Assembly (NCBI GenBank): GCA_039801085.1
Contig: JBDRTY010000001.1
Coordinates: 310,852-374,851, forward strand
DNA length: 64,000 nucleotides
Direction: 5' to 3'
Source: a candidate division WOR-3 bacterium
GTDB taxonomy: Bacteria > Hydrothermota > Tepidihabitantia > Tepidihabitantales > Tepidihabitantaceae
Part shown: positions 1 through 64,000 of the stretch, piece after piece
Layout of the letters: each line of letters starts with the position of its first letter
How positions within the stretch are numbered: the first letter of the stretch is position 1
The notes under the pieces: model-generated
Told to the model about the DNA's origin: nothing
Seen by the model: the letters and a program-made list of their open reading frames with translations, nothing else
The model's database searches: none
Made by a program: the position numbers and the translations under genes

Positions 1-5
1 CATCC

Positions 6-656
6 GTGGGTTATTTCAGTTTTACTGCCAATAATCACTCGGTAGTCTTTTATACCAACTCTGCTGCCTTCAACGGTCAGAGCGCTACCGCCTCCAACCA
101 GCTCCGCTGCGGCACCCTATCCAAGGCAGGTGGAAGCTTTACCATTGACCATCCGCTTGACCCCTACGGCAAGATCCTCAATCACTACTTTATTGAGGGT
201 CCGGAGATGCGCAATCTCTATGATGGTGAGGTTGTGCTGGATGCATCGGGTCGTGCCACTGTCCATCTGCCAGAATACTTCAGCGCCCTGAACCGCAGAC
301 CGCGAATCCAGCTGACCGGTGTCGGGACTTCCAATGTCTATGTTGCTGTGGACATCAGAGGAAATACCTTTGTAATCGGCGGCAAGCCGGGTACCAAGGT
401 CTACTGGCAGGTGACCGGTGAGCGGCAGGATGTCTCGGCTGAGGTGATCCGGCGGCTGATGCCGGTGGAGCAGAAAAAGGCTGGTGAACTTGCCGGCAGG
501 ATGCTGGATGACGAGTTCCTCTCCGGCTGTATGGAGCAGCTGGAGCGCGAAGGCAAGGCGCAGGGTATTGATTTCCGCACTGCTGCGGGCAGACAGCGCT
601 ATGAGCAGATGAAGAATCCGCCGCAACTGGAAAGGAAGATAATGGAGGAGCGATGA
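6..656 (+). CDS. Hypothetical protein. It may continue upstream of the window. Its stop overlaps the next start (ATGA).
   Basis: 216-aa ORF in frame 3 with coding-like composition. No motif I recognise. Confidence 0.4.
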   Translation: MGYFSFTANNHSVVFYTNSAAFNGQSATASNQLRCGTLSKAGGSFTIDHPLDPYGKILNHYFIEGPEMRNLYDGEVVLDASGRATVHLPEYFSALNRRPRIQLTGVGTSNVYVAVDIRGNTFVIGGKPGTKVYWQVTGERQDVSAEVIRRLMPVEQKKAGELAGRMLDDEFLSGCMEQLEREGKAQGIDFRTAAGRQRYEQMKNPPQLERKIMEER

Positions 657-901
657 AACCGTTTATCTCTCTTCTGGGAGTCATCCTGCTGGCTTTGATA
701 GTTTCTGCCCAGCCCTACCGGTGTGACTGGCAGGTGGTGGCAGCAGGTGGCGGTATACTTGCCGGTGATTACCGCTGTGGTGCCACCATCGGTCAGACTG
801 CAACCGGCAGGATGAGCGGAACCAACCTGCTGGCGCTCATCGGCTTCTGGCAGCCGGAGCCGGCAGTCGGGCTGGAGGAAAGACAGCAGTTTGACCAGTA
901 G
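653..901 (+). CDS. Small secreted protein (signal peptide). It ends at a TAG that is in frame with the downstream T9SS C-terminal-domain ORF.
   Basis: N-terminal hydrophobic signal MKPFISLLGVILLALIVSAQ. Same frame (frame 2) as 905..1192. Confidence 0.4.
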   Translation: MKPFISLLGVILLALIVSAQPYRCDWQVVAAGGGILAGDYRCGATIGQTATGRMSGTNLLALIGFWQPEPAVGLEERQQFDQ

Positions 902-904
902 GCG

Positions 905-1192
905 GTGTCGCCGCTGGTGACCCGGCTTTACCAGCCCGCACCCAACCCGTTTCTCCGCCGGACGGTCGTCTGCTACTCGCTGGCACAGGCGGGTCCGGTC
1001 AGTCTGCAGATCCTTGACCTTTCCGGCAGAGTGGTGCGGACACTGGTGAACGCAATCCAGAAGCCGGGTGTTTACCGTCTGGTCTGGGATGGACAGGACG
1101 GTTCAGGCAGAGCGCTTGCCGGCGGGGTCTACTTCTGCCAGTTCTGTGCCGGTGCTCACCGCCAGACGGTGAAACTGCTCTTCGGACGCTGA
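905..1192 (+). CDS. T9SS (Por secretion) C-terminal sorting domain, probably the C-terminus of the 653..901 gene
   Basis: Sequence PNPF...VSLQILDLSGRVVRTL...GVYRLVWDGQD..GGVYFCQF...KLLF matches the canonical ~80-aa T9SS CTD pattern. It is separated from the upstream ORF only by TAG plus one codon, in the same frame. Confidence 0.5.
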   Translation: MSPLVTRLYQPAPNPFLRRTVVCYSLAQAGPVSLQILDLSGRVVRTLVNAIQKPGVYRLVWDGQDGSGRALAGGVYFCQFCAGAHRQTVKLLFGR

Positions 1193-1202
1193 GACTGAGT
1201 CA

Positions 1203-1244
1203 GAAGCTCAAGCGGGGCGGGGAGAACCCGTCCCGCTTTTTTAT
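1203..1244 (+). terminator. Rho-independent terminator (GC hairpin followed by a T-run)
   Basis: agcggggcgggg-agaa-cccgtcccgct followed by ttttttat. Confidence 0.5.
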
Positions 1245-1296
1245 AAATACTTAAAAGGTGAATTTTAATACTAAGTTGATTTTCTGCAATGACTTA

Positions 1297-1321
1297 GGGG
1301 CTAGCCCCGGGCATGCCCCTC
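1297..1321. repeat. GC-rich palindromic intergenic element (GGGGCTAGCCCC + GGGCATGCCC). A second copy lies at 15022..15050.
   Basis: The 19-nt string agccccgggcatgcccctc is identical at 1303..1321 and 15031..15049. Both sit at gene ends. Confidence 0.5.
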
Positions 1322-1397
1322 AGCGGCTGGGGAGAGGGGATCCGGCTGAAAATCTGGTATGAGGTACTGTCGAGATTGCCGGTCCAAAGCAGGGATA

Positions 1398-1988
1398 TCA
1401 GCGGGCAGAGATGCCGGCACGCTGTGCCGATTTGACGAGGATGTCATATTCAATATTGACCTTTGACCCCGGACGCAGGTGCTTCAGGGTGGTGTTTTCC
1501 CAGGTGTGGGTGATGATGCTCGCGGTGAATTCGTTCTGCCGGCAGTGCTGGATCGTCAGGCTGACCCCGTCAACCGCAATTGAGCCCTTTTCCACCAGAT
1601 ACCGGCGGTTTTCGGGCCGGACCGCAATCACCAGCCGGATGGCACCGGTGCCACGCTGAACGGACTTTACCCTTGCGACTTCGTCAATATGGCCAAGCAG
1701 GATATGACCGCCGAGCCGGTCGCCAGCCTTAAGCGCCCGCTCCAGGTTGACCTGCGCTCCAGTCCGCAGACTGCCCAGTGTGGTCTGGCTGAGTGTCGGA
1801 GCGGTCGCCTCGGTTTCAAAACCGGTTGCCGTTACTCTGGTTACGGTGAGGCAGCAGCCGTTGACCGCAACACTTTCACCCGGTTTGAGTTCGGCGGCAA
1901 AGGGTGCAGTGATCTCAAGATAACGGCGGGCACCGGCAGCGGTAATCCGGCGGACCTTACCCTGCGCCTCAACTAAACCGGTAAACAT
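1398..1988 (-). CDS. ribE: Riboflavin synthase alpha subunit
   Basis: MFTGLVE start and NGCCLTV motif, with the two-repeat lumazine-binding architecture. The canonical start is the internal M. It overlaps ribD by ~20 nt. Confidence 0.8.
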   Translation of the reverse strand: MFTGLVEAQGKVRRITAAGARRYLEITAPFAAELKPGESVAVNGCCLTVTRVTATGFETEATAPTLSQTTLGSLRTGAQVNLERALKAGDRLGGHILLGHIDEVARVKSVQRGTGAIRLVIAVRPENRRYLVEKGSIAVDGVSLTIQHCRQNEFTASIITHTWENTTLKHLRPGSKVNIEYDILVKSAQRAGISAR

Positions 1989-3069
1989 AACCCTCGGTAA
2001 GGATGTCATCACCCAGTTCAACATGGCGGACATCGCGCAGGGTGATGGCAGTATTCAGGCTGCGCGGTCTGAGCCCGGCGCTGAACAGTTTTCCCGGTCC
2101 AAGTATCCTCGGTGCCTGAAAGATATACGCCTTGTCCACAACCCCGGCCTCCAGGGCAGAGGAGGCGACGGTCGCTCCCCCTTCAATCAGGACCGAGGCG
2201 ATCTGCCGGTGGTAAAGCTCATTTAATATGTCCTGCCAGTTCAGCCGGTTCCGGCGGTCGAGCCGGACCCGGACAACCTCCGCACCTTTGCCTTCGAGCA
2301 TCCGGATCCGGTTCTGCTGCCGGCAGGCAGTGAAGACCAGCACCGGTCCGGGTTCGGCAAAGAGCCGACTGTCAGGCGGAATCCGGAGGCTGGAGTCCAG
2401 AACGATCCGGTGGAGCCGTTTTTCGCCGTTCAGCCGGCAGGTGAGGCGCGGATTGTCCTTGATTACCGTATTGACCCCGACCAGGACCGCATCTGCCATC
2501 AGGCGCAGAAACTGCCCCACCGCCCGCGCCCGTTCGCCGGTGATCCACTGCGATTCGCCTTCATCGGTTGCCATCATGCCGTCCAGGGTCGCTGCCACCT
2601 TGAGCATGACGAAGGGGCGGTGTTCGCTCATATAGGTGATATAGGCTTCGTTGAGCCGGCGTGCCGCCTTTGCCAGCAGTCCGACCTCAACCGTAATTCC
2701 CTGACGGCGCAGACAGCGGACACCGGCACCGTTGACCTTCGGGTTCGGGTCAAGCATGGCGGCAATCACTTTTCTGATGCCGGCACGGAGCAGGGCATCG
2801 GTGCAGGCAGGGGTTTTGCCCTCAAAACAGCAGGGTTCCATTGTAACATAGAGAGTTGCGCCTTTTGCCCTTGAGCCGGCAGCCCGCAGCGCTTCCACCT
2901 CCGCATGGGCAGAGCCGAACCGGCGGTGATAACCCCGGCCGACAATTTTACCCTCCTTTACCAGCACCGCACCGACCATCGGGTTGGGGGAGACCAGACC
3001 GCAGCCCTGAAACGCCAGCTCCAGCGCCTCAAGCATGAAACGGCGGTCGGCTTCAGTCCAGCGGGGCAT
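1969..3069 (-). CDS. ribD: Bifunctional riboflavin biosynthesis protein RibD (pyrimidine deaminase/reductase)
   Basis: HAEVEAL and MEPC..C zinc-binding deaminase motifs, followed by a C-terminal reductase domain. Confidence 0.85.
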   Translation of the reverse strand: MPRWTEADRRFMLEALELAFQGCGLVSPNPMVGAVLVKEGKIVGRGYHRRFGSAHAEVEALRAAGSRAKGATLYVTMEPCCFEGKTPACTDALLRAGIRKVIAAMLDPNPKVNGAGVRCLRRQGITVEVGLLAKAARRLNEAYITYMSEHRPFVMLKVAATLDGMMATDEGESQWITGERARAVGQFLRLMADAVLVGVNTVIKDNPRLTCRLNGEKRLHRIVLDSSLRIPPDSRLFAEPGPVLVFTACRQQNRIRMLEGKGAEVVRVRLDRRNRLNWQDILNELYHRQIASVLIEGGATVASSALEAGVVDKAYIFQAPRILGPGKLFSAGLRPRSLNTAITLRDVRHVELGDDILTEGYVYRFS

Positions 3070-3074
3070 AAACT

Positions 3075-3368
3075 TTACCGATAGTCAATCTGGAAGTCGT
3101 CGTATTCGTGCAGGTATTCGCCCCACTCCAACTTGACATTTTCCACAATCGCCCCCGGCGGTCCCTGATGCAGTTTTGCCACCAGTTTTTCCAGCTTTTC
3201 CCGTTCGCCTTCGGCATTGACCTCAACCCTGCCGTCAGGCAGGTTGCGCACCCGTCCGGTCAGACCGAGCGTCCGCGCCTCCTTCAGGACAAACATCCGG
3301 AAGAAGACCCCCTGAACCCTGCCGGCGACATAGGCGGAAAGTGAAGCCTTGTTTCCCGTTGCGCTCAT
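3075..3368 (-). CDS. acyP: Acylphosphatase
   Basis: VQGVFFR...GLTGRVRNLPDGRVEV signature. 97 aa. Confidence 0.75.
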   Translation of the reverse strand: MSATGNKASLSAYVAGRVQGVFFRMFVLKEARTLGLTGRVRNLPDGRVEVNAEGEREKLEKLVAKLHQGPPGAIVENVKLEWGEYLHEYDDFQIDYR

Positions 3369-3452
3369 GATTCAAGCATAGGTAAAAACTGCCGGTTGTC
3401 AATAAAGGGCAGTCCTGTTTTACCCGGAGGATTTTTCTGATAGAATATTCCT

Positions 3453-3872
3453 GTGAGCACGGGTAAGAACCGATGGTGGCGGCTGGTGGCGGTTTTGCTC
3501 CTGGTCATTGCCGGCAGTGTTCTGGTGATCCTGCCGCACTGGCTGCGGTTCGGCAGGAGAGCAGTAACACCGCTTGTGCTCCAGGGCAGGGGCAGACTGC
3601 CCGGCGGTCCGGCACCGGACACCCTGCTTCTGCTTTACCGGCTGTCACTGGTGTCGGATCCGGAGCTGGGTTCTGACATCTTCCGGCTCGGGCTGGTGGA
3701 GAGTCTGGATTTCGATACGCTGGGGAATGTCCGGGTGGTGCTGGGACTGACAACGCCCTACTGCCCGTTTATTGAGCCGCTGGGCAGGGCGGTGCTCGAG
3801 ACGCTGGTGAATACACCCGGAATCAACGGTGTGACGGTCAGGGTTGACCCGCAAATCCGGGTGCGGCGATGA
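3453..3872 (+). CDS. DUF59/MIP18-family Fe-S cluster assembly-like protein with an N-terminal TM segment
   Basis: C-terminal LGLTTPYCPF...V.V.P motif typical of the DUF59 (SufT/PaaD-like) family. Confidence 0.5.
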   Translation: MSTGKNRWWRLVAVLLLVIAGSVLVILPHWLRFGRRAVTPLVLQGRGRLPGGPAPDTLLLLYRLSLVSDPELGSDIFRLGLVESLDFDTLGNVRVVLGLTTPYCPFIEPLGRAVLETLVNTPGINGVTVRVDPQIRVRR

Positions 3873-4507
3873 GTCCCGGGCTTTTCGTCCGGGCGGTAAT
3901 GCTCGGTCTGTCTGCCGGCACATCCTGTCTCGGTTTCTGTCTGCCGGTGGTGCTGCCGGTGCTTGCCGGTTCGGACCGGGCCGGTTTTTATCCGGCAGCG
4001 GTCCGGCTGTTATCATTTCTGGCGGGCAGGCTGGTCGCCTATCTCCTTTTCGGTATTCTTGCCGGTCTTGCCGGCGCCCGGCTGAGCGGACCTGTTTTCC
4101 TGCGGACAGCAGCACTGCCGGTTATCTATCTCCTGCTGGGCGGATTGATGATAATTTACGGCATTACCGTCTTTGATCCGTTCACCCGGCTCAGGTTCTG
4201 CCGGCTGATTCAGCCCCAGCTCAATTCGGGCCGGTTTCCTTTTCTCCTCGGGCTGCTGGCAGGGGCAAGTCCCTGTCCGCCGTTTCTGCTCGCACTGGCA
4301 ACTGTTCTTGATTACGCCGGCGTGCTCAGCGGGGCGCTGTTCTTTCTGGTTTTCTTTCTGGCGACCTCGGTCTACTTTCTACCGCTGTTATTTGCCGGTT
4401 TTCTTGTCCGTTGGGATCCGCCCCGGAGCGCTGCCCGCATCGTGGCGGTGGTTACCGGATTTTACTTCGTGGTGCTCGCATTGCGCACACTGTTGAGCGT
4501 ATTTTGA
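3869..4507 (+). CDS. Polytopic membrane protein, DsbD/CcdA-like (thiol-disulfide transporter family) candidate
   Basis: About six hydrophobic helices, with Cys in SCLGFCLP and GASPCPPF motifs. Start overlaps the upstream gene (ATGA). Confidence 0.4.
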   Translation: MSPGLFVRAVMLGLSAGTSCLGFCLPVVLPVLAGSDRAGFYPAAVRLLSFLAGRLVAYLLFGILAGLAGARLSGPVFLRTAALPVIYLLLGGLMIIYGITVFDPFTRLRFCRLIQPQLNSGRFPFLLGLLAGASPCPPFLLALATVLDYAGVLSGALFFLVFFLATSVYFLPLLFAGFLVRWDPPRSAARIVAVVTGFYFVVLALRTLLSVF

Positions 4508-4610
4508 GTCCATTTCTCAGTTGCGTGAATTTATTTGACAAGAGAGAGAGAGAGTATAATTAAAATTAAGACGCAGCCGGATGCCAGCCCCGGCTGTGAA
4601 AGGAGATGCG

Positions 4611-4772
4611 ATGTTTGCAAGCTGGAAGGCGCTGATTGTCGCAACGGCATTCAGCGTGACTGTCATCGGGATTGCGTTTGCTGATGACAATCCCGACTCC
4701 GAAGGGTTGTGGCTATTTACCATGCAAAATGGTATGTGTGCTAACCGATGCTCAGTTTTGTCGCCTATGTAA
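4611..4772 (+). CDS. Small secreted/TM peptide (hypothetical)
   Basis: AAAGGAG lies 6 nt upstream of the ATG. Hydrophobic N-terminus. Sits in the AT-rich segment. Confidence 0.25.
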   Translation: MFASWKALIVATAFSVTVIGIAFADDNPDSEGLWLFTMQNGMCANRCSVLSPM

Positions 4773-5095
4773 GCATCATTACGACCAATGAACCGGCAGC
4801 CCGCTATGCTGCGGGTTATACCGGACCCGGGGGATTGTGCGACTTTCCGCCTTATTACTGGAGATGCAAATTCAGCCGTTTTGGACCGAATGGCAGTTAT
4901 TACATTCCGCGCGATTCCCGGTATCGCTGGCGGTTTTATGCCAAGCGGCAGGACCAGCTTACACAGCGATGGTATTACAGTGACTGGAGCAAAGAGATGG
5001 AATATTCTGAAGTCCGGCTGTTTGATGCTGATACTTTGAATATCTACCGCGACCGGCCGCCCGAGCCCATTCCGCCCTTCAGCTCTGAAGAGTAG
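4748..5095 (+). CDS. Hypothetical W/Y/R-rich small protein
   Basis: 115-aa ORF directly upstream of the 5107 gene. The competing 208-aa minus-strand ORF looks non-coding. Confidence 0.25.
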   Translation: MLSFVAYVSIITTNEPAARYAAGYTGPGGLCDFPPYYWRCKFSRFGPNGSYYIPRDSRYRWRFYAKRQDQLTQRWYYSDWSKEMEYSEVRLFDADTLNIYRDRPPEPIPPFSSEE

Positions 5096-5106
5096 ACTAA
5101 GGGAAG

Positions 5107-6675
5107 ATGCAGAGCAGGAAGTGGTGCGGACTGCTGATTGCAATCGGTTCTGCCGTGCTGCAACCTGCTCTGCATCCGGGTTATTATGTGTTTGCTCAGG
5201 TTTGGGTCCGAACCTATGACGGTCCTGCTAACGGGATGGATAACTGTTATTCCTTAGCTCTCGATTCCTCAGGCTGTCTATTGTTAACCGGTTATGTGAC
5301 ACTAGTTGATCAGGGAGAAACTGTTCCGGCTTACTGCACGATGAAATACACCGGTAGCGGTGAAAGGCAATGGGTGAAGTTTTTCCCCCGCGGGTTCGGA
5401 TTGACGATTACAGCCGATTCTGAGGGTAATGCGATTGTTGCCGGCGACAGTTTCGTGCTCAAATATTCATCTGAAGGAGAACAGTTATGGGTTCGACATT
5501 GCGGTCCGGCTTTCTGGGGTAGTGACGTTGCCGTGGATACACGAAGAAACGTATATGTGACTGGTTATTATCTGGACACAAGGTATGCAATTACAATAAA
5601 ATATGATGCCAATGGTAATGAGGAGTGGATACGGGTTGATTCTGCCGGAAACTGGTTTGTCAGCATGGCGGTTGATTCACTAAATAATGTTTACTGCGGA
5701 GGATACAGTTACGCCGATGGCAGATGGGCATATCGCATTGTAAAATATAAATCCAGTGGCGAGCGGGAATGGGGGATCAGCGAGGAGTTGTTGAACGGAG
5801 TAATAAATAAAGTAAGACTGAGTGACTGCAGTGATTTATATGTAGTCGGCAGTCTGCTGAATGAATCCGGTCCCTATGCAGCAGCCACGGTCAAGTATGA
5901 CAGTAATGGTGTGAGACAATGGGTAAGATTTTTTGAGGGTCCGGGTTATGATGTGGGGCAGACACTGGCGGTTGACCGGAATGGCAACTGTTATGTCGCG
6001 ATTGGGACTGCCGAAAGGCCGGGGATGGTCACCAATTTTGACATTGTGCTGGTGAAATATGCTGCCGATGGTACTGAAATATGGCAGCGGAGATATACTG
6101 GCTATGGGGGAGATGATTATCCGTTTGCGATCGGTGTCGATGCTCAGAAGAATATCTATGTCTGCGGATACAGCGATAGCCGCCGGAGCGACACGGTTCT
6201 GAGGAGCGACTATCTGTTGCTGAAATATGATTCTCTGGGGAATCTGCAGTGGGAGGCTCGTTATTACGAAGGTGAGAACTGGGGATGGGCATATGACCTT
6301 GAGATTGATCCGACTGAAAGTTGTGTATACACTGCCGGCTATGTAACCAAGAAGAAAAATGGCTGTTTTGATTATGACTGGTGCACAATTAAATATCTGG
6401 CTTCCGGACCCGGCATCACCGAAAACGAGCCGGTGGTAAACAGCACTCCGATCATGGTGGTTTCCAATCCAGCCCGTTCTTGCTTCCGGATTCGTTCCCG
6501 ACTCGGACTTTCAAGTCTCGGGTTCTATGATATCACCGGCAGGCTGATTATGAGTTATCCGGTCAGAGGGCAGGTTGATCTGACCTGCTATTTAATCGGG
6601 GTTTGTCCGGGTGTTTATCTGATTAAAGGAGTTACCGCCGAAGGTGTATTGACCAGTAAGCTGATCGTCCGTTAA
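5107..6675 (+). CDS. SBBP (beta-propeller repeat) protein with a T9SS C-terminal sorting domain
   Basis: Repeated ~50-aa units (VYVTGYY...KYD.NG...W) typical of PF06739. C-terminal CTD ends ...GVYLIKGVTAEGVLTSKLIVR. Signal peptide present. Lower GC than the flanking DNA. Confidence 0.6.
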   Translation: MQSRKWCGLLIAIGSAVLQPALHPGYYVFAQVWVRTYDGPANGMDNCYSLALDSSGCLLLTGYVTLVDQGETVPAYCTMKYTGSGERQWVKFFPRGFGLTITADSEGNAIVAGDSFVLKYSSEGEQLWVRHCGPAFWGSDVAVDTRRNVYVTGYYLDTRYAITIKYDANGNEEWIRVDSAGNWFVSMAVDSLNNVYCGGYSYADGRWAYRIVKYKSSGEREWGISEELLNGVINKVRLSDCSDLYVVGSLLNESGPYAAATVKYDSNGVRQWVRFFEGPGYDVGQTLAVDRNGNCYVAIGTAERPGMVTNFDIVLVKYAADGTEIWQRRYTGYGGDDYPFAIGVDAQKNIYVCGYSDSRRSDTVLRSDYLLLKYDSLGNLQWEARYYEGENWGWAYDLEIDPTESCVYTAGYVTKKKNGCFDYDWCTIKYLASGPGITENEPVVNSTPIMVVSNPARSCFRIRSRLGLSSLGFYDITGRLIMSYPVRGQVDLTCYLIGVCPGVYLIKGVTAEGVLTSKLIVR

Positions 6676-6722
6676 TCCAGAATATACCTTGTCAATTATT
6701 TTCCTGCGGGTATAATGAACTT

Positions 6723-8021
6723 GTGAGTGTTGAACTGGCACCCTTGGCGGACCGGATGCGGCCCAAGGAGCTGGACAGCATTGTCGGACAGGAGCATCTG
6801 CTGGGCAGAGACAAGCCGTTCCGGCGGATGCTGGAGCGGGGCGAACTGCACTCGATGATCTTCTGGGGTCCGCCCGGTTCCGGGAAGACGACCCTCGCCC
6901 TGGCAATTGCCCAATACACGGCTGCGGACTTCATTCAGATTTCCGCCGTTTCCTCCGGTGTCGCCGATATCCGCAAGGCGGTCAAACGGGCACAGGACAA
7001 CCGGCAGCTGTTCCGGCGCCGGACAATTCTCTTCATCGACGAGATTCACCGGTTCAACAAGGCACAGCAGGATGCGCTGTTGCCTTATGTCGAGTCCGGT
7101 GTGATTACGCTGATCGGTGCCACAACCGAGAACCCCTCATTTGAAGTGATTGCCCCGCTGCTTTCCCGGTGCCGGGTTTATGTGCTGAATCAGCTGCGCC
7201 CTGAGGAGCTGAAGGTGCTGATGCGCCGGGCGCTGGAGTCAGAGCAGGGGCTGGCAGGGCTCAAGCCCGAGGTCGGAGATGATGTCCTTGACTATTTTAC
7301 CGTCATCGCTCAGGGTGATGCGCGGGTGGCGCTGACCGCACTGGAGCTGGCGGTGATCTCCACCGAGCCGGATGAAACCGGAAAGCGCAGGGTGACGTGG
7401 GAGCTGGCACAGGAGATCGTCCAGCGGAAGTTTCTGCTTTATGACAAGGGGGGAGAGGAGCATTACAACCTGATTTCCGCCCTGCACAAGTCGCTCCGGG
7501 ATTCGGACCCGGACGGAGCGCTCTACTGGCTGGCACGGATGCTCGAGGCCGGCGAGGACCCGCTCTATATCGCCCGCCGACTGGTCAGGTTTGCCTCGGA
7601 AGACATCGGGCTGGCAGATCCGGATGCCCTGCTCGTTGCCAATGCCGCCAAGGAGGCGGTGGATTTTATCGGGATGCCGGAGGGTAATACCGCACTGGCG
7701 CAGGCGGTGATCTATCTGGCGCTGGCGCCGAAGTCCAATGCGGTCTATCAGGCATACCTGCGGGCAAAACAGGATGCACTCAACAGCCTCACCGAACCGG
7801 TTCCCCTGCATCTGCGCAATCCGGTGACCCCGCTGATGGAGAATCTGGGTTACGGCAAAGGATATAAGTATGCCCATGATTTTCCCGATGCCCGGGTGGA
7901 GCAGGAGCACCTGCCGGATTCACTCCGGGGCAGAAGATACTATTTTCCCACCGGCCGGGGATTTGAGGCGGAACTGAAAAAACGGCAGCGGCGGCCGGAC
8001 CGGGAAGAAGGTACTGATTGA
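6723..8021 (+). CDS. rarA: Replication-associated recombination protein A (AAA ATPase)
   Basis: Walker A GPPGSGKTT, and the LxxxIVGQEHLLG N-terminal motif of MgsA/RarA. 432 aa. Confidence 0.9.
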   Translation: MSVELAPLADRMRPKELDSIVGQEHLLGRDKPFRRMLERGELHSMIFWGPPGSGKTTLALAIAQYTAADFIQISAVSSGVADIRKAVKRAQDNRQLFRRRTILFIDEIHRFNKAQQDALLPYVESGVITLIGATTENPSFEVIAPLLSRCRVYVLNQLRPEELKVLMRRALESEQGLAGLKPEVGDDVLDYFTVIAQGDARVALTALELAVISTEPDETGKRRVTWELAQEIVQRKFLLYDKGGEEHYNLISALHKSLRDSDPDGALYWLARMLEAGEDPLYIARRLVRFASEDIGLADPDALLVANAAKEAVDFIGMPEGNTALAQAVIYLALAPKSNAVYQAYLRAKQDALNSLTEPVPLHLRNPVTPLMENLGYGKGYKYAHDFPDARVEQEHLPDSLRGRRYYFPTGRGFEAELKKRQRRPDREEGTD

Positions 8022-8170
8022 CAGCTGGCAAAATATCCCGATAATTAGCTATCGGCACCAGAGAGGACTTTTATCTTACCAAGCTGGAATGGCTCGGACC
8101 GCTGCTTGTCCGGGGGCTGAAGCTGCTGACCTCAGTTGAGGCACTGGGACAGGAGTTTTCCTTTTCCCAG

Positions 8171-8494
8171 ATGATGATCCTCCTGACCCTTTTGCGGCTG
8201 AACCGGACGAGTATGAACCAGCTTGTCCAGACACTGGGGCTCTCGCGGGCAAATGCGAGCGGTCTGGTGGACCGGCTGGTGAGAAAGGGGCTGATCGAGC
8301 GCCGGCGTTCCGAGCAGGACCGGCGGCTGGTGCTGATTCAGCTGACTTCAGAGGGACAGCGGTTGGCACACCACCTTGCCCGGCAGAACCGGCAGGGGCT
8401 GCGCCGGATGATGAAGCGGATTCCCGAAGCCGATCTCAAGGTGTTCATTCAGACCCTGGAGCAGCTGGCGCTCGGCCTGGCGGACGGCGACTGA
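8171..8494 (+). CDS. MarR-family transcriptional regulator. The real start is probably upstream via a non-ATG codon (frame open from 8045).
   Basis: Winged-helix core LSRANASGLVDRLVRKGLIERRRSEQDRR. The upstream in-frame stretch LEWLGPLLVRGLKLL...EALGQEFSFSQ looks like a MarR N-terminus. Confidence 0.7.
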   Translation: MMILLTLLRLNRTSMNQLVQTLGLSRANASGLVDRLVRKGLIERRRSEQDRRLVLIQLTSEGQRLAHHLARQNRQGLRRMMKRIPEADLKVFIQTLEQLALGLADGD

Positions 8495-8504
8495 TCTTTT
8501 TTTC

Positions 8505-8539
8505 TTGACTGATAGTTAACATTATTTACAATTAACTAT
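8505..8539 (+). promoter_or_regulatory. Sigma70-like promoter (TTGACT-N16-TACAAT) overlapped by the inverted repeat ATAGTTAA-N12-TTAACTAT. Candidate MarR operator for the exporter operon.
   Basis: -35 at 8505..8510, -10 at 8527..8532. Palindrome arms at 8512..8519 and 8532..8539. It lies between marR and the MMPL gene. Confidence 0.5.
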
Positions 8540-8584
8540 GTTTACATTTTATATTATTAACGGTAAACCGGGGGTAAACTGCTG

Positions 8585-10837
8585 ATGCGGTGGCTGCCGA
8601 GGCTGGTATACCGGTATTCGGTCTGGATTACAGCCGGAGTCGGGCTACTGACGCTGGTGCTGGGCTATTTCCTCAAGGAGCTGAAGATTGATGCGGAAGT
8701 CACCAGGATGATGCCTGCCGGTGAGGCGGGAGTTGAGGTGCTGCGGGTGGTGGACCGGGAGTTTGGCGGTTCGGAGCAGGCAATTGTGGTTATTGAGTCC
8801 GAAAGTCTCTTCAGTCCGACGGTGCTTTCCGGTATCGAAAGACTGGTAGAACAACTGTCAGCCATTAGTACGGTCAATCAGGTGACCGCGCTGAATAATC
8901 TGCAGGATGTCCGCGGAAGCGGTGATGAGGTGGTGATATCCCGGCTGATTGATTCCATTCCGTCAACCCGGGCGGGTCTGGAGTCACTGCGTGCCCGGGT
9001 ACTTGCTGACCGGCGTTACCGGGGCAGGCTGGTAGCAGAGGATGGGAAGGCAGCGCTGATTCTGGTCCGGCTCAGACCTGATGTGGACAAGGCGCAGGCG
9101 ATCCGGCAGATTGAGACGGCAGTTAAACAGGCACACTTTCCGGGCCGGGTTTCCCTTGCGGGGTCACCGGCGCTGATGGAGTTTGTCCGGCGCTGGATGG
9201 TTGCTGATCTCTTGAAGCTGATTCCGCTGGTAGTGCTGGTGCTGCTCATGGTTCTGGGGGTGGCGAGCCGGACCTGGGGCGGAACACTGCTGCCACTGCT
9301 GGTCGTGCTGGTGGCGGTTGTCTGGACGATGGGGCTGGTCGGGCTGTTCCGCCAGCCGGTGACGATTGTAATGGTTGTGCTGCCACCGATTCTGCTTGCT
9401 GTCGGCAGCGCCTACGGGATTCACATTTTGGAACGCTGGCAGCAGGAGAGTCGCAATGGTCTGGACCGGCGGGAAGTGGTGGAGCGGGCGGTCGGCAGAA
9501 CCGGGGTGCCGGTCTTCCTGGCGATGGTTACCACTGCTGCGGGATTTGCTGCCAACCTGGTGATGAAGGTAGTAGCAATCAGGGTCTTTGCTCTGTTTGC
9601 TGTTGTCGGGATTGCGGTTTCCTTTGTGCTGGCGGTCGTCTTTCTGCCGGCACTGCTGATGCTGCTGCCGGTGAAGCCGGCAAGAGTCCGGTCAGAAACT
9701 CCTTCCCGGTCAGCCCGATGGCTGGGTCAGTTTGCTCAACGGATTATCCGGTTCAGAACCACGGTGCTGATAATCGCAGTGTTTGTATTCGTGATCGCTC
9801 TGCTGTCCGGGAGCCGGGTCAGACCGGAGACCGATTTTGTCCGCTATTTCAAATCCGGTTCCGAACCTGCCCGGGCAGCAGAGATTGTCAACCGGCAGTT
9901 CGGTGGTGAACTGCAGTTTGAGATTCTGGTCGAGGGTGATATTCAGGACCCGGCGGTATTAAGCCAGATGGAAAAATTCAGCAGTGACCTGGAGCAGATT
10001 GAGCATATCACTCATATCAGCTCAATCGTTGAGGTGCTGAAATCAACCAACCGGGCATTCAATCAGAACCGGCAGGATGCTGAGGTGCTGCCTCAAAACC
10101 GGGATGAGGTTGCTCAGTATCTTCTCCTGCTTTCCTTTTCCGGTTCCGACTACCTTGCCAGTCTGGTGACCCCCGATTACCGGCTTGCCCGGATCACCGC
10201 CCAGTTCAACGAGCACAGCAGTGCGGAGCTGGGGAGGGCGATTAGAGAGATCCGAGCGCTGATCAGAAGGGATTTCGGTCCGGAGGTCCGGGTCCGGCTG
10301 GGCGGTGTACCGCTGGCGATCTATGCCCTGCATGAAGGGATCGCCACAAGCCAGCTCTGGAGCATCATTGCTGCCCTGCTGGCGGTTGTGGCGCTGGTCG
10401 CAGTGATGTTCCGTTCACTGAGGCTGGGTCTGGCTGCGGTCCTGCCGGTCGGCTTTACCTTGGCAATGGCGTTCGGGCTGATGGGGCTTTTCGGGATCAG
10501 GGTGGATGTGGTGTCCGCAATGCTCGGTTCGATTGCGGTGGGTATCGGGATTGATTATTCCTGCCATCTGATCGCCCGATTCCGTGAAGAGTCAGGAGAA
10601 AAGGATATCAGGTCACGACTGACCCGGACCGTGCAGGCGGTCGGACCACCGATTCTCACCAATGCACTCGCGGTCGGGCTGGGCTTTGCGGTGCTCGGCG
10701 GTTCGTCGCTGATGATTGTGCAGAAATTCGGACTGCTGATTGCCGGGGCGATGCTTTTTTCCGGATTTGCCGCACTGCTGCTCGTGCCGGCAGTGCTGGC
10801 AGGGGTTTTAAAGACAAACCAAGGAGATAAAAAATGA
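8585..10837 (+). CDS. MMPL/RND-superfamily exporter (12 TM, two-domain)
   Basis: 750 aa with two blocks of hydrophobic helices separated by periplasmic domains. HpnN/MmpL-like architecture. Confidence 0.7.
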   Translation: MRWLPRLVYRYSVWITAGVGLLTLVLGYFLKELKIDAEVTRMMPAGEAGVEVLRVVDREFGGSEQAIVVIESESLFSPTVLSGIERLVEQLSAISTVNQVTALNNLQDVRGSGDEVVISRLIDSIPSTRAGLESLRARVLADRRYRGRLVAEDGKAALILVRLRPDVDKAQAIRQIETAVKQAHFPGRVSLAGSPALMEFVRRWMVADLLKLIPLVVLVLLMVLGVASRTWGGTLLPLLVVLVAVVWTMGLVGLFRQPVTIVMVVLPPILLAVGSAYGIHILERWQQESRNGLDRREVVERAVGRTGVPVFLAMVTTAAGFAANLVMKVVAIRVFALFAVVGIAVSFVLAVVFLPALLMLLPVKPARVRSETPSRSARWLGQFAQRIIRFRTTVLIIAVFVFVIALLSGSRVRPETDFVRYFKSGSEPARAAEIVNRQFGGELQFEILVEGDIQDPAVLSQMEKFSSDLEQIEHITHISSIVEVLKSTNRAFNQNRQDAEVLPQNRDEVAQYLLLLSFSGSDYLASLVTPDYRLARITAQFNEHSSAELGRAIREIRALIRRDFGPEVRVRLGGVPLAIYALHEGIATSQLWSIIAALLAVVALVAVMFRSLRLGLAAVLPVGFTLAMAFGLMGLFGIRVDVVSAMLGSIAVGIGIDYSCHLIARFREESGEKDIRSRLTRTVQAVGPPILTNALAVGLGFAVLGGSSLMIVQKFGLLIAGAMLFSGFAALLLVPAVLAGVLKTNQGDKK

Positions 10838-11562
10838 AAAGGATGCAAGCTCTCACTTTAATTCTACTGTGCCTCAGTGCCGTAGTAGCGGCAATGAGCG
10901 GCGATGAGGTGCTGAACCGGATGCGGCAGGCAACGACCGCCGCAGACCGCCGGATTGAGGCGGTAATGAGGATTACCGATAAGAACGGCCGGGTTCAGGA
11001 GCGGGTTCTGCGGATGGTGATGAAGGGTGATAATAAACTGCTGGTGCGGTTTCTTGAGCCGGCAGATTTGCGCGGGGTCAGCTTCATGAGCACATCTCCG
11101 GAAAATATGTGGGTTTATCTGCCATCACAGGGCAGGGTGCGCCGGATTTCCGGCAGTGCGGCTGAAGCCAGTTTCGGCGGTTCGGATTTCTCCTACCGGG
11201 AAATGGCAAACATCTCCTTCGGCTCCAGCCGGGTGCGGGGTGTGCCGGTTGAGACCGAGCTCAACGGTGTCCGGGCGTATCAGCTGCTGATTGATGACGG
11301 CGGGACCCAGAGCCGGCTCTGGGTGGAAAAGGAGCGGTTTCTGCCTCTGCAGGTAGAACAGCTGGACCGGGAGGGCGGGGTGCGCAAGCGCATCATCTTT
11401 GCCGAGTTCCAGCAGGAAAAAGGGGTCTGGATGCCCTGGCTCATCCGGCTGGAAAACAGGGCAAAGGGCAGTGTTACCGAACTGCGGCTGAGAGGTGCGG
11501 AACTGAACATCGGAATCCGGGACAGCTATTTTTCTGAGGAGAATATGAAGAAAGGAGGATGA
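10834..11562 (+). CDS. Outer-membrane lipoprotein-sorting (LolA-like) protein
   Basis: Signal peptide, 242 aa. This protein is a conserved partner of RND/MMPL exporters. Start overlaps the upstream stop. Confidence 0.5.
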   Translation: MKRMQALTLILLCLSAVVAAMSGDEVLNRMRQATTAADRRIEAVMRITDKNGRVQERVLRMVMKGDNKLLVRFLEPADLRGVSFMSTSPENMWVYLPSQGRVRRISGSAAEASFGGSDFSYREMANISFGSSRVRGVPVETELNGVRAYQLLIDDGGTQSRLWVEKERFLPLQVEQLDREGGVRKRIIFAEFQQEKGVWMPWLIRLENRAKGSVTELRLRGAELNIGIRDSYFSEENMKKGG

Positions 11563-11563
11563 G

Positions 11564-12871
11564 ATGGCGGTCTGGGCATTGATTTTCAGTCTGCTGTCTG
11601 CGGGTCAGGTTCCGGTTCAGGGCGAGCTGTCCAGCCGGGCGCTTTTCCGGATCGAGGATCGCGACAGCTCCCGTTTCAGTTTCTTTAATACTGCCGGCAG
11701 TCTGGTTTTTACGCCGCTGGCAAATGAAAGGCTGGAAACAAAGCTCGGGTTCACAATCCGGGCACAGGGGTTTCCGCTGATAAACAGTGCGACCCAGCTC
11801 AGTGAGGCGGACATCGTTGAACCGGTGAGTGTGCTTCTTGATGAGGCATATGTCCGGTTTTACGACCTGGTGCCGGGTTTGAGTTTTACCGCAGGCAGAC
11901 AGCGGGTGCACTGGGGCAGTGCGGATGTGATCAATCCGACCGACAACTTTACCACTCCGGACTATTCCGATCCGCTTGTCTGGGACCGCCGGCGACCGGT
12001 CTGGATGCTGCATCTGGGATATTCACCATTAAACGCACTGGGTATGGAGTTCGGTCTGAAACCGGTTTTCGAGCCTGCACTCAACCCGCCTGGTTCCTGG
12101 TATGATGCCAGGATTCTGCCGACCGCCCAGGAGTTGCGTTCCGCTCTGGTGGCACAGCTGATCGGCATGGGCTATGACCCGGTGCTTGCGGAGCAGATTG
12201 CGGGTCAGTTTGACATCCGCATCCGGGAGCTGATGAACCTGCCGGATCAGACACTGAAGGATCTCACCTGGGGTGGCAGGGTCAGGACCCATCTCGGCAG
12301 GTTTGATTTCTCGCTCAGCGGTCTGCGCGGATATGACTTTCTTCCTGAGGCACAGCCGGTTTTGACGACCGATTTTGCCCAGCAGCGACTGGATTTTGTG
12401 CTTAATGAGTTCTTTCCGCAGAAGACGGTTTTCGGTGCGGATCTGGCAACCGAGCTTGCCGGGATCGGGCTGTGGGCAGAGGCGGCATATGCCTTTTACG
12501 ATGACACCATGCTCAGTGACCGGCTGTCGGTAATCGGTGGCATAGACTACTCATTTGCCGGTTTTTATCTCAACCTCCAGTATCTGCACGGCGATTTTCC
12601 GCTTGCCCGGCTTCAGACTGAGCCGGTGCGGGACTTTCTGCTTGCCGGACTTGAGCACCGGTTCATTTCGGACCGGCTGCTGGTCCGGCTCGGCGGGGTC
12701 CTGGAGCTGGAAAAGCGCTCATTCGGGCTGATACCGCTGGTGCGAATTACACCGGTAAGCGGACTGAACCTGGAGCTGACCGGACTGGTGTTTTCCGGAA
12801 AAACCGGTTCCGCATTTGCACCTCTGGACCGGGTGCGGGAACTGGGTTTTGGAATCAGTTATCAGTTCTGA
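11564..12871 (+). CDS. Outer-membrane beta-barrel protein (DUF1302/alginate-export-like), exporter-associated
   Basis: Alternating amphipathic beta-strands and a C-terminal ...GISYQF ending in Phe. Third gene of the marR-MMPL cluster. Confidence 0.5.
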   Translation: MAVWALIFSLLSAGQVPVQGELSSRALFRIEDRDSSRFSFFNTAGSLVFTPLANERLETKLGFTIRAQGFPLINSATQLSEADIVEPVSVLLDEAYVRFYDLVPGLSFTAGRQRVHWGSADVINPTDNFTTPDYSDPLVWDRRRPVWMLHLGYSPLNALGMEFGLKPVFEPALNPPGSWYDARILPTAQELRSALVAQLIGMGYDPVLAEQIAGQFDIRIRELMNLPDQTLKDLTWGGRVRTHLGRFDFSLSGLRGYDFLPEAQPVLTTDFAQQRLDFVLNEFFPQKTVFGADLATELAGIGLWAEAAYAFYDDTMLSDRLSVIGGIDYSFAGFYLNLQYLHGDFPLARLQTEPVRDFLLAGLEHRFISDRLLVRLGGVLELEKRSFGLIPLVRITPVSGLNLELTGLVFSGKTGSAFAPLDRVRELGFGISYQF

Positions 12872-12889
12872 GTTTGCAGGAAGGGAGAG

Positions 12890-12960
12890 CTGGGGGACAG
12901 GGATTCGAACCCCGACTAGCTGGTCCAGAGCCAGCCGTCCTACCGTTAGACGATCCCCCA
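12890..12960 (-). tRNA. tRNA-Gln (anticodon CTG)
   Basis: Cloverleaf on the reverse complement: acceptor TGGGGGA/TCCCCCA, T-loop GGTTCGAATCC, anticodon loop CTCTGGA. Confidence 0.7.
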
Positions 12961-13029
12961 GTGCGATAAAAGATTAATTCTGGAGAGATCAAAGTCAAGT
13001 CAGTCCGGCATCCTTCTGAGGAGTGGTGA

Positions 13030-13057
13030 TTGACACCTGCTGATGATGCAATATAAT
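13030..13057 (+). promoter_or_regulatory. Sigma70-like promoter TTGACA-N16-TATAAT. It predicts a leaderless GTG start at 13066.
   Basis: -35 at 13030..13035, -10 at 13052..13057. Only 8 nt separate the -10 from the start codon. Confidence 0.45.
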
Positions 13058-13065
13058 GGCTAATC

Positions 13066-14295
13066 GTGCGATTTGCAAGATTATTATCCTTCCTGCTGCC
13101 GGTTTTCATTCTGCTGATACTTTTTTCCGCCTGTGCCCGGCATGAGGTCAAGCCGGCAGAGCGGTTCGTGACCGTCTTTGTTTCCTCTGGACTCACACCC
13201 GAGGGGCGGGCAGGAATGGCAAAACTGGTGGCGGAGATAAGAGGCAGAACACCGGTTATCTGGATTGACGGTGGCATCTCAGCAGACACCCGCGGACCGC
13301 TCCGGTTCAGCGATGGTGAACTGCTTACTGACCTGCCCTCGGCTGCGGGGTGCGATGTGGTCCTGCTGACTTCGGACTGGCTCGGGTTCGGGGTGAACCG
13401 GCTGAAACTGCTGGTGGACCGGGCACGGCTGCGGGTGCTGTGTGCCAATCTTGAGGACAGCCTGGGCATGCCGGTTGCCCATCCCTGGATGACCAGAAAT
13501 GCCGGCGGGATCAGTTTCGGTATCACCGCGCTCTATACCGACACCAGCGACTGGCGCCGGTATCAGCAGGGATTAAGGCTGATTTCCCCTGAATATGCGG
13601 CAAGGAAGATTTCCGGGCTTATTGCCCGCAATACCGATTTCCGGCTACTCATTCTGCCCGCAGGCGCCAGTGGTCAGTTCAGCGGTTATGACCTGACTTT
13701 AACCGCTGAGCCGGGCAGGGTTTTCCGTTATGATCTGGTATTCCTTGGTTCCCGGCTGAACAACCTGACAAAAACCGAGCTTGACCTGAATTCACTTGTG
13801 CCCGAACCCGCGGTTCAGCAGCGGATTGACTCCCTGCTTGCGGAATATGAAACCCGGGCACAGGCACCGGTTATCGAGAGCCGGGTAAAAATTCCGCCCC
13901 GGATTCTGCGCAAGGCGGTCATTGACGGGCTGATGGACCTGAGGCTGGCAGAGGTGATTGTCTATGATACGCTCCGGCTGGTCCGGGATACGATATTTCC
14001 CGGTATGATCACCCAACGCCGGCTGGCTGAGGTCTTTACCGAACCCGGCAGATGGGCGCTGGTCCAGCTGGAGGGGAGCGAAATCCGCCAGCTTGCCAGT
14101 CAGCCGGGATTGAAAATTGAGACCAGAAAAAATCTGCCCGGTGGCAGACTGATGGCACACAAGAGATACCGGGTAATGATGCCTGCGAGTCTGCTTGAGG
14201 CGCATCCGGAAATCTATACCCGCGGGTTTGAATTCACACTCCTGCCCCTTTATCAGTATGCGGCGGACATCCTGCAGGCACAGGGGAAGCGATGA
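13066..14295 (+). CDS. Lipoprotein with a 5'-nucleotidase C-terminal-like domain (hypothetical)
   Basis: Lipobox LFSAC. C-terminal segment GMITQRRLAEVFTEPGRWALVQLEGSEIRQL resembles the UshA C-terminal fold pattern. Confidence 0.45.
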   Translation: MRFARLLSFLLPVFILLILFSACARHEVKPAERFVTVFVSSGLTPEGRAGMAKLVAEIRGRTPVIWIDGGISADTRGPLRFSDGELLTDLPSAAGCDVVLLTSDWLGFGVNRLKLLVDRARLRVLCANLEDSLGMPVAHPWMTRNAGGISFGITALYTDTSDWRRYQQGLRLISPEYAARKISGLIARNTDFRLLILPAGASGQFSGYDLTLTAEPGRVFRYDLVFLGSRLNNLTKTELDLNSLVPEPAVQQRIDSLLAEYETRAQAPVIESRVKIPPRILRKAVIDGLMDLRLAEVIVYDTLRLVRDTIFPGMITQRRLAEVFTEPGRWALVQLEGSEIRQLASQPGLKIETRKNLPGGRLMAHKRYRVMMPASLLEAHPEIYTRGFEFTLLPLYQYAADILQAQGKR

Positions 14296-15014
14296 GCGGG
14301 TTCAACCTCCATTTCCGCTGGGGCAGGTTCATCTGGACCGTGCTGATCACCGTTTACTTTCTGATTTTTTTCACCAATTTCTTTCACGATGCGGCACCGG
14401 AACGGGCGATTCTGCCTACACTCTTTGCCTGGATTTTTGTCCTGTGGCTCGGAGTGGAGTACTACTTCGGTTCCCCATTCTTCCAGTCCGGAGTGGTTGA
14501 GCCCCACGGCTTCTGGCGGGCACTCTTCGCCTTCTATGTCTATCCGCTGCTCGGCTATCTGGGAGCGGACTATATCTGGTGGCGTTTGACCCAGATTCCC
14601 CTGCCACCCGCGGTTTTCGGAGTATTAGGGCTGCTGATTTTCGGTTTCGGAACCTGGCTCCGGCTGGCAACCCTTTTCGGCATTCTCCGCATCATCCAGC
14701 GCAAATCGGGCAGTGGTGAACTGCTCATACCGACAAAGAAGTTTCTGGGGCTGAAATTTCAGCGGCTCTGCCGGCATCCGCGCTATCTTGGCACTCTGAT
14801 TCAGCTGCTGGGTGCAGCGCTGGTGTTCAACTCCTGGGGAGGGGTGGTGCTGGTGCTGGGGCTGGGACTGCCGCTGATCTGGGCACAGGTGCGTTATGAG
14901 GAGCGGGTTCTTAAGGCAAATATGAGACCGGATTATGAGGCATATTCCAGGACCGTGCCGGTGCTCCTGCCGGCATTGAACCGCCATCCCCAGAAAACAG
15001 CACGGCAGGCATGA
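14292..15014 (+). CDS. Isoprenylcysteine carboxyl methyltransferase (ICMT/PEMT) family membrane methyltransferase
   Basis: Multi-TM protein with RHPRYLG and downstream E..L motifs. Start overlaps the upstream stop. Confidence 0.6.
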   Translation: MSGFNLHFRWGRFIWTVLITVYFLIFFTNFFHDAAPERAILPTLFAWIFVLWLGVEYYFGSPFFQSGVVEPHGFWRALFAFYVYPLLGYLGADYIWWRLTQIPLPPAVFGVLGLLIFGFGTWLRLATLFGILRIIQRKSGSGELLIPTKKFLGLKFQRLCRHPRYLGTLIQLLGAALVFNSWGGVVLVLGLGLPLIWAQVRYEERVLKANMRPDYEAYSRTVPVLLPALNRHPQKTARQA

Positions 15015-15021
15015 CCACAGA

Positions 15022-15050
15022 ACCGGGGCCAGCCCCGGGCATGCCCCTCT
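15022..15050. repeat. Second copy of the GC-rich palindromic element (see 1297..1321)
   Basis: ggggccagccccgggcatgcccctc lies immediately after the ICMT stop. Confidence 0.5.
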
Positions 15051-15194
15051 GATTAAAGTTTCGGATTAACTCTTTTATCTAAAATACCAATATACCGAAT
15101 GTTATGCATTAAATAAAACCGGCTGTGAAATCCTGCCCGGTTCCGGACTCTAACTGTATGAAGAAAGGAAAGAGCAAACTGAAAGGAGGAAGTT

Positions 15195-15563
15195 ATGAAC
15201 AGTAACACCCTGAAAAGGGTTCAGAAATGGCAGGTCAAGACCGAGCCGGAGCGGGTTTGTGAACTGCTTCGGGCACTCCGGTCCGGGATGGTGAAAAACA
15301 CCGAGCTGATGCAGGAGCTTTTGGTGGAGATTGAGACCCGGGTCCGGCAGGTGCTGAATGACGCCGGGGTGGTGACCATCCTTTATCCCTTCTATCTCAA
15401 CTTCGGAAGGGAGGTGTTTGCCCGCCGGCTGCGGTTTGCCGGACAGTCACTTTTGATTGAGGTTGATGTGCTGCTGGAGAAATGGGTGCGCCGGGGTCTG
15501 GACCGGCAGGTGCTTGAGCGGATCCGGGATGAGGTGTTCACCCTGACCGAGCCGGAGGATTAG
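15195..15563 (+). CDS. Hypothetical protein
   Basis: AAAGGAGG RBS 5 nt upstream. 122 aa. Ends with TAG. Confidence 0.5.
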   Translation: MNSNTLKRVQKWQVKTEPERVCELLRALRSGMVKNTELMQELLVEIETRVRQVLNDAGVVTILYPFYLNFGREVFARRLRFAGQSLLIEVDVLLEKWVRRGLDRQVLERIRDEVFTLTEPED

Positions 15564-15658
15564 CCGGTTTTGTCGGTGCCGGATTTGCCTGGATGGTGAT
15601 TCTGGATAAAATTCTGAATGTGAAGGCGGTAGATACGCAAATGACGGAGGTGACAGTT

Positions 15659-16645
15659 ATGCGTTTCAGGACCGTTCTGATCCTGACCGTCCTCTGCCTC
15701 GCTGGGTGCCGGCTGTTTCCGAATCGTCCGGAGGTGATTAACTATCAAACCGGCGGTCAGGTTGAGGACCTGTGTATTTATGGCAACCGGCTGTTTATCG
15801 CCAACGGTGATTCCGGGGTGCTGGTGCTGGATGTGACCGAGCCGACCGCACCCGTCAAGGTGGCGGAGCGGAAGTTCCCTTACTATCACTTCCGAGCCAT
15901 TCACGCCTGCGATACGCTTGTTTTTGCCGGCACCGATTCGGGCCATATCTTCCGGTTCATCCTCCGGGACACCGCGCTGATCCTGGTCAGTCTGCAGGAT
16001 TTCACCCTTACGGGTCCGATTGTCGGAATCACCTACACCAAGTACCCGAGCTTTGCCTATGTGCTGACCCCGAAGAAGCTGGCGGTCTTCATGCCCGAAC
16101 CCTGGCATTACAAGGAGAAACTGCTTTATTACAGCGATGCGGTGGACATTGATGGCCGGAATAACGAATATGATGTCAAGGTTGCCCAGCGGAATGACGG
16201 GGTCAGGGTTTTCTTCGCCCAGCTGGTGGCGGATACGCTGGTAATAAACCACACCGATTTTTTTTACGATTACGAGGGTATGGAGGGGATATTCCGCAAT
16301 GACGCCTACATTGGCCAGCGGGGTCTGTTTATCGCCGAGGGCGCAGACGGACTCTGGGGGGTGGGGATCGGACCTCCCAACGGTGGGGATACACTTTACC
16401 GCTTTGACACCCGCGGATTTGCCTATGACGGCTGTGCCAGCGGGGAGTATGTGTATGTGGCGGATGGCGGCGGGGTGAGTGTGCTCAAGATGAGCCTCAG
16501 CGAGAAACTGCGGGAGGTGTGCTATCTGGAACTGCCGGGATTGACGAGAAAACTGGTTGCCTACAATGACATTCCGGGCAACCGGTTCTACATCTTTGCC
16601 GCCTCCGGCGCCGGCGGACTGCACATCTTCAAACAGTGGCGATGA
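15659..16645 (+). CDS. Lipoprotein with LVIVD-type beta-propeller repeats
   Basis: GGAGGT RBS. Lipobox LCLAGC. Repeats GVLVLDVTEPTAPV and YVYVADGGGVSVLKMS. The overlapping 354-aa minus-strand ORF was rejected. Confidence 0.55.
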   Translation: MRFRTVLILTVLCLAGCRLFPNRPEVINYQTGGQVEDLCIYGNRLFIANGDSGVLVLDVTEPTAPVKVAERKFPYYHFRAIHACDTLVFAGTDSGHIFRFILRDTALILVSLQDFTLTGPIVGITYTKYPSFAYVLTPKKLAVFMPEPWHYKEKLLYYSDAVDIDGRNNEYDVKVAQRNDGVRVFFAQLVADTLVINHTDFFYDYEGMEGIFRNDAYIGQRGLFIAEGADGLWGVGIGPPNGGDTLYRFDTRGFAYDGCASGEYVYVADGGGVSVLKMSLSEKLREVCYLELPGLTRKLVAYNDIPGNRFYIFAASGAGGLHIFKQWR

Positions 16646-17571
16646 GCAGGCGGTTGCTTCTGGTGCTGAGCGGACTGATTATTTCCGCCTGCTGCTGCCG
16701 GATTGAAAGCGGACAGCAGAAATTCAACGACTACCTGATCCAGCTTCAGAATGTGGACTTGGAGGCGATCGGAAACACCCGGTTTGATCTGGTGATTATT
16801 GACTATTCCCGGGACGGGAGTGAGGAGGGGCGGTTCAGCCCTGATGCGATCCGGGCGCTGAAGACCAGCCCTGGTGGCAGTAAGCTGGTGATTGCCTATC
16901 TGAGCATTGGTGAGGCGGAATCCTACCGCTGGTACTGGGACAGCCTGTGGGATGCGGATCGGGACGGCCGTCCGGATCCGGGTGCGCCCTCCTGGCTTGG
17001 TGATGCCAATCCGGACTGGCCGGATAATTACAAGGTCCGCTACTGGGAGCAGGGCTGGCAGGAAATTATTTATCTTTACCTCGACAGGATCATTGACGCC
17101 GGTTTTGACGGTGTCCTGCTGGATGTGGTTGACGCCTATGAATACTGGGGTCCGGAGGGAGAGAGCGGGGCAGAGTTTGCACCGGCAGCTTCGGAAATGG
17201 TCCGGTTTGTCAGCGGGATTGCCTCCTATACCCGGCAGGTGCGCGGCCGAAGCGACTTTCTGGTCATTCCCAACGGCGGTGAAGGTCTGGGGGAGTTTGA
17301 TGAGTATCGCACCGTGGTCTCTGCCATTCTGCGCGAGGATGTCTGGTATTACGACAACAGCCCGCAGCCGCCAGAGGCAACTGCCGAGGTCATTGACCGG
17401 TTGAATCGGTTTCACTCTGAAGGGAAGCCGGTTCTCGTGCTTGATTATGTGACCGAACCGGTGCTCATTGACGATTTTTACGCCCGGGCGGAGTCGATGG
17501 GTTTCATTCCCTATGCCACGGTGCGGGCGCTGGACCGGTTGACAATCAATCCGGGACACGAGCCGGACTGA
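16636..17571 (+). CDS. Glycoside hydrolase family 114-like (TM1410/PelA-hydrolase-type endo-alpha-1,4-polygalactosaminidase) lipoprotein
   Basis: TIM-barrel GH114 pattern (DY...VIAY.S.GE, GFDGV.LD.VD.Y). Lipobox ISAC. Confidence 0.5.
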   Translation: MAMSRRLLLVLSGLIISACCCRIESGQQKFNDYLIQLQNVDLEAIGNTRFDLVIIDYSRDGSEEGRFSPDAIRALKTSPGGSKLVIAYLSIGEAESYRWYWDSLWDADRDGRPDPGAPSWLGDANPDWPDNYKVRYWEQGWQEIIYLYLDRIIDAGFDGVLLDVVDAYEYWGPEGESGAEFAPAASEMVRFVSGIASYTRQVRGRSDFLVIPNGGEGLGEFDEYRTVVSAILREDVWYYDNSPQPPEATAEVIDRLNRFHSEGKPVLVLDYVTEPVLIDDFYARAESMGFIPYATVRALDRLTINPGHEPD

Positions 17572-17667
17572 AGGCGGGGAAATACTTGACAAGGGGTATT
17601 TGTTGAAGCATATTTTATTAAGTGCCAAGTAAGCCGACGCCGTTAATCAGTGCTGTTAGGATAAGCT

Positions 17668-19279
17668 ATGGCTAGTTTACAAGATTTTTCATTGATAACA
17701 TCCGAAATCGCTTACTTAAAGAAAAGATACAGAATAAATGAGTTTTCCCGTGCGTTTATATATGCAGTATTAGAAAAACTATACGAAATCGATATAGATG
17801 AAATAGAAAATTATGTCATAGACGGCGCTTATGATTTTGGCATTGATGCTTATTATTGGGAAGATGCAAGAGCCGACGGAAGAAAAACTATAAATATTTT
17901 TCAATTTAAACATACTGAAAAATTCGAAAATGCGCAAAAAGCAGATGCCTTTCGAGAACGGGATGTTAATGATATTATTGTCAAACTTGAGAGAATCTGG
18001 CATAAAGATGGGTCATTACTGAAATCCCCCAACAGGCGGTTCACGCAGTTAGTCCAGGAGATGTGGGATGCTTTTAATAAAGGGGTAATACAAACGAAAG
18101 TTTGGCTGATTTCTAACTATATTAATTCGATTAGCGATAAGAATAAAATTAAGCATTTCGAAGTGACTGTGCGAGAAAAATTTAAAGCAGATCTTGAAGT
18201 ATGGTCGCTTGATGAATTGGTTTCATTGTTTATAAAAAAAGATTTTCGACCTGTGGATTTGAATTTGCAGTTGAGCGGCAGGCGGTATTTTGATACTACT
18301 ACCGGACAGGTTCGAGCTGTTGTTGGCGTAATTAATGCACATGAACTAATAAAAAAAGTTATCAACGAAAATGATGAATTGAGGGAGGAGATATTTAACG
18401 AAAATATAAGAGTATACTTAACCAGAAATACAAAGGTTAACAGCCAAATTTACAGGACAATAGAAGCCGAACGTGAAAATGCTAATTTCTTTTTCTATAA
18501 CAATGGAATAACAGTAATTTGCGATAGTTTGGTACATGCAAATACAGATAGCCCCGTAGTTGCATTAAAAAATTTTCAGATAGTCAATGGAGGACAAACG
18601 ATTCATGCTCTTTATGAGGCTTATAAAAACAATTTATCTGAGAACATTAAAAACATAGACTTGCTTCTAAGAATTTACGAAGTTAAAAATAGAGATATAG
18701 GACAAGCTATTGCGCGATACACTAACACGCAAAATCCCGTTAGAAGCAGAGATATAATGTCGAACGATCCCGTACAAATTAAAAAAAATAGATGCCGAGA
18801 AGGCGGGGCAAGTAATACTAGCTTTTTATCTGGAGAAGCCAGGAAGCGCTAAGAACAAGAAAAGGGAAATCTTTGGCGATTATTATCAAGAAATATTTGA
18901 TGAAAGCAAAATCGATGCTAAATATGTTCTACTGCCTTATCTGCTTTATGAAAAGATAAATCAAGATATAAGACGAATAAGACAGGAGGAGAAGAAATAT
19001 AAAAGTAATCCTAAAAAGTTGAATGCGTTAGCCAAAGATGAGTTTGTAAAACACGCAGGTTATTATTTATTATTGGGGTTAAAATTTTTTGCTAACAAAA
19101 AGGGGTTAGATTTGAATTTAGATAATACAGGCAAGATCTTTAAAAATTACAAAGATGTTAAAAAAGTTTTAAGAGATATTGTCAAACAACGTATAAGTAG
19201 GTTTCAGGAGAATTTAGTTGATTTGTTCAAAAGTGATGATTTAGTCGAAGAATTGAGGTGTAAGATCTACCAAATATAA
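17668..19279 (+). pseudogene. AIPR-family abortive-infection (phage resistance) protein, disrupted by a 1-nt frameshift in an A8 homopolymer (18781..18788)
   Basis: N-terminal DGAYDFGIDAYY, and the core NFQIVNGGQTIHALYEA (NGxQT). The C-terminal AIPR region IDAEKAGQVILAFYLEKPG...EIFGDYYQEIF continues in the -1 frame from the A-run through to 19279. Confidence 0.65.
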
Positions 19280-19297
19280 ATATAAATAATAGATACC

Positions 19298-20494
19298 ATG
19301 ATTCTAATTTCTATACTAGGAGTATTGGTAATTGTGTTATTTGTAATGTGGTTATCTCGAAGTTCTCAAAAAGCTGCACGTTCAAAAATACACCCCAAGG
19401 GCGAACGGCTAGTAGATGACAGTCACGGTATCTGCAAAAGTGCAAATTTACAATGCGCTGATGATAATGCAGTAGTAGCAGCTACCAATAACGGTTATAT
19501 AATAAATCCTCAAAGCACATTTCCGTTGACCATTTATAACGTTGATCGAGAAACTGCAATTATAATAAAAAAGCTACTTGATACAAAATGCTTTATTGGC
19601 AATGCGCAGGAACTGGTTCCTGTAATTCTTAAAACAAATCTTCGCTGTAAAGAGATCGAGGACTACATCAATACATTCAAACCGCAATATTTTCGTAAAA
19701 TTGAGGAATTGAAACAATCTTCGTCTGAATGGCAATCTGCATCTGAAAAAGATAAAGAGGACTTACTTGCATATTTTCGCGAACAGGCAATTGAATCTCT
19801 GGATATTAGACCATACTGTGACTTGGAGGTATTATTTGAATGTGAACCAGAGGATTTTACCATTGACGACGCTTTGCTTGAGCGATACGGCTATGATGTA
19901 CTACAGGTATATTTAAAATATGCAGGTGATATTAACAAAGTGCGAATCCTACCAGCCGGTCACTTTGAACGTAAAAAATTTGACAGGTTAGTAGAGTTGG
20001 GATTAGCAATAAATGGATATGAAATTGATTCGAAAGCACTTTTAAGCTCGCTGACACTTAAACAGCTTAACGAAATTGCAGCCAGTTTGCAGGAGAAGCC
20101 ATTTAGTCGCAAAAGCAAGGCAATAGAATTTCTAGCGTCACTGCCCGACGTGAGGGGAAAAGTTGGTACTGTGATTGCTCTTAGAGAAGTTTTCCAATTG
20201 CGACCGCTACCGCCAGAATTCTCGCACATAGACCTGAAGAAAATATCTGATATATGGTGTTATGTTTCTGAGATTGCCGAGCTGATAACACATACTTATC
20301 ATATGGGGAATTATGCAAAACAGGACATGCAGAATAATCTTAGTTTGTCCGTAAATATTAGCGAGTGGAAGATTTTGACTGCAGGTGATTCATCGTGCCC
20401 ATATTGCAAGCGTGCTGCGCTCAAAGTATATCCGGCAAATCAGTACCCTAGAGTTCCTTTGCACATAGGATGTAGATGTACAGTAATAAATTGA
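19298..20494 (+). CDS. Hypothetical membrane-anchored protein with a C-terminal Cys/His motif (CPYC...PLHIGCRC), in an operon with the AIPR gene
   Basis: Starts 18 nt after the AIPR stop. One N-terminal TM helix. The C-terminus resembles the conserved motif of phage Mu-F/SPP1 gp7 family proteins. AT-rich like the AIPR gene. Confidence 0.5.
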   Translation: MILISILGVLVIVLFVMWLSRSSQKAARSKIHPKGERLVDDSHGICKSANLQCADDNAVVAATNNGYIINPQSTFPLTIYNVDRETAIIIKKLLDTKCFIGNAQELVPVILKTNLRCKEIEDYINTFKPQYFRKIEELKQSSSEWQSASEKDKEDLLAYFREQAIESLDIRPYCDLEVLFECEPEDFTIDDALLERYGYDVLQVYLKYAGDINKVRILPAGHFERKKFDRLVELGLAINGYEIDSKALLSSLTLKQLNEIAASLQEKPFSRKSKAIEFLASLPDVRGKVGTVIALREVFQLRPLPPEFSHIDLKKISDIWCYVSEIAELITHTYHMGNYAKQDMQNNLSLSVNISEWKILTAGDSSCPYCKRAALKVYPANQYPRVPLHIGCRCTVIN

Positions 20495-20625
20495 CATATA
20501 AGTTTTTTAAATAATTTCAGAAAAAGATATATTCAAGATGCTAAAATTATTCGGCATGGTATCTTCATGATGCCTGTGATTGGGATCACTTACTACGGGT
20601 CAAAGATTGATAAGGTTTTGTCAGG

Positions 20626-20988
20626 ATGAGAGCGAATACCCGCCGGGTGGTGGCGTTTATCGCCGGGAAGCTGATTGCCGGCAGCGGGGCGTGGGCAATC
20701 TATGACTGTGAAGAGGCGCGGAGCTGGCGGTTTTCCGGCAGTGTTTCACCGGAGCAGATCCTTGTTTATGACCCGGAGCAGAGGTGTATGATCAGCGGTT
20801 ATGGTGAGGAGGGCTGTTACTCAATTTATCACCACGGTAACCGGCACCATATTGAGCTGAAGATTGAGGGCAGTGGCTTTGAGGGATATGACTACGGTTC
20901 GAGGTCCCGTTTTTCCGGAAGTGTGGAGGGCAGTTCGGTCGTGATCCTTGACGGTCAGGAGCGGAAGTATTATTACTTTACAATTTAA
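20626..20988 (+). CDS. Hypothetical small protein with an internal duplication
   Basis: Two units, WRFSGSVSPEQILVYDPEQR and SRFSGSVEGSSVVILDGQER. High GC. Confidence 0.4.
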   Translation: MRANTRRVVAFIAGKLIAGSGAWAIYDCEEARSWRFSGSVSPEQILVYDPEQRCMISGYGEEGCYSIYHHGNRHHIELKIEGSGFEGYDYGSRSRFSGSVEGSSVVILDGQERKYYYFTI

Positions 20989-20991
20989 TTT

Positions 20992-23613
20992 TCAGGGTTC
21001 GGTGACAACAATCAGCCGGTCGGGTTTGATGTCTTTGAGGGTCACGGTCTTGCCCGGGGCAAACCGGACCTGAACCGTGACCGGCCGGTCCGAGCTGCCC
21101 AGGCCGAAGTGGGCTAAAAGGGAGTTCTGGCTGGTGGTGCCTTTCCCACCCTCAATCTCGCGGATATAACGCTTTCTGCCCTGAATCACCGTGACCCGGG
21201 CGCCAATACCGCAGGCGTTGTGTTTTGTGCCGACTACCCGGACCTTGAGCCAGTGGTTGCCGTTTTTCGTGTCGTTGCGGAAGAGGCGCAGGCCGGAGCC
21301 GGAGCCAACCACCAGATCGAGATCGCCGTCGTTGTCAAAATCAGCCAGGGCACAGCCCCAGCCGTTGAAGACCCGGGTGCCGGAAAGATAGGTGGCTTCC
21401 GCAAAGGGGTAGTTGCCGAAGAGGTTCTGCCAGCCGGCAGTCGCCTGGCGCGGTGCGGGGTTGAGCTGGTTGAGGTAGAGGAAGGAGCGCCGGTTTTCAT
21501 AAACGGAGGTGATGTAGAGGTCGAGATCGCCGTCGTTGTCTAGGTCGCCAAATGCCGGATCAGAGTGGGTCTCTTCGTAGCGGATGCCAAGCCGGGCGCG
21601 GCGGTCAAGGAAGCGGGGCTTCGCCTTCGGTCCGCGGTTTTCGTAGAGCAGGGAGCGGTCGGAGAATTCTATGTAGCGGGGATGGGCAAGGTTGGCACAG
21701 AAGAGGTCGAGGTCGCCGTCGTTGTCAAAATCTGCCCAGACCGAGCCGATGGTATGGCCAAACCAGCCGGAAATCTCATTGCCGGCAATCCCCAGTTTCG
21801 GGGCAAGGTTGGTGAAGGTGGAGTCGCCGTTGTTGTGCCAGAGGAGGTTCTGGCAGAGGCGGTAGTTGGCAACATGGCAGTCCGGATCACCGTCGTCATC
21901 GTAATCACCCCAGTTGACACCTCTGCCCGCAAGGTCCTCACCATAGGGCGGAGTGATGCCGGCACGGGTGGTGATGTCCTGAAATCTGCCCTGCTGGTTT
22001 TGATAGAGCCGGTCCGGATACCAGGTGTGTTTTTCCCAGTTTTCGTAGTTGGCACAGTAGAGGTCGAGCCAGCCGTCAAGGTCAAAGTCGGCAGCAGCAC
22101 AGCCTTCGGTCGGATAGGGGTCCGAGGGGTTGCCGAGCGATTCGGTGGCGTTGCGGAATCTGCCGCAGTGGTTGAGGAGGAGCCAGTCCTGAGTGTCCGC
22201 ACCGCAGATGTAGAGATCGAGCCAGCCATCGTTGTTAAAGTCGGCAAAGATGCCACCCCTGCCCCGGATGCCCGTAAGTCCCGCTGAATCGGTGAGTTCG
22301 GTGAAGTGTCTGCCGGAGTCGTTGCGGAAGAGGCGGGAGCCGTTGAGCAGGAGGTCTTCAAAGCCGTCATTGTTAAAATCGCCCCAGGCAACCCGGGATT
22401 CCCGGCAGCCGGCAAGTCCGGCCGAGTCGGTGATGTCGGTGAAGACCGGTCCGGTGTAGGAGAGTTGCTGGCGGGCAAGCATAAGCTGCCGGGCAGGGGG
22501 GATGCCGAGCCGCTGGAGCGCGGTGTCTGCCCGGGCAGACCAGTAGTTGCGAGAGTCGCCGAGTACGAGCGCGGTCAGGTAGCAGAGCCGGGCGCTGTCG
22601 GGCCTGCCCAGCCGGGAGTAGGCATCGCCGAGCAGGGACCAGAAGGGTGCAGGGGTGAATTCGTTTTCGGTGTCCCAGGAGAATTGTTGCAGGGCTTCGT
22701 AAAGCACGGGCAGTGCCTCCCGGGGGCGGTCCTGAAGGATGAGCGCCTCAGCGAGCGCGGCACGGGCAAGTCCGGCAAGGGGCGGGTATTCGAGCTGCCA
22801 CTGGGCAGGGGGTTTGTTTTTCGGCTTTTTCGCTCTGGGCGCCAGCTGGAGCGCACGGCGGGCATACTGTTCCGCAAGCCGGGGCCGGAATCGGAGCCGG
22901 TTGTAGAGGGCAGCGGCATAGCGGTAGCGGAAGGGGTCCAGGGAGTCGTCTTTGAGCATCTCCCCGGTGAAGTGGGCAAGACCGAGGGTGTCGTTCAGGG
23001 CGTAGAGTGAGCTCAGGAGATAGATGTAGAAGGTCTGGCGCCATTCGGTCCTGGGATAGCGGGCAAGGAAGCGGGAGATGACCAGGACTTTGGCGGTGTC
23101 GTTGGTCCAGACCGGATAGAGGGAGTCGTAGAAGGCAGAGCCGATGAGTTCATAAACCGGGGCTGAGTCCGGATATTTGAATGCCAGGACGCTGAAGGCG
23201 CGCCGGGCACGGAGGGAGTCTTCGCCGAGGACAAAGCCGGCGTGGGCAAGGAGGAGGTTGCGGTAGGTGGTGTCAATGAAGTAGCCGCCGGCTTCAGCGC
23301 GGATGAGCTGGCGGACCGAGTCGAGCCGGGCGGAGTCCGGGCGGTGAAGGTTGCAGAGCGCCTGCCATCTGCCAATGACCGCCGAGTCGTCGTCGGGCCT
23401 TGCTTTCAGCACCTTTTCCCAGAAGTAGAGGCTGGAGTCGTACCGGCGCCAGTGATCATAGACCCGGGCAAGGTCTTTGAGCAGTGCCGGGTTTTGCGGC
23501 TGGCGCTGGAGCCGGGCGTAGTAATAATCGGTGGCAGCCGGATAGTCCTGCCGGGCAAGAAAGTCCTGCAGTGCCGGCCGGGCGGTGAGGATGAGGAGTG
23601 AAATCAGGAGCAT
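20992..23613 (-). CDS. TPR + FG-GAP/VCBS-repeat + ASPIC/UnbV-domain protein (CRTAC1-like)
   Basis: N-terminal TPR-like helices. Seven repeats of ADFNNDGWLDLY / DFDNDGDLDL type. C-terminal UnbV/ASPIC-like segment. Confidence 0.6.
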   Translation of the reverse strand: MLLISLLILTARPALQDFLARQDYPAATDYYYARLQRQPQNPALLKDLARVYDHWRRYDSSLYFWEKVLKARPDDDSAVIGRWQALCNLHRPDSARLDSVRQLIRAEAGGYFIDTTYRNLLLAHAGFVLGEDSLRARRAFSVLAFKYPDSAPVYELIGSAFYDSLYPVWTNDTAKVLVISRFLARYPRTEWRQTFYIYLLSSLYALNDTLGLAHFTGEMLKDDSLDPFRYRYAAALYNRLRFRPRLAEQYARRALQLAPRAKKPKNKPPAQWQLEYPPLAGLARAALAEALILQDRPREALPVLYEALQQFSWDTENEFTPAPFWSLLGDAYSRLGRPDSARLCYLTALVLGDSRNYWSARADTALQRLGIPPARQLMLARQQLSYTGPVFTDITDSAGLAGCRESRVAWGDFNNDGFEDLLLNGSRLFRNDSGRHFTELTDSAGLTGIRGRGGIFADFNNDGWLDLYICGADTQDWLLLNHCGRFRNATESLGNPSDPYPTEGCAAADFDLDGWLDLYCANYENWEKHTWYPDRLYQNQQGRFQDITTRAGITPPYGEDLAGRGVNWGDYDDDGDPDCHVANYRLCQNLLWHNNGDSTFTNLAPKLGIAGNEISGWFGHTIGSVWADFDNDGDLDLFCANLAHPRYIEFSDRSLLYENRGPKAKPRFLDRRARLGIRYEETHSDPAFGDLDNDGDLDLYITSVYENRRSFLYLNQLNPAPRQATAGWQNLFGNYPFAEATYLSGTRVFNGWGCALADFDNDGDLDLVVGSGSGLRLFRNDTKNGNHWLKVRVVGTKHNACGIGARVTVIQGRKRYIREIEGGKGTTSQNSLLAHFGLGSSDRPVTVQVRFAPGKTVTLKDIKPDRLIVVTEP

Positions 23614-23654
23614 CAGAGGATAAATTTAGGGGTAAAATTTCAGGAAGTCAATAG

Positions 23655-24773
23655 TTAAAGCAGGGGCAGTTCGTAGAGCCGGTAGCGCTTGTAGATCCTG
23701 CCACCGATCGCCAGGTCAAACTGGTTGATCGGGTCGTTGTCCTCGAGGTTCCAGCCGAGTTCGCACCATTTGTAACCTTTGCGTGCGGCATTGCGCTCAG
23801 TCTCGTAATAAAGCACCGCAATGATGCCGGTGTTGCGGAACTCCTTTTTGACCCCGCCAATCAACGCCCGAACACCATCAATCCTTTTGCGGTAATAGAG
23901 CAGTTTGACCAGCTCCAGCGGTCCGAGCCTGCCATTGAGGTGTCTGAGCACCTGATTCCAGTCCGGAATGGTGACCGTGACTCCGACCGGCTGACCGTCA
24001 ATTTCCGCAAAGAGCACCAGGTCCGGATCAGCAAGCTGTTTCAGCTTGCGGGCGGTCAGGTCCATCTCCTTGTCGGTCATGGGCACAAAGCCCCAGTTTT
24101 TCTCCCAGGCGGAGTTGTAGATGTCCTTGAGAAACTGGATGTCCCGCTCAAACCGCTTCATATCAAAGGGACGGACCCTGACGCCGGTGCGGCGCTTGAT
24201 CGCATTGATCATCCGCTCAATCCGCTCCGGAATGCCGTCGGCTGCCAGTTTCAGGAGGGCATAAAGGTCCTTTGCCTTGTGGAAGCCGTAGCGCTCGGCG
24301 AACTCCAGGTAGTATTTATGCGTGTAAGGCATCATGATCGTCGGCGGTTGAGCAAAACCTTCCAGCAGGAAGGCACATTCGTCGTTGAGGCTGGGGTTGA
24401 CCGGTCCGCGCAGCCGTTCCATTCCCTGATTTTTCACCCATTCGCGGGCGGTATCCCACAGTTTTTCGGCAACCAGGTAGTCTTCAATACATTCAAAGAA
24501 GCCGAAGAAGCCGGTCTTTTCCTGATGAAAGCGGTTGTGGTTGTCGTCAATAATCGCCGCAATTCTGCCGACCGGCGTTGCATTCTGCCGGGCAAGGAAC
24601 AGTTCGCGCCGGGCATGCTCCCAGAACGGGTTTTTTGCGGTGTCAAGGGTCTCATGGACCTCGGAAATCAGGGGCGGCACCCAGTAGGGGTTGCCCTGAT
24701 AGACTTTCCAGGGGAGGCGGATGAAGTCAGTCAGGTCTTTTTTGCTCCGGACCGGTTCAATTGAAATTCCCAT
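23655..24773 (-). CDS. Hypothetical protein, possibly a GNAT-fold N-acyltransferase family member
   Basis: 372 aa with good coding composition. Only a weak resemblance to two-domain GNAT/FemAB-like proteins. Confidence 0.35.
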   Translation of the reverse strand: MGISIEPVRSKKDLTDFIRLPWKVYQGNPYWVPPLISEVHETLDTAKNPFWEHARRELFLARQNATPVGRIAAIIDDNHNRFHQEKTGFFGFFECIEDYLVAEKLWDTAREWVKNQGMERLRGPVNPSLNDECAFLLEGFAQPPTIMMPYTHKYYLEFAERYGFHKAKDLYALLKLAADGIPERIERMINAIKRRTGVRVRPFDMKRFERDIQFLKDIYNSAWEKNWGFVPMTDKEMDLTARKLKQLADPDLVLFAEIDGQPVGVTVTIPDWNQVLRHLNGRLGPLELVKLLYYRKRIDGVRALIGGVKKEFRNTGIIAVLYYETERNAARKGYKWCELGWNLEDNDPINQFDLAIGGRIYKRYRLYELPLL

Positions 24774-24901
24774 TGATCATCCTTGGTTTCCTGAATGCCC
24801 TACCAAAAAATGATAATATGAAAAATTGTGAAAGTCAAATTGCTGAGTGCATATTTTGATTTGGTCAGCGGTTTGATTATTGTTAAGAAAAGGAGTGATA
24901 A

Positions 24902-26488
24902 ATGGTCAGAATATTACCACTGGCTTTGATGCTCGCAGCCGGGCTGGCAATGCCACCCGCACCGGGTTTTCAGGGACCGATGCCGGTCTTTCCGCCCGGG
25001 GTCGAGGTTCCCGGTCCGAATAAACTGAAGGGTTATGATTTCTGCGAGACGGTGACGATCCTGATGCAGTTTCCGGACAACCGGGCAGACACGGTTGAGC
25101 ATTCACCTGCCAGGTTTGATTCCATGCTGTATTCGACCGGGGTCTACAATAATGCGCCCTACCGGGCAGGGAGTCTGAACGATTTCTTTCTGGAGAACTC
25201 TTATGGTCGGTATTCGGTGCGGGGCGGGGTTGCCGGCAATCGGTGGTTTCTGTCCCGGTACAATTATTCCCGGTATTATGACGGTAATTACATGCTTTCC
25301 ACCGGCGGTCAGCTTGCCCGGGAGAATCTCGAGCAGGTGGATTCGTTTGTTGATTTCCGGGAGTATGACATTGATGGGGACGGGCATGTTGATGCGCTGT
25401 TTATGGTTCATGCCGGGGCGGACGGCGCGGATAATGGGGATGTGAATTGTTGCTGGTCGCATGCGATTCCCGGTTTTAATTACCGGACGAATGATGGGGT
25501 GGTCATTGACGGGGTGACGAATGTGCCGGAGTTTGCCATGGTGACCGAAACCCGGGATACAACGCTGTGTTGTATTGCGGTGATGTGTCATGAGCTGGGG
25601 CATCTGGTCGGGCTGCCGGATCTGTATGACTATTCCCGTTACAGCTGGGGTGTGGGCTATTGGGGGCTGATGGGCTATGGTGCCTGGGGTGCGGGCGGTA
25701 ATACGCCGTGGAGTCCGGCGCATATGGAGGCGTGGAGTAAGGTTGAGGCCGGTTTTGTGCAGCCGGTGGTGATTGCCCGCGATACTTTCGGGCTGCGGAT
25801 TGTGGATGTGGAGACCCATCCGGTGGTCTATAAGGTCTGGCGTCAGGGGAGGAGTTGTGATACCTGTTTTCTGCTGGAGAATCGGCAGAGGAAGGGGTTT
25901 GATGCGCTGCTGCCCGGGTCCGGGCTTTTGATCTGGCACATTGACCCGTATTACAGCGCCTATCATAATCGGGTGGATCTGGAGGAGGATTCGACTAATC
26001 ATCTGGACCGGGGTAACGGGGTGAGGCCGGATCCGCATGTCTATCATGAGGCGCTGGGCGATACCTCAGATCCGCTGCCCGGGATCTGGAACCGCACGAG
26101 TTTTGATAACTGGTCCAATCCTTCGAGCCGGGCAAGGAACGGTCAGCCGACCTGGGTGAGTGTGAGGAATATCCGGGAGGTGGGGGATACGATTGTGTGC
26201 GATGTGAGTTTTGACTCAAGTCAGGTTGGAGTTGAGGAGCCGGAGCGCCGGGTGCCGGGGTTGAGGGTTGAGCCGGGGATATCCCGGTCCGGATTCAGAG
26301 TTGAGGTTGAGGGGGGAGGACCGGTTGCGGTGGCAGTTTTCAGTAGTGATGGCAGGAGGGTTTGGAGCGGAGTGGTGCCGGAGCGGGGCTGGTGGAAGGG
26401 GGTTGACAGTCAGGGGCGGAGGGTTGGGAGCGGTGTTTATCTGGTGCGCGCCGGGAGTTTGACCCGGAGGGTGGTGTTGGAGCGATAG
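24902..26488 (+). CDS. M6-family (immune inhibitor A-like) zinc metallopeptidase with a T9SS C-terminal domain
   Basis: HExxH as CHELGH, with TIGR03296-like flanking motifs (MVHAGADGA, WSHA). Signal peptide. C-terminal CTD ...GVYLVRAGSLTRRVVLER. Confidence 0.65.
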   Translation: MVRILPLALMLAAGLAMPPAPGFQGPMPVFPPGVEVPGPNKLKGYDFCETVTILMQFPDNRADTVEHSPARFDSMLYSTGVYNNAPYRAGSLNDFFLENSYGRYSVRGGVAGNRWFLSRYNYSRYYDGNYMLSTGGQLARENLEQVDSFVDFREYDIDGDGHVDALFMVHAGADGADNGDVNCCWSHAIPGFNYRTNDGVVIDGVTNVPEFAMVTETRDTTLCCIAVMCHELGHLVGLPDLYDYSRYSWGVGYWGLMGYGAWGAGGNTPWSPAHMEAWSKVEAGFVQPVVIARDTFGLRIVDVETHPVVYKVWRQGRSCDTCFLLENRQRKGFDALLPGSGLLIWHIDPYYSAYHNRVDLEEDSTNHLDRGNGVRPDPHVYHEALGDTSDPLPGIWNRTSFDNWSNPSSRARNGQPTWVSVRNIREVGDTIVCDVSFDSSQVGVEEPERRVPGLRVEPGISRSGFRVEVEGGGPVAVAVFSSDGRRVWSGVVPERGWWKGVDSQGRRVGSGVYLVRAGSLTRRVVLER

Positions 26489-26496
26489 GAGGAGGA

Positions 26497-29367
26497 ATGG
26501 TCAGGATTAGCGGGTTGCTGTTGATATTCAGTGTTTTGGGGTTTGCGGTTGAGCCGCCGGAATACGGGCTGGATTCGGTTGCGCGGAGGGCGCTGGAGGA
26601 GGCGCTGGAGGTTCAGGGGATGCGGGAGGAGGAGCTGGGGTTTTTTAAGTTGTGGGCGGTTGACAGTTTTTTCCGGCTGCGGGTGGTGGAGCGGCTGCTT
26701 TCCGGTCCGCTGGAGGTTTTGCCTTATGTTGAGGGGCAGGCCGAGGTTGTGCGGGCGCGGTGTCGGAATCGGGCAGGGCTGGTGCGGCATCTTTATAATG
26801 AGGTCGATGTCGGGCTGGAGCGCCGGGATTCGCTGCGGGTGGCAGGGGAGGTTGCCAGGGAGCTGGAGCGGAGGGGCGGTTGTGTCGGGGTTGAGGGTGC
26901 GGTGAATGTCATTGCCGCCGGGTTTGCGGTGGGGAGGCGGTATCTGGAGCGGGCGGTGGCAGGGATTTCCCAGGAGGAGCTGGATGTTCTGGTTGGCGAG
27001 GCGCCCGGTTTTTGGCGGGATGAGGATGATACGCTGGAGCGGGGTTTTGCCGGACGGCTGCATGAGGAGTTCGGCCGGGTTTATGATACGAGCCGGGAGG
27101 TTAAGTCCGAGACGCTTTTGGCATATGCCCGTAAGATCGATCGCCGGGCGCTGGCACTTGCCGGGCTGGCGGTGGTGGGCGCGGTGGAGCGGGCGGTGGC
27201 GGTTTTGAGGGCTGTGCCCAGGGATTCAGGGGGGAGTTTTACGGTTGAGGGGGTGAGAGGAGGGGTGGTTTTTTGTCAGGAGAGTGAGTGGGGGAGGGTT
27301 GTTGTCGGCGGTGTGGGTGATAATGTTTATGAGGCGCCGGCAGCGGTAGTTATTGATCTCGGGGGTAATGATATCTATTATAACCGGGCAGGCGGGGCGG
27401 TCGGCATTCTGGATCACCCGTTCGGGGTGGTGATTGACCTTGAGGGTGATGACCATTATCTTTCCGAGAGGCTTTTTTCCCAGGGGGCGGCGCTTTTCGG
27501 GTGCGGGGTGCTTTTTGATCTTGCCGGGGATGATGTGTATCGCGGTGGTCACTATAGTCAGGGGGCAGGTGTGTTCGGGACCGGTGTGGTTTATGATGGG
27601 GGAGGAAGTGATATTTATGATGCGGGTTTTTTTGCCCAGGGAGCGGGTCATTACGGGGTCGGAGTGGTGGTTGATGAGGCAGGGAATGACAGTTACCGTT
27701 CTTTCTGTTATTGTCAGGGGTTTGCCGGGACCTGGGGGTACGGGCTGCTCGCAGAGCTGGGGGGGAATGATCTTTATTATGCGGGCGGAAAATATAAGCA
27801 TGAGCCGCTTTTGCCCAGGGAGTACCGGTCGTTTGCCCAGGGTTATGCGATCGGGGTGAGGCCGGATGCCGGCGGGGGGATCGGTTTTCTGTGTGATTTT
27901 CAGGGGAATGATTTTTATAATGCCGAGGTCTATGCCCAGGGGACGAGTTACTGGTATTCACTCGGGATGCTTTATGACCAGGAGGGTTTTGACCATTATA
28001 CCGCTGCCCAGTATTCGCAGGGCGCAGGGATTCACCTGTCAGTGGGCGCACTGGTGGATGAGGAGGGGAATGATTCGTATTTTTCCCGGCTTGGTCCGAG
28101 TCAGGGGGAGGGGCATGATCTTTCAGTCGGGGTGCTGGTGGACCGTAAGGGGGATGACGGTTATTATGCGTCTGGCGGGCAGGGGATCGGGCTGACGAAT
28201 TCGGTTGGGCTGTTTGTTGACCAGGATGGTAATGACTGGTATATGGCATCAGAGTCGCTGATCAGTCAGGGCTCGGCGAACTGGGCACGGGGGTTCGGCG
28301 GGATCGGGCTGTTTCTGGATTTGGCAGGGAGGGACTGGTATCCGGGGAGGAATGTGGCAGGAGATCAGAACCGGTGGACCAAGGGGACCTACGGGTCAGG
28401 AGTTGATCTGCCCCGGCCGGCAACGGTGGTTGACTGGGAGCCGGATGTTGACACTTCCGAGGCGAGCATTGATTCGGTGATCACCGCACCGGTGGAGAGT
28501 GTGTTTAAGACCGCATCGATCTGGGCGGTGGGGAATGCCCGGAAGAGGGTGCTGCGGGCAAGAAAGGAGCTGATCCGGCTGGGGAGAAAAGCAGTGGAGT
28601 ATGTCGTTGAGCATAAGCTGGATACCAAGGACGGGCTGGAGTCGGAGGCGATTGCCGCATTGATGAGGGCGCTGCCCGATACCGCCAAGCCTTATCTTTT
28701 CCGGGGGCTGCGGGATGAGCGGTTTCTCGCCCGGCAGAATTCGGCTTACTGGCTGGGGGAGATGGGCAGTAATGCCCGGGATGCGGTGGATTCAATTCTG
28801 CTGGCACTCAAAGAGAAGCGGATTACACCCAGACGGGCGGTTTATGCGCTGGGGTCAATCGGTGATTCGCTGGTGGTGCCGGAGATTCTTTATCTCCTGA
28901 GGGATACAATGGAGGTTTCCCGGATCGTGACCGCAGAGGCGTGCGGTAAGCTGAAGAATCCGGTGGCGATTGAGCCGCTGATCGCAACTCTGAATGATCC
29001 GCTGTTTACCGTGCGGAGTGCCGCCGAGGCGGGGCTGGTCGCCATCGGGGAGCCGAGCGTTGACCCGCTGCTCCGGAGTCTGGCGGAACAGAAGGTGCCG
29101 GCATTGGGGCACAGTATCCGGGCGCTGGGGCAGATCGCGGTAAAACTTGACAGCGTTCAGGCAGAACCGGTAAGGCAGAAGTGCCGGAACCGGCTTGTCT
29201 CCTGTCTCCGGCATCCGGCACCGTTTGTCCGGCTGTGTACCGTGGAGGCGCTGGGCCGGATGCTGGACAGTGAAACCCGGGCGCGGCTGCGGGCAGAAAT
29301 GGAGAGGGAAACCGACCTGTTTGTGCTTAATGCCTACCGGCAGGTGCTGAGTGCTCCCGGAAAGTAA
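26497..29367 (+). CDS. Large secreted repeat protein: about 12 tandem 22-aa G(N/D)D-x-Y...QG-x-G repeats (beta-helix-like), plus C-terminal HEAT/PBS-lyase repeats
   Basis: Repeats GNDIYY, GDDHYL, GDDVYRG, GSDIYDA, GNDSYRS, GNDLYYAG, GNDFYNA, GFDHYTA, GNDSYFS, GDDGYYAS, GNDWYMA, GRDWYPG. HEAT-like AVYALGSIGD..., ACGKLKNPVAIEPLIATLND. Confidence 0.55.
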   Translation: MVRISGLLLIFSVLGFAVEPPEYGLDSVARRALEEALEVQGMREEELGFFKLWAVDSFFRLRVVERLLSGPLEVLPYVEGQAEVVRARCRNRAGLVRHLYNEVDVGLERRDSLRVAGEVARELERRGGCVGVEGAVNVIAAGFAVGRRYLERAVAGISQEELDVLVGEAPGFWRDEDDTLERGFAGRLHEEFGRVYDTSREVKSETLLAYARKIDRRALALAGLAVVGAVERAVAVLRAVPRDSGGSFTVEGVRGGVVFCQESEWGRVVVGGVGDNVYEAPAAVVIDLGGNDIYYNRAGGAVGILDHPFGVVIDLEGDDHYLSERLFSQGAALFGCGVLFDLAGDDVYRGGHYSQGAGVFGTGVVYDGGGSDIYDAGFFAQGAGHYGVGVVVDEAGNDSYRSFCYCQGFAGTWGYGLLAELGGNDLYYAGGKYKHEPLLPREYRSFAQGYAIGVRPDAGGGIGFLCDFQGNDFYNAEVYAQGTSYWYSLGMLYDQEGFDHYTAAQYSQGAGIHLSVGALVDEEGNDSYFSRLGPSQGEGHDLSVGVLVDRKGDDGYYASGGQGIGLTNSVGLFVDQDGNDWYMASESLISQGSANWARGFGGIGLFLDLAGRDWYPGRNVAGDQNRWTKGTYGSGVDLPRPATVVDWEPDVDTSEASIDSVITAPVESVFKTASIWAVGNARKRVLRARKELIRLGRKAVEYVVEHKLDTKDGLESEAIAALMRALPDTAKPYLFRGLRDERFLARQNSAYWLGEMGSNARDAVDSILLALKEKRITPRRAVYALGSIGDSLVVPEILYLLRDTMEVSRIVTAEACGKLKNPVAIEPLIATLNDPLFTVRSAAEAGLVAIGEPSVDPLLRSLAEQKVPALGHSIRALGQIAVKLDSVQAEPVRQKCRNRLVSCLRHPAPFVRLCTVEALGRMLDSETRARLRAEMERETDLFVLNAYRQVLSAPGK

Positions 29368-29405
29368 AGTTTGCATCACCACGGTCTTCGGAGTAAAATT
29401 CAGCG

Positions 29406-30080
29406 ATGCGCATGCTGACATTAACTTTAATGGTGTTCAGTCTGGCGGCGGCGGTTAACATTCTGCCCAACCCCTCATTTGAGGTCTGGCTGGATACGCT
29501 GGGCGTGAACATGCCGCTGGGCTGGTTGACCTCAGAGCTTACCCATCCGGGTTCGGCACAGAAGGATACCATCAGTCATTCCGGTTTCTACGCGCTGAAG
29601 CTGACTGGCGGGGATACGGTGGCGTTTGCCACTTCGGTTACGGTTGTCCGGAGTGGACTGAGTTATGAGTTCAGCGGTTATGCCAATGTGCCCGGAATCG
29701 TCAGCGGCGGGTTTGTGCTTCAGTTTCTGACCCTGAGTGGCGGTCTGATCGGTACACCGCAGTTGATCCCGGTCTATTATTCCAGTGGTTACCGGCGCTA
29801 TTCCCGCTGGATCACCGCACCCGATTCGGCATTTTTTCTTACGGTGTCGTGCATCGCTCTGCCCGGCGGTTTGGTTTATTTCGATGATGTTACGGTCGAT
29901 GACACCTCACTTCTCGGCATTAGGCAGCCGGCACCAAACAGACCATCTCGCCTCCGGATAAGCAAGCTGGTGGCACCGGTTCCCTTCGGCAGTGCACCGG
30001 AAGTCCGGCTTTATGATGTCCTGGGCCGCCGGGTTTACGGGCGGAAACGGACCGGAGTCTATTTTCTCATCTCCGAGTGA
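29406..30080 (+). CDS. Small secreted protein with a CBM4/9-like N-terminal region (NILPNPSFE) and a short T9SS-like C-terminus
   Basis: Signal peptide. Ends ...EVRLYDVLGRRVYGRKRTGVYFLISE. Confidence 0.4.
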   Translation: MRMLTLTLMVFSLAAAVNILPNPSFEVWLDTLGVNMPLGWLTSELTHPGSAQKDTISHSGFYALKLTGGDTVAFATSVTVVRSGLSYEFSGYANVPGIVSGGFVLQFLTLSGGLIGTPQLIPVYYSSGYRRYSRWITAPDSAFFLTVSCIALPGGLVYFDDVTVDDTSLLGIRQPAPNRPSRLRISKLVAPVPFGSAPEVRLYDVLGRRVYGRKRTGVYFLISE

Positions 30081-30127
30081 GCGCATACGGGGATTGACAT
30101 CGGTAATTTGGTGATTATCATTGACCC

Positions 30128-32029
30128 GTGATTAAGGTTGTTGTCCAAGGAGAGGAACGGCAGGTTGAACCGGGTTTGACTGCCGGTGCCCTGCTTGCTG
30201 ATGAGCGGGCGCTGGCGGCGCGGGTGAACGGCCGGCTGGTGGATCTTTCCTTCCGGATTGAGGAGGATGCCACAATCGAGCCGGTGTATTTTGAGTCCCG
30301 GGAGGGCAGGGAGATCTTCTGGCATTCGGCTTCGCATCTGATGGCGCAGGCGGTGAAGCAGCTTTATCCCGAGGCAAAGGTGACGATCGGTCCGGCGGTG
30401 CCCGAGGGGTTTTATTATGATTTTGATGTTCCTGAGCCGTTTACCGAGAAGGATCTGGAGAGAATTGAGGCAAGGATGCGCGAGCTGGCGACACAAAAGA
30501 TTCCGATTGTCCACAGGTATCTGCCCCGGAAGGAGGCGCTGAAGCTTTTCTCCGGGCGGAATGAGACTTATAAGCTGGAGATTATTAACGAGATCCCGGA
30601 TGAGCAGATATCGGTCTATGAGCAGGGGGATTTTGTTGATCTGTGCCGGGGACCGCATGTTCCAGATACCGGCAGGATTAAGGCGGTTAAGCTTCTGAGT
30701 GTTGCCGGTGCCTACTGGCGCGGTGATGAGCGGAACCGGATGCTTTCCCGGATTTACGGGGTCGCCTTTCCGGATGAGGCGCTGCTTAAGGAGCATCTGG
30801 AGCGGCTGGAGGAGGCAAAACGGCGCGATCACCGGAGGCTGGGACCGGCGCTGGGGCTGTTCAGTTTTCATGAGGAGGCGGGTGCCGGGCTGGTGTTCTG
30901 GCATCCAAAAGGGGCAACAGTTCGCCGGCTGATTCAGGAGTACTGGGAGAGGGAGCATTTAGCTGCCGGCTATCAGCTGGTGGTGACACCGCATATCGCC
31001 CGGAGTCAGCTGTGGCATCAGTCCGGACATTATGATTATTACCGGGAGAATATGTATATTCTGCCAGTGGAGAATGAGGAGTATGTGCTGAAGCCGATGA
31101 ATTGTCCCGGGCATATTCTGATTTACCGGACCAGGGTCCATTCCTATCGGGAGCTGCCGTTGCGGATGGCTGAATGGGGCACAGTTTACCGCTATGAGCG
31201 TTCCGGTGTGCTGCACGGGATGATGCGGGTAAGGGGGTTTACTCAGGATGATGCCCATATCTTCTGCACCCGGGAGCAGGTGGAGGAGGAGATTTACGGT
31301 GTGGTGGCGCTGGCACTGAAGATGCTGCGGCAGTTCGGGTTTGAGCGGTTCTCGGTATCCCTGTCGGTCCGGGACCCGAAGCATCCGGAGAGGTATCTGG
31401 GTACGGATGAGCAGTGGCAGGTGGCAGAGGGTTCGCTCGTTAAGGCGCTGGAGCGGGTGGGGCTGGATTTCGTCCGGGCTGAGGGGGAGGCGGTGTTTTA
31501 CGGTCCGAAGATCGATATCCATCTCGCCGATTCGCTGGGCCGGGAGTTTCAGTGTTCTACCTGTCAGTTTGATTTCAATCTGGGTGGCAAGTTTGATGTG
31601 TATTATATGGATCAGTATGGTCAGCATCTGCCGGTCTATCTGGTGCACCGGACCGTCCTGGGTTCAATCGAGCGGTTTATGGGGATCCTGGTTGAGCATT
31701 ACGGCGGGGCGTTTCCGGTCTGGCTGGCACCGGTGCAGGCGCGGGTGATGACCGTGACCGAGAAGGAGAACGGCTATGCGCAGGAGGTTTACGAGGCACT
31801 GCGAAAGGCTGATGTCAGAGTTGAAATTGATCTGAATAATGATAAAATTAACTACAAAATTGGTGAGGCAGAGCGGGAGAAGATTCCCTTTATGCTGGTG
31901 GTCGGGGCACGCGAAGCCGAGGCAAGGACCGTCGCACTCCGCCGCCGGGGTAAGGGGAATCTGGGCGCAATGCCGCTGGAGAAGGTAATAGCACTAATCA
32001 AGGAGGAAGAATCTGGAAGGACACGGTGA
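30128..32029 (+). CDS. thrS: Threonine--tRNA ligase
   Basis: TGS N-terminal domain, class II aaRS motifs, HxxxH, C-terminal anticodon-binding domain. 633 aa. Confidence 0.9.
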   Translation: MIKVVVQGEERQVEPGLTAGALLADERALAARVNGRLVDLSFRIEEDATIEPVYFESREGREIFWHSASHLMAQAVKQLYPEAKVTIGPAVPEGFYYDFDVPEPFTEKDLERIEARMRELATQKIPIVHRYLPRKEALKLFSGRNETYKLEIINEIPDEQISVYEQGDFVDLCRGPHVPDTGRIKAVKLLSVAGAYWRGDERNRMLSRIYGVAFPDEALLKEHLERLEEAKRRDHRRLGPALGLFSFHEEAGAGLVFWHPKGATVRRLIQEYWEREHLAAGYQLVVTPHIARSQLWHQSGHYDYYRENMYILPVENEEYVLKPMNCPGHILIYRTRVHSYRELPLRMAEWGTVYRYERSGVLHGMMRVRGFTQDDAHIFCTREQVEEEIYGVVALALKMLRQFGFERFSVSLSVRDPKHPERYLGTDEQWQVAEGSLVKALERVGLDFVRAEGEAVFYGPKIDIHLADSLGREFQCSTCQFDFNLGGKFDVYYMDQYGQHLPVYLVHRTVLGSIERFMGILVEHYGGAFPVWLAPVQARVMTVTEKENGYAQEVYEALRKADVRVEIDLNNDKINYKIGEAEREKIPFMLVVGAREAEARTVALRRRGKGNLGAMPLEKVIALIKEEESGRTR

Positions 32030-32033
32030 GCAG

Positions 32034-32564
32034 GTGGTGAGGGAGGGACTTAAGGACCGGCCCAGGGCAAATGAGCAGATCAGAGTGCCGTATGTCCGGG
32101 TGATCGGGGTGGATAAGCGGCCGATCGGTATCCTGCCGACACGGGAGGCGATTGCCTTAGCCCGGCGGCAGAATCTGGATCTGGTGATGCTGGCGCCGAA
32201 TGAGGAGCCACCGGTCTGCGGGATCATGGACCTGGGACGGTACCTGTATGAGCAGAAGGCTCGACAGCGGGAGTCGAAGAAGAAGCAGCATCAGACCCAG
32301 GTGCGGCAGATACGGATGAAGATGAAGATTGACAAGCACGACTATGAGGTGAAGCTGAAGAAGATGCGCGAGTTTCTGGCAGATAAGGACCGGATCAAGC
32401 TCGTGCTCTGGCTGAGAGGACGGGAGGTGCTGCATACTGATCTGGCGATGCAGCTGATTGAACGGATCAAGCAGGACCTGGCAGATGTTGCCAAGGTGGA
32501 AGGACAGGTAAGACTTTTTGATGAAGGAAAGAAATCTATTCAGTTAATGCTGGTGCCAAAATGA
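32034..32564 (+). CDS. infC: Translation initiation factor IF-3 (GTG start)
   Basis: IRVPYVRVIGVDKRPIGIL...ALARRQNLDLV. Conserved position downstream of thrS. Confidence 0.85.
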   Translation: MVREGLKDRPRANEQIRVPYVRVIGVDKRPIGILPTREAIALARRQNLDLVMLAPNEEPPVCGIMDLGRYLYEQKARQRESKKKQHQTQVRQIRMKMKIDKHDYEVKLKKMREFLADKDRIKLVLWLRGREVLHTDLAMQLIERIKQDLADVAKVEGQVRLFDEGKKSIQLMLVPK

Positions 32565-32758
32565 AGATGAAATTGAAAACACTGAGTTCGTTGAAGAAGC
32601 GGGTGAAAAAGACCGCAACCGGGAAGTTTGTCCATGCCCACAGCGGGACCAGTCATAATAACAGCGCCAAGACCAGCCGGCAGAAGCGGTTGCTCCATCG
32701 TCCGGCAGTGGCAGATGAGACGAAGGTTAAGGCGTTAAAACGGCTTATGCCCTACTGA
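32561..32758 (+). CDS. rpmI: 50S ribosomal protein L35
   Basis: MKMKLKTLSSLKKRVKKTATGKF. 65 aa. Confidence 0.85.
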   Translation: MKMKLKTLSSLKKRVKKTATGKFVHAHSGTSHNNSAKTSRQKRLLHRPAVADETKVKALKRLMPY

Positions 32759-32771
32759 AAAGGAGTGTCGA

Positions 32772-33131
32772 ATGGCACGAGTCAAGACCGGACCGGCAAC
32801 AAGGAAACGGCGGAAGAAGTGGCTTAAGCAGGCAAAGGGTTACTGGGGTGGGAAGTCCCGGCTTTACAAGAGCGCCCGGCTGCAGGTGATGCACGGGCTG
32901 ATCAGCGCCTACCGGGACCGCAAGCAGAAGAAGCGGGTTTTCCGTTCGCTGATGATTACCCGGATTAATGCGGCGCTGGAGCCGTATGAGCTGAGTTACA
33001 GCCGGTTTATCAACGGATTGAAGAAAGCCGGCGTCACGCTGGATCGCAGTGTCCTTTCAGAGGTTGCGATTCAGGCGCCGGAGGATTTTGCCCGGCTGGT
33101 AGAGCTGGCAAAGCAGAACCTCGCCAGTTAA
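32772..33131 (+). CDS. rplT: 50S ribosomal protein L20
   Basis: MARVKTGPATRKRRKKWLKQAKGYWGGKSRLYK. Confidence 0.9.
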   Translation: MARVKTGPATRKRRKKWLKQAKGYWGGKSRLYKSARLQVMHGLISAYRDRKQKKRVFRSLMITRINAALEPYELSYSRFINGLKKAGVTLDRSVLSEVAIQAPEDFARLVELAKQNLAS

Positions 33132-33162
33132 TACCCGGATTCAGTCGCCGTAAAATAAAAAG

Positions 33163-33237
33163 TCGGGGCGACCCGATTTGAACGGGCGACCCCCAGCACC
33201 CCAAGCTGGTGCGCTAAACCAACTGCGCCACGCCCCG
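33163..33237 (-). tRNA. tRNA-Pro (anticodon GGG)
   Basis: Reverse complement gives acceptor CGGGGCG/CGCCCCG, anticodon loop TTGGGGT, T-loop TTCAAAT. Confidence 0.75.
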
Positions 33238-33305
33238 TGTCATCATTTTAGAAAAGAACCGGGTCCAAGTCAAGTTTTGGTCGCTGTGCCCGGTATTTCC
33301 TGAGT

Positions 33306-33740
33306 CTACTCCAGCGGTACTGCCCAGACATAAATTGAATCCAGCGTGAGTTTGGGCAGGCGGCAGATAAACTGAACCTGCCAGCCGGCGAGCTCATGCG
33401 GCTGGGCATCAGGAGCAAAATAGCGGATGATCAGCCGGCGGTTAGCCGAGTCCAGTCCCGCATAGGAGAAGCGGAATTCAAGCGGCGATTTGACATCATA
33501 GCGCTGGCGCACGAGCTGGCGCAGGAGATTTTCATTTGCTTCAATGTCGTGACGCAGTACCGAGATCTGGGGCTGGAGCGGATGGTCCGGGGGCAGGGGC
33601 TGATGGTAATGAGGGTAATAGCCGGTAATGACCGGTGGCGGGTTTGATGAGGAAAGTCTGATAATCCGGGACTGGCGGGGACAGTAAACCGTTAATGCGG
33701 GTATGAGCATTAGCAGGATTTTGCAGGTGCGCATATTCAA
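33306..33740 (-). CDS. Hypothetical small secreted protein
   Basis: Signal peptide MNMRTCKILLMLIPALTVYC. 144 aa. Confidence 0.4.
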   Translation of the reverse strand: MNMRTCKILLMLIPALTVYCPRQSRIIRLSSSNPPPVITGYYPHYHQPLPPDHPLQPQISVLRHDIEANENLLRQLVRQRYDVKSPLEFRFSYAGLDSANRRLIIRYFAPDAQPHELAGWQVQFICRLPKLTLDSIYVWAVPLE

Positions 33741-33774
33741 AGTTTAGGGTTGAGTTGGGGTCTGTCAACCCGAT

Positions 33775-33802
33775 TTGACCGGCAGATAGCCGGTTTTATA
33801 AT
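33775..33802 (+). promoter_or_regulatory. Sigma70-like promoter TTGACC-N16-TATAAT, with a small palindrome ACCGGC-AGATA-GCCGGT in the spacer
   Basis: -35 at 33775..33780, -10 at 33797..33802. Upstream of the DUF2229 gene pair. Confidence 0.4.
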
Positions 33803-33808
33803 CAGGGT

Positions 33809-34759
33809 GTGCCCAGTGTCGGGATTGCCCGGAGTCTGCACAGTTATCACCATTTTACTTTCTGGCGGGCGTTTTTTGAGGCGCTGGGATGGGAGGTGAT
33901 GCTCAGCGGCAGGACCGACCGGCAGACGGTGGAGCAGGGGGTGAAGCTGGCGCCAGCCGAGCTGTGTCTGCCGGTGAAGGTTTTTCTGGGGCAGGTTGCC
34001 CGGCTGCTCGAGCAGGCGGAGTATGTGTTTGTGCCGCGGCTGGTCTGCCGGCAGTTGAGGGGAGATTTTTATTTCGGCTGTCCGAAGGCGATTGCCCTGC
34101 CGGATCTGGTGCGGGCGATTTTTCCACAGCAAAAGGGACGCATTCTGGAGCTGGTGATTGATCAGCAGACTCAGCGCGATGAGGATGGTTTTGTCCGGTG
34201 TGCAAAGGCACTCGGTATGGACCGGCAGCGTGCTCACCGCGCCTTCCAGCAGGCAAAAATGGCTGAGGCAGGAAAATTGCGGGGACAGGGTGCCAGCCCG
34301 GCAGATTGCTTTCCGCCGGAGCGGTTGAGTTTAATGCGGGAGGCGGGCAGGGGAAAAATTGGCGTTATCGGTCATCCGTATCTGGTTTATGATGAGCATA
34401 TCAGTCTTGGGCTGCTCAGGATGATTGCGGAACTGGAGGCTGTGCCGGTGATTCCTGAAGTCGGGGAGGAGGAGCTGATTCAGGAGGCGGGCAGGGGAAG
34501 GGCGTTGAACTGGTATTATGAACTGGAGCTGATCGCGGGGGCACGGAAGATTGTCCGGGATGAGCAGGTTGACGGGTTGCTGCTGGTTTCCAGTTTTGCC
34601 TGCGGTACCGCACCGGTGGTGAATGAGCTGATCCGGCGCGAGGTGGCGGTCCGAGCCGGTCTGCCGATGCTGACGCTGCTTTTTGATGAGCACAGTGGTG
34701 AAACCGGTCTGCGCACCAGGCTGGAGGCGTTTGGGGAGCTGATTAAGGCGCGAAGATGA
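33809..34759 (+). CDS. DUF2229 / 2-hydroxyacyl-CoA dehydratase D-component-like protein (activase-associated family), first of two paralogs
   Basis: N-terminal pattern G.ARSL..Y..FTFWRAFFEALGWEV.LS..T......EQG.KLAP.ELCLPVKV. Confidence 0.45.
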   Translation: MPSVGIARSLHSYHHFTFWRAFFEALGWEVMLSGRTDRQTVEQGVKLAPAELCLPVKVFLGQVARLLEQAEYVFVPRLVCRQLRGDFYFGCPKAIALPDLVRAIFPQQKGRILELVIDQQTQRDEDGFVRCAKALGMDRQRAHRAFQQAKMAEAGKLRGQGASPADCFPPERLSLMREAGRGKIGVIGHPYLVYDEHISLGLLRMIAELEAVPVIPEVGEEELIQEAGRGRALNWYYELELIAGARKIVRDEQVDGLLLVSSFACGTAPVVNELIRREVAVRAGLPMLTLLFDEHSGETGLRTRLEAFGELIKARR

Positions 34760-35871
34760 GGGTTGCCTTTCCGTATATGGGTGATATCCGGCTGGTGCTG
34801 GAGCCGATTTTGCGCAAGCTGGGGGCAGAGGTGGTGGTGCCACCGGAGCCGAACCGGGAAACAGTTGCCCGGGGTGCCCAGCTGGCACCGGAGACGATCT
34901 GTCTGCCATTTAAGGTGACGCTGGGTAATATCCTGCAGGCACTGGAGCTGGGGGCAGATACGCTGGCATATGTCAGCGGTTCCTGGTCCTGCCGGTTTGG
35001 TTATTACGGCAGACTGCAGGCGGATATCTGCCGGGAGCTGGGCTACCGGTTCCGGCTGCTGGAGCTGCGTCGGGACCGGATGAAAGAGATTGTGCAGGAG
35101 ATACTCCAGTTGAGTGACAACAGTCTGCTCCGGGCAACAGGACGGGCATGGCAGGCGTTCCGGCTGGGCTGGTTCAAGGCGACAACGCTGGAGAGGGCTT
35201 ATGAATTGAGCCGGCAGGTGCTGCCCCAGGCGGAAAACAGGCAGGAGTGCCGCCGGCTGCTGAAAACGGTTATTGCCGAGATTGCGACGGCAGATAAGGT
35301 CCGGGAGCTTAAGCAGATTCGGGACCGGCTGGCAACCCGTTTTGCCCGGGTCAGAAGAAATGGGAGGGGTTCGGTTCTGCGGGTGAAACTGATTGGCGAA
35401 AGTTACTGCACGATTGAGCCGTTTGTCAATTTTGACTTAATCAACCGGCTCGGGGAGATGGGGGTCTGGGTTGAGCCGTTTCTCACCGGTCCGCGCTGGC
35501 TCGGTTTTCACGGGTTCCGGCTGCGGAAAGGGGAGGTGCGCAGGGCACAGCGGCTGGCAAAGAGTTACTGGCGATACTGTGTCGGTGGTGAGGATGCCAA
35601 TTCGGTCGGGCATCTGATTATGGCTGCCCGCGCCGGTTATGACGGGGTGATTCATGTCCATCCGTTTGCCTGCATGCCGAGCACGGTGGTTCAGCCGGCA
35701 CTGACAGCAGCCAGCCGGGATTATGATATTCCGTTTCTGTCCATTTCGGTGGATGAGCATACCGCCGAGGCCGGATTCCTTACCCGGGTTGAGGCGTTCA
35801 TTTCGCTCCTGGAGCGCCGTAAAATTTCAGGGAAAGGAGGTGCCGGATATGTATCTGGTGCGGGTCAGTAA
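34756..35871 (+). CDS. DUF2229 / 2-hydroxyacyl-CoA dehydratase D-component-like protein, second paralog
   Basis: Same N-terminal pattern (MRVAFPYMGDIRLVLEPILRKLGAEVVV...APETICLPFKV). Start overlaps the upstream stop. Confidence 0.45.
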   Translation: MRVAFPYMGDIRLVLEPILRKLGAEVVVPPEPNRETVARGAQLAPETICLPFKVTLGNILQALELGADTLAYVSGSWSCRFGYYGRLQADICRELGYRFRLLELRRDRMKEIVQEILQLSDNSLLRATGRAWQAFRLGWFKATTLERAYELSRQVLPQAENRQECRRLLKTVIAEIATADKVRELKQIRDRLATRFARVRRNGRGSVLRVKLIGESYCTIEPFVNFDLINRLGEMGVWVEPFLTGPRWLGFHGFRLRKGEVRRAQRLAKSYWRYCVGGEDANSVGHLIMAARAGYDGVIHVHPFACMPSTVVQPALTAASRDYDIPFLSISVDEHTAEAGFLTRVEAFISLLERRKISGKGGAGYVSGAGQ

Positions 35872-36190
35872 ATCGTTCAGCGCCGCCCATCGGATTGTTG
35901 ACCAGGGTGGCAAGTGTGAGCAGCTTCATGGTCATAATTACCGTGTGGAGGTAGTAGTCGGTTCTGAAAGGTTGAATCCGCCCGGGATGGTGGTGGATTT
36001 TAATGAACTGAAAGAAGCGGTGGCGCTTATTCTGCCGGACCATAAACTGCTGAATGAAGTTTTCGACTTCAATCCGACCGCGGAAAACCTTGCCCGCTAT
36101 TTTTATGAACAGTTGCAGAGCCGGTTTCCGGTGGTGCGGGTACGGGTCTGGGAAAATGATGAATGCTGGGCTGAGTACGAGCCGGATTAG
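35849..36190 (+). CDS. queD: 6-carboxy-5,6,7,8-tetrahydropterin synthase (6-pyruvoyl-tetrahydropterin synthase family)
   Basis: GGAAAGGAGG RBS. ...SFSAAHRI....KCEQLHGHNYRVEV (Cys-x-x-x-His-Gly-His motif). About 114 aa. Start overlaps the upstream gene's end. Confidence 0.75.
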   Translation: MYLVRVSKSFSAAHRIVDQGGKCEQLHGHNYRVEVVVGSERLNPPGMVVDFNELKEAVALILPDHKLLNEVFDFNPTAENLARYFYEQLQSRFPVVRVRVWENDECWAEYEPD

Positions 36191-37668
36191 TCGAGGATGA
36201 GCAGTTTTTGGCGCTGGTGGCGGTTGAGTTCAACTATGTAAGTTCCGGCTCTGGTGAATATGATTTCACTTACCGGGGCAGCGGTGGTGAATATGAGCAT
36301 GCCGGCAGAATTGTAAACCCGCACTGAAGCGGGGGGGGTGAGCGGAAAGCGATGACCGGTAAGCAGCCAAGCAGGTTTTTCAGGATAAACCGATTTTGTC
36401 CGGGCTGTCTGCCGAATCAATGTCTGTGTCAGTTGAACCGCCCGCCAGGCATTCACCAGTCCGTAGCCGAAACGGCTGTCTCTGCCGGCACTGCCCATGT
36501 CAATGGCACTGGCGGCAAGGATTGACCGGACATCGTTTGCACTTAATCCCGGGTCAAGGGCAAGGAGCAGAGCGGCAACGCCACTGACTTCGGGCGCTGC
36601 CATTGAGGTGCCACTGGCTTCGGCGTAGGAGCCTCCCAAGGTTGTTGAGAAGATACTGGTGCCAGGTGCCACCAGTTCCTGTTCCGGACCGTAATTGGAG
36701 AACCAGGCAAGTTCGGAGTTCTCGTTGGTAGCGCCGACGGCAACGCATTCACTGAGCCGGGCAGGATAGGTGATGGTTGATCTGCCGTCATTTCCTGATG
36801 CGGCAATCAGGAGGACGCCCCGGCTTGCCGCATACTGGCAGGCTTCGATGAGCACGGTTGAGGCAGCATCACCCCCGAGACTCATATTTATGATCCGGGC
36901 ACCATTATCAACCGCCCAGCGGATGCCCCGGGCAACATCACTCAGATTGCCACTGCCCGAGTCGTTTAGTACCCGGACCGCCAGGAGCTGAATCTGCGCC
37001 CAGCCAGCAACACCGATGAGATTGTCCCGGACGGCAGCAATGATGCCAGCAACATGGGTGCCGTGAAAGGCGTTTTCGATGCCCGGATTGTCCGGTTTCG
37101 GATCGTTATCATTATTGAGAAAATCGTAACCCAGCTCACCGGTGCGGAAGTTGGCGGCAAGGTCGGGATGGGTATAATCTACGCCATTGTCAACAACCGC
37201 TACCTTAAGTGTTCCACCGGTGACCACATCCCAGGCAAGGTCGGCATACATGATCCATTTGTCCCACTGGCGCAGCAGAAACTGGGGATCATTGGGTATA
37301 TTCAGGATGCGGGCAGGATAATCAGGTTCCACATACCGGATGCCGCGGAACTGGCTAAGTGCCGGCTGCACAAGTCGGCCTTGAGAGGAATCAATGGTAA
37401 TCACCAGAAAACGGGCGTTCGTGTCAATCAGCAGCATCCGGGCGCCAAGTTCCTGAATCTGCCTGATGATGGAAGTTAAGGCTTCGGGATAAAAGCCGAT
37501 GACGAGCCGGTCCCGGATTTCGGTGCCGGCCGGGAGATCGGGGGTAATGGTAGCAGTGGCAGTGAGTTGTTCCCGGATTATCGAGAGTCGGAGGATGTCA
37601 TCGGTGGTAATCGGCGGACAATCGGGACGGGGGATTAAGGTAAACAGCAGTAACAGCAGGTTGATCAT
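36187..37668 (-). CDS. S8 subtilisin-family serine peptidase with a T9SS C-terminal domain
   Basis: Catalytic triad contexts VAVVDNG, HGTHVAG, GTSMAAP. CTD ...GTYIVELNRHQRQKLLILD. Signal peptide. Confidence 0.7.
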   Translation of the reverse strand: MINLLLLLFTLIPRPDCPPITTDDILRLSIIREQLTATATITPDLPAGTEIRDRLVIGFYPEALTSIIRQIQELGARMLLIDTNARFLVITIDSSQGRLVQPALSQFRGIRYVEPDYPARILNIPNDPQFLLRQWDKWIMYADLAWDVVTGGTLKVAVVDNGVDYTHPDLAANFRTGELGYDFLNNDNDPKPDNPGIENAFHGTHVAGIIAAVRDNLIGVAGWAQIQLLAVRVLNDSGSGNLSDVARGIRWAVDNGARIINMSLGGDAASTVLIEACQYAASRGVLLIAASGNDGRSTITYPARLSECVAVGATNENSELAWFSNYGPEQELVAPGTSIFSTTLGGSYAEASGTSMAAPEVSGVAALLLALDPGLSANDVRSILAASAIDMGSAGRDSRFGYGLVNAWRAVQLTQTLIRQTARTKSVYPEKPAWLLTGHRFPLTPPASVRVYNSAGMLIFTTAAPVSEIIFTRAGTYIVELNRHQRQKLLILD

Positions 37669-38342
37669 CTTTCCAGCGTAAAGCGTGCCCAGTAGGTCCG
37701 AACCGTGCCGGAGGTATTGAGGAATACCAGATACCAGGTGCCACTGCTGGCAAACTGATAATTGAGGTTCACTTCAGGAGCATTCTGCTGCTCGTAAAGC
37801 GGGACATAGGAGCGTCCCTGACGGAACAGCTCAAAGTTCACCGGATCAAGCAGGGAGAAGCGGCTGATCGTGCCCGAAACTGCCCGGGCGTCCCCCAGAA
37901 CCTTTCTGCCGGAATCGGCACTGAACTCAATCCAGCGATAGTAGTTGTGGTTGAGGGTGATTTTGCCGTGGAAGATGCTCTGCTGGCCAATGGCGGCGAT
38001 CTGAAGATTTACCGTATCGCTTGTGCCCCGGTTGCCAGCGAGGTCGGCAGCAATGCAGTAAATTTTATGCCAGGAGCCGGGTTCGAGCGCACTGGTATTC
38101 CATTCAAAAGTTGCGGCAGCCGAACTTTCACTGGCGATCATAATGCCGTCAGCATAAAAATCGATGGCGGTAACACCGTTAGAGTCATATGCCTCGACCT
38201 GCACCGGTACCGTTCCGCTGACTATGGCGGAATCAGGAGGGGATAGGATGTGACAGCTGGGCGGAGTTGTGTCCAGCAGTTTAAACAGCAGATCACAGCC
38301 GGTGAGCAGCAGTATCAGCAGTATCCAGGGTTTAAATTTCAT
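37665..38342 (-). CDS. Lipoprotein with an Ig-like (Big-type) domain, hypothetical
   Basis: Lipobox LLTGC. VSGTVPVQVEAYDSNGVTAIDFYADG pattern. Overlaps the downstream gene's start. Confidence 0.4.
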   Translation of the reverse strand: MKFKPWILLILLLTGCDLLFKLLDTTPPSCHILSPPDSAIVSGTVPVQVEAYDSNGVTAIDFYADGIMIASESSAAATFEWNTSALEPGSWHKIYCIAADLAGNRGTSDTVNLQIAAIGQQSIFHGKITLNHNYYRWIEFSADSGRKVLGDARAVSGTISRFSLLDPVNFELFRQGRSYVPLYEQQNAPEVNLNYQFASSGTWYLVFLNTSGTVRTYWARFTLER

Positions 38343-39714
38343 ATTCAGCGCCCTTTTCCGGGATGGTGATTTCCGGAATACCGAGCTGATGCAGCGGTTC
38401 TATAATTGCCTGCGCTGCCTGAGGTTCGGCATGGACGATAAATATCCGGCGGAGGCGCCGGAGGTTCATATTTTTAACATATTCAAGCAGGGCGTTGCGG
38501 TCGGCATGGGCGCTGAATTCGTTCATGACTTCAATTTCTGCCCGCACCGGAAATTCCTCGCCGAAGATCTTTACCACCGGCTGATGCTCCACGAGGCGCC
38601 GGCCCAGGGTGTGCTGCGCCTGAAAGGAGACGATGAGAATCAGATTTTTCGGATCGGTGATAGAGTGTTTTAAATGATGCAGTACCCGGCCGGCTTCACA
38701 CATACCCGAAGGGGAGATAATGATACAGGGTTCATGGAGCTGATTCAGTTTTTTTGATTCATTGACATCTTCTATATAACGCAACCCCGGGAAATCAAAA
38801 GGTCCGTCATATTCGCCATTAACAAGAGTCTGGGTTTCAGTGTCAAAATAGGCAGTACTGTTGCGGTAGACTTCCGTCACCTGACTGGCAAGCGGTGAGT
38901 CAACAAAAACCGGAAGGTCCGGAATTGCGGACTCCTGACGGAGCAGTTTCAGATTGTAGACAATTTCCTGTGCCCGTTCAACCGCAAACGCGGGGATGAT
39001 AATTCTTCCCCCGCGTTCTACCGTCCGGTTGATGATGGCGGCAAGCCGGTTGCGGACATCACGATAGTCGCCATGGAGCCGGTCACCATAGGTTGCCTCC
39101 ATGATCAGAATATCCGCTTCAGTTACCTGGACCGGGTCACGGATGATGGGCATCTTTTTGCGGCCCAGGTCGCCGGTAAAGAGTATCCGCTGGTTTTCTA
39201 CCTCAATGTCAATAAGTGATGAGCCGAGAATATGACCGGCATCGTGGAAATGAACGGTAAATGGTCCGAGTTTCTCCCTGCGGGCATAGCTGATTCCCTG
39301 GAGGCGGGTCAGGGCATGTTCAGCATCGGCGGTGGTATAGATCGGTTCCTTGGGCGGTTCGCCGCGTTCCCGGCGTTTTTTGTTCAGATATTTGATGTCA
39401 CCTTCCTGGATTTTGGCGGCATCCAGCAGCAGAAGCCGGCTGAGTGCCACCGAGGGTTTGGTCATCAGTACCTTTCCCCGGTAGCCGTTTTTGATCAGGT
39501 TGGGCAGGTTGCCGATATGGTCGATATGGGCATGACTGATGCAACAGTAGTCAATCTGACGGGCGTCAAAAGGCAGATGGCGGTTAATTTCTTCCGCCTC
39601 CTGCCGGTGTCCCTGAAACAGCCCGCATTCCAGAAGCAGTGATTTGCCGCCGGATTTCAGAATGTGCTGTGACCCGGTGACCGTGCCGACTCCGCCCCAG
39701 AACTGAATTTTCAT
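38332..39714 (-). CDS. MBL-fold metallo-hydrolase with beta-CASP/RNA-specificity domain (RNase J/CPSF-like ribonuclease)
   Basis: HxHxDH as ISHAHIDHIG, plus downstream beta-CASP motifs. 460 aa. Confidence 0.7.
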   Translation of the reverse strand: MKIQFWGGVGTVTGSQHILKSGGKSLLLECGLFQGHRQEAEEINRHLPFDARQIDYCCISHAHIDHIGNLPNLIKNGYRGKVLMTKPSVALSRLLLLDAAKIQEGDIKYLNKKRRERGEPPKEPIYTTADAEHALTRLQGISYARREKLGPFTVHFHDAGHILGSSLIDIEVENQRILFTGDLGRKKMPIIRDPVQVTEADILIMEATYGDRLHGDYRDVRNRLAAIINRTVERGGRIIIPAFAVERAQEIVYNLKLLRQESAIPDLPVFVDSPLASQVTEVYRNSTAYFDTETQTLVNGEYDGPFDFPGLRYIEDVNESKKLNQLHEPCIIISPSGMCEAGRVLHHLKHSITDPKNLILIVSFQAQHTLGRRLVEHQPVVKIFGEEFPVRAEIEVMNEFSAHADRNALLEYVKNMNLRRLRRIFIVHAEPQAAQAIIEPLHQLGIPEITIPEKGAEYEI

Positions 39715-40550
39715 CTGACGAGGCTCCGCACGGTGCGCATGTTTTCCAGATCGTCCTTGATGCTGGTACGGGGGGTTTCCATGATGCCGGGCAGTTTTCT
39801 GAGCAGCGGATGGTTAACGATTTCGCTGAATCCGGCAAGACCGATTTCACCTTTGCCGATGTGCCAGTGGCGGTCAACTCGAGAACCGAATGGTGTTTTG
39901 GAATCATTGAGGTGAATCAGGTAAAGCCGGCTGAAGCCGATTGCCCGGTCAAACTGCCGCAGAGTTTCGTCAATTGCCGGGCGGGTACGCCAGTCATAAC
40001 CCGCTTCAAACGAATGGGCGGTGTCAAGGGTAACCCCGAGCCGGTCCCGGTCTTCAACCTGCTCGATGATCTCAGCAATCTGTTCAAACCGGTAACCGAT
40101 TTCCGAGCCCATGCCGGCGGTGTTTTCCAGCAGGAGCTTTACCCGGTTCGGGACAAGTCGGAAAATCCGGTTGATGTTTTCAGCCACCCGCTGCAGTGCG
40201 GATTTTTCCTCCGTTCCCATTGCCTTGCCGACATGAACGACCAGAAAATCAATACCAAGGGTTTCGCACCTTTTCAGGTCATCAGCAATTGTCGTGATTG
40301 ATCGTTTTTTCAACTCCGGATCAGTAGCAGCAAGATTGGGGAGATATGGGGCATGGGCGAAGACAGGGCTTATTTCCGATTTCCTGATTTCCTCGCGGAA
40401 TCTTGCGACATCTTCTTCTTTCAGGGGTGAGGCACTCCAGCCCCGGGGAGAACGGGTAAAGAGCTGGACGGTATCACAATTCAACTCCTCAGCCCGTGCC
40501 CTGACATTGGCGAAACCGCCGGCGATCGAGATGTGAAACCCGAAGCGCAT
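39711..40550 (-). CDS. nfo: Endonuclease IV (AP endonuclease, deoxyribonuclease IV)
   Basis: MRFGFHISIAGG start, TIM-barrel Nfo motifs (HAPYLPNLA, LLENTAG). I prefer the internal M as start. The ORF is open to 40595. Confidence 0.8.
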   Translation of the reverse strand: MRFGFHISIAGGFANVRARAEELNCDTVQLFTRSPRGWSASPLKEEDVARFREEIRKSEISPVFAHAPYLPNLAATDPELKKRSITTIADDLKRCETLGIDFLVVHVGKAMGTEEKSALQRVAENINRIFRLVPNRVKLLLENTAGMGSEIGYRFEQIAEIIEQVEDRDRLGVTLDTAHSFEAGYDWRTRPAIDETLRQFDRAIGFSRLYLIHLNDSKTPFGSRVDRHWHIGKGEIGLAGFSEIVNHPLLRKLPGIMETPRTSIKDDLENMRTVRSLVR

Positions 40551-40608
40551 TTTTATGATGCTACCCTGCTGACGGTTTAAGTCAATGATATTCACGGGTT
40601 AGGTTTGC

Positions 40609-40636
40609 TTGACACTTGTGAAATGCGGTCTATAAT
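40609..40636 (+). promoter_or_regulatory. Near-consensus sigma70 promoter TTGACA-N16-TATAAT driving tRNA-Arg
   Basis: -35 at 40609..40614, -10 at 40631..40636. The tRNA starts 10 nt downstream. Confidence 0.6.
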
Positions 40637-40645
40637 CCACTATGC

Positions 40646-40719
40646 ACCCCTGTAGCTCAGCAGGATAGAGCAGCGGTTTCCTAAACCGCAGGTCGCCCGT
40701 TCGAGTCGGGCCAGGGGTA
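40646..40719 (+). tRNA. tRNA-Arg (anticodon CCT)
   Basis: Acceptor ACCCCTG/CAGGGGT, D-arm GCTC..GAGC, anticodon loop TTCCTAA, T-loop TTCGAGT. Confidence 0.75.
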
Positions 40720-40771
40720 GAGGTGTATGATGAAACAGAAGTTTTACAGAAAATAAAAACCGGGAGAAAAG

Positions 40772-41473
40772 GTGAGAATCAAGCATCGGGTCAGCAAGGA
40801 TGAGTTGAAAGAGGATAAATTCCAGGAGTTCGTCGAAAAGGCGGCGGAGTTTTATTATGAGAATCCGCGCCGGTTCTGGATCGGAGTTGCGGTCGGAATT
40901 CTGGTGATTGCTGGTGTCATTCTCCTGATTCAAAACCGGCCGAAACCGGTTCGGAGTGCCGAAGCAGAGCTGAGGCTGATGGATGCCCTTTCCAATCTCT
41001 ATCAGGGCAAGTATGATTACGCGGAGATGGCACTCAAGGAGCTGACAGCAAAATTTCCCCGTGATTATGCCGGCATCAAAGCCCATTTCTATCTGGGCAC
41101 ACTCTATTTCGGGTCTCAGGAGCCGCGACTGGCGGAGGCAAAGCGGGAGTTCGGAATTTTTTTGAAAAAGGCAAAAAATGATCTGCTGTTGACCCCGGCC
41201 GCCCAGTACGGAATTGCCGCCTGTGAGGAGCAGGCAGGAAATTATCTGCAGGCAGCCAGGCTTTATGAGTCAGTCTACCGTAAATATAAGGAGCTGCCGC
41301 TGGCACATGAGGCGGTGCTGGCAGCCGGGCGCTGTTTCCGGCTTGCTAATAAGCTTGATGAGGCGGAAAAGCTGTACAGTGACTATCTGGAAAAAGACAA
41401 GCCGGCAGCAATGAAGGCAGAGGATGTCAGGGTTCAGCTCGGTTACATCCGGGCACTCAAGAACCGGTTATAA
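40772..41473 (+). CDS. TPR-repeat membrane protein (YfgM-like ancillary translocon/chaperone family candidate). GTG start.
   Basis: One TM helix followed by TPR-like helical repeats. 233 aa. Confidence 0.45.
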   Translation: MRIKHRVSKDELKEDKFQEFVEKAAEFYYENPRRFWIGVAVGILVIAGVILLIQNRPKPVRSAEAELRLMDALSNLYQGKYDYAEMALKELTAKFPRDYAGIKAHFYLGTLYFGSQEPRLAEAKREFGIFLKKAKNDLLLTPAAQYGIAACEEQAGNYLQAARLYESVYRKYKELPLAHEAVLAAGRCFRLANKLDEAEKLYSDYLEKDKPAAMKAEDVRVQLGYIRALKNRL

Positions 41474-42934
<1,461 letters not shown>

Positions 42935-42964
42935 TTCAGCCTGCGCAGGTTGGGACTGATTATT

Positions 42965-44317
42965 TTATGTCACCGGTGCCTTTGGTATAAACCCTTCCTT
43001 CATCATCCACTGGGTAAGTTCCCGCGCCTGCTTTATCTTTGCGGTGGCGGTTTTCATCAGTTCCTCGCGGGTCATCGTGACCCGGGCAACTCCCTGCTCG
43101 ATCGCCTTCATACCGACCGCCACCGCCTCGCGTGGAAATACCTCCCAGTCATCCATCGTCGGGATGAGATAATCTTCTCTTAAACCGCGGTCTTCGGCGA
43201 CCTTTGCCAGTTCGAGTGCTGCTGCAATGCACATCTCGTCGGTAATTGTTCGGGCGTTGACATCGAGCGCACCGCGGAAGATCCCAGGGAAGCCCAGCGA
43301 ATTATTCACCTGATTGGGGAAGTCGCTTCTGCCCGTGGCAACGACCCGGGCACCAGCTTCAATCGCCTCCCAGGGCCAGATTTCGGGAATCGGATTGGCG
43401 CAGACAAAGACGATTGCGTCCTTTGCCATTGCTTTGATCCACTCCGGTTTGACCACACCCGGTCCTGGTGTGGAAAGGGCAATCAGGACATCGGCGCCTT
43501 TCATCGCATCAGCAATTGTACCACGGACATTTTCATCATTGGTAATCTGACACATATGCCACTTTTCCTTGAATTCTTCCTGCAGTTCGGTTCTTCCTTT
43601 ATGCAGGGTGCCCTTGGAGTCGCACATGATGATATTACCCGGAGTAACTCCGCCTTTGATGATAACCCGGGCGATTGCGATATTGGATGCGCCGGCACCG
43701 AGCATCGCCACCTTGACTTTTTTGATGTCCTTGCCGACGATCTTTAAGGCATTAACCAGACCGGCATAGGTTACCGCTGCCGTCCCCTGCTGGTCATCGT
43801 GCCAGACTGGAACATCAAGTTCGGCGCGCAGGGTGTCAAGGATCCGGAAGCATTTCGGCTGGGCGATATCCTCGAGGTTGAATCCGCCAAAGGATGGTTC
43901 CAGCAGTTTGGCAGTCCGGATGAACTCATCCGGGTCCTTGGTACGGAGGGCAATTGGAACCGCATCAACTCCACCGAGGTACTTGAAGAGCAGTGCCTTG
44001 CCTTCCATTACCGGCATGGAGGCTTCGGGACCGATGTCCCCCAGTCCAAGTACGCGGGTGCCGTCGGTGAGCACGCAGATGGTGTTTGCCCGGTTGGTAT
44101 GGACAAAGGAAAGGTTTACATCTCTCTGGATTTCCTTGCAGGGTGCAGCAACACCCGGTGTATACCAGATTGCAAAGTCATTAAAGTCCCGAATACAGCA
44201 CTTGGGAGCAATCTGGTATTTTCCCCGATAAAAGGGATGAAGTTTCAAGGCATCTTCTGCCGGCTTTTTTGCCTTGGTAATCAGCTGTTCAATTTCAGCC
44301 GGGGTAAGTTTTTTCAT
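42965..44317 (-). CDS. NAD(P)-dependent malic enzyme (short form, no PTA domain)
   Basis: FYRGKYQIAPKC...WYTPGVAAPC...GTRVLGLGDIGP...GAGASNIAIA motifs. Confidence 0.85.
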   Translation of the reverse strand: MKKLTPAEIEQLITKAKKPAEDALKLHPFYRGKYQIAPKCCIRDFNDFAIWYTPGVAAPCKEIQRDVNLSFVHTNRANTICVLTDGTRVLGLGDIGPEASMPVMEGKALLFKYLGGVDAVPIALRTKDPDEFIRTAKLLEPSFGGFNLEDIAQPKCFRILDTLRAELDVPVWHDDQQGTAAVTYAGLVNALKIVGKDIKKVKVAMLGAGASNIAIARVIIKGGVTPGNIIMCDSKGTLHKGRTELQEEFKEKWHMCQITNDENVRGTIADAMKGADVLIALSTPGPGVVKPEWIKAMAKDAIVFVCANPIPEIWPWEAIEAGARVVATGRSDFPNQVNNSLGFPGIFRGALDVNARTITDEMCIAAALELAKVAEDRGLREDYLIPTMDDWEVFPREAVAVGMKAIEQGVARVTMTREELMKTATAKIKQARELTQWMMKEGFIPKAPVT

Positions 44318-44337
44318 TTTTGACTCCTTTTTTAAAA

Positions 44338-45564
44338 CTAAACCGTTTTTGCCTTTGCGGTTGGTGATTTAACCGTAATTATTACAATACCGGCAGCAAT
44401 ACAGAGCAGGGCGGTAATGAGGAAGGCGACATTGTAGTTGCCGGTAATTTCCTTGATCCGGGGTGCAAAAATGTTGGATAACAGTCCACCAACACCATAG
44501 GCGGTGAACACCAGCCCGTAGTTAATCCCCGAATTCTTTGTTCCATAAAAATCGGCGGTCACCGCCGGGTAAATTGCCAGATAGCCGCCGAAGCTGGAAC
44601 CGACCAGGGCAATGCCGATCCAGAAAATGAAGGGCAGGGAGGGGATCAGAAAATAACCGAGAATGGCAATGGCGTTGATGAGAAACATCAGGAAGAGTGC
44701 CCGGGTCCTGCCCAGACTGTCGGAGATTCTGCCCCAGAAGATTCTGCCCAGGGCGTTAAAGATTGCCAGCACGCTGACACCGAGCGCCGCGGTCTCCTTG
44801 CTGAATCCGCCCAGTTCCTGTGCGATGGGGGAGGTCTGGCCGATAATCATCAGACCGGCAGCACAGCCGGCAAAATAAGTGAGCCAGATGAGCCAGAACT
44901 GAATGGTAGCAAGCATCTGCCCGGCAGTATAATCGGTGCGCACGGGGGTACCGGCAGCCGGCTGGGGTGGATTCCAGCCCGTAGGCTTGTAACCGGCAGG
45001 CGGGTTGCGCAGGATAAGGGCACCGATGAGGATCAGGATCAAATACACCACACCGAGATACCGGAAGGTGGCAAACGGGCCGATTGCGTCAATCATCGCC
45101 CGGGCGAGCGGTCCGACGATCAGTGCTCCTGCGCCAAAACCGGCTACCGCCAGTCCGGTAATCAGTCCCCGCTTGTCCGGAAACCATTTGACACCGGCAG
45201 AGATCGGACAGACATAGGCAAAGCCGATGCCGATTCCGGAAATGATGCCATAGGCGATAACGAGCATGACGATGCTCGAAGCGAAACTGGCAAGAATCAT
45301 ACCCAGAGCAAGCAGGATACCCCCAATGATGGCAACGATGCGAGGACCAAACCGATCCTGCAGTCTGCCTCCGACAACGGTTGCCAGTGCAAAGAAAATC
45401 AGAACAAAGGAGAAGGGCAGCGATGCCTGAGTTGAGCCGATGTTCAGTGCGGACTCAAGAGGTTTGCGGAATACGCTCCAGGCATAAATTGCACCCAAGC
45501 ACAGCTGAATCAGCAGTGCTCCAACAACAATCAGCCAGCGGTTGAAGGTTCTTTTATCAGTCAT
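44338..45564 (-). CDS. MFS transporter, oxalate/formate antiporter (OFA) family
   Basis: 12 TM. N-terminal RWLIVVGALLIQLCLGAIYAWSVF typical of the OFA family. Confidence 0.7.
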   Translation of the reverse strand: MTDKRTFNRWLIVVGALLIQLCLGAIYAWSVFRKPLESALNIGSTQASLPFSFVLIFFALATVVGGRLQDRFGPRIVAIIGGILLALGMILASFASSIVMLVIAYGIISGIGIGFAYVCPISAGVKWFPDKRGLITGLAVAGFGAGALIVGPLARAMIDAIGPFATFRYLGVVYLILILIGALILRNPPAGYKPTGWNPPQPAAGTPVRTDYTAGQMLATIQFWLIWLTYFAGCAAGLMIIGQTSPIAQELGGFSKETAALGVSVLAIFNALGRIFWGRISDSLGRTRALFLMFLINAIAILGYFLIPSLPFIFWIGIALVGSSFGGYLAIYPAVTADFYGTKNSGINYGLVFTAYGVGGLLSNIFAPRIKEITGNYNVAFLITALLCIAAGIVIITVKSPTAKAKTV

Positions 45565-45638
45565 TGCGCAACCTCCCTTGATATTTGCGGACCCGGGCAG
45601 GAGCGCCGGACAAGCAAGACGCTCCTGCCCGTGGTATT

Positions 45639-47540
45639 TTACTCATCTAAGGTCGAGATGTCGCCGACCGGTTTGCCCAGAGCTTCAGCTTTCAGCAGCC
45701 GGCGCATGATTTTGCCCGAGCGGGTCTTGGGCAGTTTGTCCCGGAATTCAATTGATTCGGGCCGGGCGATCGGTCCGATTTCCTGAGCGACCCATTTCTT
45801 GAGTTCATCAGCCAGCGCGTCTGACGGCTGATAGCCGACTTTGAGAGTAACATAGGCTTTGGGTACATCACCCTTTACCTCATCCGGAATGCCGATGACC
45901 GCAGCCTCGGCAACCGCTGGATGGGCAACCAGTGCGGATTCGATTTCTGCAGTTCCCAGCCGGTGTCCGGCAACATTGAGCACCTCATCAGCGCGCCCGC
46001 GGAACCAGAAGTAACCGTCCTCGTCCCGGGTGCAGGAATCACCGGTGAGATACTTGCCCGGATACCGGGACCAGTATGCCTGAATATAACGGTCCGGATC
46101 CTTGTAGAGAGTCCGCAGCATCGAGGGCCAGGGGCGGGTGATTACCGCAAATCCGTTTTCGCCGGGTTTGATCGGGTTGCCTTCCTGAGATACAACATCA
46201 GCGGAGAAGCCGGGGAGCGGTTTCGTGGCGGACCCGGGTTTTAGTGGCGTGATCGGCAGGGGCGAGATTACAAACGAGCCGGTCTCGGTTTGCCACCAGG
46301 TATCCATGATTTGAAGCCGGTCGCCGCCGATGTGCTTACGGTACCAGCGCCAGGCTTCGGGGTTGATCGGTTCACCGACCGAACCGAGCAGACGCAGGGA
46401 TGACAGGTTGTGCTTCGCTGGATACTCTTCACCAAAACGCATGAACATCCGGATGGCGGTAGGAGAGGTATAGAGAATGGTTACCTTTTCCTGTTCGATG
46501 ATTGACCACCACCGGTCCGGGGCAGGGTAGTCCGGTGCACCTTCATAGAGGATGGAGGTTGCGCCCAGCATCAGTGGAGCATAGACGATATAGGAATGAC
46601 CCGTGACCCAGCCGATATCAGCAGCGCACCAGTAGATGTCCTGGGGTTTGATGTCAAAGACAAATTTCAGCGTAGTATAGGTACCGACCGCATAACCACC
46701 GTGGACATGGACAACGCCCTTGGGCTTGCCGGTTGTGCCCGAAGTGTAGAGGATGTAAAGCATATCTTCGGAATCTAACTGCTCAGTGGGACATTCTTCA
46801 GGTTCGTCAGCGGTCAGTTCGTGCCACCAGAGGTCGCGCCCCGGTTTCATTTCTACCGGATTGCCCGCGCGCTTGAATACGATACAGTGTTCAATTGACG
46901 GGCATTCTGCCAGCGCTGGATCGGCATTGGCTTTCAGGGTAACCAGTTTGCCCCGGCGATAGGCACCATCAGCGGTAATGAGAATTTTTGCTTCAGCATC
47001 CTGAATCCGGTCCCGGAGTGAGGCGGCAGAAAAGCCGGAGAAGACCACCGAATGGATTGCGCCGATCTTGGCACAGGCGAGCATCGCCACCGGCAGTTGC
47101 GGTATCATTGGTAGAAAGATTGTTACGCGGTCGCCCTTCTTAATCCCCAGTTTTTTAAGCGCATTGGCGAGTTTGTTAACTTCCTTATAAAGTTTTTCAT
47201 AGGTCCAGAGTTCCCGCTCGCCCGGCTCAGAATGATAGATGTAGGCAATTTTATTTTTTACATCAGTTTTCATATGCCGGTCGACGCAGTTGTGGGCGAT
47301 GTTGAATTTTCCGTCGACAAACCATTTGTAAAACGGGGCTTTTGATTCATCCAGCACTCTGGTCCATGGTTTGAACCATTCCAGCTCCTTCGCCATTTCT
47401 CCCCAGTACCACTCGAGATCCTGGGCACGTTTCAGCAGTTCGTCCAGTGTCTTGATACCGTGTTTCTTCATAAACGCCATAATATTGGAGTTTGCCACCA
47501 ACTCCTGCGGCGGTTCGTAGAATTTCGGCTCTTCTGCCAT
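45639..47540 (-). CDS. acs: Acetyl-CoA synthetase (AMP-forming acetate--CoA ligase)
   Basis: [13 protein letters not shown]-binding motif [12 protein letters not shown]-terminal [16 protein letters not shown]. 633 aa. Confidence 0.85.
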
Positions 47541-47611
47541 GTTGTTTCCTCCTTTTTATAAAATTGTCCGGAGTTTTCAGTATATTGGCAGCCGGATTGA
47601 TGTCAAGAATT

Positions 47612-48517
47612 TCAAAATTGAACTGTAACCGGTGCCCAGTTGTAGCCGGAGTCCCGGCTGAGCAGGAGAGTCAGTTCGTCGCCACCGATGATTCCAACCA
47701 GACCATCGGTAAAGAAGCGGATGGTAAACAGGTCCCTGGTGGTCCCGCTGTTAATCCTCTCCCAGGTTTCGCCACCATCAAGGGTATGAATTACTGTGCC
47801 CTGGGCACCGACACAGAAGCCCGCCATGGTGTCATGACGCATGTCCAGCGAATAAAGTGGTGGTAGCACGAAATCAATTGGCAGTGGACGCCAGATTTCA
47901 CCACCGTTAGGGGTGAAAAACACTCTGCCGGAATTGGTAGTGGCAAATCCGACTACATCGTCTGCCGGAAAGTGAACTGCGGTAAAGTGCGTATTGGTAA
48001 CCAGTCCATTTACATTGCCGGTCTGGGAAAACCAGACTGAACCGCCGGTGGTGGTTTTCAGGATTGTGCCGTTAAGCCCCACCGCATAGCCGGTCAGCTC
48101 GTCTGCCGGAAAGTGGATGTCCATGATTTTTTCCTCAGTGGCAGTCGGCAGTTTTTCCCAGGTTCTCCCATAATCTGCGGTTCGAAGCACAGTCCCGCGG
48201 TCGCCGGCTACGAATCCGACTTCCGGCGAGACGGGAAATTTGATGGAACGCAGGTCAACCGTTACAGGGGCAGGAAGCTGTTTCCAGTTTCTACCTTCAT
48301 CTTCGGTTTTCAGGAGCGTTCCTCTATCACCACAGGCATAGCCAATCATCGCCTGCCCCGGGAAGCAGACACTGTAGAGATTGACCGTAGTCGGGACAGT
48401 GAGCCGGACCCAGGTGGCGCCACCGTCAACCGTTTTCAGCAGCAGACCGTTATCGCCGGCGGCAAAGGCAATCATCGTATCCTCCAGCGTAAAGACCGAA
48501 TTAATCCGGTTCGGCAT
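47612..48517 (-). CDS. BNR/Ycf48-like beta-propeller protein
   Basis: Repeated T.DGG.TW / T.D.G.TW and GT.L.T motifs across ~300 aa. Confidence 0.5.
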   Translation of the reverse strand: MPNRINSVFTLEDTMIAFAAGDNGLLLKTVDGGATWVRLTVPTTVNLYSVCFPGQAMIGYACGDRGTLLKTEDEGRNWKQLPAPVTVDLRSIKFPVSPEVGFVAGDRGTVLRTADYGRTWEKLPTATEEKIMDIHFPADELTGYAVGLNGTILKTTTGGSVWFSQTGNVNGLVTNTHFTAVHFPADDVVGFATTNSGRVFFTPNGGEIWRPLPIDFVLPPLYSLDMRHDTMAGFCVGAQGTVIHTLDGGETWERINSGTTRDLFTIRFFTDGLVGIIGGDELTLLLSRDSGYNWAPVTVQF

Positions 48518-48704
48518 GGATATACAATATAAAAACCTGATTTTTTGTCAATAACTTGTAATTGGCATGCTGAAGATATAACTTGACTTTGGGCAGGGCA
48601 GGGTTAAGTTTTAACTGCGACAGCATAAGGACCGTCCCGCAATGCGGTCGGCGGGAAAGTCCCAAGTAGTTAGGAAAGAGCTAATAAAGACCGAGGAGGA
48701 GTTA

Positions 48705-51323
48705 ATGAAACACAAGGTCGCGATACTGGCTCTGGTCAGCGTGCTGGCACTGGCACTGGCTGCCGGTCCGGAGGTGACCACGAGCGATGTGAGTCAAGGT
48801 GAACCGCAGAAGGTAAAACTGTATTACGGCACTTATGGGTCAAATGATTATGTCTGGGGAACGGTGAAGACCCAGCTTCCAACCGATGCCTGGCTTTACC
48901 ACAGCGAGATGCCGGGCAGAATGATGGACAATACCTGTGCAACTGACGGCAACTATGTGTATGTGCTTGCTGGATACGGCACAAGCAACGCACTCTACCG
49001 CCATCAGGTCGGGTCAACCACCTGGCAGACGCTGGCACCCTGTCCAATGGATATCTGTAATGGTGGGGCTGCCATCATCGGTGATACACTTTATTACTGC
49101 AGCGGGTATTCTTACACTGTTGGTGCTACCGTTGATACGATGTTCAAATACTGCATCAGCACCAATACCTGGACGAGCGGACCCGGACCATTTACAGGCA
49201 CAACCTATAACTGGCAGCCGCTGGTGCTTGCCTGTGGGGGCAAGCTGTATTACATCAGCGGTTGCAATCAGCCCGGAGCTACCAGTCCGACCCGTGAGGT
49301 CTACTGTTATACACCGGGCAGTGGCTGGTCCCGGGTTGCGGATATGAATCAGGGACGGGTGTTTGCCATGGGCTGTGTCTATCATGATACCATCTGGGTT
49401 ACCGGCGGAAACGTTGACAATGTGGCAATTACCCATTCTGAATTTTATGACCCGGTTTCCAATACTTGGACAGTAAACAATTCCATATTCCCGCAACTCC
49501 CGATTGCCACCTGGGCAGCCGCAAGCGGTGTCGTTGGGCAGACGATGTTTGTCGCCTCAGGTGTGCGGGAGATGGTTGCGCTGATGGACACCTGCCAGTA
49601 TTTTGATTTCGGAACCCGGACTTGGACGGTCACACCTGATGTCCTCCTGCCGGTTTACCGCGGCACGGGTGTTGGCAATGCTGACGGCAAGGCGGTGGTT
49701 TATGGCGGTTCGATCGGCGGGTTTACACCGACGGATACCTGTCAGTATGAGGTGCTGGCAACCGGTAATGCAAATGATGTGGGTGTGATTCAGATTGTGG
49801 CGCCCGGGAGTGTGATTGTGCCGGGTAATGTGACACCGAGAGCGAAAATCAAGAACTTCGGCACCAATGCCCAGTCCAACATTCCAGTTTACTGCTGGAT
49901 TGATTCGGCCGGAACAAGAGTCTACGAGCAGAGTGCTACCTATGCCGGACCGCTGGCACCTGGTGCGACCGCGGATGTGGACTTTTCACCTCAGTGGCGG
50001 GCGGTAGGTGGAACCTACAATGTTACCATGTTTACCGACCTCCCCGGCGATGAATCGCGGGCTAACGATACCCTGCGCGGGACAACTCAGGTGATGCAGT
50101 ATTCAATCGACTGGTATCAGAGCGATACCATCCAGCCTGACCGGGTAAGCCGGACCGCCTGTGTTAATGATGCTCAGGGCAGGCTGCATGTCATCTGCGG
50201 TAACTGCTTTGTTCATACATCACATCCTTCGGATATGATTTATGATACCGTAACTCATACCTGGTCAACCGGACTGACTCATCCCGCTGGCGGTGGTGTG
50301 GGTGTTCACAATCACGATGCAGTGCGGATCAATGATGTAATCTGGGTTGGTGGCGGCAGTTCCGGCTCGGGTTTCTACAACAACCTTACGAAACTGGATC
50401 TTGGTGCCAATACCTGGACTTCTGCAACCGCGATGCCGCAGTCCAATCTGCTTTACTACGCGTTTGGCGAGTATGCGGACTCCGGCTGGGTTTACTGCTT
50501 CGGCGGTTCACCGGATGGTACCGGCGGACCGATCAACAACTGTTACCGGTATGACCCGAACACTAATGCCTGGACCGCAATGGCGAATATGCCTGAAGCG
50601 CGGCGCAATCCCATGGTTGCCCGGGTTGGTGATACCATCTATGTGATTGGCGGTATGTCAACCAATGATTACACATCAACCCGCGGGACGGTGTGGAAGT
50701 ACTCGGTACTCGGCAATACCTGGACCGTGGCAACTGATTCCATGCCGGACCGGCTGGGCTGGGGCAGGGCGGTTACCTACTCCTATTCTGGCGGAACCTT
50801 TATCTATGTGTTCGGCGGCTATCGGGCGGGCACGATTGTTAATACCTGCTGGCGGTATGATGTCAACAGCCACACCTGGACTCAGGACCGGGCGCTGTTG
50901 ACCGCAACCCGTTCGCACGGCGGTTCAATCTCAGGTAACTTCATCTGGGTGGCAGGCGGTTATAACACATCTCCTGGAATTCTGCCCAATGTCCAGAAGG
51001 GTGTTATTGCCCTGACCGGCGTTGAGGAAGGCAAGCCGACTGTCAACTGGGAAGGGATTGAGAGCGTCAGGCCGACGCTGGTCCGTGATTTCTGCCGGAT
51101 CAGTTACAGCTTGCCGGCGCGCAGCAATGTCAATCTGAGTGTATATGATGCGACCGGCTCACTGGTGCGCACGCTGGTTGACGGCACGGTAGCTGCAGGA
51201 AATCAGACGGTGACCTGGGACCGCCGGGATGCGGCGGGCAGGCGGGTTGCTGCCGGGACCTACTTCTACCGGCTGACCATCAACGGCAACTCGGTTTCCG
51301 CCAAGGCGTTGCTTCTGCAGTAA
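48705..51323 (+). CDS. Kelch-repeat protein with a CARDB-like domain and a T9SS C-terminal domain
   Basis: GAGGAGG RBS. Signal peptide. Kelch-like units (GGKLYYISG, DTIYVIGG, WVGGG). CARDB-like VGVIQIVAPGSVIVPGNVTPRAKIKNFG. CTD ...GTYFYRLTINGNSVSAKALLLQ. Confidence 0.6.
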   Translation: MKHKVAILALVSVLALALAAGPEVTTSDVSQGEPQKVKLYYGTYGSNDYVWGTVKTQLPTDAWLYHSEMPGRMMDNTCATDGNYVYVLAGYGTSNALYRHQVGSTTWQTLAPCPMDICNGGAAIIGDTLYYCSGYSYTVGATVDTMFKYCISTNTWTSGPGPFTGTTYNWQPLVLACGGKLYYISGCNQPGATSPTREVYCYTPGSGWSRVADMNQGRVFAMGCVYHDTIWVTGGNVDNVAITHSEFYDPVSNTWTVNNSIFPQLPIATWAAASGVVGQTMFVASGVREMVALMDTCQYFDFGTRTWTVTPDVLLPVYRGTGVGNADGKAVVYGGSIGGFTPTDTCQYEVLATGNANDVGVIQIVAPGSVIVPGNVTPRAKIKNFGTNAQSNIPVYCWIDSAGTRVYEQSATYAGPLAPGATADVDFSPQWRAVGGTYNVTMFTDLPGDESRANDTLRGTTQVMQYSIDWYQSDTIQPDRVSRTACVNDAQGRLHVICGNCFVHTSHPSDMIYDTVTHTWSTGLTHPAGGGVGVHNHDAVRINDVIWVGGGSSGSGFYNNLTKLDLGANTWTSATAMPQSNLLYYAFGEYADSGWVYCFGGSPDGTGGPINNCYRYDPNTNAWTAMANMPEARRNPMVARVGDTIYVIGGMSTNDYTSTRGTVWKYSVLGNTWTVATDSMPDRLGWGRAVTYSYSGGTFIYVFGGYRAGTIVNTCWRYDVNSHTWTQDRALLTATRSHGGSISGNFIWVAGGYNTSPGILPNVQKGVIALTGVEEGKPTVNWEGIESVRPTLVRDFCRISYSLPARSNVNLSVYDATGSLVRTLVDGTVAAGNQTVTWDRRDAAGRRVAAGTYFYRLTINGNSVSAKALLLQ

Positions 51324-51342
51324 CCGCTTCCCCGGATAAGAG

Positions 51343-51378
51343 CGAAGGGGCTGCCTTTCGGCAGCCCCTTCTGTTTTT
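51343..51378 (+). terminator. Rho-independent terminator
   Basis: aaggggctgcc-tttc-ggcagcccctt followed by ctgttttt. Abuts tRNA-Asn on the opposite strand. Confidence 0.6.
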
Positions 51379-51379
51379 A

Positions 51380-51452
51380 CTCCAGCGGCAGGGCTCGAAC
51401 CTGCGACCCTCCGGTTAACAGCCGGATGCTCTACCCATTGAGCTACGCTGGA
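51380..51452 (-). tRNA. tRNA-Asn (anticodon GTT)
   Basis: Reverse complement gives acceptor TCCAGCG/CGCTGGA, anticodon loop CTGTTAA, T-loop TTCGAGC. Confidence 0.75.
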
Positions 51453-51492
51453 ATCTGATAAAATATATCAAAGAGAAAAATACAAATCAAGT

Positions 51493-54333
51493 TCAGCGCA
51501 CAAGAGCAAATCTGGCGATTGACCGTCCAAATGTGGTTTCCAGCACCGCCAGATAGATTCCGGAGCCGGCAGGTTTCCCGGACTCATTCAACCCGTCCCA
51601 GCAGGCATTAATTCCTTCCAGTTCTTCAGAAGCAAAGTATCGTCCCGGAGTCGGCATTCTGGCGGTGTTGAGCTGAACCGTTTTTACCCTGACACCGCTG
51701 GTAGTGTAGATGGTGATCCGGGCGTCCGGAGTGACCCGGCTGAGATTAAGGGCAAAGTAAACCTTCAGGTTTTCCCCGGTAACAAACGGGTTGGGGTAAA
51801 TGAGTGCGATCCGGTCCTGCGGGCTGGGCTGTGTCCTGGGTGATGGCGGGAATCTGCTGAACGCGGAGTCAACACGGGGCACCCCATAACCGAAGGTGCA
51901 GCTTTTCACTGCCCGGCTGGCGGTTGTGTAAAGCGCCACCCGGATTGATTCCGCATTCCATTCGGGGTGTGCCTCCTTGAGCAGGGCACAGCAGCCGGCG
52001 ATCAGGGCGGTGGCACAGGAGGTACCGACGCTGCCTTCAAGGAAGTTTTCCGAATCCGGTGCCGCAACCGCAACGGTATCTGCCAGCGCTACCAGATCGG
52101 GTTTGATTCTGCCGTCAGCGGTCGGTCCGGTACCGGTTCCGCGCCAGGGGGTAAGGTTCTTCTCAACCCCACCGCAGGTGATGACGCCTTCGGCATCGCC
52201 AGGTGCGGTGATATACGGCCGGGGCCAGGGATATTCGGTTGTGTCACGGTTGCCCATCGCGGTGACGATTACCAGCCCGCGGCGTGCTGCCAGCTCGCAG
52301 GCAATTGAGATCGGTGCGGTTCTGCCGTCAAAATGCTCGTCCCGGTACCAGCCCCGATAGCCGAGCGATGTGGAAACAATATCCGCACCGCACTTTTCCG
52401 CCCACTCCAGCGCCTGAATATAGGTATCCTCCTCCATGTTATATTCATATCCCCGGTTGCCGGAAGTCTTGTAATATTCGGTTTTGGCGACAATCAGGTC
52501 GACTCCGGGTGCGATGCCCATCATGGAATAGGGCTGATAACCGGCGATCAGTGAAGCCATTCTGGTGCCGTGATTGGGCTGGTCATAGGAGAACTTCAGT
52601 GTGTCCGAATCTTCCCAGACCGCGATTTCATCACCCCGGCGGAACCAGAGGATGGAACTGTTGTCCGGGGCAGCCACTGGGGAATAGCAGAAACCGAGCG
52701 TATCAACCGGTTCTGTATCACGCCAGCTCATTCCCAAGTCCGGAGTTGTCCGCTGATAGAGCATACCGCCGGATTCGTAAACAAGGGTCAGACCATTGCT
52801 GGTGTGGCTCAGGGTATAATCCCCGAAGGAGCTGGCGGAGTCAATGGTCAGCGGAGAGGACCAGGTGGCGCCGAAGTCCGTTGAGCGGAGCAGATTCAAT
52901 TTTGTCCGGACCGGGTTGCTTTGATCCTGATAAACAAGGAGGCGCAGAGAATCGTGATTTTTTATGGTAAACAGTCTGATGTGTCCGGCACTGCCGGCAA
53001 TCAGTTCTCCATCGGGATTGAAGCTGACACCGCCATCAGTGGAATAAAACTGCCGGACCCGGCCGGTATTTTTCTCCCGGACAAGGAGGTTGATTCTGCC
53101 CTCAGGTCCGGCGCTGAGCTGGGGCTCGGTGAGCGGCTGGTCATGGGTGATTTCGGTATAGAGCAGCCAGTTTGGGGCAGGAGTGGTAATGAGCGCCTTG
53201 CGAAGGGAGATTACGGAATCGCTTTTCAGCCAGGCGGCATAAAGGGTGTCGGCGTAAATTGCCAAACTTGGATGCCTGCCTGTGCCGAGTGTCTGCCGGT
53301 TCTGCCAGCGGTCATTAATGAAATAACCGAGATAACAGGTGGGCGCAGCACCGGGATGCAGATCAACCTCATTAAACGCCAGATAAAATACCGAATCCCG
53401 GCAGTCCAGCTGCAGATTTTCATAAGTGTAGTAATAAGGCCGGGAAACTGCCACCGGCTGCGGCTGGCTCCAGTTTTCTCCCCGGTCAGCAGAAAATGTG
53501 AAGAAGACCGCCCGTGCGGGCAGACCGTAGGTGTAATTGAAACTGTCAGCAACAAAGGCAAGCAGGGTGAGACTGCCGTTGTCGCCCAGTGCCGGGTCCT
53601 TGACCAGACCAAGGTAGCGCAGTCGGGGTATAACTTCAGCTTCTGCTCCTGCATGCCGGATATAAAAATTGTCACCGGACAGAAAGTCATACTGCCGCCA
53701 GATCCGCAGCCGCCGGACCGCCTGGTTCTTGAGCTTCAGCCCGGTGTCAAAGAGCGCCAGTTTCACACCGGTGCCGAACCATCCCTGATAAAAAAGTTTC
53801 GGCACTCCCAGCATCTGCGCCTGATCCCAGGCAGCACCGTAGAACCGGTGGGCATCAGCGGTGTCAAGGGACCGGTAGTTGCGATGTGATTCCGGCTGGG
53901 TAAGCGGGACGGTCAGGTCAAAGGCGGTTTCAGTTTTCCGGGCAACAGGACGGATATCATAAACATAGGGAAGCTGGTAAATTCTCGATACCAGCTCCGG
54001 TGGCATTTCAAAGCTGGCAGCATTCAGCCAGCGGGACACGGTGCGCAGCCGGGCGCCCAGCGCCTCAATTTCCCGAATGTAATCCTGCCGGACCGGCAGG
54101 TCATCAAAGTCAAAGCCGGCAACCGGTTCCCGTGCCCGGCGCTGGAGCTGGGACAGGGATGCGGTCCGGTAGAGGTCAGCAAGCGCCTGCTGATACTGGG
54201 ACTGATTGAATATTCCCTTGTCCGTGAAAAAAACCCAGACCCGGCTGGGGGAGATTTCCGGCGGTGCGGATTTCACCGGAATGCGCACCAGTTCAACTGT
54301 CGCCGGAAGGAAAAGCAGCAGGAAAAGATGCAT
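51493..54333 (-). CDS. S8 subtilisin-family peptidase with a ~400-aa BNR/sialidase-like beta-propeller insertion inside the catalytic domain, and a T9SS C-terminal domain
   Basis: Asp context GVKLALFDTG near residue 190. His (HGTRMASLIAG) and Ser (GTSCATALIAG) only after residue ~600. BNR motifs STDGGVSF and STDFGATWS lie in between. CTD ...GIYLAVLETTFGRSIARFALVR. Confidence 0.6.
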   Translation of the reverse strand: MHLFLLLFLPATVELVRIPVKSAPPEISPSRVWVFFTDKGIFNQSQYQQALADLYRTASLSQLQRRAREPVAGFDFDDLPVRQDYIREIEALGARLRTVSRWLNAASFEMPPELVSRIYQLPYVYDIRPVARKTETAFDLTVPLTQPESHRNYRSLDTADAHRFYGAAWDQAQMLGVPKLFYQGWFGTGVKLALFDTGLKLKNQAVRRLRIWRQYDFLSGDNFYIRHAGAEAEVIPRLRYLGLVKDPALGDNGSLTLLAFVADSFNYTYGLPARAVFFTFSADRGENWSQPQPVAVSRPYYYTYENLQLDCRDSVFYLAFNEVDLHPGAAPTCYLGYFINDRWQNRQTLGTGRHPSLAIYADTLYAAWLKSDSVISLRKALITTPAPNWLLYTEITHDQPLTEPQLSAGPEGRINLLVREKNTGRVRQFYSTDGGVSFNPDGELIAGSAGHIRLFTIKNHDSLRLLVYQDQSNPVRTKLNLLRSTDFGATWSSPLTIDSASSFGDYTLSHTSNGLTLVYESGGMLYQRTTPDLGMSWRDTEPVDTLGFCYSPVAAPDNSSILWFRRGDEIAVWEDSDTLKFSYDQPNHGTRMASLIAGYQPYSMMGIAPGVDLIVAKTEYYKTSGNRGYEYNMEEDTYIQALEWAEKCGADIVSTSLGYRGWYRDEHFDGRTAPISIACELAARRGLVIVTAMGNRDTTEYPWPRPYITAPGDAEGVITCGGVEKNLTPWRGTGTGPTADGRIKPDLVALADTVAVAAPDSENFLEGSVGTSCATALIAGCCALLKEAHPEWNAESIRVALYTTASRAVKSCTFGYGVPRVDSAFSRFPPSPRTQPSPQDRIALIYPNPFVTGENLKVYFALNLSRVTPDARITIYTTSGVRVKTVQLNTARMPTPGRYFASEELEGINACWDGLNESGKPAGSGIYLAVLETTFGRSIARFALVR

Positions 54334-54341
54334 TAATTATA

Positions 54342-54415
54342 TACCCCGCGCAGGAATTGAACCTGCAACCCACGGATTAAGAATCCGTTGCTCTGCCAGG
54401 TTGAGCTAGCGGGGC
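54342..54415 (-). tRNA. tRNA-Lys (anticodon CTT)
   Basis: Acceptor GCCCCGC/GCGGGGT, anticodon loop TTCTTAA, T-loop TTCAATT. Confidence 0.75.
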
Positions 54416-54435
54416 ACAAATTACCATTTTTCATC

Positions 54436-54509
54436 TGCGCCCGGCGCGACTCGAACGCGCAGCCTACGGGTTCGAAGCCCGGCGCTCTATCCAGTTGAGC
54501 TACGGACGC
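54436..54509 (-). tRNA. tRNA-Arg (anticodon TCG). Identity is less certain because of one anticodon-stem mismatch.
   Basis: Acceptor GCGTCCG/CGGGCGC (one G-U pair), anticodon loop CTTCGAA, T-loop TTCGAGT. Confidence 0.6.
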
Positions 54510-54519
54510 ATGCATTCAG

Positions 54520-54595
54520 GGTGAGTGAGGGGACTCGAACCCCCAACATCCTGAGCCACAGTCAGGTGCTCTAACCGAATTGAGCTACACTCACC
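54520..54595 (-). tRNA. tRNA-His (anticodon GTG) with a genomically encoded G-1
   Basis: Extra 5' G paired to C73. Acceptor GTGAGTG/CACTCAC, anticodon loop CTGTGGC. Confidence 0.75.
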
Positions 54596-54709
54596 GTGCG
54601 ACTCAATTTTTCTTCAGTATAGCAATTTCCCGACCGTTTGTCCACTCTTGCATTGCGGGAATTCGATGGTAATATCTTCGGCGGGAAAATCAAAGAAAGG
54701 AGTAAGTTG

Positions 54710-55711
54710 ATGAGTCAGACCAGGCCAATGAGGAAGATACTGGTGACCGGCGCAGTCGGTCAGATCGGCTCCGAGCTGACGCTGGCGCTCCGTCAGCGCT
54801 ACGGAGCGGAGAATGTGATCGCCACCGGCAGAAAGACCCAGCCGAGCAGGGAGCTCCTGGAGTCCGGGCCATTCTACTTTATCGATGTAGCAAAGCGGGA
54901 GACGATTGAGGAGGTGGTGAGAAAGCACAACATTGACACCATCTTTCACCTGGCGGCGATTCTGTCCGCTGCCGGCGAAAAGAACCCCCAGCTCGCCTGG
55001 GATGTGAATATCAACGGGCTCTACAATGTGCTCGAGGTGGCACGCGAACACAATATGGCGCGGGTGATTGTGCCCAGCTCAATTGCGGTCTTCGGACCTG
55101 AGACCCCGCGCCAGAATACCCCGAACGAGACGATTCTCAAGCCGAGAACAATGTATGGAATCACCAAGGTAGCGGGTGAACTGCTGGGTGATTACTACTT
55201 CCGGCGTTTCGGTCTGGATGTGCGCGGACTGCGCTATCCGGGCATCATCTCCAATGTCACCCTGCCGGGTGGCGGTACCACCGATTATGCAGTTGAGATC
55301 TTCTACGCCGCAATCAAATTCCGGCGCTACAAGTGTTTCCTCCGGGAAGATACCCGGTTGCCGATGATGTACATGCCTGACTGCATCAAGTCAACAATCA
55401 TGCTTGCTGAGGCACCGCTGGAAAAGCTCAAGCACCACTGCGACTTCAATGTCACCGCCATGAGCTTCTCGGCGGGTGAGCTTGCTGCCGAGATCAGAAA
55501 GCACATCCCGGATTTTGAAGTCACCTACGAACCCGATTTCCGTCAGCAGATCGCCGACTCCTGGCCCGAGTCGATTGACGATTCGGCTGCCCGGGAGGAG
55601 TGGGGCTGGAAACCGGATTATGACCTGCCGGCAATGGTTAAGGACATGCTTGAGGTGCTGGGCAGAAGGCATAAGGAGGGGAAACTGGGCTGGCCCCCGG
55701 AAGGGGCATAG
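54710..55711 (+). CDS. NAD-dependent epimerase/dehydratase-family protein, L-threonine 3-dehydrogenase-like (extended SDR)
   Basis: AAGGAG RBS. GAVGQIGSEL Rossmann motif and YGITK catalytic motif. Confidence 0.55.
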   Translation: MSQTRPMRKILVTGAVGQIGSELTLALRQRYGAENVIATGRKTQPSRELLESGPFYFIDVAKRETIEEVVRKHNIDTIFHLAAILSAAGEKNPQLAWDVNINGLYNVLEVAREHNMARVIVPSSIAVFGPETPRQNTPNETILKPRTMYGITKVAGELLGDYYFRRFGLDVRGLRYPGIISNVTLPGGGTTDYAVEIFYAAIKFRRYKCFLREDTRLPMMYMPDCIKSTIMLAEAPLEKLKHHCDFNVTAMSFSAGELAAEIRKHIPDFEVTYEPDFRQQIADSWPESIDDSAAREEWGWKPDYDLPAMVKDMLEVLGRRHKEGKLGWPPEGA

Positions 55712-55720
55712 CTCTGACTG

Positions 55721-56494
55721 ATGGAGGACATCCGCAAACAGCGGCCTGAGGGTTCGATTCCGATTGACAAGGTCGGGGTCAAGAACCTGCGCTATCCGAT
55801 CGTCCTTCTGGACAGGGCGCACAAGCGTCAGCACACGATCGCCACGATCAGCATGTTTGTTGACCTGCCCAAGGAGCAGCGCGGTACCTTCATGGGCAGG
55901 TTTGTTGAGATCCTCAACCGCTATCACCGGGAGATTGATGTCCACAGGCTGGGCACAATTCTCAGGGAGATGCGGGAACGGCTCGGCGCCAACTCCGCCC
56001 ATCTGGAGATGGAGTTTCCCTACTTTGTGGAGAAGTGTGCACCGGTATCCGGGGTCCGTTCCCAGATGGACTACCGGTGCTGGATCAGCGCCAGCCTGAG
56101 CGACCGGTTTATGCTCCGGCTCGGGGTGGCGGTGCCGGTAACGACCCTGTGTCCCTGTTCAAGGGAGATGTCCGGCAGAGGCGGGCACAACCAGCGGGCA
56201 GAGATCCGGGCGGTCGTGGAGTTCAAGGGGTTTGTCTGGATTGAGGACCTGATTGATCTTCTCGAGGAGTGCGGCTCAAGCGAGGTGTATTCACTGCTGG
56301 AGCGGGAGGATGAGAAGCACCTCACCGCTCAGGCGCTGGACAACCCGGCGTTTGTTGAGGATGTGGTGCGCAAGGTGGCACAGCGGCTTGATGCCCATCC
56401 CCAGATCACCGGTTATGAGGTGGAGGTGGAGAGTTTTGAATCCATCCACCACCACGAAGCCTATGCCTATATCAACCGCTTCCGCTCGGGATGA
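55721..56494 (+). CDS. folE2: GTP cyclohydrolase FolE2/MptA (type IB)
   Basis: IPIDKVGVKNLRYPI...TIATISMFVDLP...CPCS motifs characteristic of FolE2 (DUF198). Confidence 0.7.
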   Translation: MEDIRKQRPEGSIPIDKVGVKNLRYPIVLLDRAHKRQHTIATISMFVDLPKEQRGTFMGRFVEILNRYHREIDVHRLGTILREMRERLGANSAHLEMEFPYFVEKCAPVSGVRSQMDYRCWISASLSDRFMLRLGVAVPVTTLCPCSREMSGRGGHNQRAEIRAVVEFKGFVWIEDLIDLLEECGSSEVYSLLEREDEKHLTAQALDNPAFVEDVVRKVAQRLDAHPQITGYEVEVESFESIHHHEAYAYINRFRSG

Positions 56495-57090
56495 AGACCC
56501 TGCTCGTTGACTGCTACCTCAAGGATGCCGAGTCCCGGCTCGTTTATTACCGGCAGATGATTCAGCCCTGGTCCGAGATTTCTGAGATAAAGCTCGCGGA
56601 GCTGAAACCGGGGCTTGACTTTACTCAATACGATGCGGTGGTGCTCACCGGTTCCCAGTGGATGCTTTCGGAAAGGGATGTGCCCGAACCGGTTAAGGCG
56701 GTGCTCCGCCAGCTGCTCCTGCCGGTGCTCGGCATCTGCTTCGGTCACCAGCTCCTTGCCCGCTCCTTCGGTGCGGAGGTCAAAAGCGGGCCGGAATTCA
56801 TCGACCGGATGGAGCGGATCCGGTTTCAGCCCTGGCGCCTGTTTGCCGGGCTGGCGCCGGAGGCGGAGATGCGGGAGAGCCACCGGGAATATGTCACCCC
56901 GGAATCGCTCGAACGGATGGGCTGGGAGATCGGTGCGGTTTCTTCTTCCTGTCCGGTTGAGGCGATAAGGCATCCCCGGCTCCCGCTCTACGGTGTTCAG
57001 TTCCATCCGGAGCGGTCAGAAATAAATGGCGAAATACTGTTCCGCAACTTCTACGAGATCGTCAAATCAGTCCGCACCGGCCAGGGCTGA
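56491..57090 (+). CDS. Class I glutamine amidotransferase-like protein
   Basis: GICFGHQLL (catalytic Cys) and VQFHPE (His/Glu). Start overlaps the folE2 stop. Confidence 0.6.
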   Translation: MKTLLVDCYLKDAESRLVYYRQMIQPWSEISEIKLAELKPGLDFTQYDAVVLTGSQWMLSERDVPEPVKAVLRQLLLPVLGICFGHQLLARSFGAEVKSGPEFIDRMERIRFQPWRLFAGLAPEAEMRESHREYVTPESLERMGWEIGAVSSSCPVEAIRHPRLPLYGVQFHPERSEINGEILFRNFYEIVKSVRTGQG

Positions 57091-57094
57091 CGCA

Positions 57095-57803
57095 GACACA
57101 GCAAAGAGATTTCTCCGCTCCGGTTGAGATGATCCTTTCTGTCATTCCGAGTGGAGCGAAGCGGAATCGAGGAATCCCTTTTTTCTTCTTCCGTCATTCC
57201 GAGCCTGTTGAGGAATCTCCTTCAAGAGATTTCTCGACTCCGCCCTTCGGGCTCCGCTCGAAATGACCGAAAGGGAAGTCATTCCGCGCCTGTCGAGGAA
57301 TCGCTTTTAAGGGATTTCTCCACTGCGGTCGAAATGACGAAAAGGGAAGTCATTCCGGGCTTGTCGAGGAATCTCTTTTAAGCGATTTCTCCACTCCGCC
57401 TCGCTCTGCTCGGCTCCGGTCGAAATGACCGAAAAAAAATGTGCCTGCGGCTTCGCTCCGGTCGAAATGACCCTTACTTGTCATTCCGGGTGGAGCGAAG
57501 TGGAAGCGGTGAATCTCCTTTTTCTCAGACTGAGAGGGATTTCTCGACTGCGCTCGAAATGACCCAAACAGGTTACTGCGGTCGGATAGACCTCTGCGGG
57601 TCGTTCCATGCCTTTCTTTTATTGTCATTCCGAGTGAAGCGAAGCGGAATCGAGGAATCTCTCTTTTCTTCTTCCGTCATTCCGCGCCTGTCGAGGAATC
57701 TTCTTCAAGAGATTTCTCGACTCCGCCCTTCGGGCTCCGCTCGAAATGACCGTTTTATTATTGTGTCATTCCGGGCGAGGCGTCAGCCGAGTCGAGGAAT
57801 CGG
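57095..57803. repeat. Tandem array (about 9 units) of degenerate imperfect-palindromic repeats (gtcattccg...cgaggaatc...gatttctc...cgaaatgac), 40-80 nt each, separated by ~10-nt a/g-rich linkers
   Basis: Unit starts at 57141, 57193, 57278, 57349, 57480, 57624, 57676, 57765. Each unit's two arms are near-reverse-complements (gtcattYcg / cgRaatgac, cgaggaatc / gatttctcg). Confidence 0.7.
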
Positions 57804-57823
57804 TAAATCAGTGCAAAATGCAA

Positions 57824-57864
57824 AATCTGTCAAGCTGTTGACAGATTCAAATGCTGCTTATAAT
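57824..57864 (+). promoter_or_regulatory. Sigma70-like promoter (TTGACA-N15-TATAAT), with a perfect 10-bp inverted repeat AATCTGTCAA-gctg-TTGACAGATT over the -35. Candidate operator.
   Basis: IR arms at 57824..57833 and 57838..57847. -35 at 57838..57843, -10 at 57859..57864. Confidence 0.5.
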
Positions 57865-57884
57865 TACTGTGAGCCGATGAGTTT

Positions 57885-57909
57885 CTACTCTACTCTACTC
57901 TACTCTACT
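57885..57909 (+). repeat. (CTACT)5 pentanucleotide microsatellite in the 5' leader
   Basis: ctactctactctactctactctact lies ~20 nt downstream of the -10. The paralogous locus has 10 copies. Confidence 0.8.
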
Positions 57910-58056
57910 CTACTCCTTATTACTCCAATATCTTAACCCCTCGGGTGAGGTGCGGGCAGGCAGGCGGTGCTGCTGGCGGCAGTCTGCTGCCAGCGGTTGG
58001 AAGTCAGCAGGCAACCTGATAGATTTAAATCATTAAAAGCGGAAAGGAGGTTGAGG

Positions 58057-59658
58057 ATGAAAAAGGCAAGTTTGTTCAGGTTGCTGATTTTAAGCACCGC
58101 AGTGCTCGCGGGGGCGATGTTAGCACAGGAGTGGGAAAGGCTGGAAGATGTGCCGGTTCCGGTTCAGCGCTGGGCATGTCTGACATATTCCTACAGCGAG
58201 TATGGTTCAAGGTCCTATGACACGGTCTGGGGTGTCTTTCCGGCACCTGCCTACGGCAAAACCTGGTTCCTTTATTACGACTGTGTTGACGGCCACTGGC
58301 ATTATCCCGCTGATTCGGTGATCAACCGGGATATGAAACAGACCGCTTTGACCTTTCAATGGCTGGAAGAGGGAGTTGTTTATCTTGTGGGGCAGACATT
58401 GGACGGAGACAACCTCTTCTGGTATCCGTTGAATGAAGGGCGCTGGCATTCAGAGCCGATAACTGCCTTTGCTCTTGGTCCCCGTCCCGGGCTGGCATAT
58501 AAAGCAAATCCCGGCTACAACCAGCAGCTTGAGCCGATACCGGGCTGGCTTTACTGTCTTGCCGGTGGTGGTCAGCAGTTCTGGCGCTACTGGCTGCCGA
58601 GCAGTTATCCGCCGGTGACGGTGGATGGCATCTACCCGGCTCAGGGTGCCCTGATTGCAGATCAGACACCGGTGTTCATCTGGCAGGAGGAAGGGGCAGC
58701 GATTGAATACCGGCTGGTGGTGGCGACCGATCCACAGTTTAGTAACACGGTGATCAATGTCATCACCACGGTGCCGCAGTATTAGGTGGAGACCAGACTG
58801 GCAAATGGCGACTATTACTGGCAGACCGCATCCCGGAGTGCAGGCAGTGGCTGGAAGACCGGACCGGTGCACAGCTTCCGGCTTCAGGGTGGCTGGGAGC
58901 GGCTGGCAGATATCCCGACGCGGGTTGGTGATGGCGGGGCGCTTGCCTACTGCGGGAAGTTCTTCGGCACATCTTCAGACATCTTCATTGCCTTTGTCGG
59001 GGGCGGCGACACCGTCTGCTACGCCTATGTGGACGAGTATAATCGCTGGGTGCGGCTGTATAGTGAAGAGTATGTGCCTCCGCAGAACATCGGCGCAGCT
59101 CTGAGTGCGCATCGGGGGCTTTATATGGACCGAGGGACTCCTTATGCTATTTGGGGGATTGGTGATAACTATTTTCGATTTTATGAGTGGGGGAGATGGA
59201 CTCAAGGAGCTCCAGCGCTCCCAGAAGATATCGGGCCGGGTGCATCTTTAGCTGTGGGGCGGTACCATTTACAACCTTATGGCGCTTATCTTTACTTCAT
59301 TCCCGGGTCCGATCCAAGAAATGGAACACCAAGAGTCTCCTTCTGGCGAAAGCTGGTCTTTGCTTATGACGGGCAGACAAAGGTACAGAAGTCGGGTGGA
59401 ATGGGTGATGAGGGGTTGTATAGCAATCAGATGATTCTGGCTGGTGGTAAAGGGGTGATAGCTTATGTGCTGGACCGACCGGCGAATGTGCGGATAGCGG
59501 TTTTTGATGCTGCGGGCAGAAGGGTTGCTCTGCCATATGCTGGCAGGCAGGATGGAGGTCACCATCTGGTCCGCTGGCATTTCAAGGGTGCCGGAGCGTA
59601 TTTTGTCCTTGTTGACATTGACGATGAAAGGCATAAATTCAAGGTGGTTGTGCGGTAG
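58057..59658 (+). pseudogene. T9SS-secreted surface protein (paralog of 61698..63545) with an in-frame TAG at 58783..58785 inside a conserved Fn3-like segment
   Basis: GAAAGGAGG RBS. Signal peptide MKKASLFRLLILSTAVLAG is identical to the paralog. ORFs 57967..58785 and 58786..59658 share frame 1. CTD ...GAYFVLVDIDDERHKFKVVVR. Confidence 0.55.
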
Positions 59659-59716
59659 AACAAAGGTAAAGGCGGCGGGGCGGAATTGCCCCGCCGCACA
59701 AAGGGGCAGAGGGTTG

Positions 59717-61060
59717 ATGGCTTATTTCCTTTTAATTTTCCTTTGTCCTGCGACTGTCTTCGGACAGGTGGTGGAGCTGGACACAGTATTGACTTTCCCT
59801 CAGCGGATTCTGAATGGTTTTTATGTCTCCGAGTTGAATAAATTATACATTTCCAGCCGTAACAAGATTTATGTGGTTGACTGTTCAACCTGTCAGATGG
59901 GTGAGATTCCGATCAGCTGGGGAGGTGATAATCATTTTGCTTATAATCAGCAGGGCAGGAAATTGTATGTGAAGGACCAGGGATACAGTGACAGTGTGGC
60001 GGTGATTGATGTGCTGGGCGATACGGTTATTAAATGGATTTCAATCAGCGGTATTCAGGCAAGGAACTTGGCTTATGCCAGGAATACTAACCGGCTGTAT
60101 TTCGGTGGTGTGCGGCTTTGTGTAGTGAACTGTGATAATGACAGCATTATCAGGGAGATTGCTCCTCCTCTTTCCGGTTACTATTTCGCGGCGGCGGACT
60201 GGGATGCTGAGCAAATGAAGCTTTATGTGTCATTAGCGAGATGGGGGTATCCGCCGATGATGGCGGTCTATGATACGAGTGAGTCGCTGGTGGCGCTGTT
60301 GCGGGTTCCGATTGTTGAGCCGTTTGCCCTGCAGTTTCATCATCAGCTGGGCAAGGCATATTTTGCCGGCTATGCCATGGATTGTGCGGGTGTGATTGAC
60401 ACGAAAAACGACACCTTTGTTCGCTGGTTTCCGATTCTGGTTGTGTATTCCGGCCTGGTTCCCTATGCGCTGGATACGATTGACGACAAGTTCTACTGTG
60501 CAGCTGCGCGTCAGCATTGGCCCGACACGCTGTATGTGATTGACTGTGTGACCGACTCCATCGTCAAAAAGCTCCTGGAGGCGGGCTGGGGACCTTTGTC
60601 GGTGCGCTGGGCGGCCTGGAGCAACCGGCTGTATTTCACCGGTGGTCCGCGTGGTGAGACGCTGAAGGTCCTGGACTGCCGGACCGATTCGGTGATTGAC
60701 CGGGTGTATCTGGAGGAGTATAGCCTCTTCGGGCCGCCGGACATTGAGCTGGACCCGGTCCGGCACCGCATCTTTGCGATTGGCTGTGACAGCGCGCTGT
60801 ATGTTCTGCGCGAGCTGGAGCAGGGGGTTGAGGAGGAGCGGAGCAACAATCCGGGGCGGTCAGCGCCCACAGTGGTGCGGGGTGTGCTGTATCTGCCGGA
60901 GCGGGCAGGAGCGGCAGGTAAGCCGGTGCTGGTGGACATCACCGGCAGGCGGGTGCGGGAGCTTGTGCCCGGTGCCAATGATGTGCGGGGTCTGGTACCA
61001 GGGGTGTATTTTGTCCGCAGCAATGCCGGCGTGGAACGCAAAGTAGTGATTGCACGGTAG
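59717..61060 (+). CDS. YVTN-family beta-propeller repeat protein with a T9SS C-terminal domain
   Basis: Signal peptide MAYFLLIFLCPATVFGQ. Repeated KLYVS/NRLYF(T)G units. CTD ...GVYFVRSNAGVERKVVIAR. Confidence 0.55.
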   Translation: MAYFLLIFLCPATVFGQVVELDTVLTFPQRILNGFYVSELNKLYISSRNKIYVVDCSTCQMGEIPISWGGDNHFAYNQQGRKLYVKDQGYSDSVAVIDVLGDTVIKWISISGIQARNLAYARNTNRLYFGGVRLCVVNCDNDSIIREIAPPLSGYYFAAADWDAEQMKLYVSLARWGYPPMMAVYDTSESLVALLRVPIVEPFALQFHHQLGKAYFAGYAMDCAGVIDTKNDTFVRWFPILVVYSGLVPYALDTIDDKFYCAAARQHWPDTLYVIDCVTDSIVKKLLEAGWGPLSVRWAAWSNRLYFTGGPRGETLKVLDCRTDSVIDRVYLEEYSLFGPPDIELDPVRHRIFAIGCDSALYVLRELEQGVEEERSNNPGRSAPTVVRGVLYLPERAGAAGKPVLVDITGRRVRELVPGANDVRGLVPGVYFVRSNAGVERKVVIAR

Positions 61061-61423
61061 GAAAGGGATTTCTCCACTGCGCTCGAAATGACATAAACAG
61101 GTTACTGCGGTCGGATAGACCTCTGCGGGTCGTTCCATGGCTTTGCTTTCTTGTCATTCCGAGTGAAGCGAAGCGGAATTGAGGAATCCCTTTTTTCTTC
61201 TTCCGTCATTCCGCGCCTGTCGAGGAATCTCCTTCAAGAGATTTCTCGACTCCGCCCTTCGGGCTCTGCTCGAAATGACCGAAAGAGAAGTCATTCCGCG
61301 CCTGTCGAGGAATCTCTTTTAAGCGATTTCTCCACTCCGCCTCGCTCTGCTCGGCTCCGGTCGAAATGACCGTTTTATTATTGTGTCATTCCGCGCGAGG
61401 CGTCAGCCGAGTCGAGGAATCGG
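61061..61423. repeat. Second, shorter copy of the tandem palindromic-repeat array (4-5 units), homologous to 57525..57803
   Basis: Unit starts at 61153, 61205, 61290, 61385. Also shares the unique ~60-nt segment caaacaggttactgcggtcggatagacctctgcgggtcgttccatg. Confidence 0.7.
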
Positions 61424-61443
61424 TAAATCAGTGCAAATTGCAA

Positions 61444-61485
61444 AATCTGTCAAGCTGTTGACAGAATTCAAATTCTGCTTATAAT
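61444..61485 (+). promoter_or_regulatory. Paralogous promoter/operator: AATCTGTCAA-gctg-TTGACAGAAT, then TTGACA-N16-TATAAT
   Basis: -35 at 61458..61463, -10 at 61480..61485. One-base insertion in the right IR arm and spacer relative to copy 1. Confidence 0.5.
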
Positions 61486-61505
61486 TACTGTGAGCCGATG
61501 AGTTT

Positions 61506-61555
61506 CTACTCTACTCTACTCTACTCTACTCTACTCTACTCTACTCTACTCTACT
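61506..61555 (+). repeat. (CTACT)10 pentanucleotide microsatellite in the 5' leader
   Basis: Ten perfect tandem CTACT copies. The flanks are identical to the (CTACT)5 locus. Confidence 0.8.
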
Positions 61556-61697
61556 CCTTATTACTCCAATATCTTAACCCCTCGGGTGAGGTGCGGGCAG
61601 GCAGGCGGTGCTGCTGGTGGCAATCTGCTGCCAGTGGTTGGAAGTCAGCAGGCAACCTGATAGATTTAAATCATTAAAAGCGGAAAGGAGGTTGAGG

Positions 61698-63545
61698 ATG
61701 AAAAAGGCAAGTTTGTTCAGGTTGCTGATTTTAAGCACCGCAGTGCTCGCGGGTATTGCGTTTGGAAGATGGGAGCCGCTTGATCCGGTTGGCGATGGTG
61801 AAGTGGTTGGTCCTGGCGGCTGTGCGGCACGGGGTAGGGGCTACACCTTCGTTGCAATAGGGGATGGGAGGAGGAAGGTATATGCATTTGATCATGAGGG
61901 TGAAATGTGGGATGAAATAGAAGTACCGATGCCCGAGGCAATTGATTATGCCGGCGCGATGGCATATGAACTTGGATATGGACGTCATTTGTATGTTGTG
62001 ACTGATGAAAGCGGAGGAAAACTTCAGGTGTATCGTTTTTATGAAAATGAAGACTTGGAAGGCGAGTGGTTGCCACCGATTCCATTACCGGAATCAATCG
62101 GTCCTGGTGTGGCACTGGCCTTTGTTCCCTGTGTGAGGGCAGACACAACCCATATTGGTGACCTTTACCTTCTGGTGGGAAAATGCACCCGACATTTTTA
62201 CCGGCGTTCATTTGACTGGATCGCCGAGCTTGATGCCCTCGGTCCGGGCAATGATGCGGAAATAACGGTGCAGGATATCTGTCTTGACTGGCTCCCTGAT
62301 CCCTGGTGGGATTCATACCGGTTACAGGTGTCATCCAATGCAGATTTTACCAGCCTGGTGCTGGATACGGTGATATCGGTTGGTGAATTCAAACCAGCAG
62401 GTGCGGTATTCCCCTCTGCAACCGGCACTTATTACTGGCGGGTCCGGGGTATTAAAGACGGGCATCACTCGGACTGGTCCGAAGCTCAAAGTTTCACTTT
62501 AGCCCAGCAGAATACCTCTCTCAATTACGAGATTATTCCTGCCGATGGGTTGCTGATAAGCGGTGATGAGCTGGTATTTGACTGGCAGCCTCAGAGTGAT
62601 GCGGAATCCTACCGGCTGCAGGTGGCGCTATCCCCGGATTTTTCCGAGCCGGTGATTGATGTTATTACCGATGTGAGTGAATGGGTGGCAGAGCAACCGC
62701 TTGAGACTGGCACATACTACTGGCGGGTGTGCTGCCGGAGAGCAAATGGCTGGGACAGCTGGACTCAACCGATTGAGTTTCAGGTTGAATACGGCTGGCA
62801 GCGACTGCCGGACATTCCATCTGACACCCCGGTTGGAGCCGGTGGTGCGATGTGCTATGTTAAGGCCAGGGATGGTGATACTATGGCACTCTATGTGCTG
62901 GTGGGGAATGGCAGCAGTCAGTTCTGGCGGTTCAATCTCAGTGAGGGTGGAGTCTGGCAGGAGCGGGCTGAAACCCCTTATCCGCAGACCGGCGGCGCAG
63001 CAATTACATCATATCAGAGGTGGCAGCAATCAAGCGACCTGTGGGCGATTTTTGGCGATTTGGTGGAATTCAGGCGTACTTTCAAAATAAATCATAACGG
63101 TTGGGCGAGAATTGATCATCCTCTTCCCCGGGTTTGCGAATACGGTTCATCGATTGTTCGCAACGAGCCTGATTACCATCTTGTTTTAGTCGTTGCCGGT
63201 GAATATCCTGAGGACAGCACCAACTTTTATGCCTGGGTGCCGGATACGGCTAAGGACGGAGAGGAGGGTGCGCAGGCGCGGTCGGCGGGCTTTGGTCCAG
63301 CCGATGTCCGGTTTGGGCGCACCGGCTCTGATCTGTGGCTGAATTACACGCTCTCGGAGCCGGCAGCAGTGGATATCGGTCTGTTTAACCCTGCGGGTCA
63401 GAAGGTGGCAAGTTTATATTCAGGGTGGCAAAGCGCCGGTTGTCATCAGCACCGATACAGACCCGGTTCGCTGATAAAGGGGGTTTGCTTTATCAGGGTT
63501 GACATTGCGGGCAGAAGCACTACTATCAAGCTAACCGCATGGTAG
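61698..63545 (+). CDS. T9SS-secreted surface protein with two Fn3-like modules (intact paralog of 58057..59658)
   Basis: GAAAGGAGG RBS and the same signal peptide. Repeated YRLQVS..DF......TGTYYWRV modules. CTD ...GVCFIRVDIAGRSTTIKLTAW. A GC hairpin follows at 63560..63584. Confidence 0.6.
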   Translation: MKKASLFRLLILSTAVLAGIAFGRWEPLDPVGDGEVVGPGGCAARGRGYTFVAIGDGRRKVYAFDHEGEMWDEIEVPMPEAIDYAGAMAYELGYGRHLYVVTDESGGKLQVYRFYENEDLEGEWLPPIPLPESIGPGVALAFVPCVRADTTHIGDLYLLVGKCTRHFYRRSFDWIAELDALGPGNDAEITVQDICLDWLPDPWWDSYRLQVSSNADFTSLVLDTVISVGEFKPAGAVFPSATGTYYWRVRGIKDGHHSDWSEAQSFTLAQQNTSLNYEIIPADGLLISGDELVFDWQPQSDAESYRLQVALSPDFSEPVIDVITDVSEWVAEQPLETGTYYWRVCCRRANGWDSWTQPIEFQVEYGWQRLPDIPSDTPVGAGGAMCYVKARDGDTMALYVLVGNGSSQFWRFNLSEGGVWQERAETPYPQTGGAAITSYQRWQQSSDLWAIFGDLVEFRRTFKINHNGWARIDHPLPRVCEYGSSIVRNEPDYHLVLVVAGEYPEDSTNFYAWVPDTAKDGEEGAQARSAGFGPADVRFGRTGSDLWLNYTLSEPAAVDIGLFNPAGQKVASLYSGWQSAGCHQHRYRPGSLIKGVCFIRVDIAGRSTTIKLTAW

Positions 63546-63604
63546 CGGAGATAAAACCGGGAGGGGCGGATCCGTCCCCTCCCGACATTCAGGAAGACTG
63601 GGCA

Positions 63605-64000
63605 ATGAGGATTGTATTGTTGCTCTCTTTATTAACCGCTTCAGCAGATGCCGGTCTGGTGCTGGATACGATTCTGCCGGTTCCGGACCCGGTAGAATTT
63701 ATGTATCTGGTTCCGGCCTTCAACAAGCTGTATGCAGGTGGGCGGAGTGCCCGTATCTATGTGTTTAACTGTGAAGATGAGGAGCTTACTGGTATTATTT
63801 CGCCTTCGGGATTTGGCGAGGTTTATCCCTATCCGGCATGGGCAGCGCAACACAACAAGTTATACTTTCCAGTCTCTCACAACCCCATTTCTGATGAGAG
63901 CTGTGCCTTGGCCGTAGTGGATGTTACTACCGACTCCCTTCTAAAGGTGATTGAATTAAATACACGTTATTGGGGTAGCTCTTACTTTCCGATTGCCTGG
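63605..64000 (+). CDS. Secreted beta-propeller-like protein, YVTN-type (5' part; continues past the window end)
   Basis: AGGAAG RBS-like 8 nt upstream. Signal peptide MRIVLLLSLLTASADA. Open frame to the window end with KLYAGG / KLYFPV repeat signatures. No in-frame stop, so it is absent from the ORF track. Confidence 0.45.
   Translation, partial: MRIVLLLSLLTASADAGLVLDTILPVPDPVEFMYLVPAFNKLYAGGRSARIYVFNCEDEELTGIISPSGFGEVYPYPAWAAQHNKLYFPVSHNPISDESCALAVVDVTTDSLLKVIELNTRYWGSSYFPIAW

Follow-up and report, generated by a model that had tools for sequence, protein, structure and literature searches.

In the window, i.e. the whole stretch of 64,000 nucleotides of a candidate division WOR-3 bacterium that was analysed, a perfect (CTACT)n tract precedes each of two paralogous gene cassettes, that of locus 1 consisting of 6 units and that of locus 2 of 10. 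The tract is best explained as a slippage-prone SSR and plausibly acts as a contingency locus of the 5'-UTR type that tunes the output of the cassette, a reading to which we give about an even chance of being right. According to this explanation, slipped-strand mispairing adds or removes 5-nt units, so that unit counts differ among paralogous loci, strains and species. As the promoter match suggests, the tract would be situated early in the transcribed 5' leader, from about +15 on, within a promoter-leader-signal-peptide module that recombines among paralogous two-gene cassettes coding for secreted or surface proteins with T9SS-type C-termini. Tract length would then set cassette output by degrees, not as an on/off switch, and the addition of a pyrimidine-rich stretch that is unstructured and follows a small stem at the 5' end could alter mRNA stability, protein binding or ribosome loading.

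The CTACT tracts, their 5' modules and the cassette genes

The tract of locus 1 extends over 57885..57914 (plus strand) and that of locus 2 over 61506..61555 (plus strand), as established by reading the region, by Tandem Repeats Finder and by an exact regular-expression count. The original prediction had given 10 units for locus 2, which is correct, and 5 for locus 1, which is one too few, its end at 57909 leaving out the last unit. For locus 1, Tandem Repeats Finder delimits the period-5 run as 57884-57915, with 6.4 copies. At both loci, the perfect repeat is long enough for slippage. No other perfect repeats with a unit of at least 4 nt and at least 4 copies were found within the 64-kb window, and by our own estimate the chance expectation of a perfect period-5 run of 30 or 50 nt in 64 kb is far below 1e-6.

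As for position, the tract was expected about 20 nt after the -10 hexamer and about 150 nt before the start codon. The first distance is exact, TATAAT ending at 57864 and 61485 and the tract starting at 57885 and 61506, and the second was measured as 142 nt, with the ATG at 58057 for gene 1 and at 61698 for gene 2. The flanks, described earlier as identical, are so over 31 nt on the 5' side of the tract and 62 nt on its 3' side and differ beyond these limits, the first differences being G/T at 57853/61474 (upstream) and C/T at 57977/61618 (downstream). Further apart, the two loci differ by their promoter spacers (15 vs. 16 nt), by three leader substitutions and by an extra 91-nt repeat unit upstream at locus 2.

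Both tracts belong to a 5' module of about 580 nt that comprises, in this order, short interspersed repeats, TTGACA/TATAAT, 20 nt, the tract, a GC-rich leader of about 140 nt, AGGAGG, the ATG and 19 signal-peptide codons. The locus-1 module (57540..58112, plus strand) is 97-99% identical to its locus-2 counterpart (61065..61753, plus strand), which holds one extra interspersed-repeat unit of 91 nt. The proteins of genes 1 and 2 diverge right past codon 19 and are about 27% identical overall, so the module must be a recent copy between paralogues, made by gene conversion or recombination. The two paralogous leaders of the window are mutually closer than either is to the orthologous leader of L002. 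The boundary of the module transfer falls inside the signal-peptide codons (57540-58112 vs. 61065-61753).

The intergenic space before each module is filled with clusters of interspersed repeats (GTCATTCCG...CGAGGAATC...GATTTCTCSAC...TCGAAATGAC, with units of about 70-90 nt), located at 57049-57800 and 61061-61420, and single copies occur at 29575 and 16198. In related assemblies, short-read contigs end within these repeats, which are possibly REP-like or miniature mobile elements.

The promoter of locus 1 (57838..57864, plus strand) consists of TTGACA at 57838-57843, a 15-nt spacer and TATAAT at 57859-57864; it has 12 of the 12 consensus positions, and its start site is predicted near 57871. 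That of locus 2 (61458..61485, plus strand) likewise has 12/12 positions, with TTGACA and TATAAT at the canonical spacing of 16 nt. Seven other promoters in the window share 11-12 of the 12 consensus positions and all have a 16-nt spacer, the locus-1 spacer being 1 nt below the 16 nt of every other strong promoter in the window and of all the orthologous leaders. We read five of these seven as closely preceding genuine starts, i.e. four GTG starts 7-9 nt further on and one tRNA. The TTGACA-N16-TATAAT promoters at 6689, 13030, 30094 and 33775 precede GTG ORFs whose N-termini we take to be those of a RarA-like protein, a ThrRS-like protein, a lipoprotein and a CoA-activase-like protein. This survey indicates that the organism uses promoters of the sigma-70 type together with many leaderless mRNAs starting with GTG.

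The module promoter is conserved in all the homologous leaders, and a consensus scan for a second promoter 3' of the tract found none. Since the promoter upstream follows the consensus and resembles in type and spacing those used elsewhere in this genome, the tract is most likely transcribed from about +15, corresponding to predicted transcript positions of about +15 to +44 at locus 1. This agrees with the location proposed for it in the transcribed leader, and a location in the promoter or 5' leader is that of a contingency locus. A palindrome over the -35 hexamer of locus 1 (AATCTGTCAA-GCTG-TTGACAGATT, 57825-57848) was also considered as an operator and rejected, as an extra A breaks the locus-2 copy and L002 lacks the palindrome; the left arm of L006 has TTGTCAAT in place of the CTGTCAAG of the window.

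Each module heads a two-gene cassette, made of a gene for a DUF4962-like protein followed by one for a beta-propeller repeat protein. Gene 1 (58057..59658, plus strand) codes for a signal peptide, a DUF4962-like region and a T9SS-like C-terminal domain, and is cut at residue 242 by an in-frame TAG at 58783-58785. Its orthologue in L002 has CAG at this position and is intact, with 535 aa. In view of the nonsense codon and of the 15-nt promoter spacer, locus 1 may be decaying. Gene 1b (59717..61060, plus strand) codes for a beta-propeller repeat protein (TIGR02276, 34.4 bits) that has a signal peptide and whose C-terminus is weakly T9SS-like (TIGR04183, 16 bits, below the cut-off). A perfect 10-bp inverted repeat made of G and C only (GCGGCGGGGC...GCCCCGCCGC) was observed between gene 1 and gene 1b, at 59672-59697, the plus strand being without a T-run. 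Gene 2 (61698..63545, plus strand; 615 aa) is a distant paralogue of gene 1, alike in its first 19 residues, and matches DUF4962 and Ig_Rha78A_N of Pfam. The last gene is 2b, a paralogue of gene 1b that starts at 63605 and runs past the window edge (63605..64000, plus strand); in L001, a third copy of promoter and tract follows 3' of gene 2b.

The assignment of these proteins as T9SS cargo is a tentative one. P0010, a distant orthologue of gene 1 (41% identity), matches TIGR04183, the C-terminal sorting domain of T9SS type A, with 36.3 bits, gene 1 stays just below the cut-off of 23 with its 22.9 bits, and gene 2 has no TIGR04183 match, its C-terminus nevertheless aligning with the C-terminal domain of gene 1. 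Signal peptides are present in the proteins of both gene 1 and gene 2, and several homologues carry precomputed PF18962/PF13860 matches. Exact-protein look-ups of the gene 1 fragments, gene 1b, P0023 and the 59-aa upstream ORF described below returned no record.

In L012, the orthologue of gene 2 (883-2734, GCA_039801045.1) is split into 230 + 405 aa. It lies directly 3' of the GATase gene, i.e. at the position of gene 1 in the window, which indicates that cassette order varies between genomes. With a nonsense codon, a split orthologue and tandem arrays of paralogues sharing a homogenised 5' module, the cassette genes look dispensable and fast-turning. Such a rapid turnover of genes and modules fits fluctuating selection, and weak constraint as well. 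Elsewhere in the window, three tandem tRNA genes were observed on the minus strand (54342-54594), between a subtilase gene and a gene for an NAD-dependent epimerase-like protein.

Tract alleles in related genomes and repeats with other units

Homologous leaders were collected by exact-protein look-ups and by two collection scans, the species representative being WOR-3 bacterium SKW181. In every one of them, the tract is found 20 nt past TATAAT, and its unit count differs in nearly every related genome. The shortest alleles are those of the first leader of L010 (2 units), of its second leader (CTACT CTACT GTACT, i.e. 2 units and a variant one) and of SKW181, which shares its 3 units with an independent JGI contig. 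Five units are present in the locus-1 orthologue of L002, in L011, where two of them are CTACC, and in L012, where three are TTACT. L001, which is locus 2 of GCA_039801065.1, has 6 units vs. 10 at locus 2 of the window, and both L007 and L009 have 7. Far from being identical, unit counts in the related strains compared thus vary from 2 to 10 across 10 leaders. With a variable length and with position and near flanks kept across related genomes, the slippage-prone repeat foreseen by the original prediction is borne out. The amplified variant units (TTACT three times) point to repeated slippage.

Between L001 and positions 61390-64000 of the window, there are 0 mismatches over 2,591 nt, and the single gap is the 20-nt difference in the tract; on a neighbouring contig of GCA_039801065.1, 12 of 6,012 positions differ from the window. 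Together with the allele counts, the comparison with L001 makes the tract the fastest-changing feature of the region, with the caveat that the 6-unit allele of L001 lies 116 nt from a contig end and within the repeated region, so that its length could be that of locus 1, put in by a short-read assembler. Concerning the other end of the scale, alleles with 2-3 units or interrupted tracts precede intact orthologues, showing that the leader exists without a long tract. The 26 nt 3' of the tract are the most diverged part of the leader and resemble decayed units.

A different arrangement is found in L007 (3498-3990; L009 is identical), where the promoter, the 7-unit tract and the first 60 nt or so of the leader are fused to a leader that is AT-rich and belongs to a subtilase-like gene. 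Here, 9 nt separate the -35 and -10 hexamers, with a 7-nt deletion between direct ATTCAG repeats, and the leader is truncated. A perfect tract of 7 units behind such a promoter indicates that long tracts can persist where function is doubtful. The reading frame of the L007 subtilase-like gene apparently changes at a T run near 3983-3989, between its N-terminal part and the main ORF.

Two repeats with other units were found in comparable places. The leader of P0010 holds a perfect (AGAC)9.75 tract (L014 1297-1335, JGI Ga0209102_1000001), located 3' of TTGACA-17-TAAAAT, which resembles a promoter, and some 165 nt ahead of the ATG; AGAC is unrelated to CTACT. A second assembly with an identical protein (L015, 1-31) begins inside this AGAC tract. 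In the window itself, the 14-nt spacer that separates TTGACA (4535-4540) from TATAAT (4555-4560) consists of nothing but (AG)7 (4541-4554), and one added AG unit gives the canonical 16-nt spacer. Downstream of this promoter lie a signal-peptide ORF (4611-4772), an ORF at 4748-5095 and a 522-aa SBBP beta-propeller gene (5107-6675) with a weak T9SS-like C-terminus. From its sequence, the (AG)7 tract looks like a textbook promoter-spacer switch.

In 161.7 kb, i.e. the window plus the fetched loci, all the repeats above threshold are in promoters or leaders and have CTACT, AGAC or AG as their unit. Five of the six repeat sites precede genes for secreted proteins of the cassette kind, and the sixth, that of L007/L009, precedes the subtilase-like gene. 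The AGAC and AG repeats, independent ones in a leader and in a promoter, fit the contingency idea, and together with the confinement of all repeats to promoters or leaders they constitute the strongest argument against mere noise.

Leader folding and competing explanations

A GC-rich hairpin of 13-14 bp (57969..57997, plus strand) was predicted in the leader by single-sequence folding and by the consensus fold of four leaders. Three differences between locus 1 and locus 2 fall within it, two of them changing G-C to G-U and one, at the loop-closing position, breaking only the outermost consensus pair. As no compensatory double change occurs, this hairpin is consistent with the sequences, not proven by them. 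Folding also predicts a long-range stem in which 58011-58026 pairs with 58068-58084 (58011..58084, plus strand), enclosing the AGGAGG at 58045-58050 and the ATG at 58057. For these leader stems, covariation among the 4 sequences is limited to one-sided changes, and z-scores are unremarkable. An Rfam scan of 54000-64000 with E-values up to 1 found no match for the leaders, and elsewhere yielded only tRNAs and weak chance matches.

In a series of folds with 0 to 15 units, unit number left the probability of being unpaired unchanged, the ribosome-binding site having 0.83 and the start codon 0.01. The tract itself is about 70-85% unpaired in the predicted fold, and its pairing is restricted to the 14-nt 5' end and saturates at 4 units. 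The original prediction had proposed that unit number would alter the spacing between transcription start and RNA structure, which gets no backing from folding: the predicted fold is the same from 0 to 15 units and the tract is largely unpaired. Two further pairings were considered and rejected. For a hairpin like that of hmw (see below), between the tract and the G-rich region, about 1.2 or fewer pairs are expected, and no long hairpin is predicted. For an anti-Shine-Dalgarno interaction of CUCCUU, at the 3' edge of the tract, with AAGGAG, pairing is absent from the predicted ensemble and, the tract being upstream of both partners, its length is irrelevant. As modelled, folding offers no mechanism linking 6 vs. 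10 units to expression.

A qualitative difference between 6 and 10 units would follow from one mechanism only, an upstream ORF read through the tract. At locus 1, this hypothetical ORF (57877..57936, plus strand) starts at ATG 57877 and has 19 codons at 6 units; at locus 2 (61498..61677, plus strand), it has 59 codons, ends 20 nt before the main ATG and is annotated by NCBI as hypothetical protein ABIK48_01730. Its start, 8 nt 5' of the tract, is ATG, or GTG in other species, so that every allele has one or the other. Because the unit has 5 nt, unit number modulo 3 determines which stop is reached, the stops lying 108-120 nt (remainder 0), 20-27 nt (remainder 1) or 37-38 nt (remainder 2) before the main ATG, and unit number could thereby act as a three-state translational switch. 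In most leaders, the stop for remainder 1, which includes 10 units, is on a CAU-UAA predicted to pair with the main start codon, and a ribosome terminating there would open the start-codon stem. In favour of such a switch, the three-state pattern is kept in 6 of the 7 leaders compared despite indels, L006 lacking a stop for remainder 2; the main AUG is predicted to be paired with the CAU just 5' of the remainder-1 stop (probability unpaired 0.01); and leaderless GTG starts 7-9 nt past the -10 are numerous, suggesting that unconventional initiation is common in this organism. The upstream ATG, however, is without a ribosome-binding site and lies 13 nt past the -10, too far on to be the first base of the transcript, which makes translation of this ORF doubtful. 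Leader indels are not multiples of 3, chance alone is expected to place stops in all three frames within 180 nt, the AGAC leader is likewise three-state, and the observed alleles show no preference for a remainder (4, 2 and 4 alleles for remainders 0, 1 and 2, respectively). A protein search with the 59-aa ORF, for other tract lengths called as genes, had as its sole match ABIK48_01730, the window's own annotation. On balance, a frame-dependent switch appears improbable. We are just as doubtful of the wider proposition, in which only remainder 1 would open the ribosome-binding site by coupling and, with the AGAC and AG tracts, a free-living WOR-3 bacterium would run a repeat-controlled set of T9SS cargo by a mechanism undescribed for phase variation.

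A more serious rival to the tuning of cassette output by tract length is that the tract is a neutral microsatellite, slipping fast without any effect on expression, carried along by a module that spreads through gene conversion and having lengths that are mutational noise. The folds, in which no leader structure depends on unit number, are consistent with this, and so are the orthologous leaders with just 2-3 units or interrupted tracts and the 7 units of L007/L009, where the promoter is apparently broken and the leader truncated. The diverged 26 nt 3' of the tract, resembling decayed units, would fit a cycle of repeat birth and death. Neutrality, on the other hand, accounts poorly for the recurrence of long perfect tracts across loci and species (5, 6, 6, 7 and 10 units) and for an unrelated AGAC tract in the leader of a distant orthologue, and the confinement of all repeats in 161.7 kb to promoters or leaders, five of the six sites being before secreted-protein genes, is unexpected for neutral repeats. 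We consider a neutral tract a real possibility, if clearly a less probable one than the 5'-UTR-type contingency locus.

Mis-assembly in a repeated region of about 600 nt, the real loci having one fixed length, would explain why L001 begins 116 nt 5' of the tract and breaks off within a third tract copy, the assembly having broken at this repeat, and why L015 starts inside the AGAC tract. At 30-50 nt, the tracts are nevertheless below typical read size, and one contig of 934,845 nt spans both loci of the window. Moreover, internal and well-flanked alleles (L002, L006, L008, the second leader of L010, L012, L007 and L009) vary in number and in unit sequence, while the 3-unit and the 7-unit alleles are each agreed upon by two assemblies, independent ones in the case of the 3 units. 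An artefact is therefore very unlikely to account for the differences. Equally slight are the chances of an array of protein-binding sites at the DNA level, in which 5-bp units with a 10-bp direct-repeat periodicity would place a regulator as a roadblock and unit number would be the number of sites. What speaks for it is the position, from +15 onwards, and the periodicity, whereas no candidate regulator is known, 2-unit alleles exist, the variants TTACT, CTACC and GTACT are tolerated and the palindrome over the locus-1 -35 is not conserved.

Known repeat-based systems and significance

Judged from its sequence, the tract is best filed as a putative further member of the known repeat-based contingency loci, closest to hmw1A and uspA2, in a new lineage. 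In H. influenzae, hmw1A/hmw2A have (ATCTTTC)n in the 5'-UTR, where the repeats and a G-rich arm form a long hairpin that is cut by RNase III (PMC12721329, PMC8262952). Both systems have a pyrimidine-rich repeat upstream of a gene for a surface protein (of adhesin type in hmw, a putative one here), placed in the 5'-UTR (here by promoter match), paralogous loci with a common upstream region, a unit number varying between strains with a graded effect (here an expected one) and a G-rich stretch 3' of the tract. They differ in that no long hairpin is predicted for the WOR-3 tract, in unit size (5 vs. 7 nt) and in unit number (2-10 vs. at least 11), and the WOR-3 bacterium is free-living and uncultivated. 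The AGAT(n) repeat of M. catarrhalis uspA2 is situated 132 bp upstream of the ORF, and its measured effect on mRNA is graded and modest (PMC7302503). A short unit, a similar distance (142 nt here), the ORF of a surface protein (a predicted one here) and a strain-variable count are common to both, while unit and lineage differ and it is for uspA2 that an effect on mRNA has been measured.

The Neisseria opa genes have CTCTT repeats inside the signal-peptide coding sequence and are turned on or off by frameshift (PMC13183285). They share with the present loci a pyrimidine-rich 5-nt unit, multi-copy recombining paralogues with conserved 5' ends and a non-triplet unit that shifts the frame. Unlike in opa, the WOR-3 tract ends 142 nt before the main ATG, outside the main ORF, and could shift the frame of the hypothetical upstream ORF only. 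In the promoter-spacer repeat of N. meningitidis porA, a poly-G, slippage alters promoter geometry (PMC3639595). The (AG)7 at 4541-4554 resembles the porA spacer, whereas the CTACT tract lies 3' of the -10 and not between the hexamers. The original prediction had held that this mode of variation is known in other bacteria and undescribed for T9SS cargo in this kind of lineage, and it stands in so far as the library searched yielded no paper linking WOR-3 with T9SS or with phase variation; T9SS went unmentioned among the ten best-ranked of 255 two-term matches of a literature search on T9SS and repeat-based switching.

In practical terms, short-read assemblies break at the tracts and at the 5' module common to the loci. 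Contingency loci driven by repeats have mostly been described in host-adapted pathogens with small genomes (PMC11475388). If the present interpretation is true, the contingency strategy would extend to an uncultivated environmental WOR-3 lineage, where it would act on T9SS-type secreted proteins encoded in tandem arrays, the differing repeat units of orthologous leaders would be of independent origin, and a simple sequence signature would be available for finding such genes in metagenomes. It would also point to fluctuating selection on surface or secreted proteins, exerted for example by phage or grazers.

Follow-up and report, generated by a model that had tools for sequence, protein, structure and literature searches.

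A probable recent nonsense mutation splits a surface-protein gene in a candidate division WOR-3 bacterium

We find that a gene encoding one secreted surface protein of about 533 amino acids in candidate division WOR-3 is interrupted by an in-frame amber codon. The interruption is likely to be a plain, recent nonsense mutation, CAG to TAG at Gln243, which splits the gene into two fragments. The alternative to a very recent gene break is a consensus error at that base; programmed recoding is not supported. In itself the event is a textbook nonsense lesion, and what deserves to be pursued is only the pattern, seen across populations, of repeated inactivation and mosaicism at the locus. All positions refer to the 64,000-nucleotide stretch of DNA that was analyzed (the window), and the coordinates of the main features are collected in Table 1.

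The interrupted gene and its protein

The two halves of the gene fall in ORFs 57967..58785 and 58786..59658, which share a frame and are parted by a single TAG, in the context ...ACG GTG CCG CAG TAT TAG GTG GAG ACC AGA.... The original prediction started from exactly this arrangement, two ORFs of frame 1 separated by TAG alone, and both the sequence and an ORF scan confirm it. The likely true start within the upstream ORF is ATG 58057, which is preceded by a GGAGG box. The source metagenome-assembled genome (MAG) annotates the two fragments as separate "hypothetical proteins" on a 934,845-bp contig: ABIK48_01715 (MEO0020874.1) for the 5' fragment and ABIK48_01720 (MEO0020875.1), with GTG 58786 as its start, for the 3' fragment. 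The 3' fragment has no signal peptide of its own.

Table 1. Features of the interrupted gene, its leader, and its paralogue in the 64-kb window
Feature	Position	Strand	Remarks
(CTACT)6 pentanucleotide repeat	57885..57914	+	Within the upstream module shared with the paralogue; 143 nt upstream of the start codon
5' fragment of the broken gene	58057..58785	+	242 aa plus TAG; aligns with residues 1-242 of intact orthologues
Predicted signal peptide, MKKASLFRLLILSTAVLAGAMLA	58057..58125	+	KK n-region, hydrophobic core, A-x-A-like end
Ig/Fn3-like beta-sandwich cut by the stop	58624..58887	+	Residues about 190-277; AlphaFold2, Pfam, Foldseek
In-frame amber codon TAG	58783..58785	+	From CAG (Gln243) via a C-to-T transition at 58783
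3' fragment of the broken gene	58786..59658	+	290 codons plus TAG; aligns with residues 244-535 of intact orthologues
Hypervariable mosaic segment	59112..59338	+	Inside the 3' fragment, in the second propeller-like region; 227 nt swapped relative to L001
C-terminal sorting domain (T9SS type A / FlgD-Ig-like)	59446..59655	+	Borderline match; now severed from the signal peptide
Intact paralogue	61695..63545	+	616 aa; same upstream module and signal peptide, two Ig-like repeats

A comparison with the intact paralogue downstream indicates that the split is real. When the joined product was aligned to this paralogue by BLASTP, one high-scoring pair ran straight across the stop, from residues 192-533 of the joined product to residues 280-614 of the paralogue (31% identity, E = 2e-31). 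Since a single alignment passes through the stop, the two ORFs are not a chance juxtaposition. An alignment with the paralogue across the stop had been claimed in advance. That claim stands in so far as one continuous match exists, but the repeat quoted first aligns more weakly, and the best match of the joined product is to the second Ig-like repeat of the paralogue (YRLQVALSPDFSEPVIDVITDVSEW-VAEQPLETGTYYW).

We also scanned all six frames of the window for pairs of segments, each 100 codons or longer, with a single stop between them. The 58783 pair alone was judged to be one interrupted gene, a judgement made by inspecting coordinates against ORF lists and not by a formal test. The remaining pairs have the look of antisense shadows, except for the one at 40772/41480, which looks like two adjacent, separate genes.

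GTG 58786 was considered as a designed start for a second protein and rejected. It has no upstream Shine-Dalgarno sequence, the ORF that follows it lacks a signal peptide, and relatives carry identical bases at this position as an internal Val codon.

The protein encoded by the intact gene is laid out as a signal peptide, a propeller-like region, an Ig/Fn3-like domain, a second propeller-like region, and a C-terminal sorting domain of the type IX secretion system (T9SS) type. The signal peptide is predicted from a reading of the sequence, and the identical peptide opens the paralogue. An AlphaFold2 model of an orthologue with 92% identity (P0001; mean pLDDT 80, pTM 0.78) follows the same order. 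An N-terminal helix corresponding to the signal peptide leads into a beta-rich region and a beta-sandwich at about residues 190-277, followed by a second beta-rich region and then a C-terminal beta-sandwich. Foldseek matches to the model are proteins that combine beta-propellers with FnIII domains, and propeller lectins.

The stop falls inside the first of these sandwiches. In the model, residue 243 lies in strand E241-243, and the sandwich is predicted with a pLDDT of 92-97. On intact orthologues, Pfam places a DUF4962 match (PF16332) at residues 212-278, with 32.8 bits against a gathering threshold of 28.7, and a Pfam scan of the window's gene finds no DUF4962 match in either half. Thus, the loss of the Pfam match from both halves and the modeled strand bear out the earlier suggestion that the stop interrupts an Fn3-like module that is otherwise preserved. 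Several orthologues are named "DUF4962 domain-containing protein" by NCBI. Their match uses profile positions 50-116 of 476, which form the N-terminal Ig-like part, so that the family profile is not covered, and the rest of the protein is propeller-like.

The sorting domain is a borderline match over the last ~70 residues. TIGR04183 scores 22.9 bits on the 3' fragment, against a cut-off of 23, and 22.1 bits on P0001, and PF13860 matches the same domain with E = 0.013. PF18962 is on record for the orthologue P0009, where a fresh scan gives E = 4.7e-4 and a score of 20.8 bits (cut-off, 27). Among the more distant orthologues, PF18962 or PF13860 is present. The architecture resembles that of T9SS type A cargo in the FCB group: a sequence resembling a signal peptide at the N terminus, modules of the beta-propeller and Ig-like kinds, and, over the last 70 aa or so, a C-terminal domain with matches to TIGR04183, PF18962, and PF13860. 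It differs from typical cargo in two respects: the C-terminal domain here is just below the curated cut-off (22.9 versus 23 bits), and in the window copy the stop uncouples the two ends of the protein.

These features make the expected consequences of the lesion simple. A single recent C-to-T transition would have turned Gln243 (CAG) into amber (TAG) and split the gene, and ribosomes should then terminate at 58785. The resulting 242-aa product would be exported without the sorting domain and with only the first half of the Ig domain. Any protein made from the downstream ORF would lack a signal peptide. With the stop placed between signal peptide and sorting domain, both pieces should be non-functional; a truncated export product and a 3' ORF that cannot enter the export pathway by a signal peptide of its own would together leave this copy functionally off. 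We infer this loss of function from domain logic.

In most respects the locus looks like an ordinary nonsense-mutation pseudogene or allele. One transition converts a conserved sense codon into a stop, sister strains carry intact orthologues, two ORFs are annotated where relatives have one, and the stop stands between the signal peptide and the C-terminal sorting domain. Nothing essential sets it apart; the lesion is unusually young and is known from one MAG consensus. One practical outcome is a correction to the annotation: ABIK48_01715 and ABIK48_01720 belong together as the two parts of a single surface-protein gene of the DUF4962 type, which should carry a pseudogene or interrupted-gene label.

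Ancestral codon, age of the lesion, and consensus accuracy

A protein search with the joined sequence returned 14 homologues, all from candidate division WOR-3 or from unnamed metagenomes, one of them with 92% identity at 100% coverage. Thirteen of the 14 were aligned, and 12 cover the stop position. A single ORF of 506-536 aa runs across the site in 12 of the 13 aligned homologues. The residue at the position of the stop is Q in 11 of the 12 covering orthologues and E in the remaining one.

The DNA evidence agrees. All six related DNA loci have CAG at the position of the stop, one of the codons that the original prediction had named as possible at this site. These six loci, all from other assemblies, amount to four independent sequences with 92-99.7% identity: L001 (MAG GCA_039801105.1); L002 (Logan SRR27730018); L003 (MAG SKW181), which is identical to L004 (JGI Ga0209479); and L009 (GCA_965649005.1), which is identical to L010 (GCA_039801045.1). 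With CAG in all related DNA, the ancestral codon is CAG and the lesion is a C-to-T transition at 58783.

There is also an intact allele of 523 aa (P0018; MEO0021872.1). Its first 345 aa are identical to the window protein except for Q243, and this identical N-terminal half is joined to another class of C-terminal half. P0018 lies on a 549,547-bp contig, and its accession is just 998 above that of the window's protein. It may therefore come from a sister MAG, or else from the window's own MAG, either because the gene is present twice there or because strains are mixed.

The sequence downstream of the stop shows no sign of decay. Across codons 1-351, the nonsense change is the sole non-synonymous difference from the nearest intact alleles. 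Codons 244-351, all beyond the stop, show one to two differences from those alleles, every one of them synonymous. Farther downstream, in codons 428-533, the window and L001 are separated by one synonymous and one non-synonymous difference. Since all differences but one in the conserved downstream parts are synonymous, the lesion is either very recent or a consensus artefact. This agrees with the earlier argument that the lesion is young, in that a long-dead pseudogene would show more decay. With CAG in every related locus and so little change downstream, a recent nonsense mutation is the best supported of the options that the original prediction had listed.

The same data could arise if CAG is the organism's true codon and the T at 58783 was introduced during base calling, polishing, or consensus building; the T may also be a minority or majority variant within the population. 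Only one base is affected, by a transition common to no relative, it has left no evolutionary footprint downstream, and lesions do occur in MAGs, as in L001, where an epimerase gene is split by a 22-nt indel. The consensus around the gene nevertheless looks accurate when it is compared with other assemblies. A Logan contig from SRR30574052, an independent assembly, is 100% identical to the window over the 11.4 kb beside the gene (45721-57184; 11,464 bp); it ends at 57184 in a repeat region, 0.9 kb upstream and short of the gene. Over 6 kb shared with a contig of another MAG, there are 12 mismatches and not a single indel. In the rest of the 64 kb, no other gene split by a single in-frame stop was seen. 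Furthermore, different lesions in this same gene elsewhere show that real loss-of-function alleles circulate, and one such lesion is identical in two separately deposited assemblies. We thus consider an artefact quite unlikely, and a real nonsense allele, whether plain or positively selected, very likely. A search of the literature on the run and assembly accessions returned nothing relevant.

The split epimerase of L001 is an NAD-dependent epimerase gene at 7186-8147 (about 55144-55177 in the window), where an indel of ~22 nt leaves two pieces of 139 and 177 aa. The gene is intact in the window, as a 357-aa ORF, and in L006 and L007.

Recoding and readthrough

Programmed readthrough had been raised as a further option. 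In its strongest form, TAG would be decoded with high efficiency, either as pyrrolysine or as Gln (through a suppressor tRNA or an altered code), and the whole protein would be produced. The residue that orthologues predict at the stop is indeed Gln, and the reading frame past the stop is perfectly preserved. There are also precedents: supE-type amber suppressors insert Gln, and TAG-recoded phage genomes read TAG as Gln.

The rest of the evidence points the other way. The stop occurs in none of the 12 covering protein orthologues and none of the six DNA loci. TAG is an ordinary terminator for about 9 of the 51 predicted ORFs in the window, including the broken gene itself (59658) and the next two genes (61060 and 63545). 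A tRNA scan of the 64-kb window found seven tRNAs, among them tRNA-Gln(CTG), and none of the seven has a CUA anticodon. The 100 nt from the stop are not unusually structured (folding energy -34.3 kcal/mol, where shuffled sequences average -32.05; z = -0.59), and Rfam returned only two sub-threshold chance matches in 56900-64000, with no match near the stop. The protein is unrelated to the methyltransferases that contain pyrrolysine. Thus, ordinary use of TAG, a window free of suppressor tRNAs, the lack of downstream RNA structure, and a stop present in no relative leave recoding unsupported, and we regard it as extremely unlikely.

Reassignment or suppression of TAG throughout the genome was considered separately and rejected on the evidence of the 64 kb, in which TAG terminates many ORFs, no CUA tRNA is encoded, and the six-frame scan revealed no further single-stop-split gene judged real. 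The locus shares with amber suppression and TAG-to-Gln recoding (supE-type tRNA-Gln(CUA) and phages) only an ancestral Gln at the TAG. It differs from those systems in its normal use of TAG as a terminator, in having no suppressor tRNA in the window, and in a stop that is conserved in no relative. Unlike the TAG-recoded phage genomes, moreover, the window is a bacterial chromosomal region with housekeeping genes and tRNAs.

Under the preferred reading, a plain nonsense mutation, trace amounts of full-length protein could arise only through basal near-cognate misreading of UAG by tRNA-Gln(CUG). In Escherichia coli and yeast, such misreading is mostly by tRNA-Gln. Any trace readthrough product would thus be the wild-type protein.

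Allelic variation at the locus and its upstream module

The window's stop is one of several lesions in this gene. In the orthologous gene of L002 (68-1546), codon 26 has changed from TGG to TGA (W26*). L009 (57-1627) and L010 (249-1819) share a 1-bp deletion, CC to C, at codon 162, which is not in a long tract and splits the gene into 186 and 335-337 aa. L009 and L010 are 100% identical and were thus counted as one allele. Among five alleles with a near-identical N-terminal half (at least 99.5% DNA identity, or 100% protein identity for P0018), three are disrupted, namely those of the window, L002, and L009/L010, and two, L001 and P0018, are not. The more distant SKW181 allele is intact.

The C-terminal half of the gene is mosaic. 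Between the window and L001, near-identical flanks enclose more than 100 mismatches across 59112-59338. Similarity to the window breaks off at one left breakpoint, 59112, in all four independent relatives (L001, L002, L003/L004, and L009/L010), and a second allele class differs from 59112 to the end of the gene. This fixed breakpoint suggests recombinational swapping of C-terminal segments. We found no donor for the swapped segment within the window.

Further hypervariable patches lie at 59823-60422, 49347-49638, and 50539-50832, in strains that are otherwise about 99% identical. All of them are inside genes for secreted or propeller proteins.

The leader of the gene is also variable. An upstream module of about 600-700 nt, comprising repeat elements, a promoter-like box, a repeat tract, the ribosome-binding site, and the first ~19 codons with the signal peptide, occurs at 57532-58112. 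It is duplicated with 94-99% identity at 61061-61753, before the 616-aa paralogue. The repeat tract, (CTACT)n, has 6 units before the broken gene and 10 before the paralogue (61506-61555). Relatives have 5 units in L001 (9833-9857) and 3 in L003/L004 (SKW181; 845-859 in L004). The tract is a candidate contingency element.

Taken together, the other lesions, the repeat tract, and the mosaic segments weakly suggest a variable surface-protein locus. The original prediction had offered a phase-OFF variant as one of its options. At the stop itself this does not hold: the context CAGTAT[C/T]AGGTGG is not repetitive, the only repeat tract is the one upstream of the start codon, and no invertible element is present. 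With neither a repeat tract nor an invertible element at 58783, nothing makes the change reversible. Targeted mutagenesis of the DGR or deaminase type was considered as well, but one or a few transitions are much too small a number to bear on it. What might still apply is a population-level version, in which inactivation arose independently several times at a variable surface-protein locus of this uncultivated WOR-3 lineage and the TAG is among the resulting OFF alleles; we consider this unlikely.

A fuller form of the idea treats the gene as a contingency locus. Its family of surface proteins would be variable, with selection favoring loss-of-function alleles again and again, for instance because they allow escape from a phage or predator that uses the protein. 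The TAG would then be one of several population-level OFF alleles, with no reversible switch at the site. Several observations fit: three lesions (Q243*, W26*, and the 1-bp deletion at codon 162) among five near-identical alleles, hypervariable mosaic segments with a common breakpoint, a duplicated upstream module whose repeat tract has 3, 5, 6, or 10 units, and surrounding genes that also encode secreted or propeller proteins. Set against these are the small sample, in which L002 is a short Logan contig, and a point mutation without any means of reversal. The same pattern would be expected if selection on a redundant family of paralogues were relaxed, and there is no known phenotype or phage link. 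Both the repeated selection of such alleles and the place of the TAG among them are, in our judgement, very unlikely, and a plain recent nonsense mutation remains the preferred explanation of the stop.

The contingency loci of Neisseria, Haemophilus, and Campylobacter offer a useful comparison. They, too, involve a paralogous surface-protein family with a common 5' module, a short upstream tandem repeat of variable copy number, and several independent OFF alleles in closely related populations. Two differences stand out. The OFF lesion here is a point mutation and not a change in repeat length, so it is not readily reversible, and the repeat here is outside the coding sequence.

If the contingency reading were true, a cargo protein of the T9SS type would vary among populations both in ON/OFF state and in antigenic type, with phages or predators as a plausible driving force. 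To our knowledge, no such surface variation has been described so far in this phylum. If natural WOR-3 populations contain, side by side, different loss-of-function alleles, alleles with exchanged C-terminal segments, and variants in repeat length, the locus could be used as a marker of strain-level surface variation, and possibly also of phage pressure, in an uncultivated phylum.

Several smaller features of the region were recorded. A TTGACA-N15-TATAAT-like box (57832-57858) lies just ahead of the (CTACT)n tract, and the tract itself falls within a possible small upstream ORF (uORF) from ATG 57877. This uORF has 19 aa in the window and 45 aa as called in L001 and L010. From these lengths, the frame of the uORF appears to shift with the number of repeat units. 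The copy of the upstream module that belongs to the paralogue is absent from L001, where a 221-aa gene is found instead.

Four copies of a REP-like element of ~53 nt (TGTCATTCCGAGTGRAGCGAAGCGGAATCGAGGAATC...) occur at 57134-57186, 57473-57525, 57617-57669, and 61146-61198. They sit in the 1 kb of intergenic DNA that precedes the gene, where the L006, L007, and L008 contigs, those fetched that reach the REP-like region, all end. ORF 57439..57936, which spans this region, is probably no gene. Farther upstream, a cluster of three tRNAs (Lys-CTT, Arg-TCG, and His-GTG) occupies 54341-54594 on the minus strand, directly upstream of an S8 peptidase gene.
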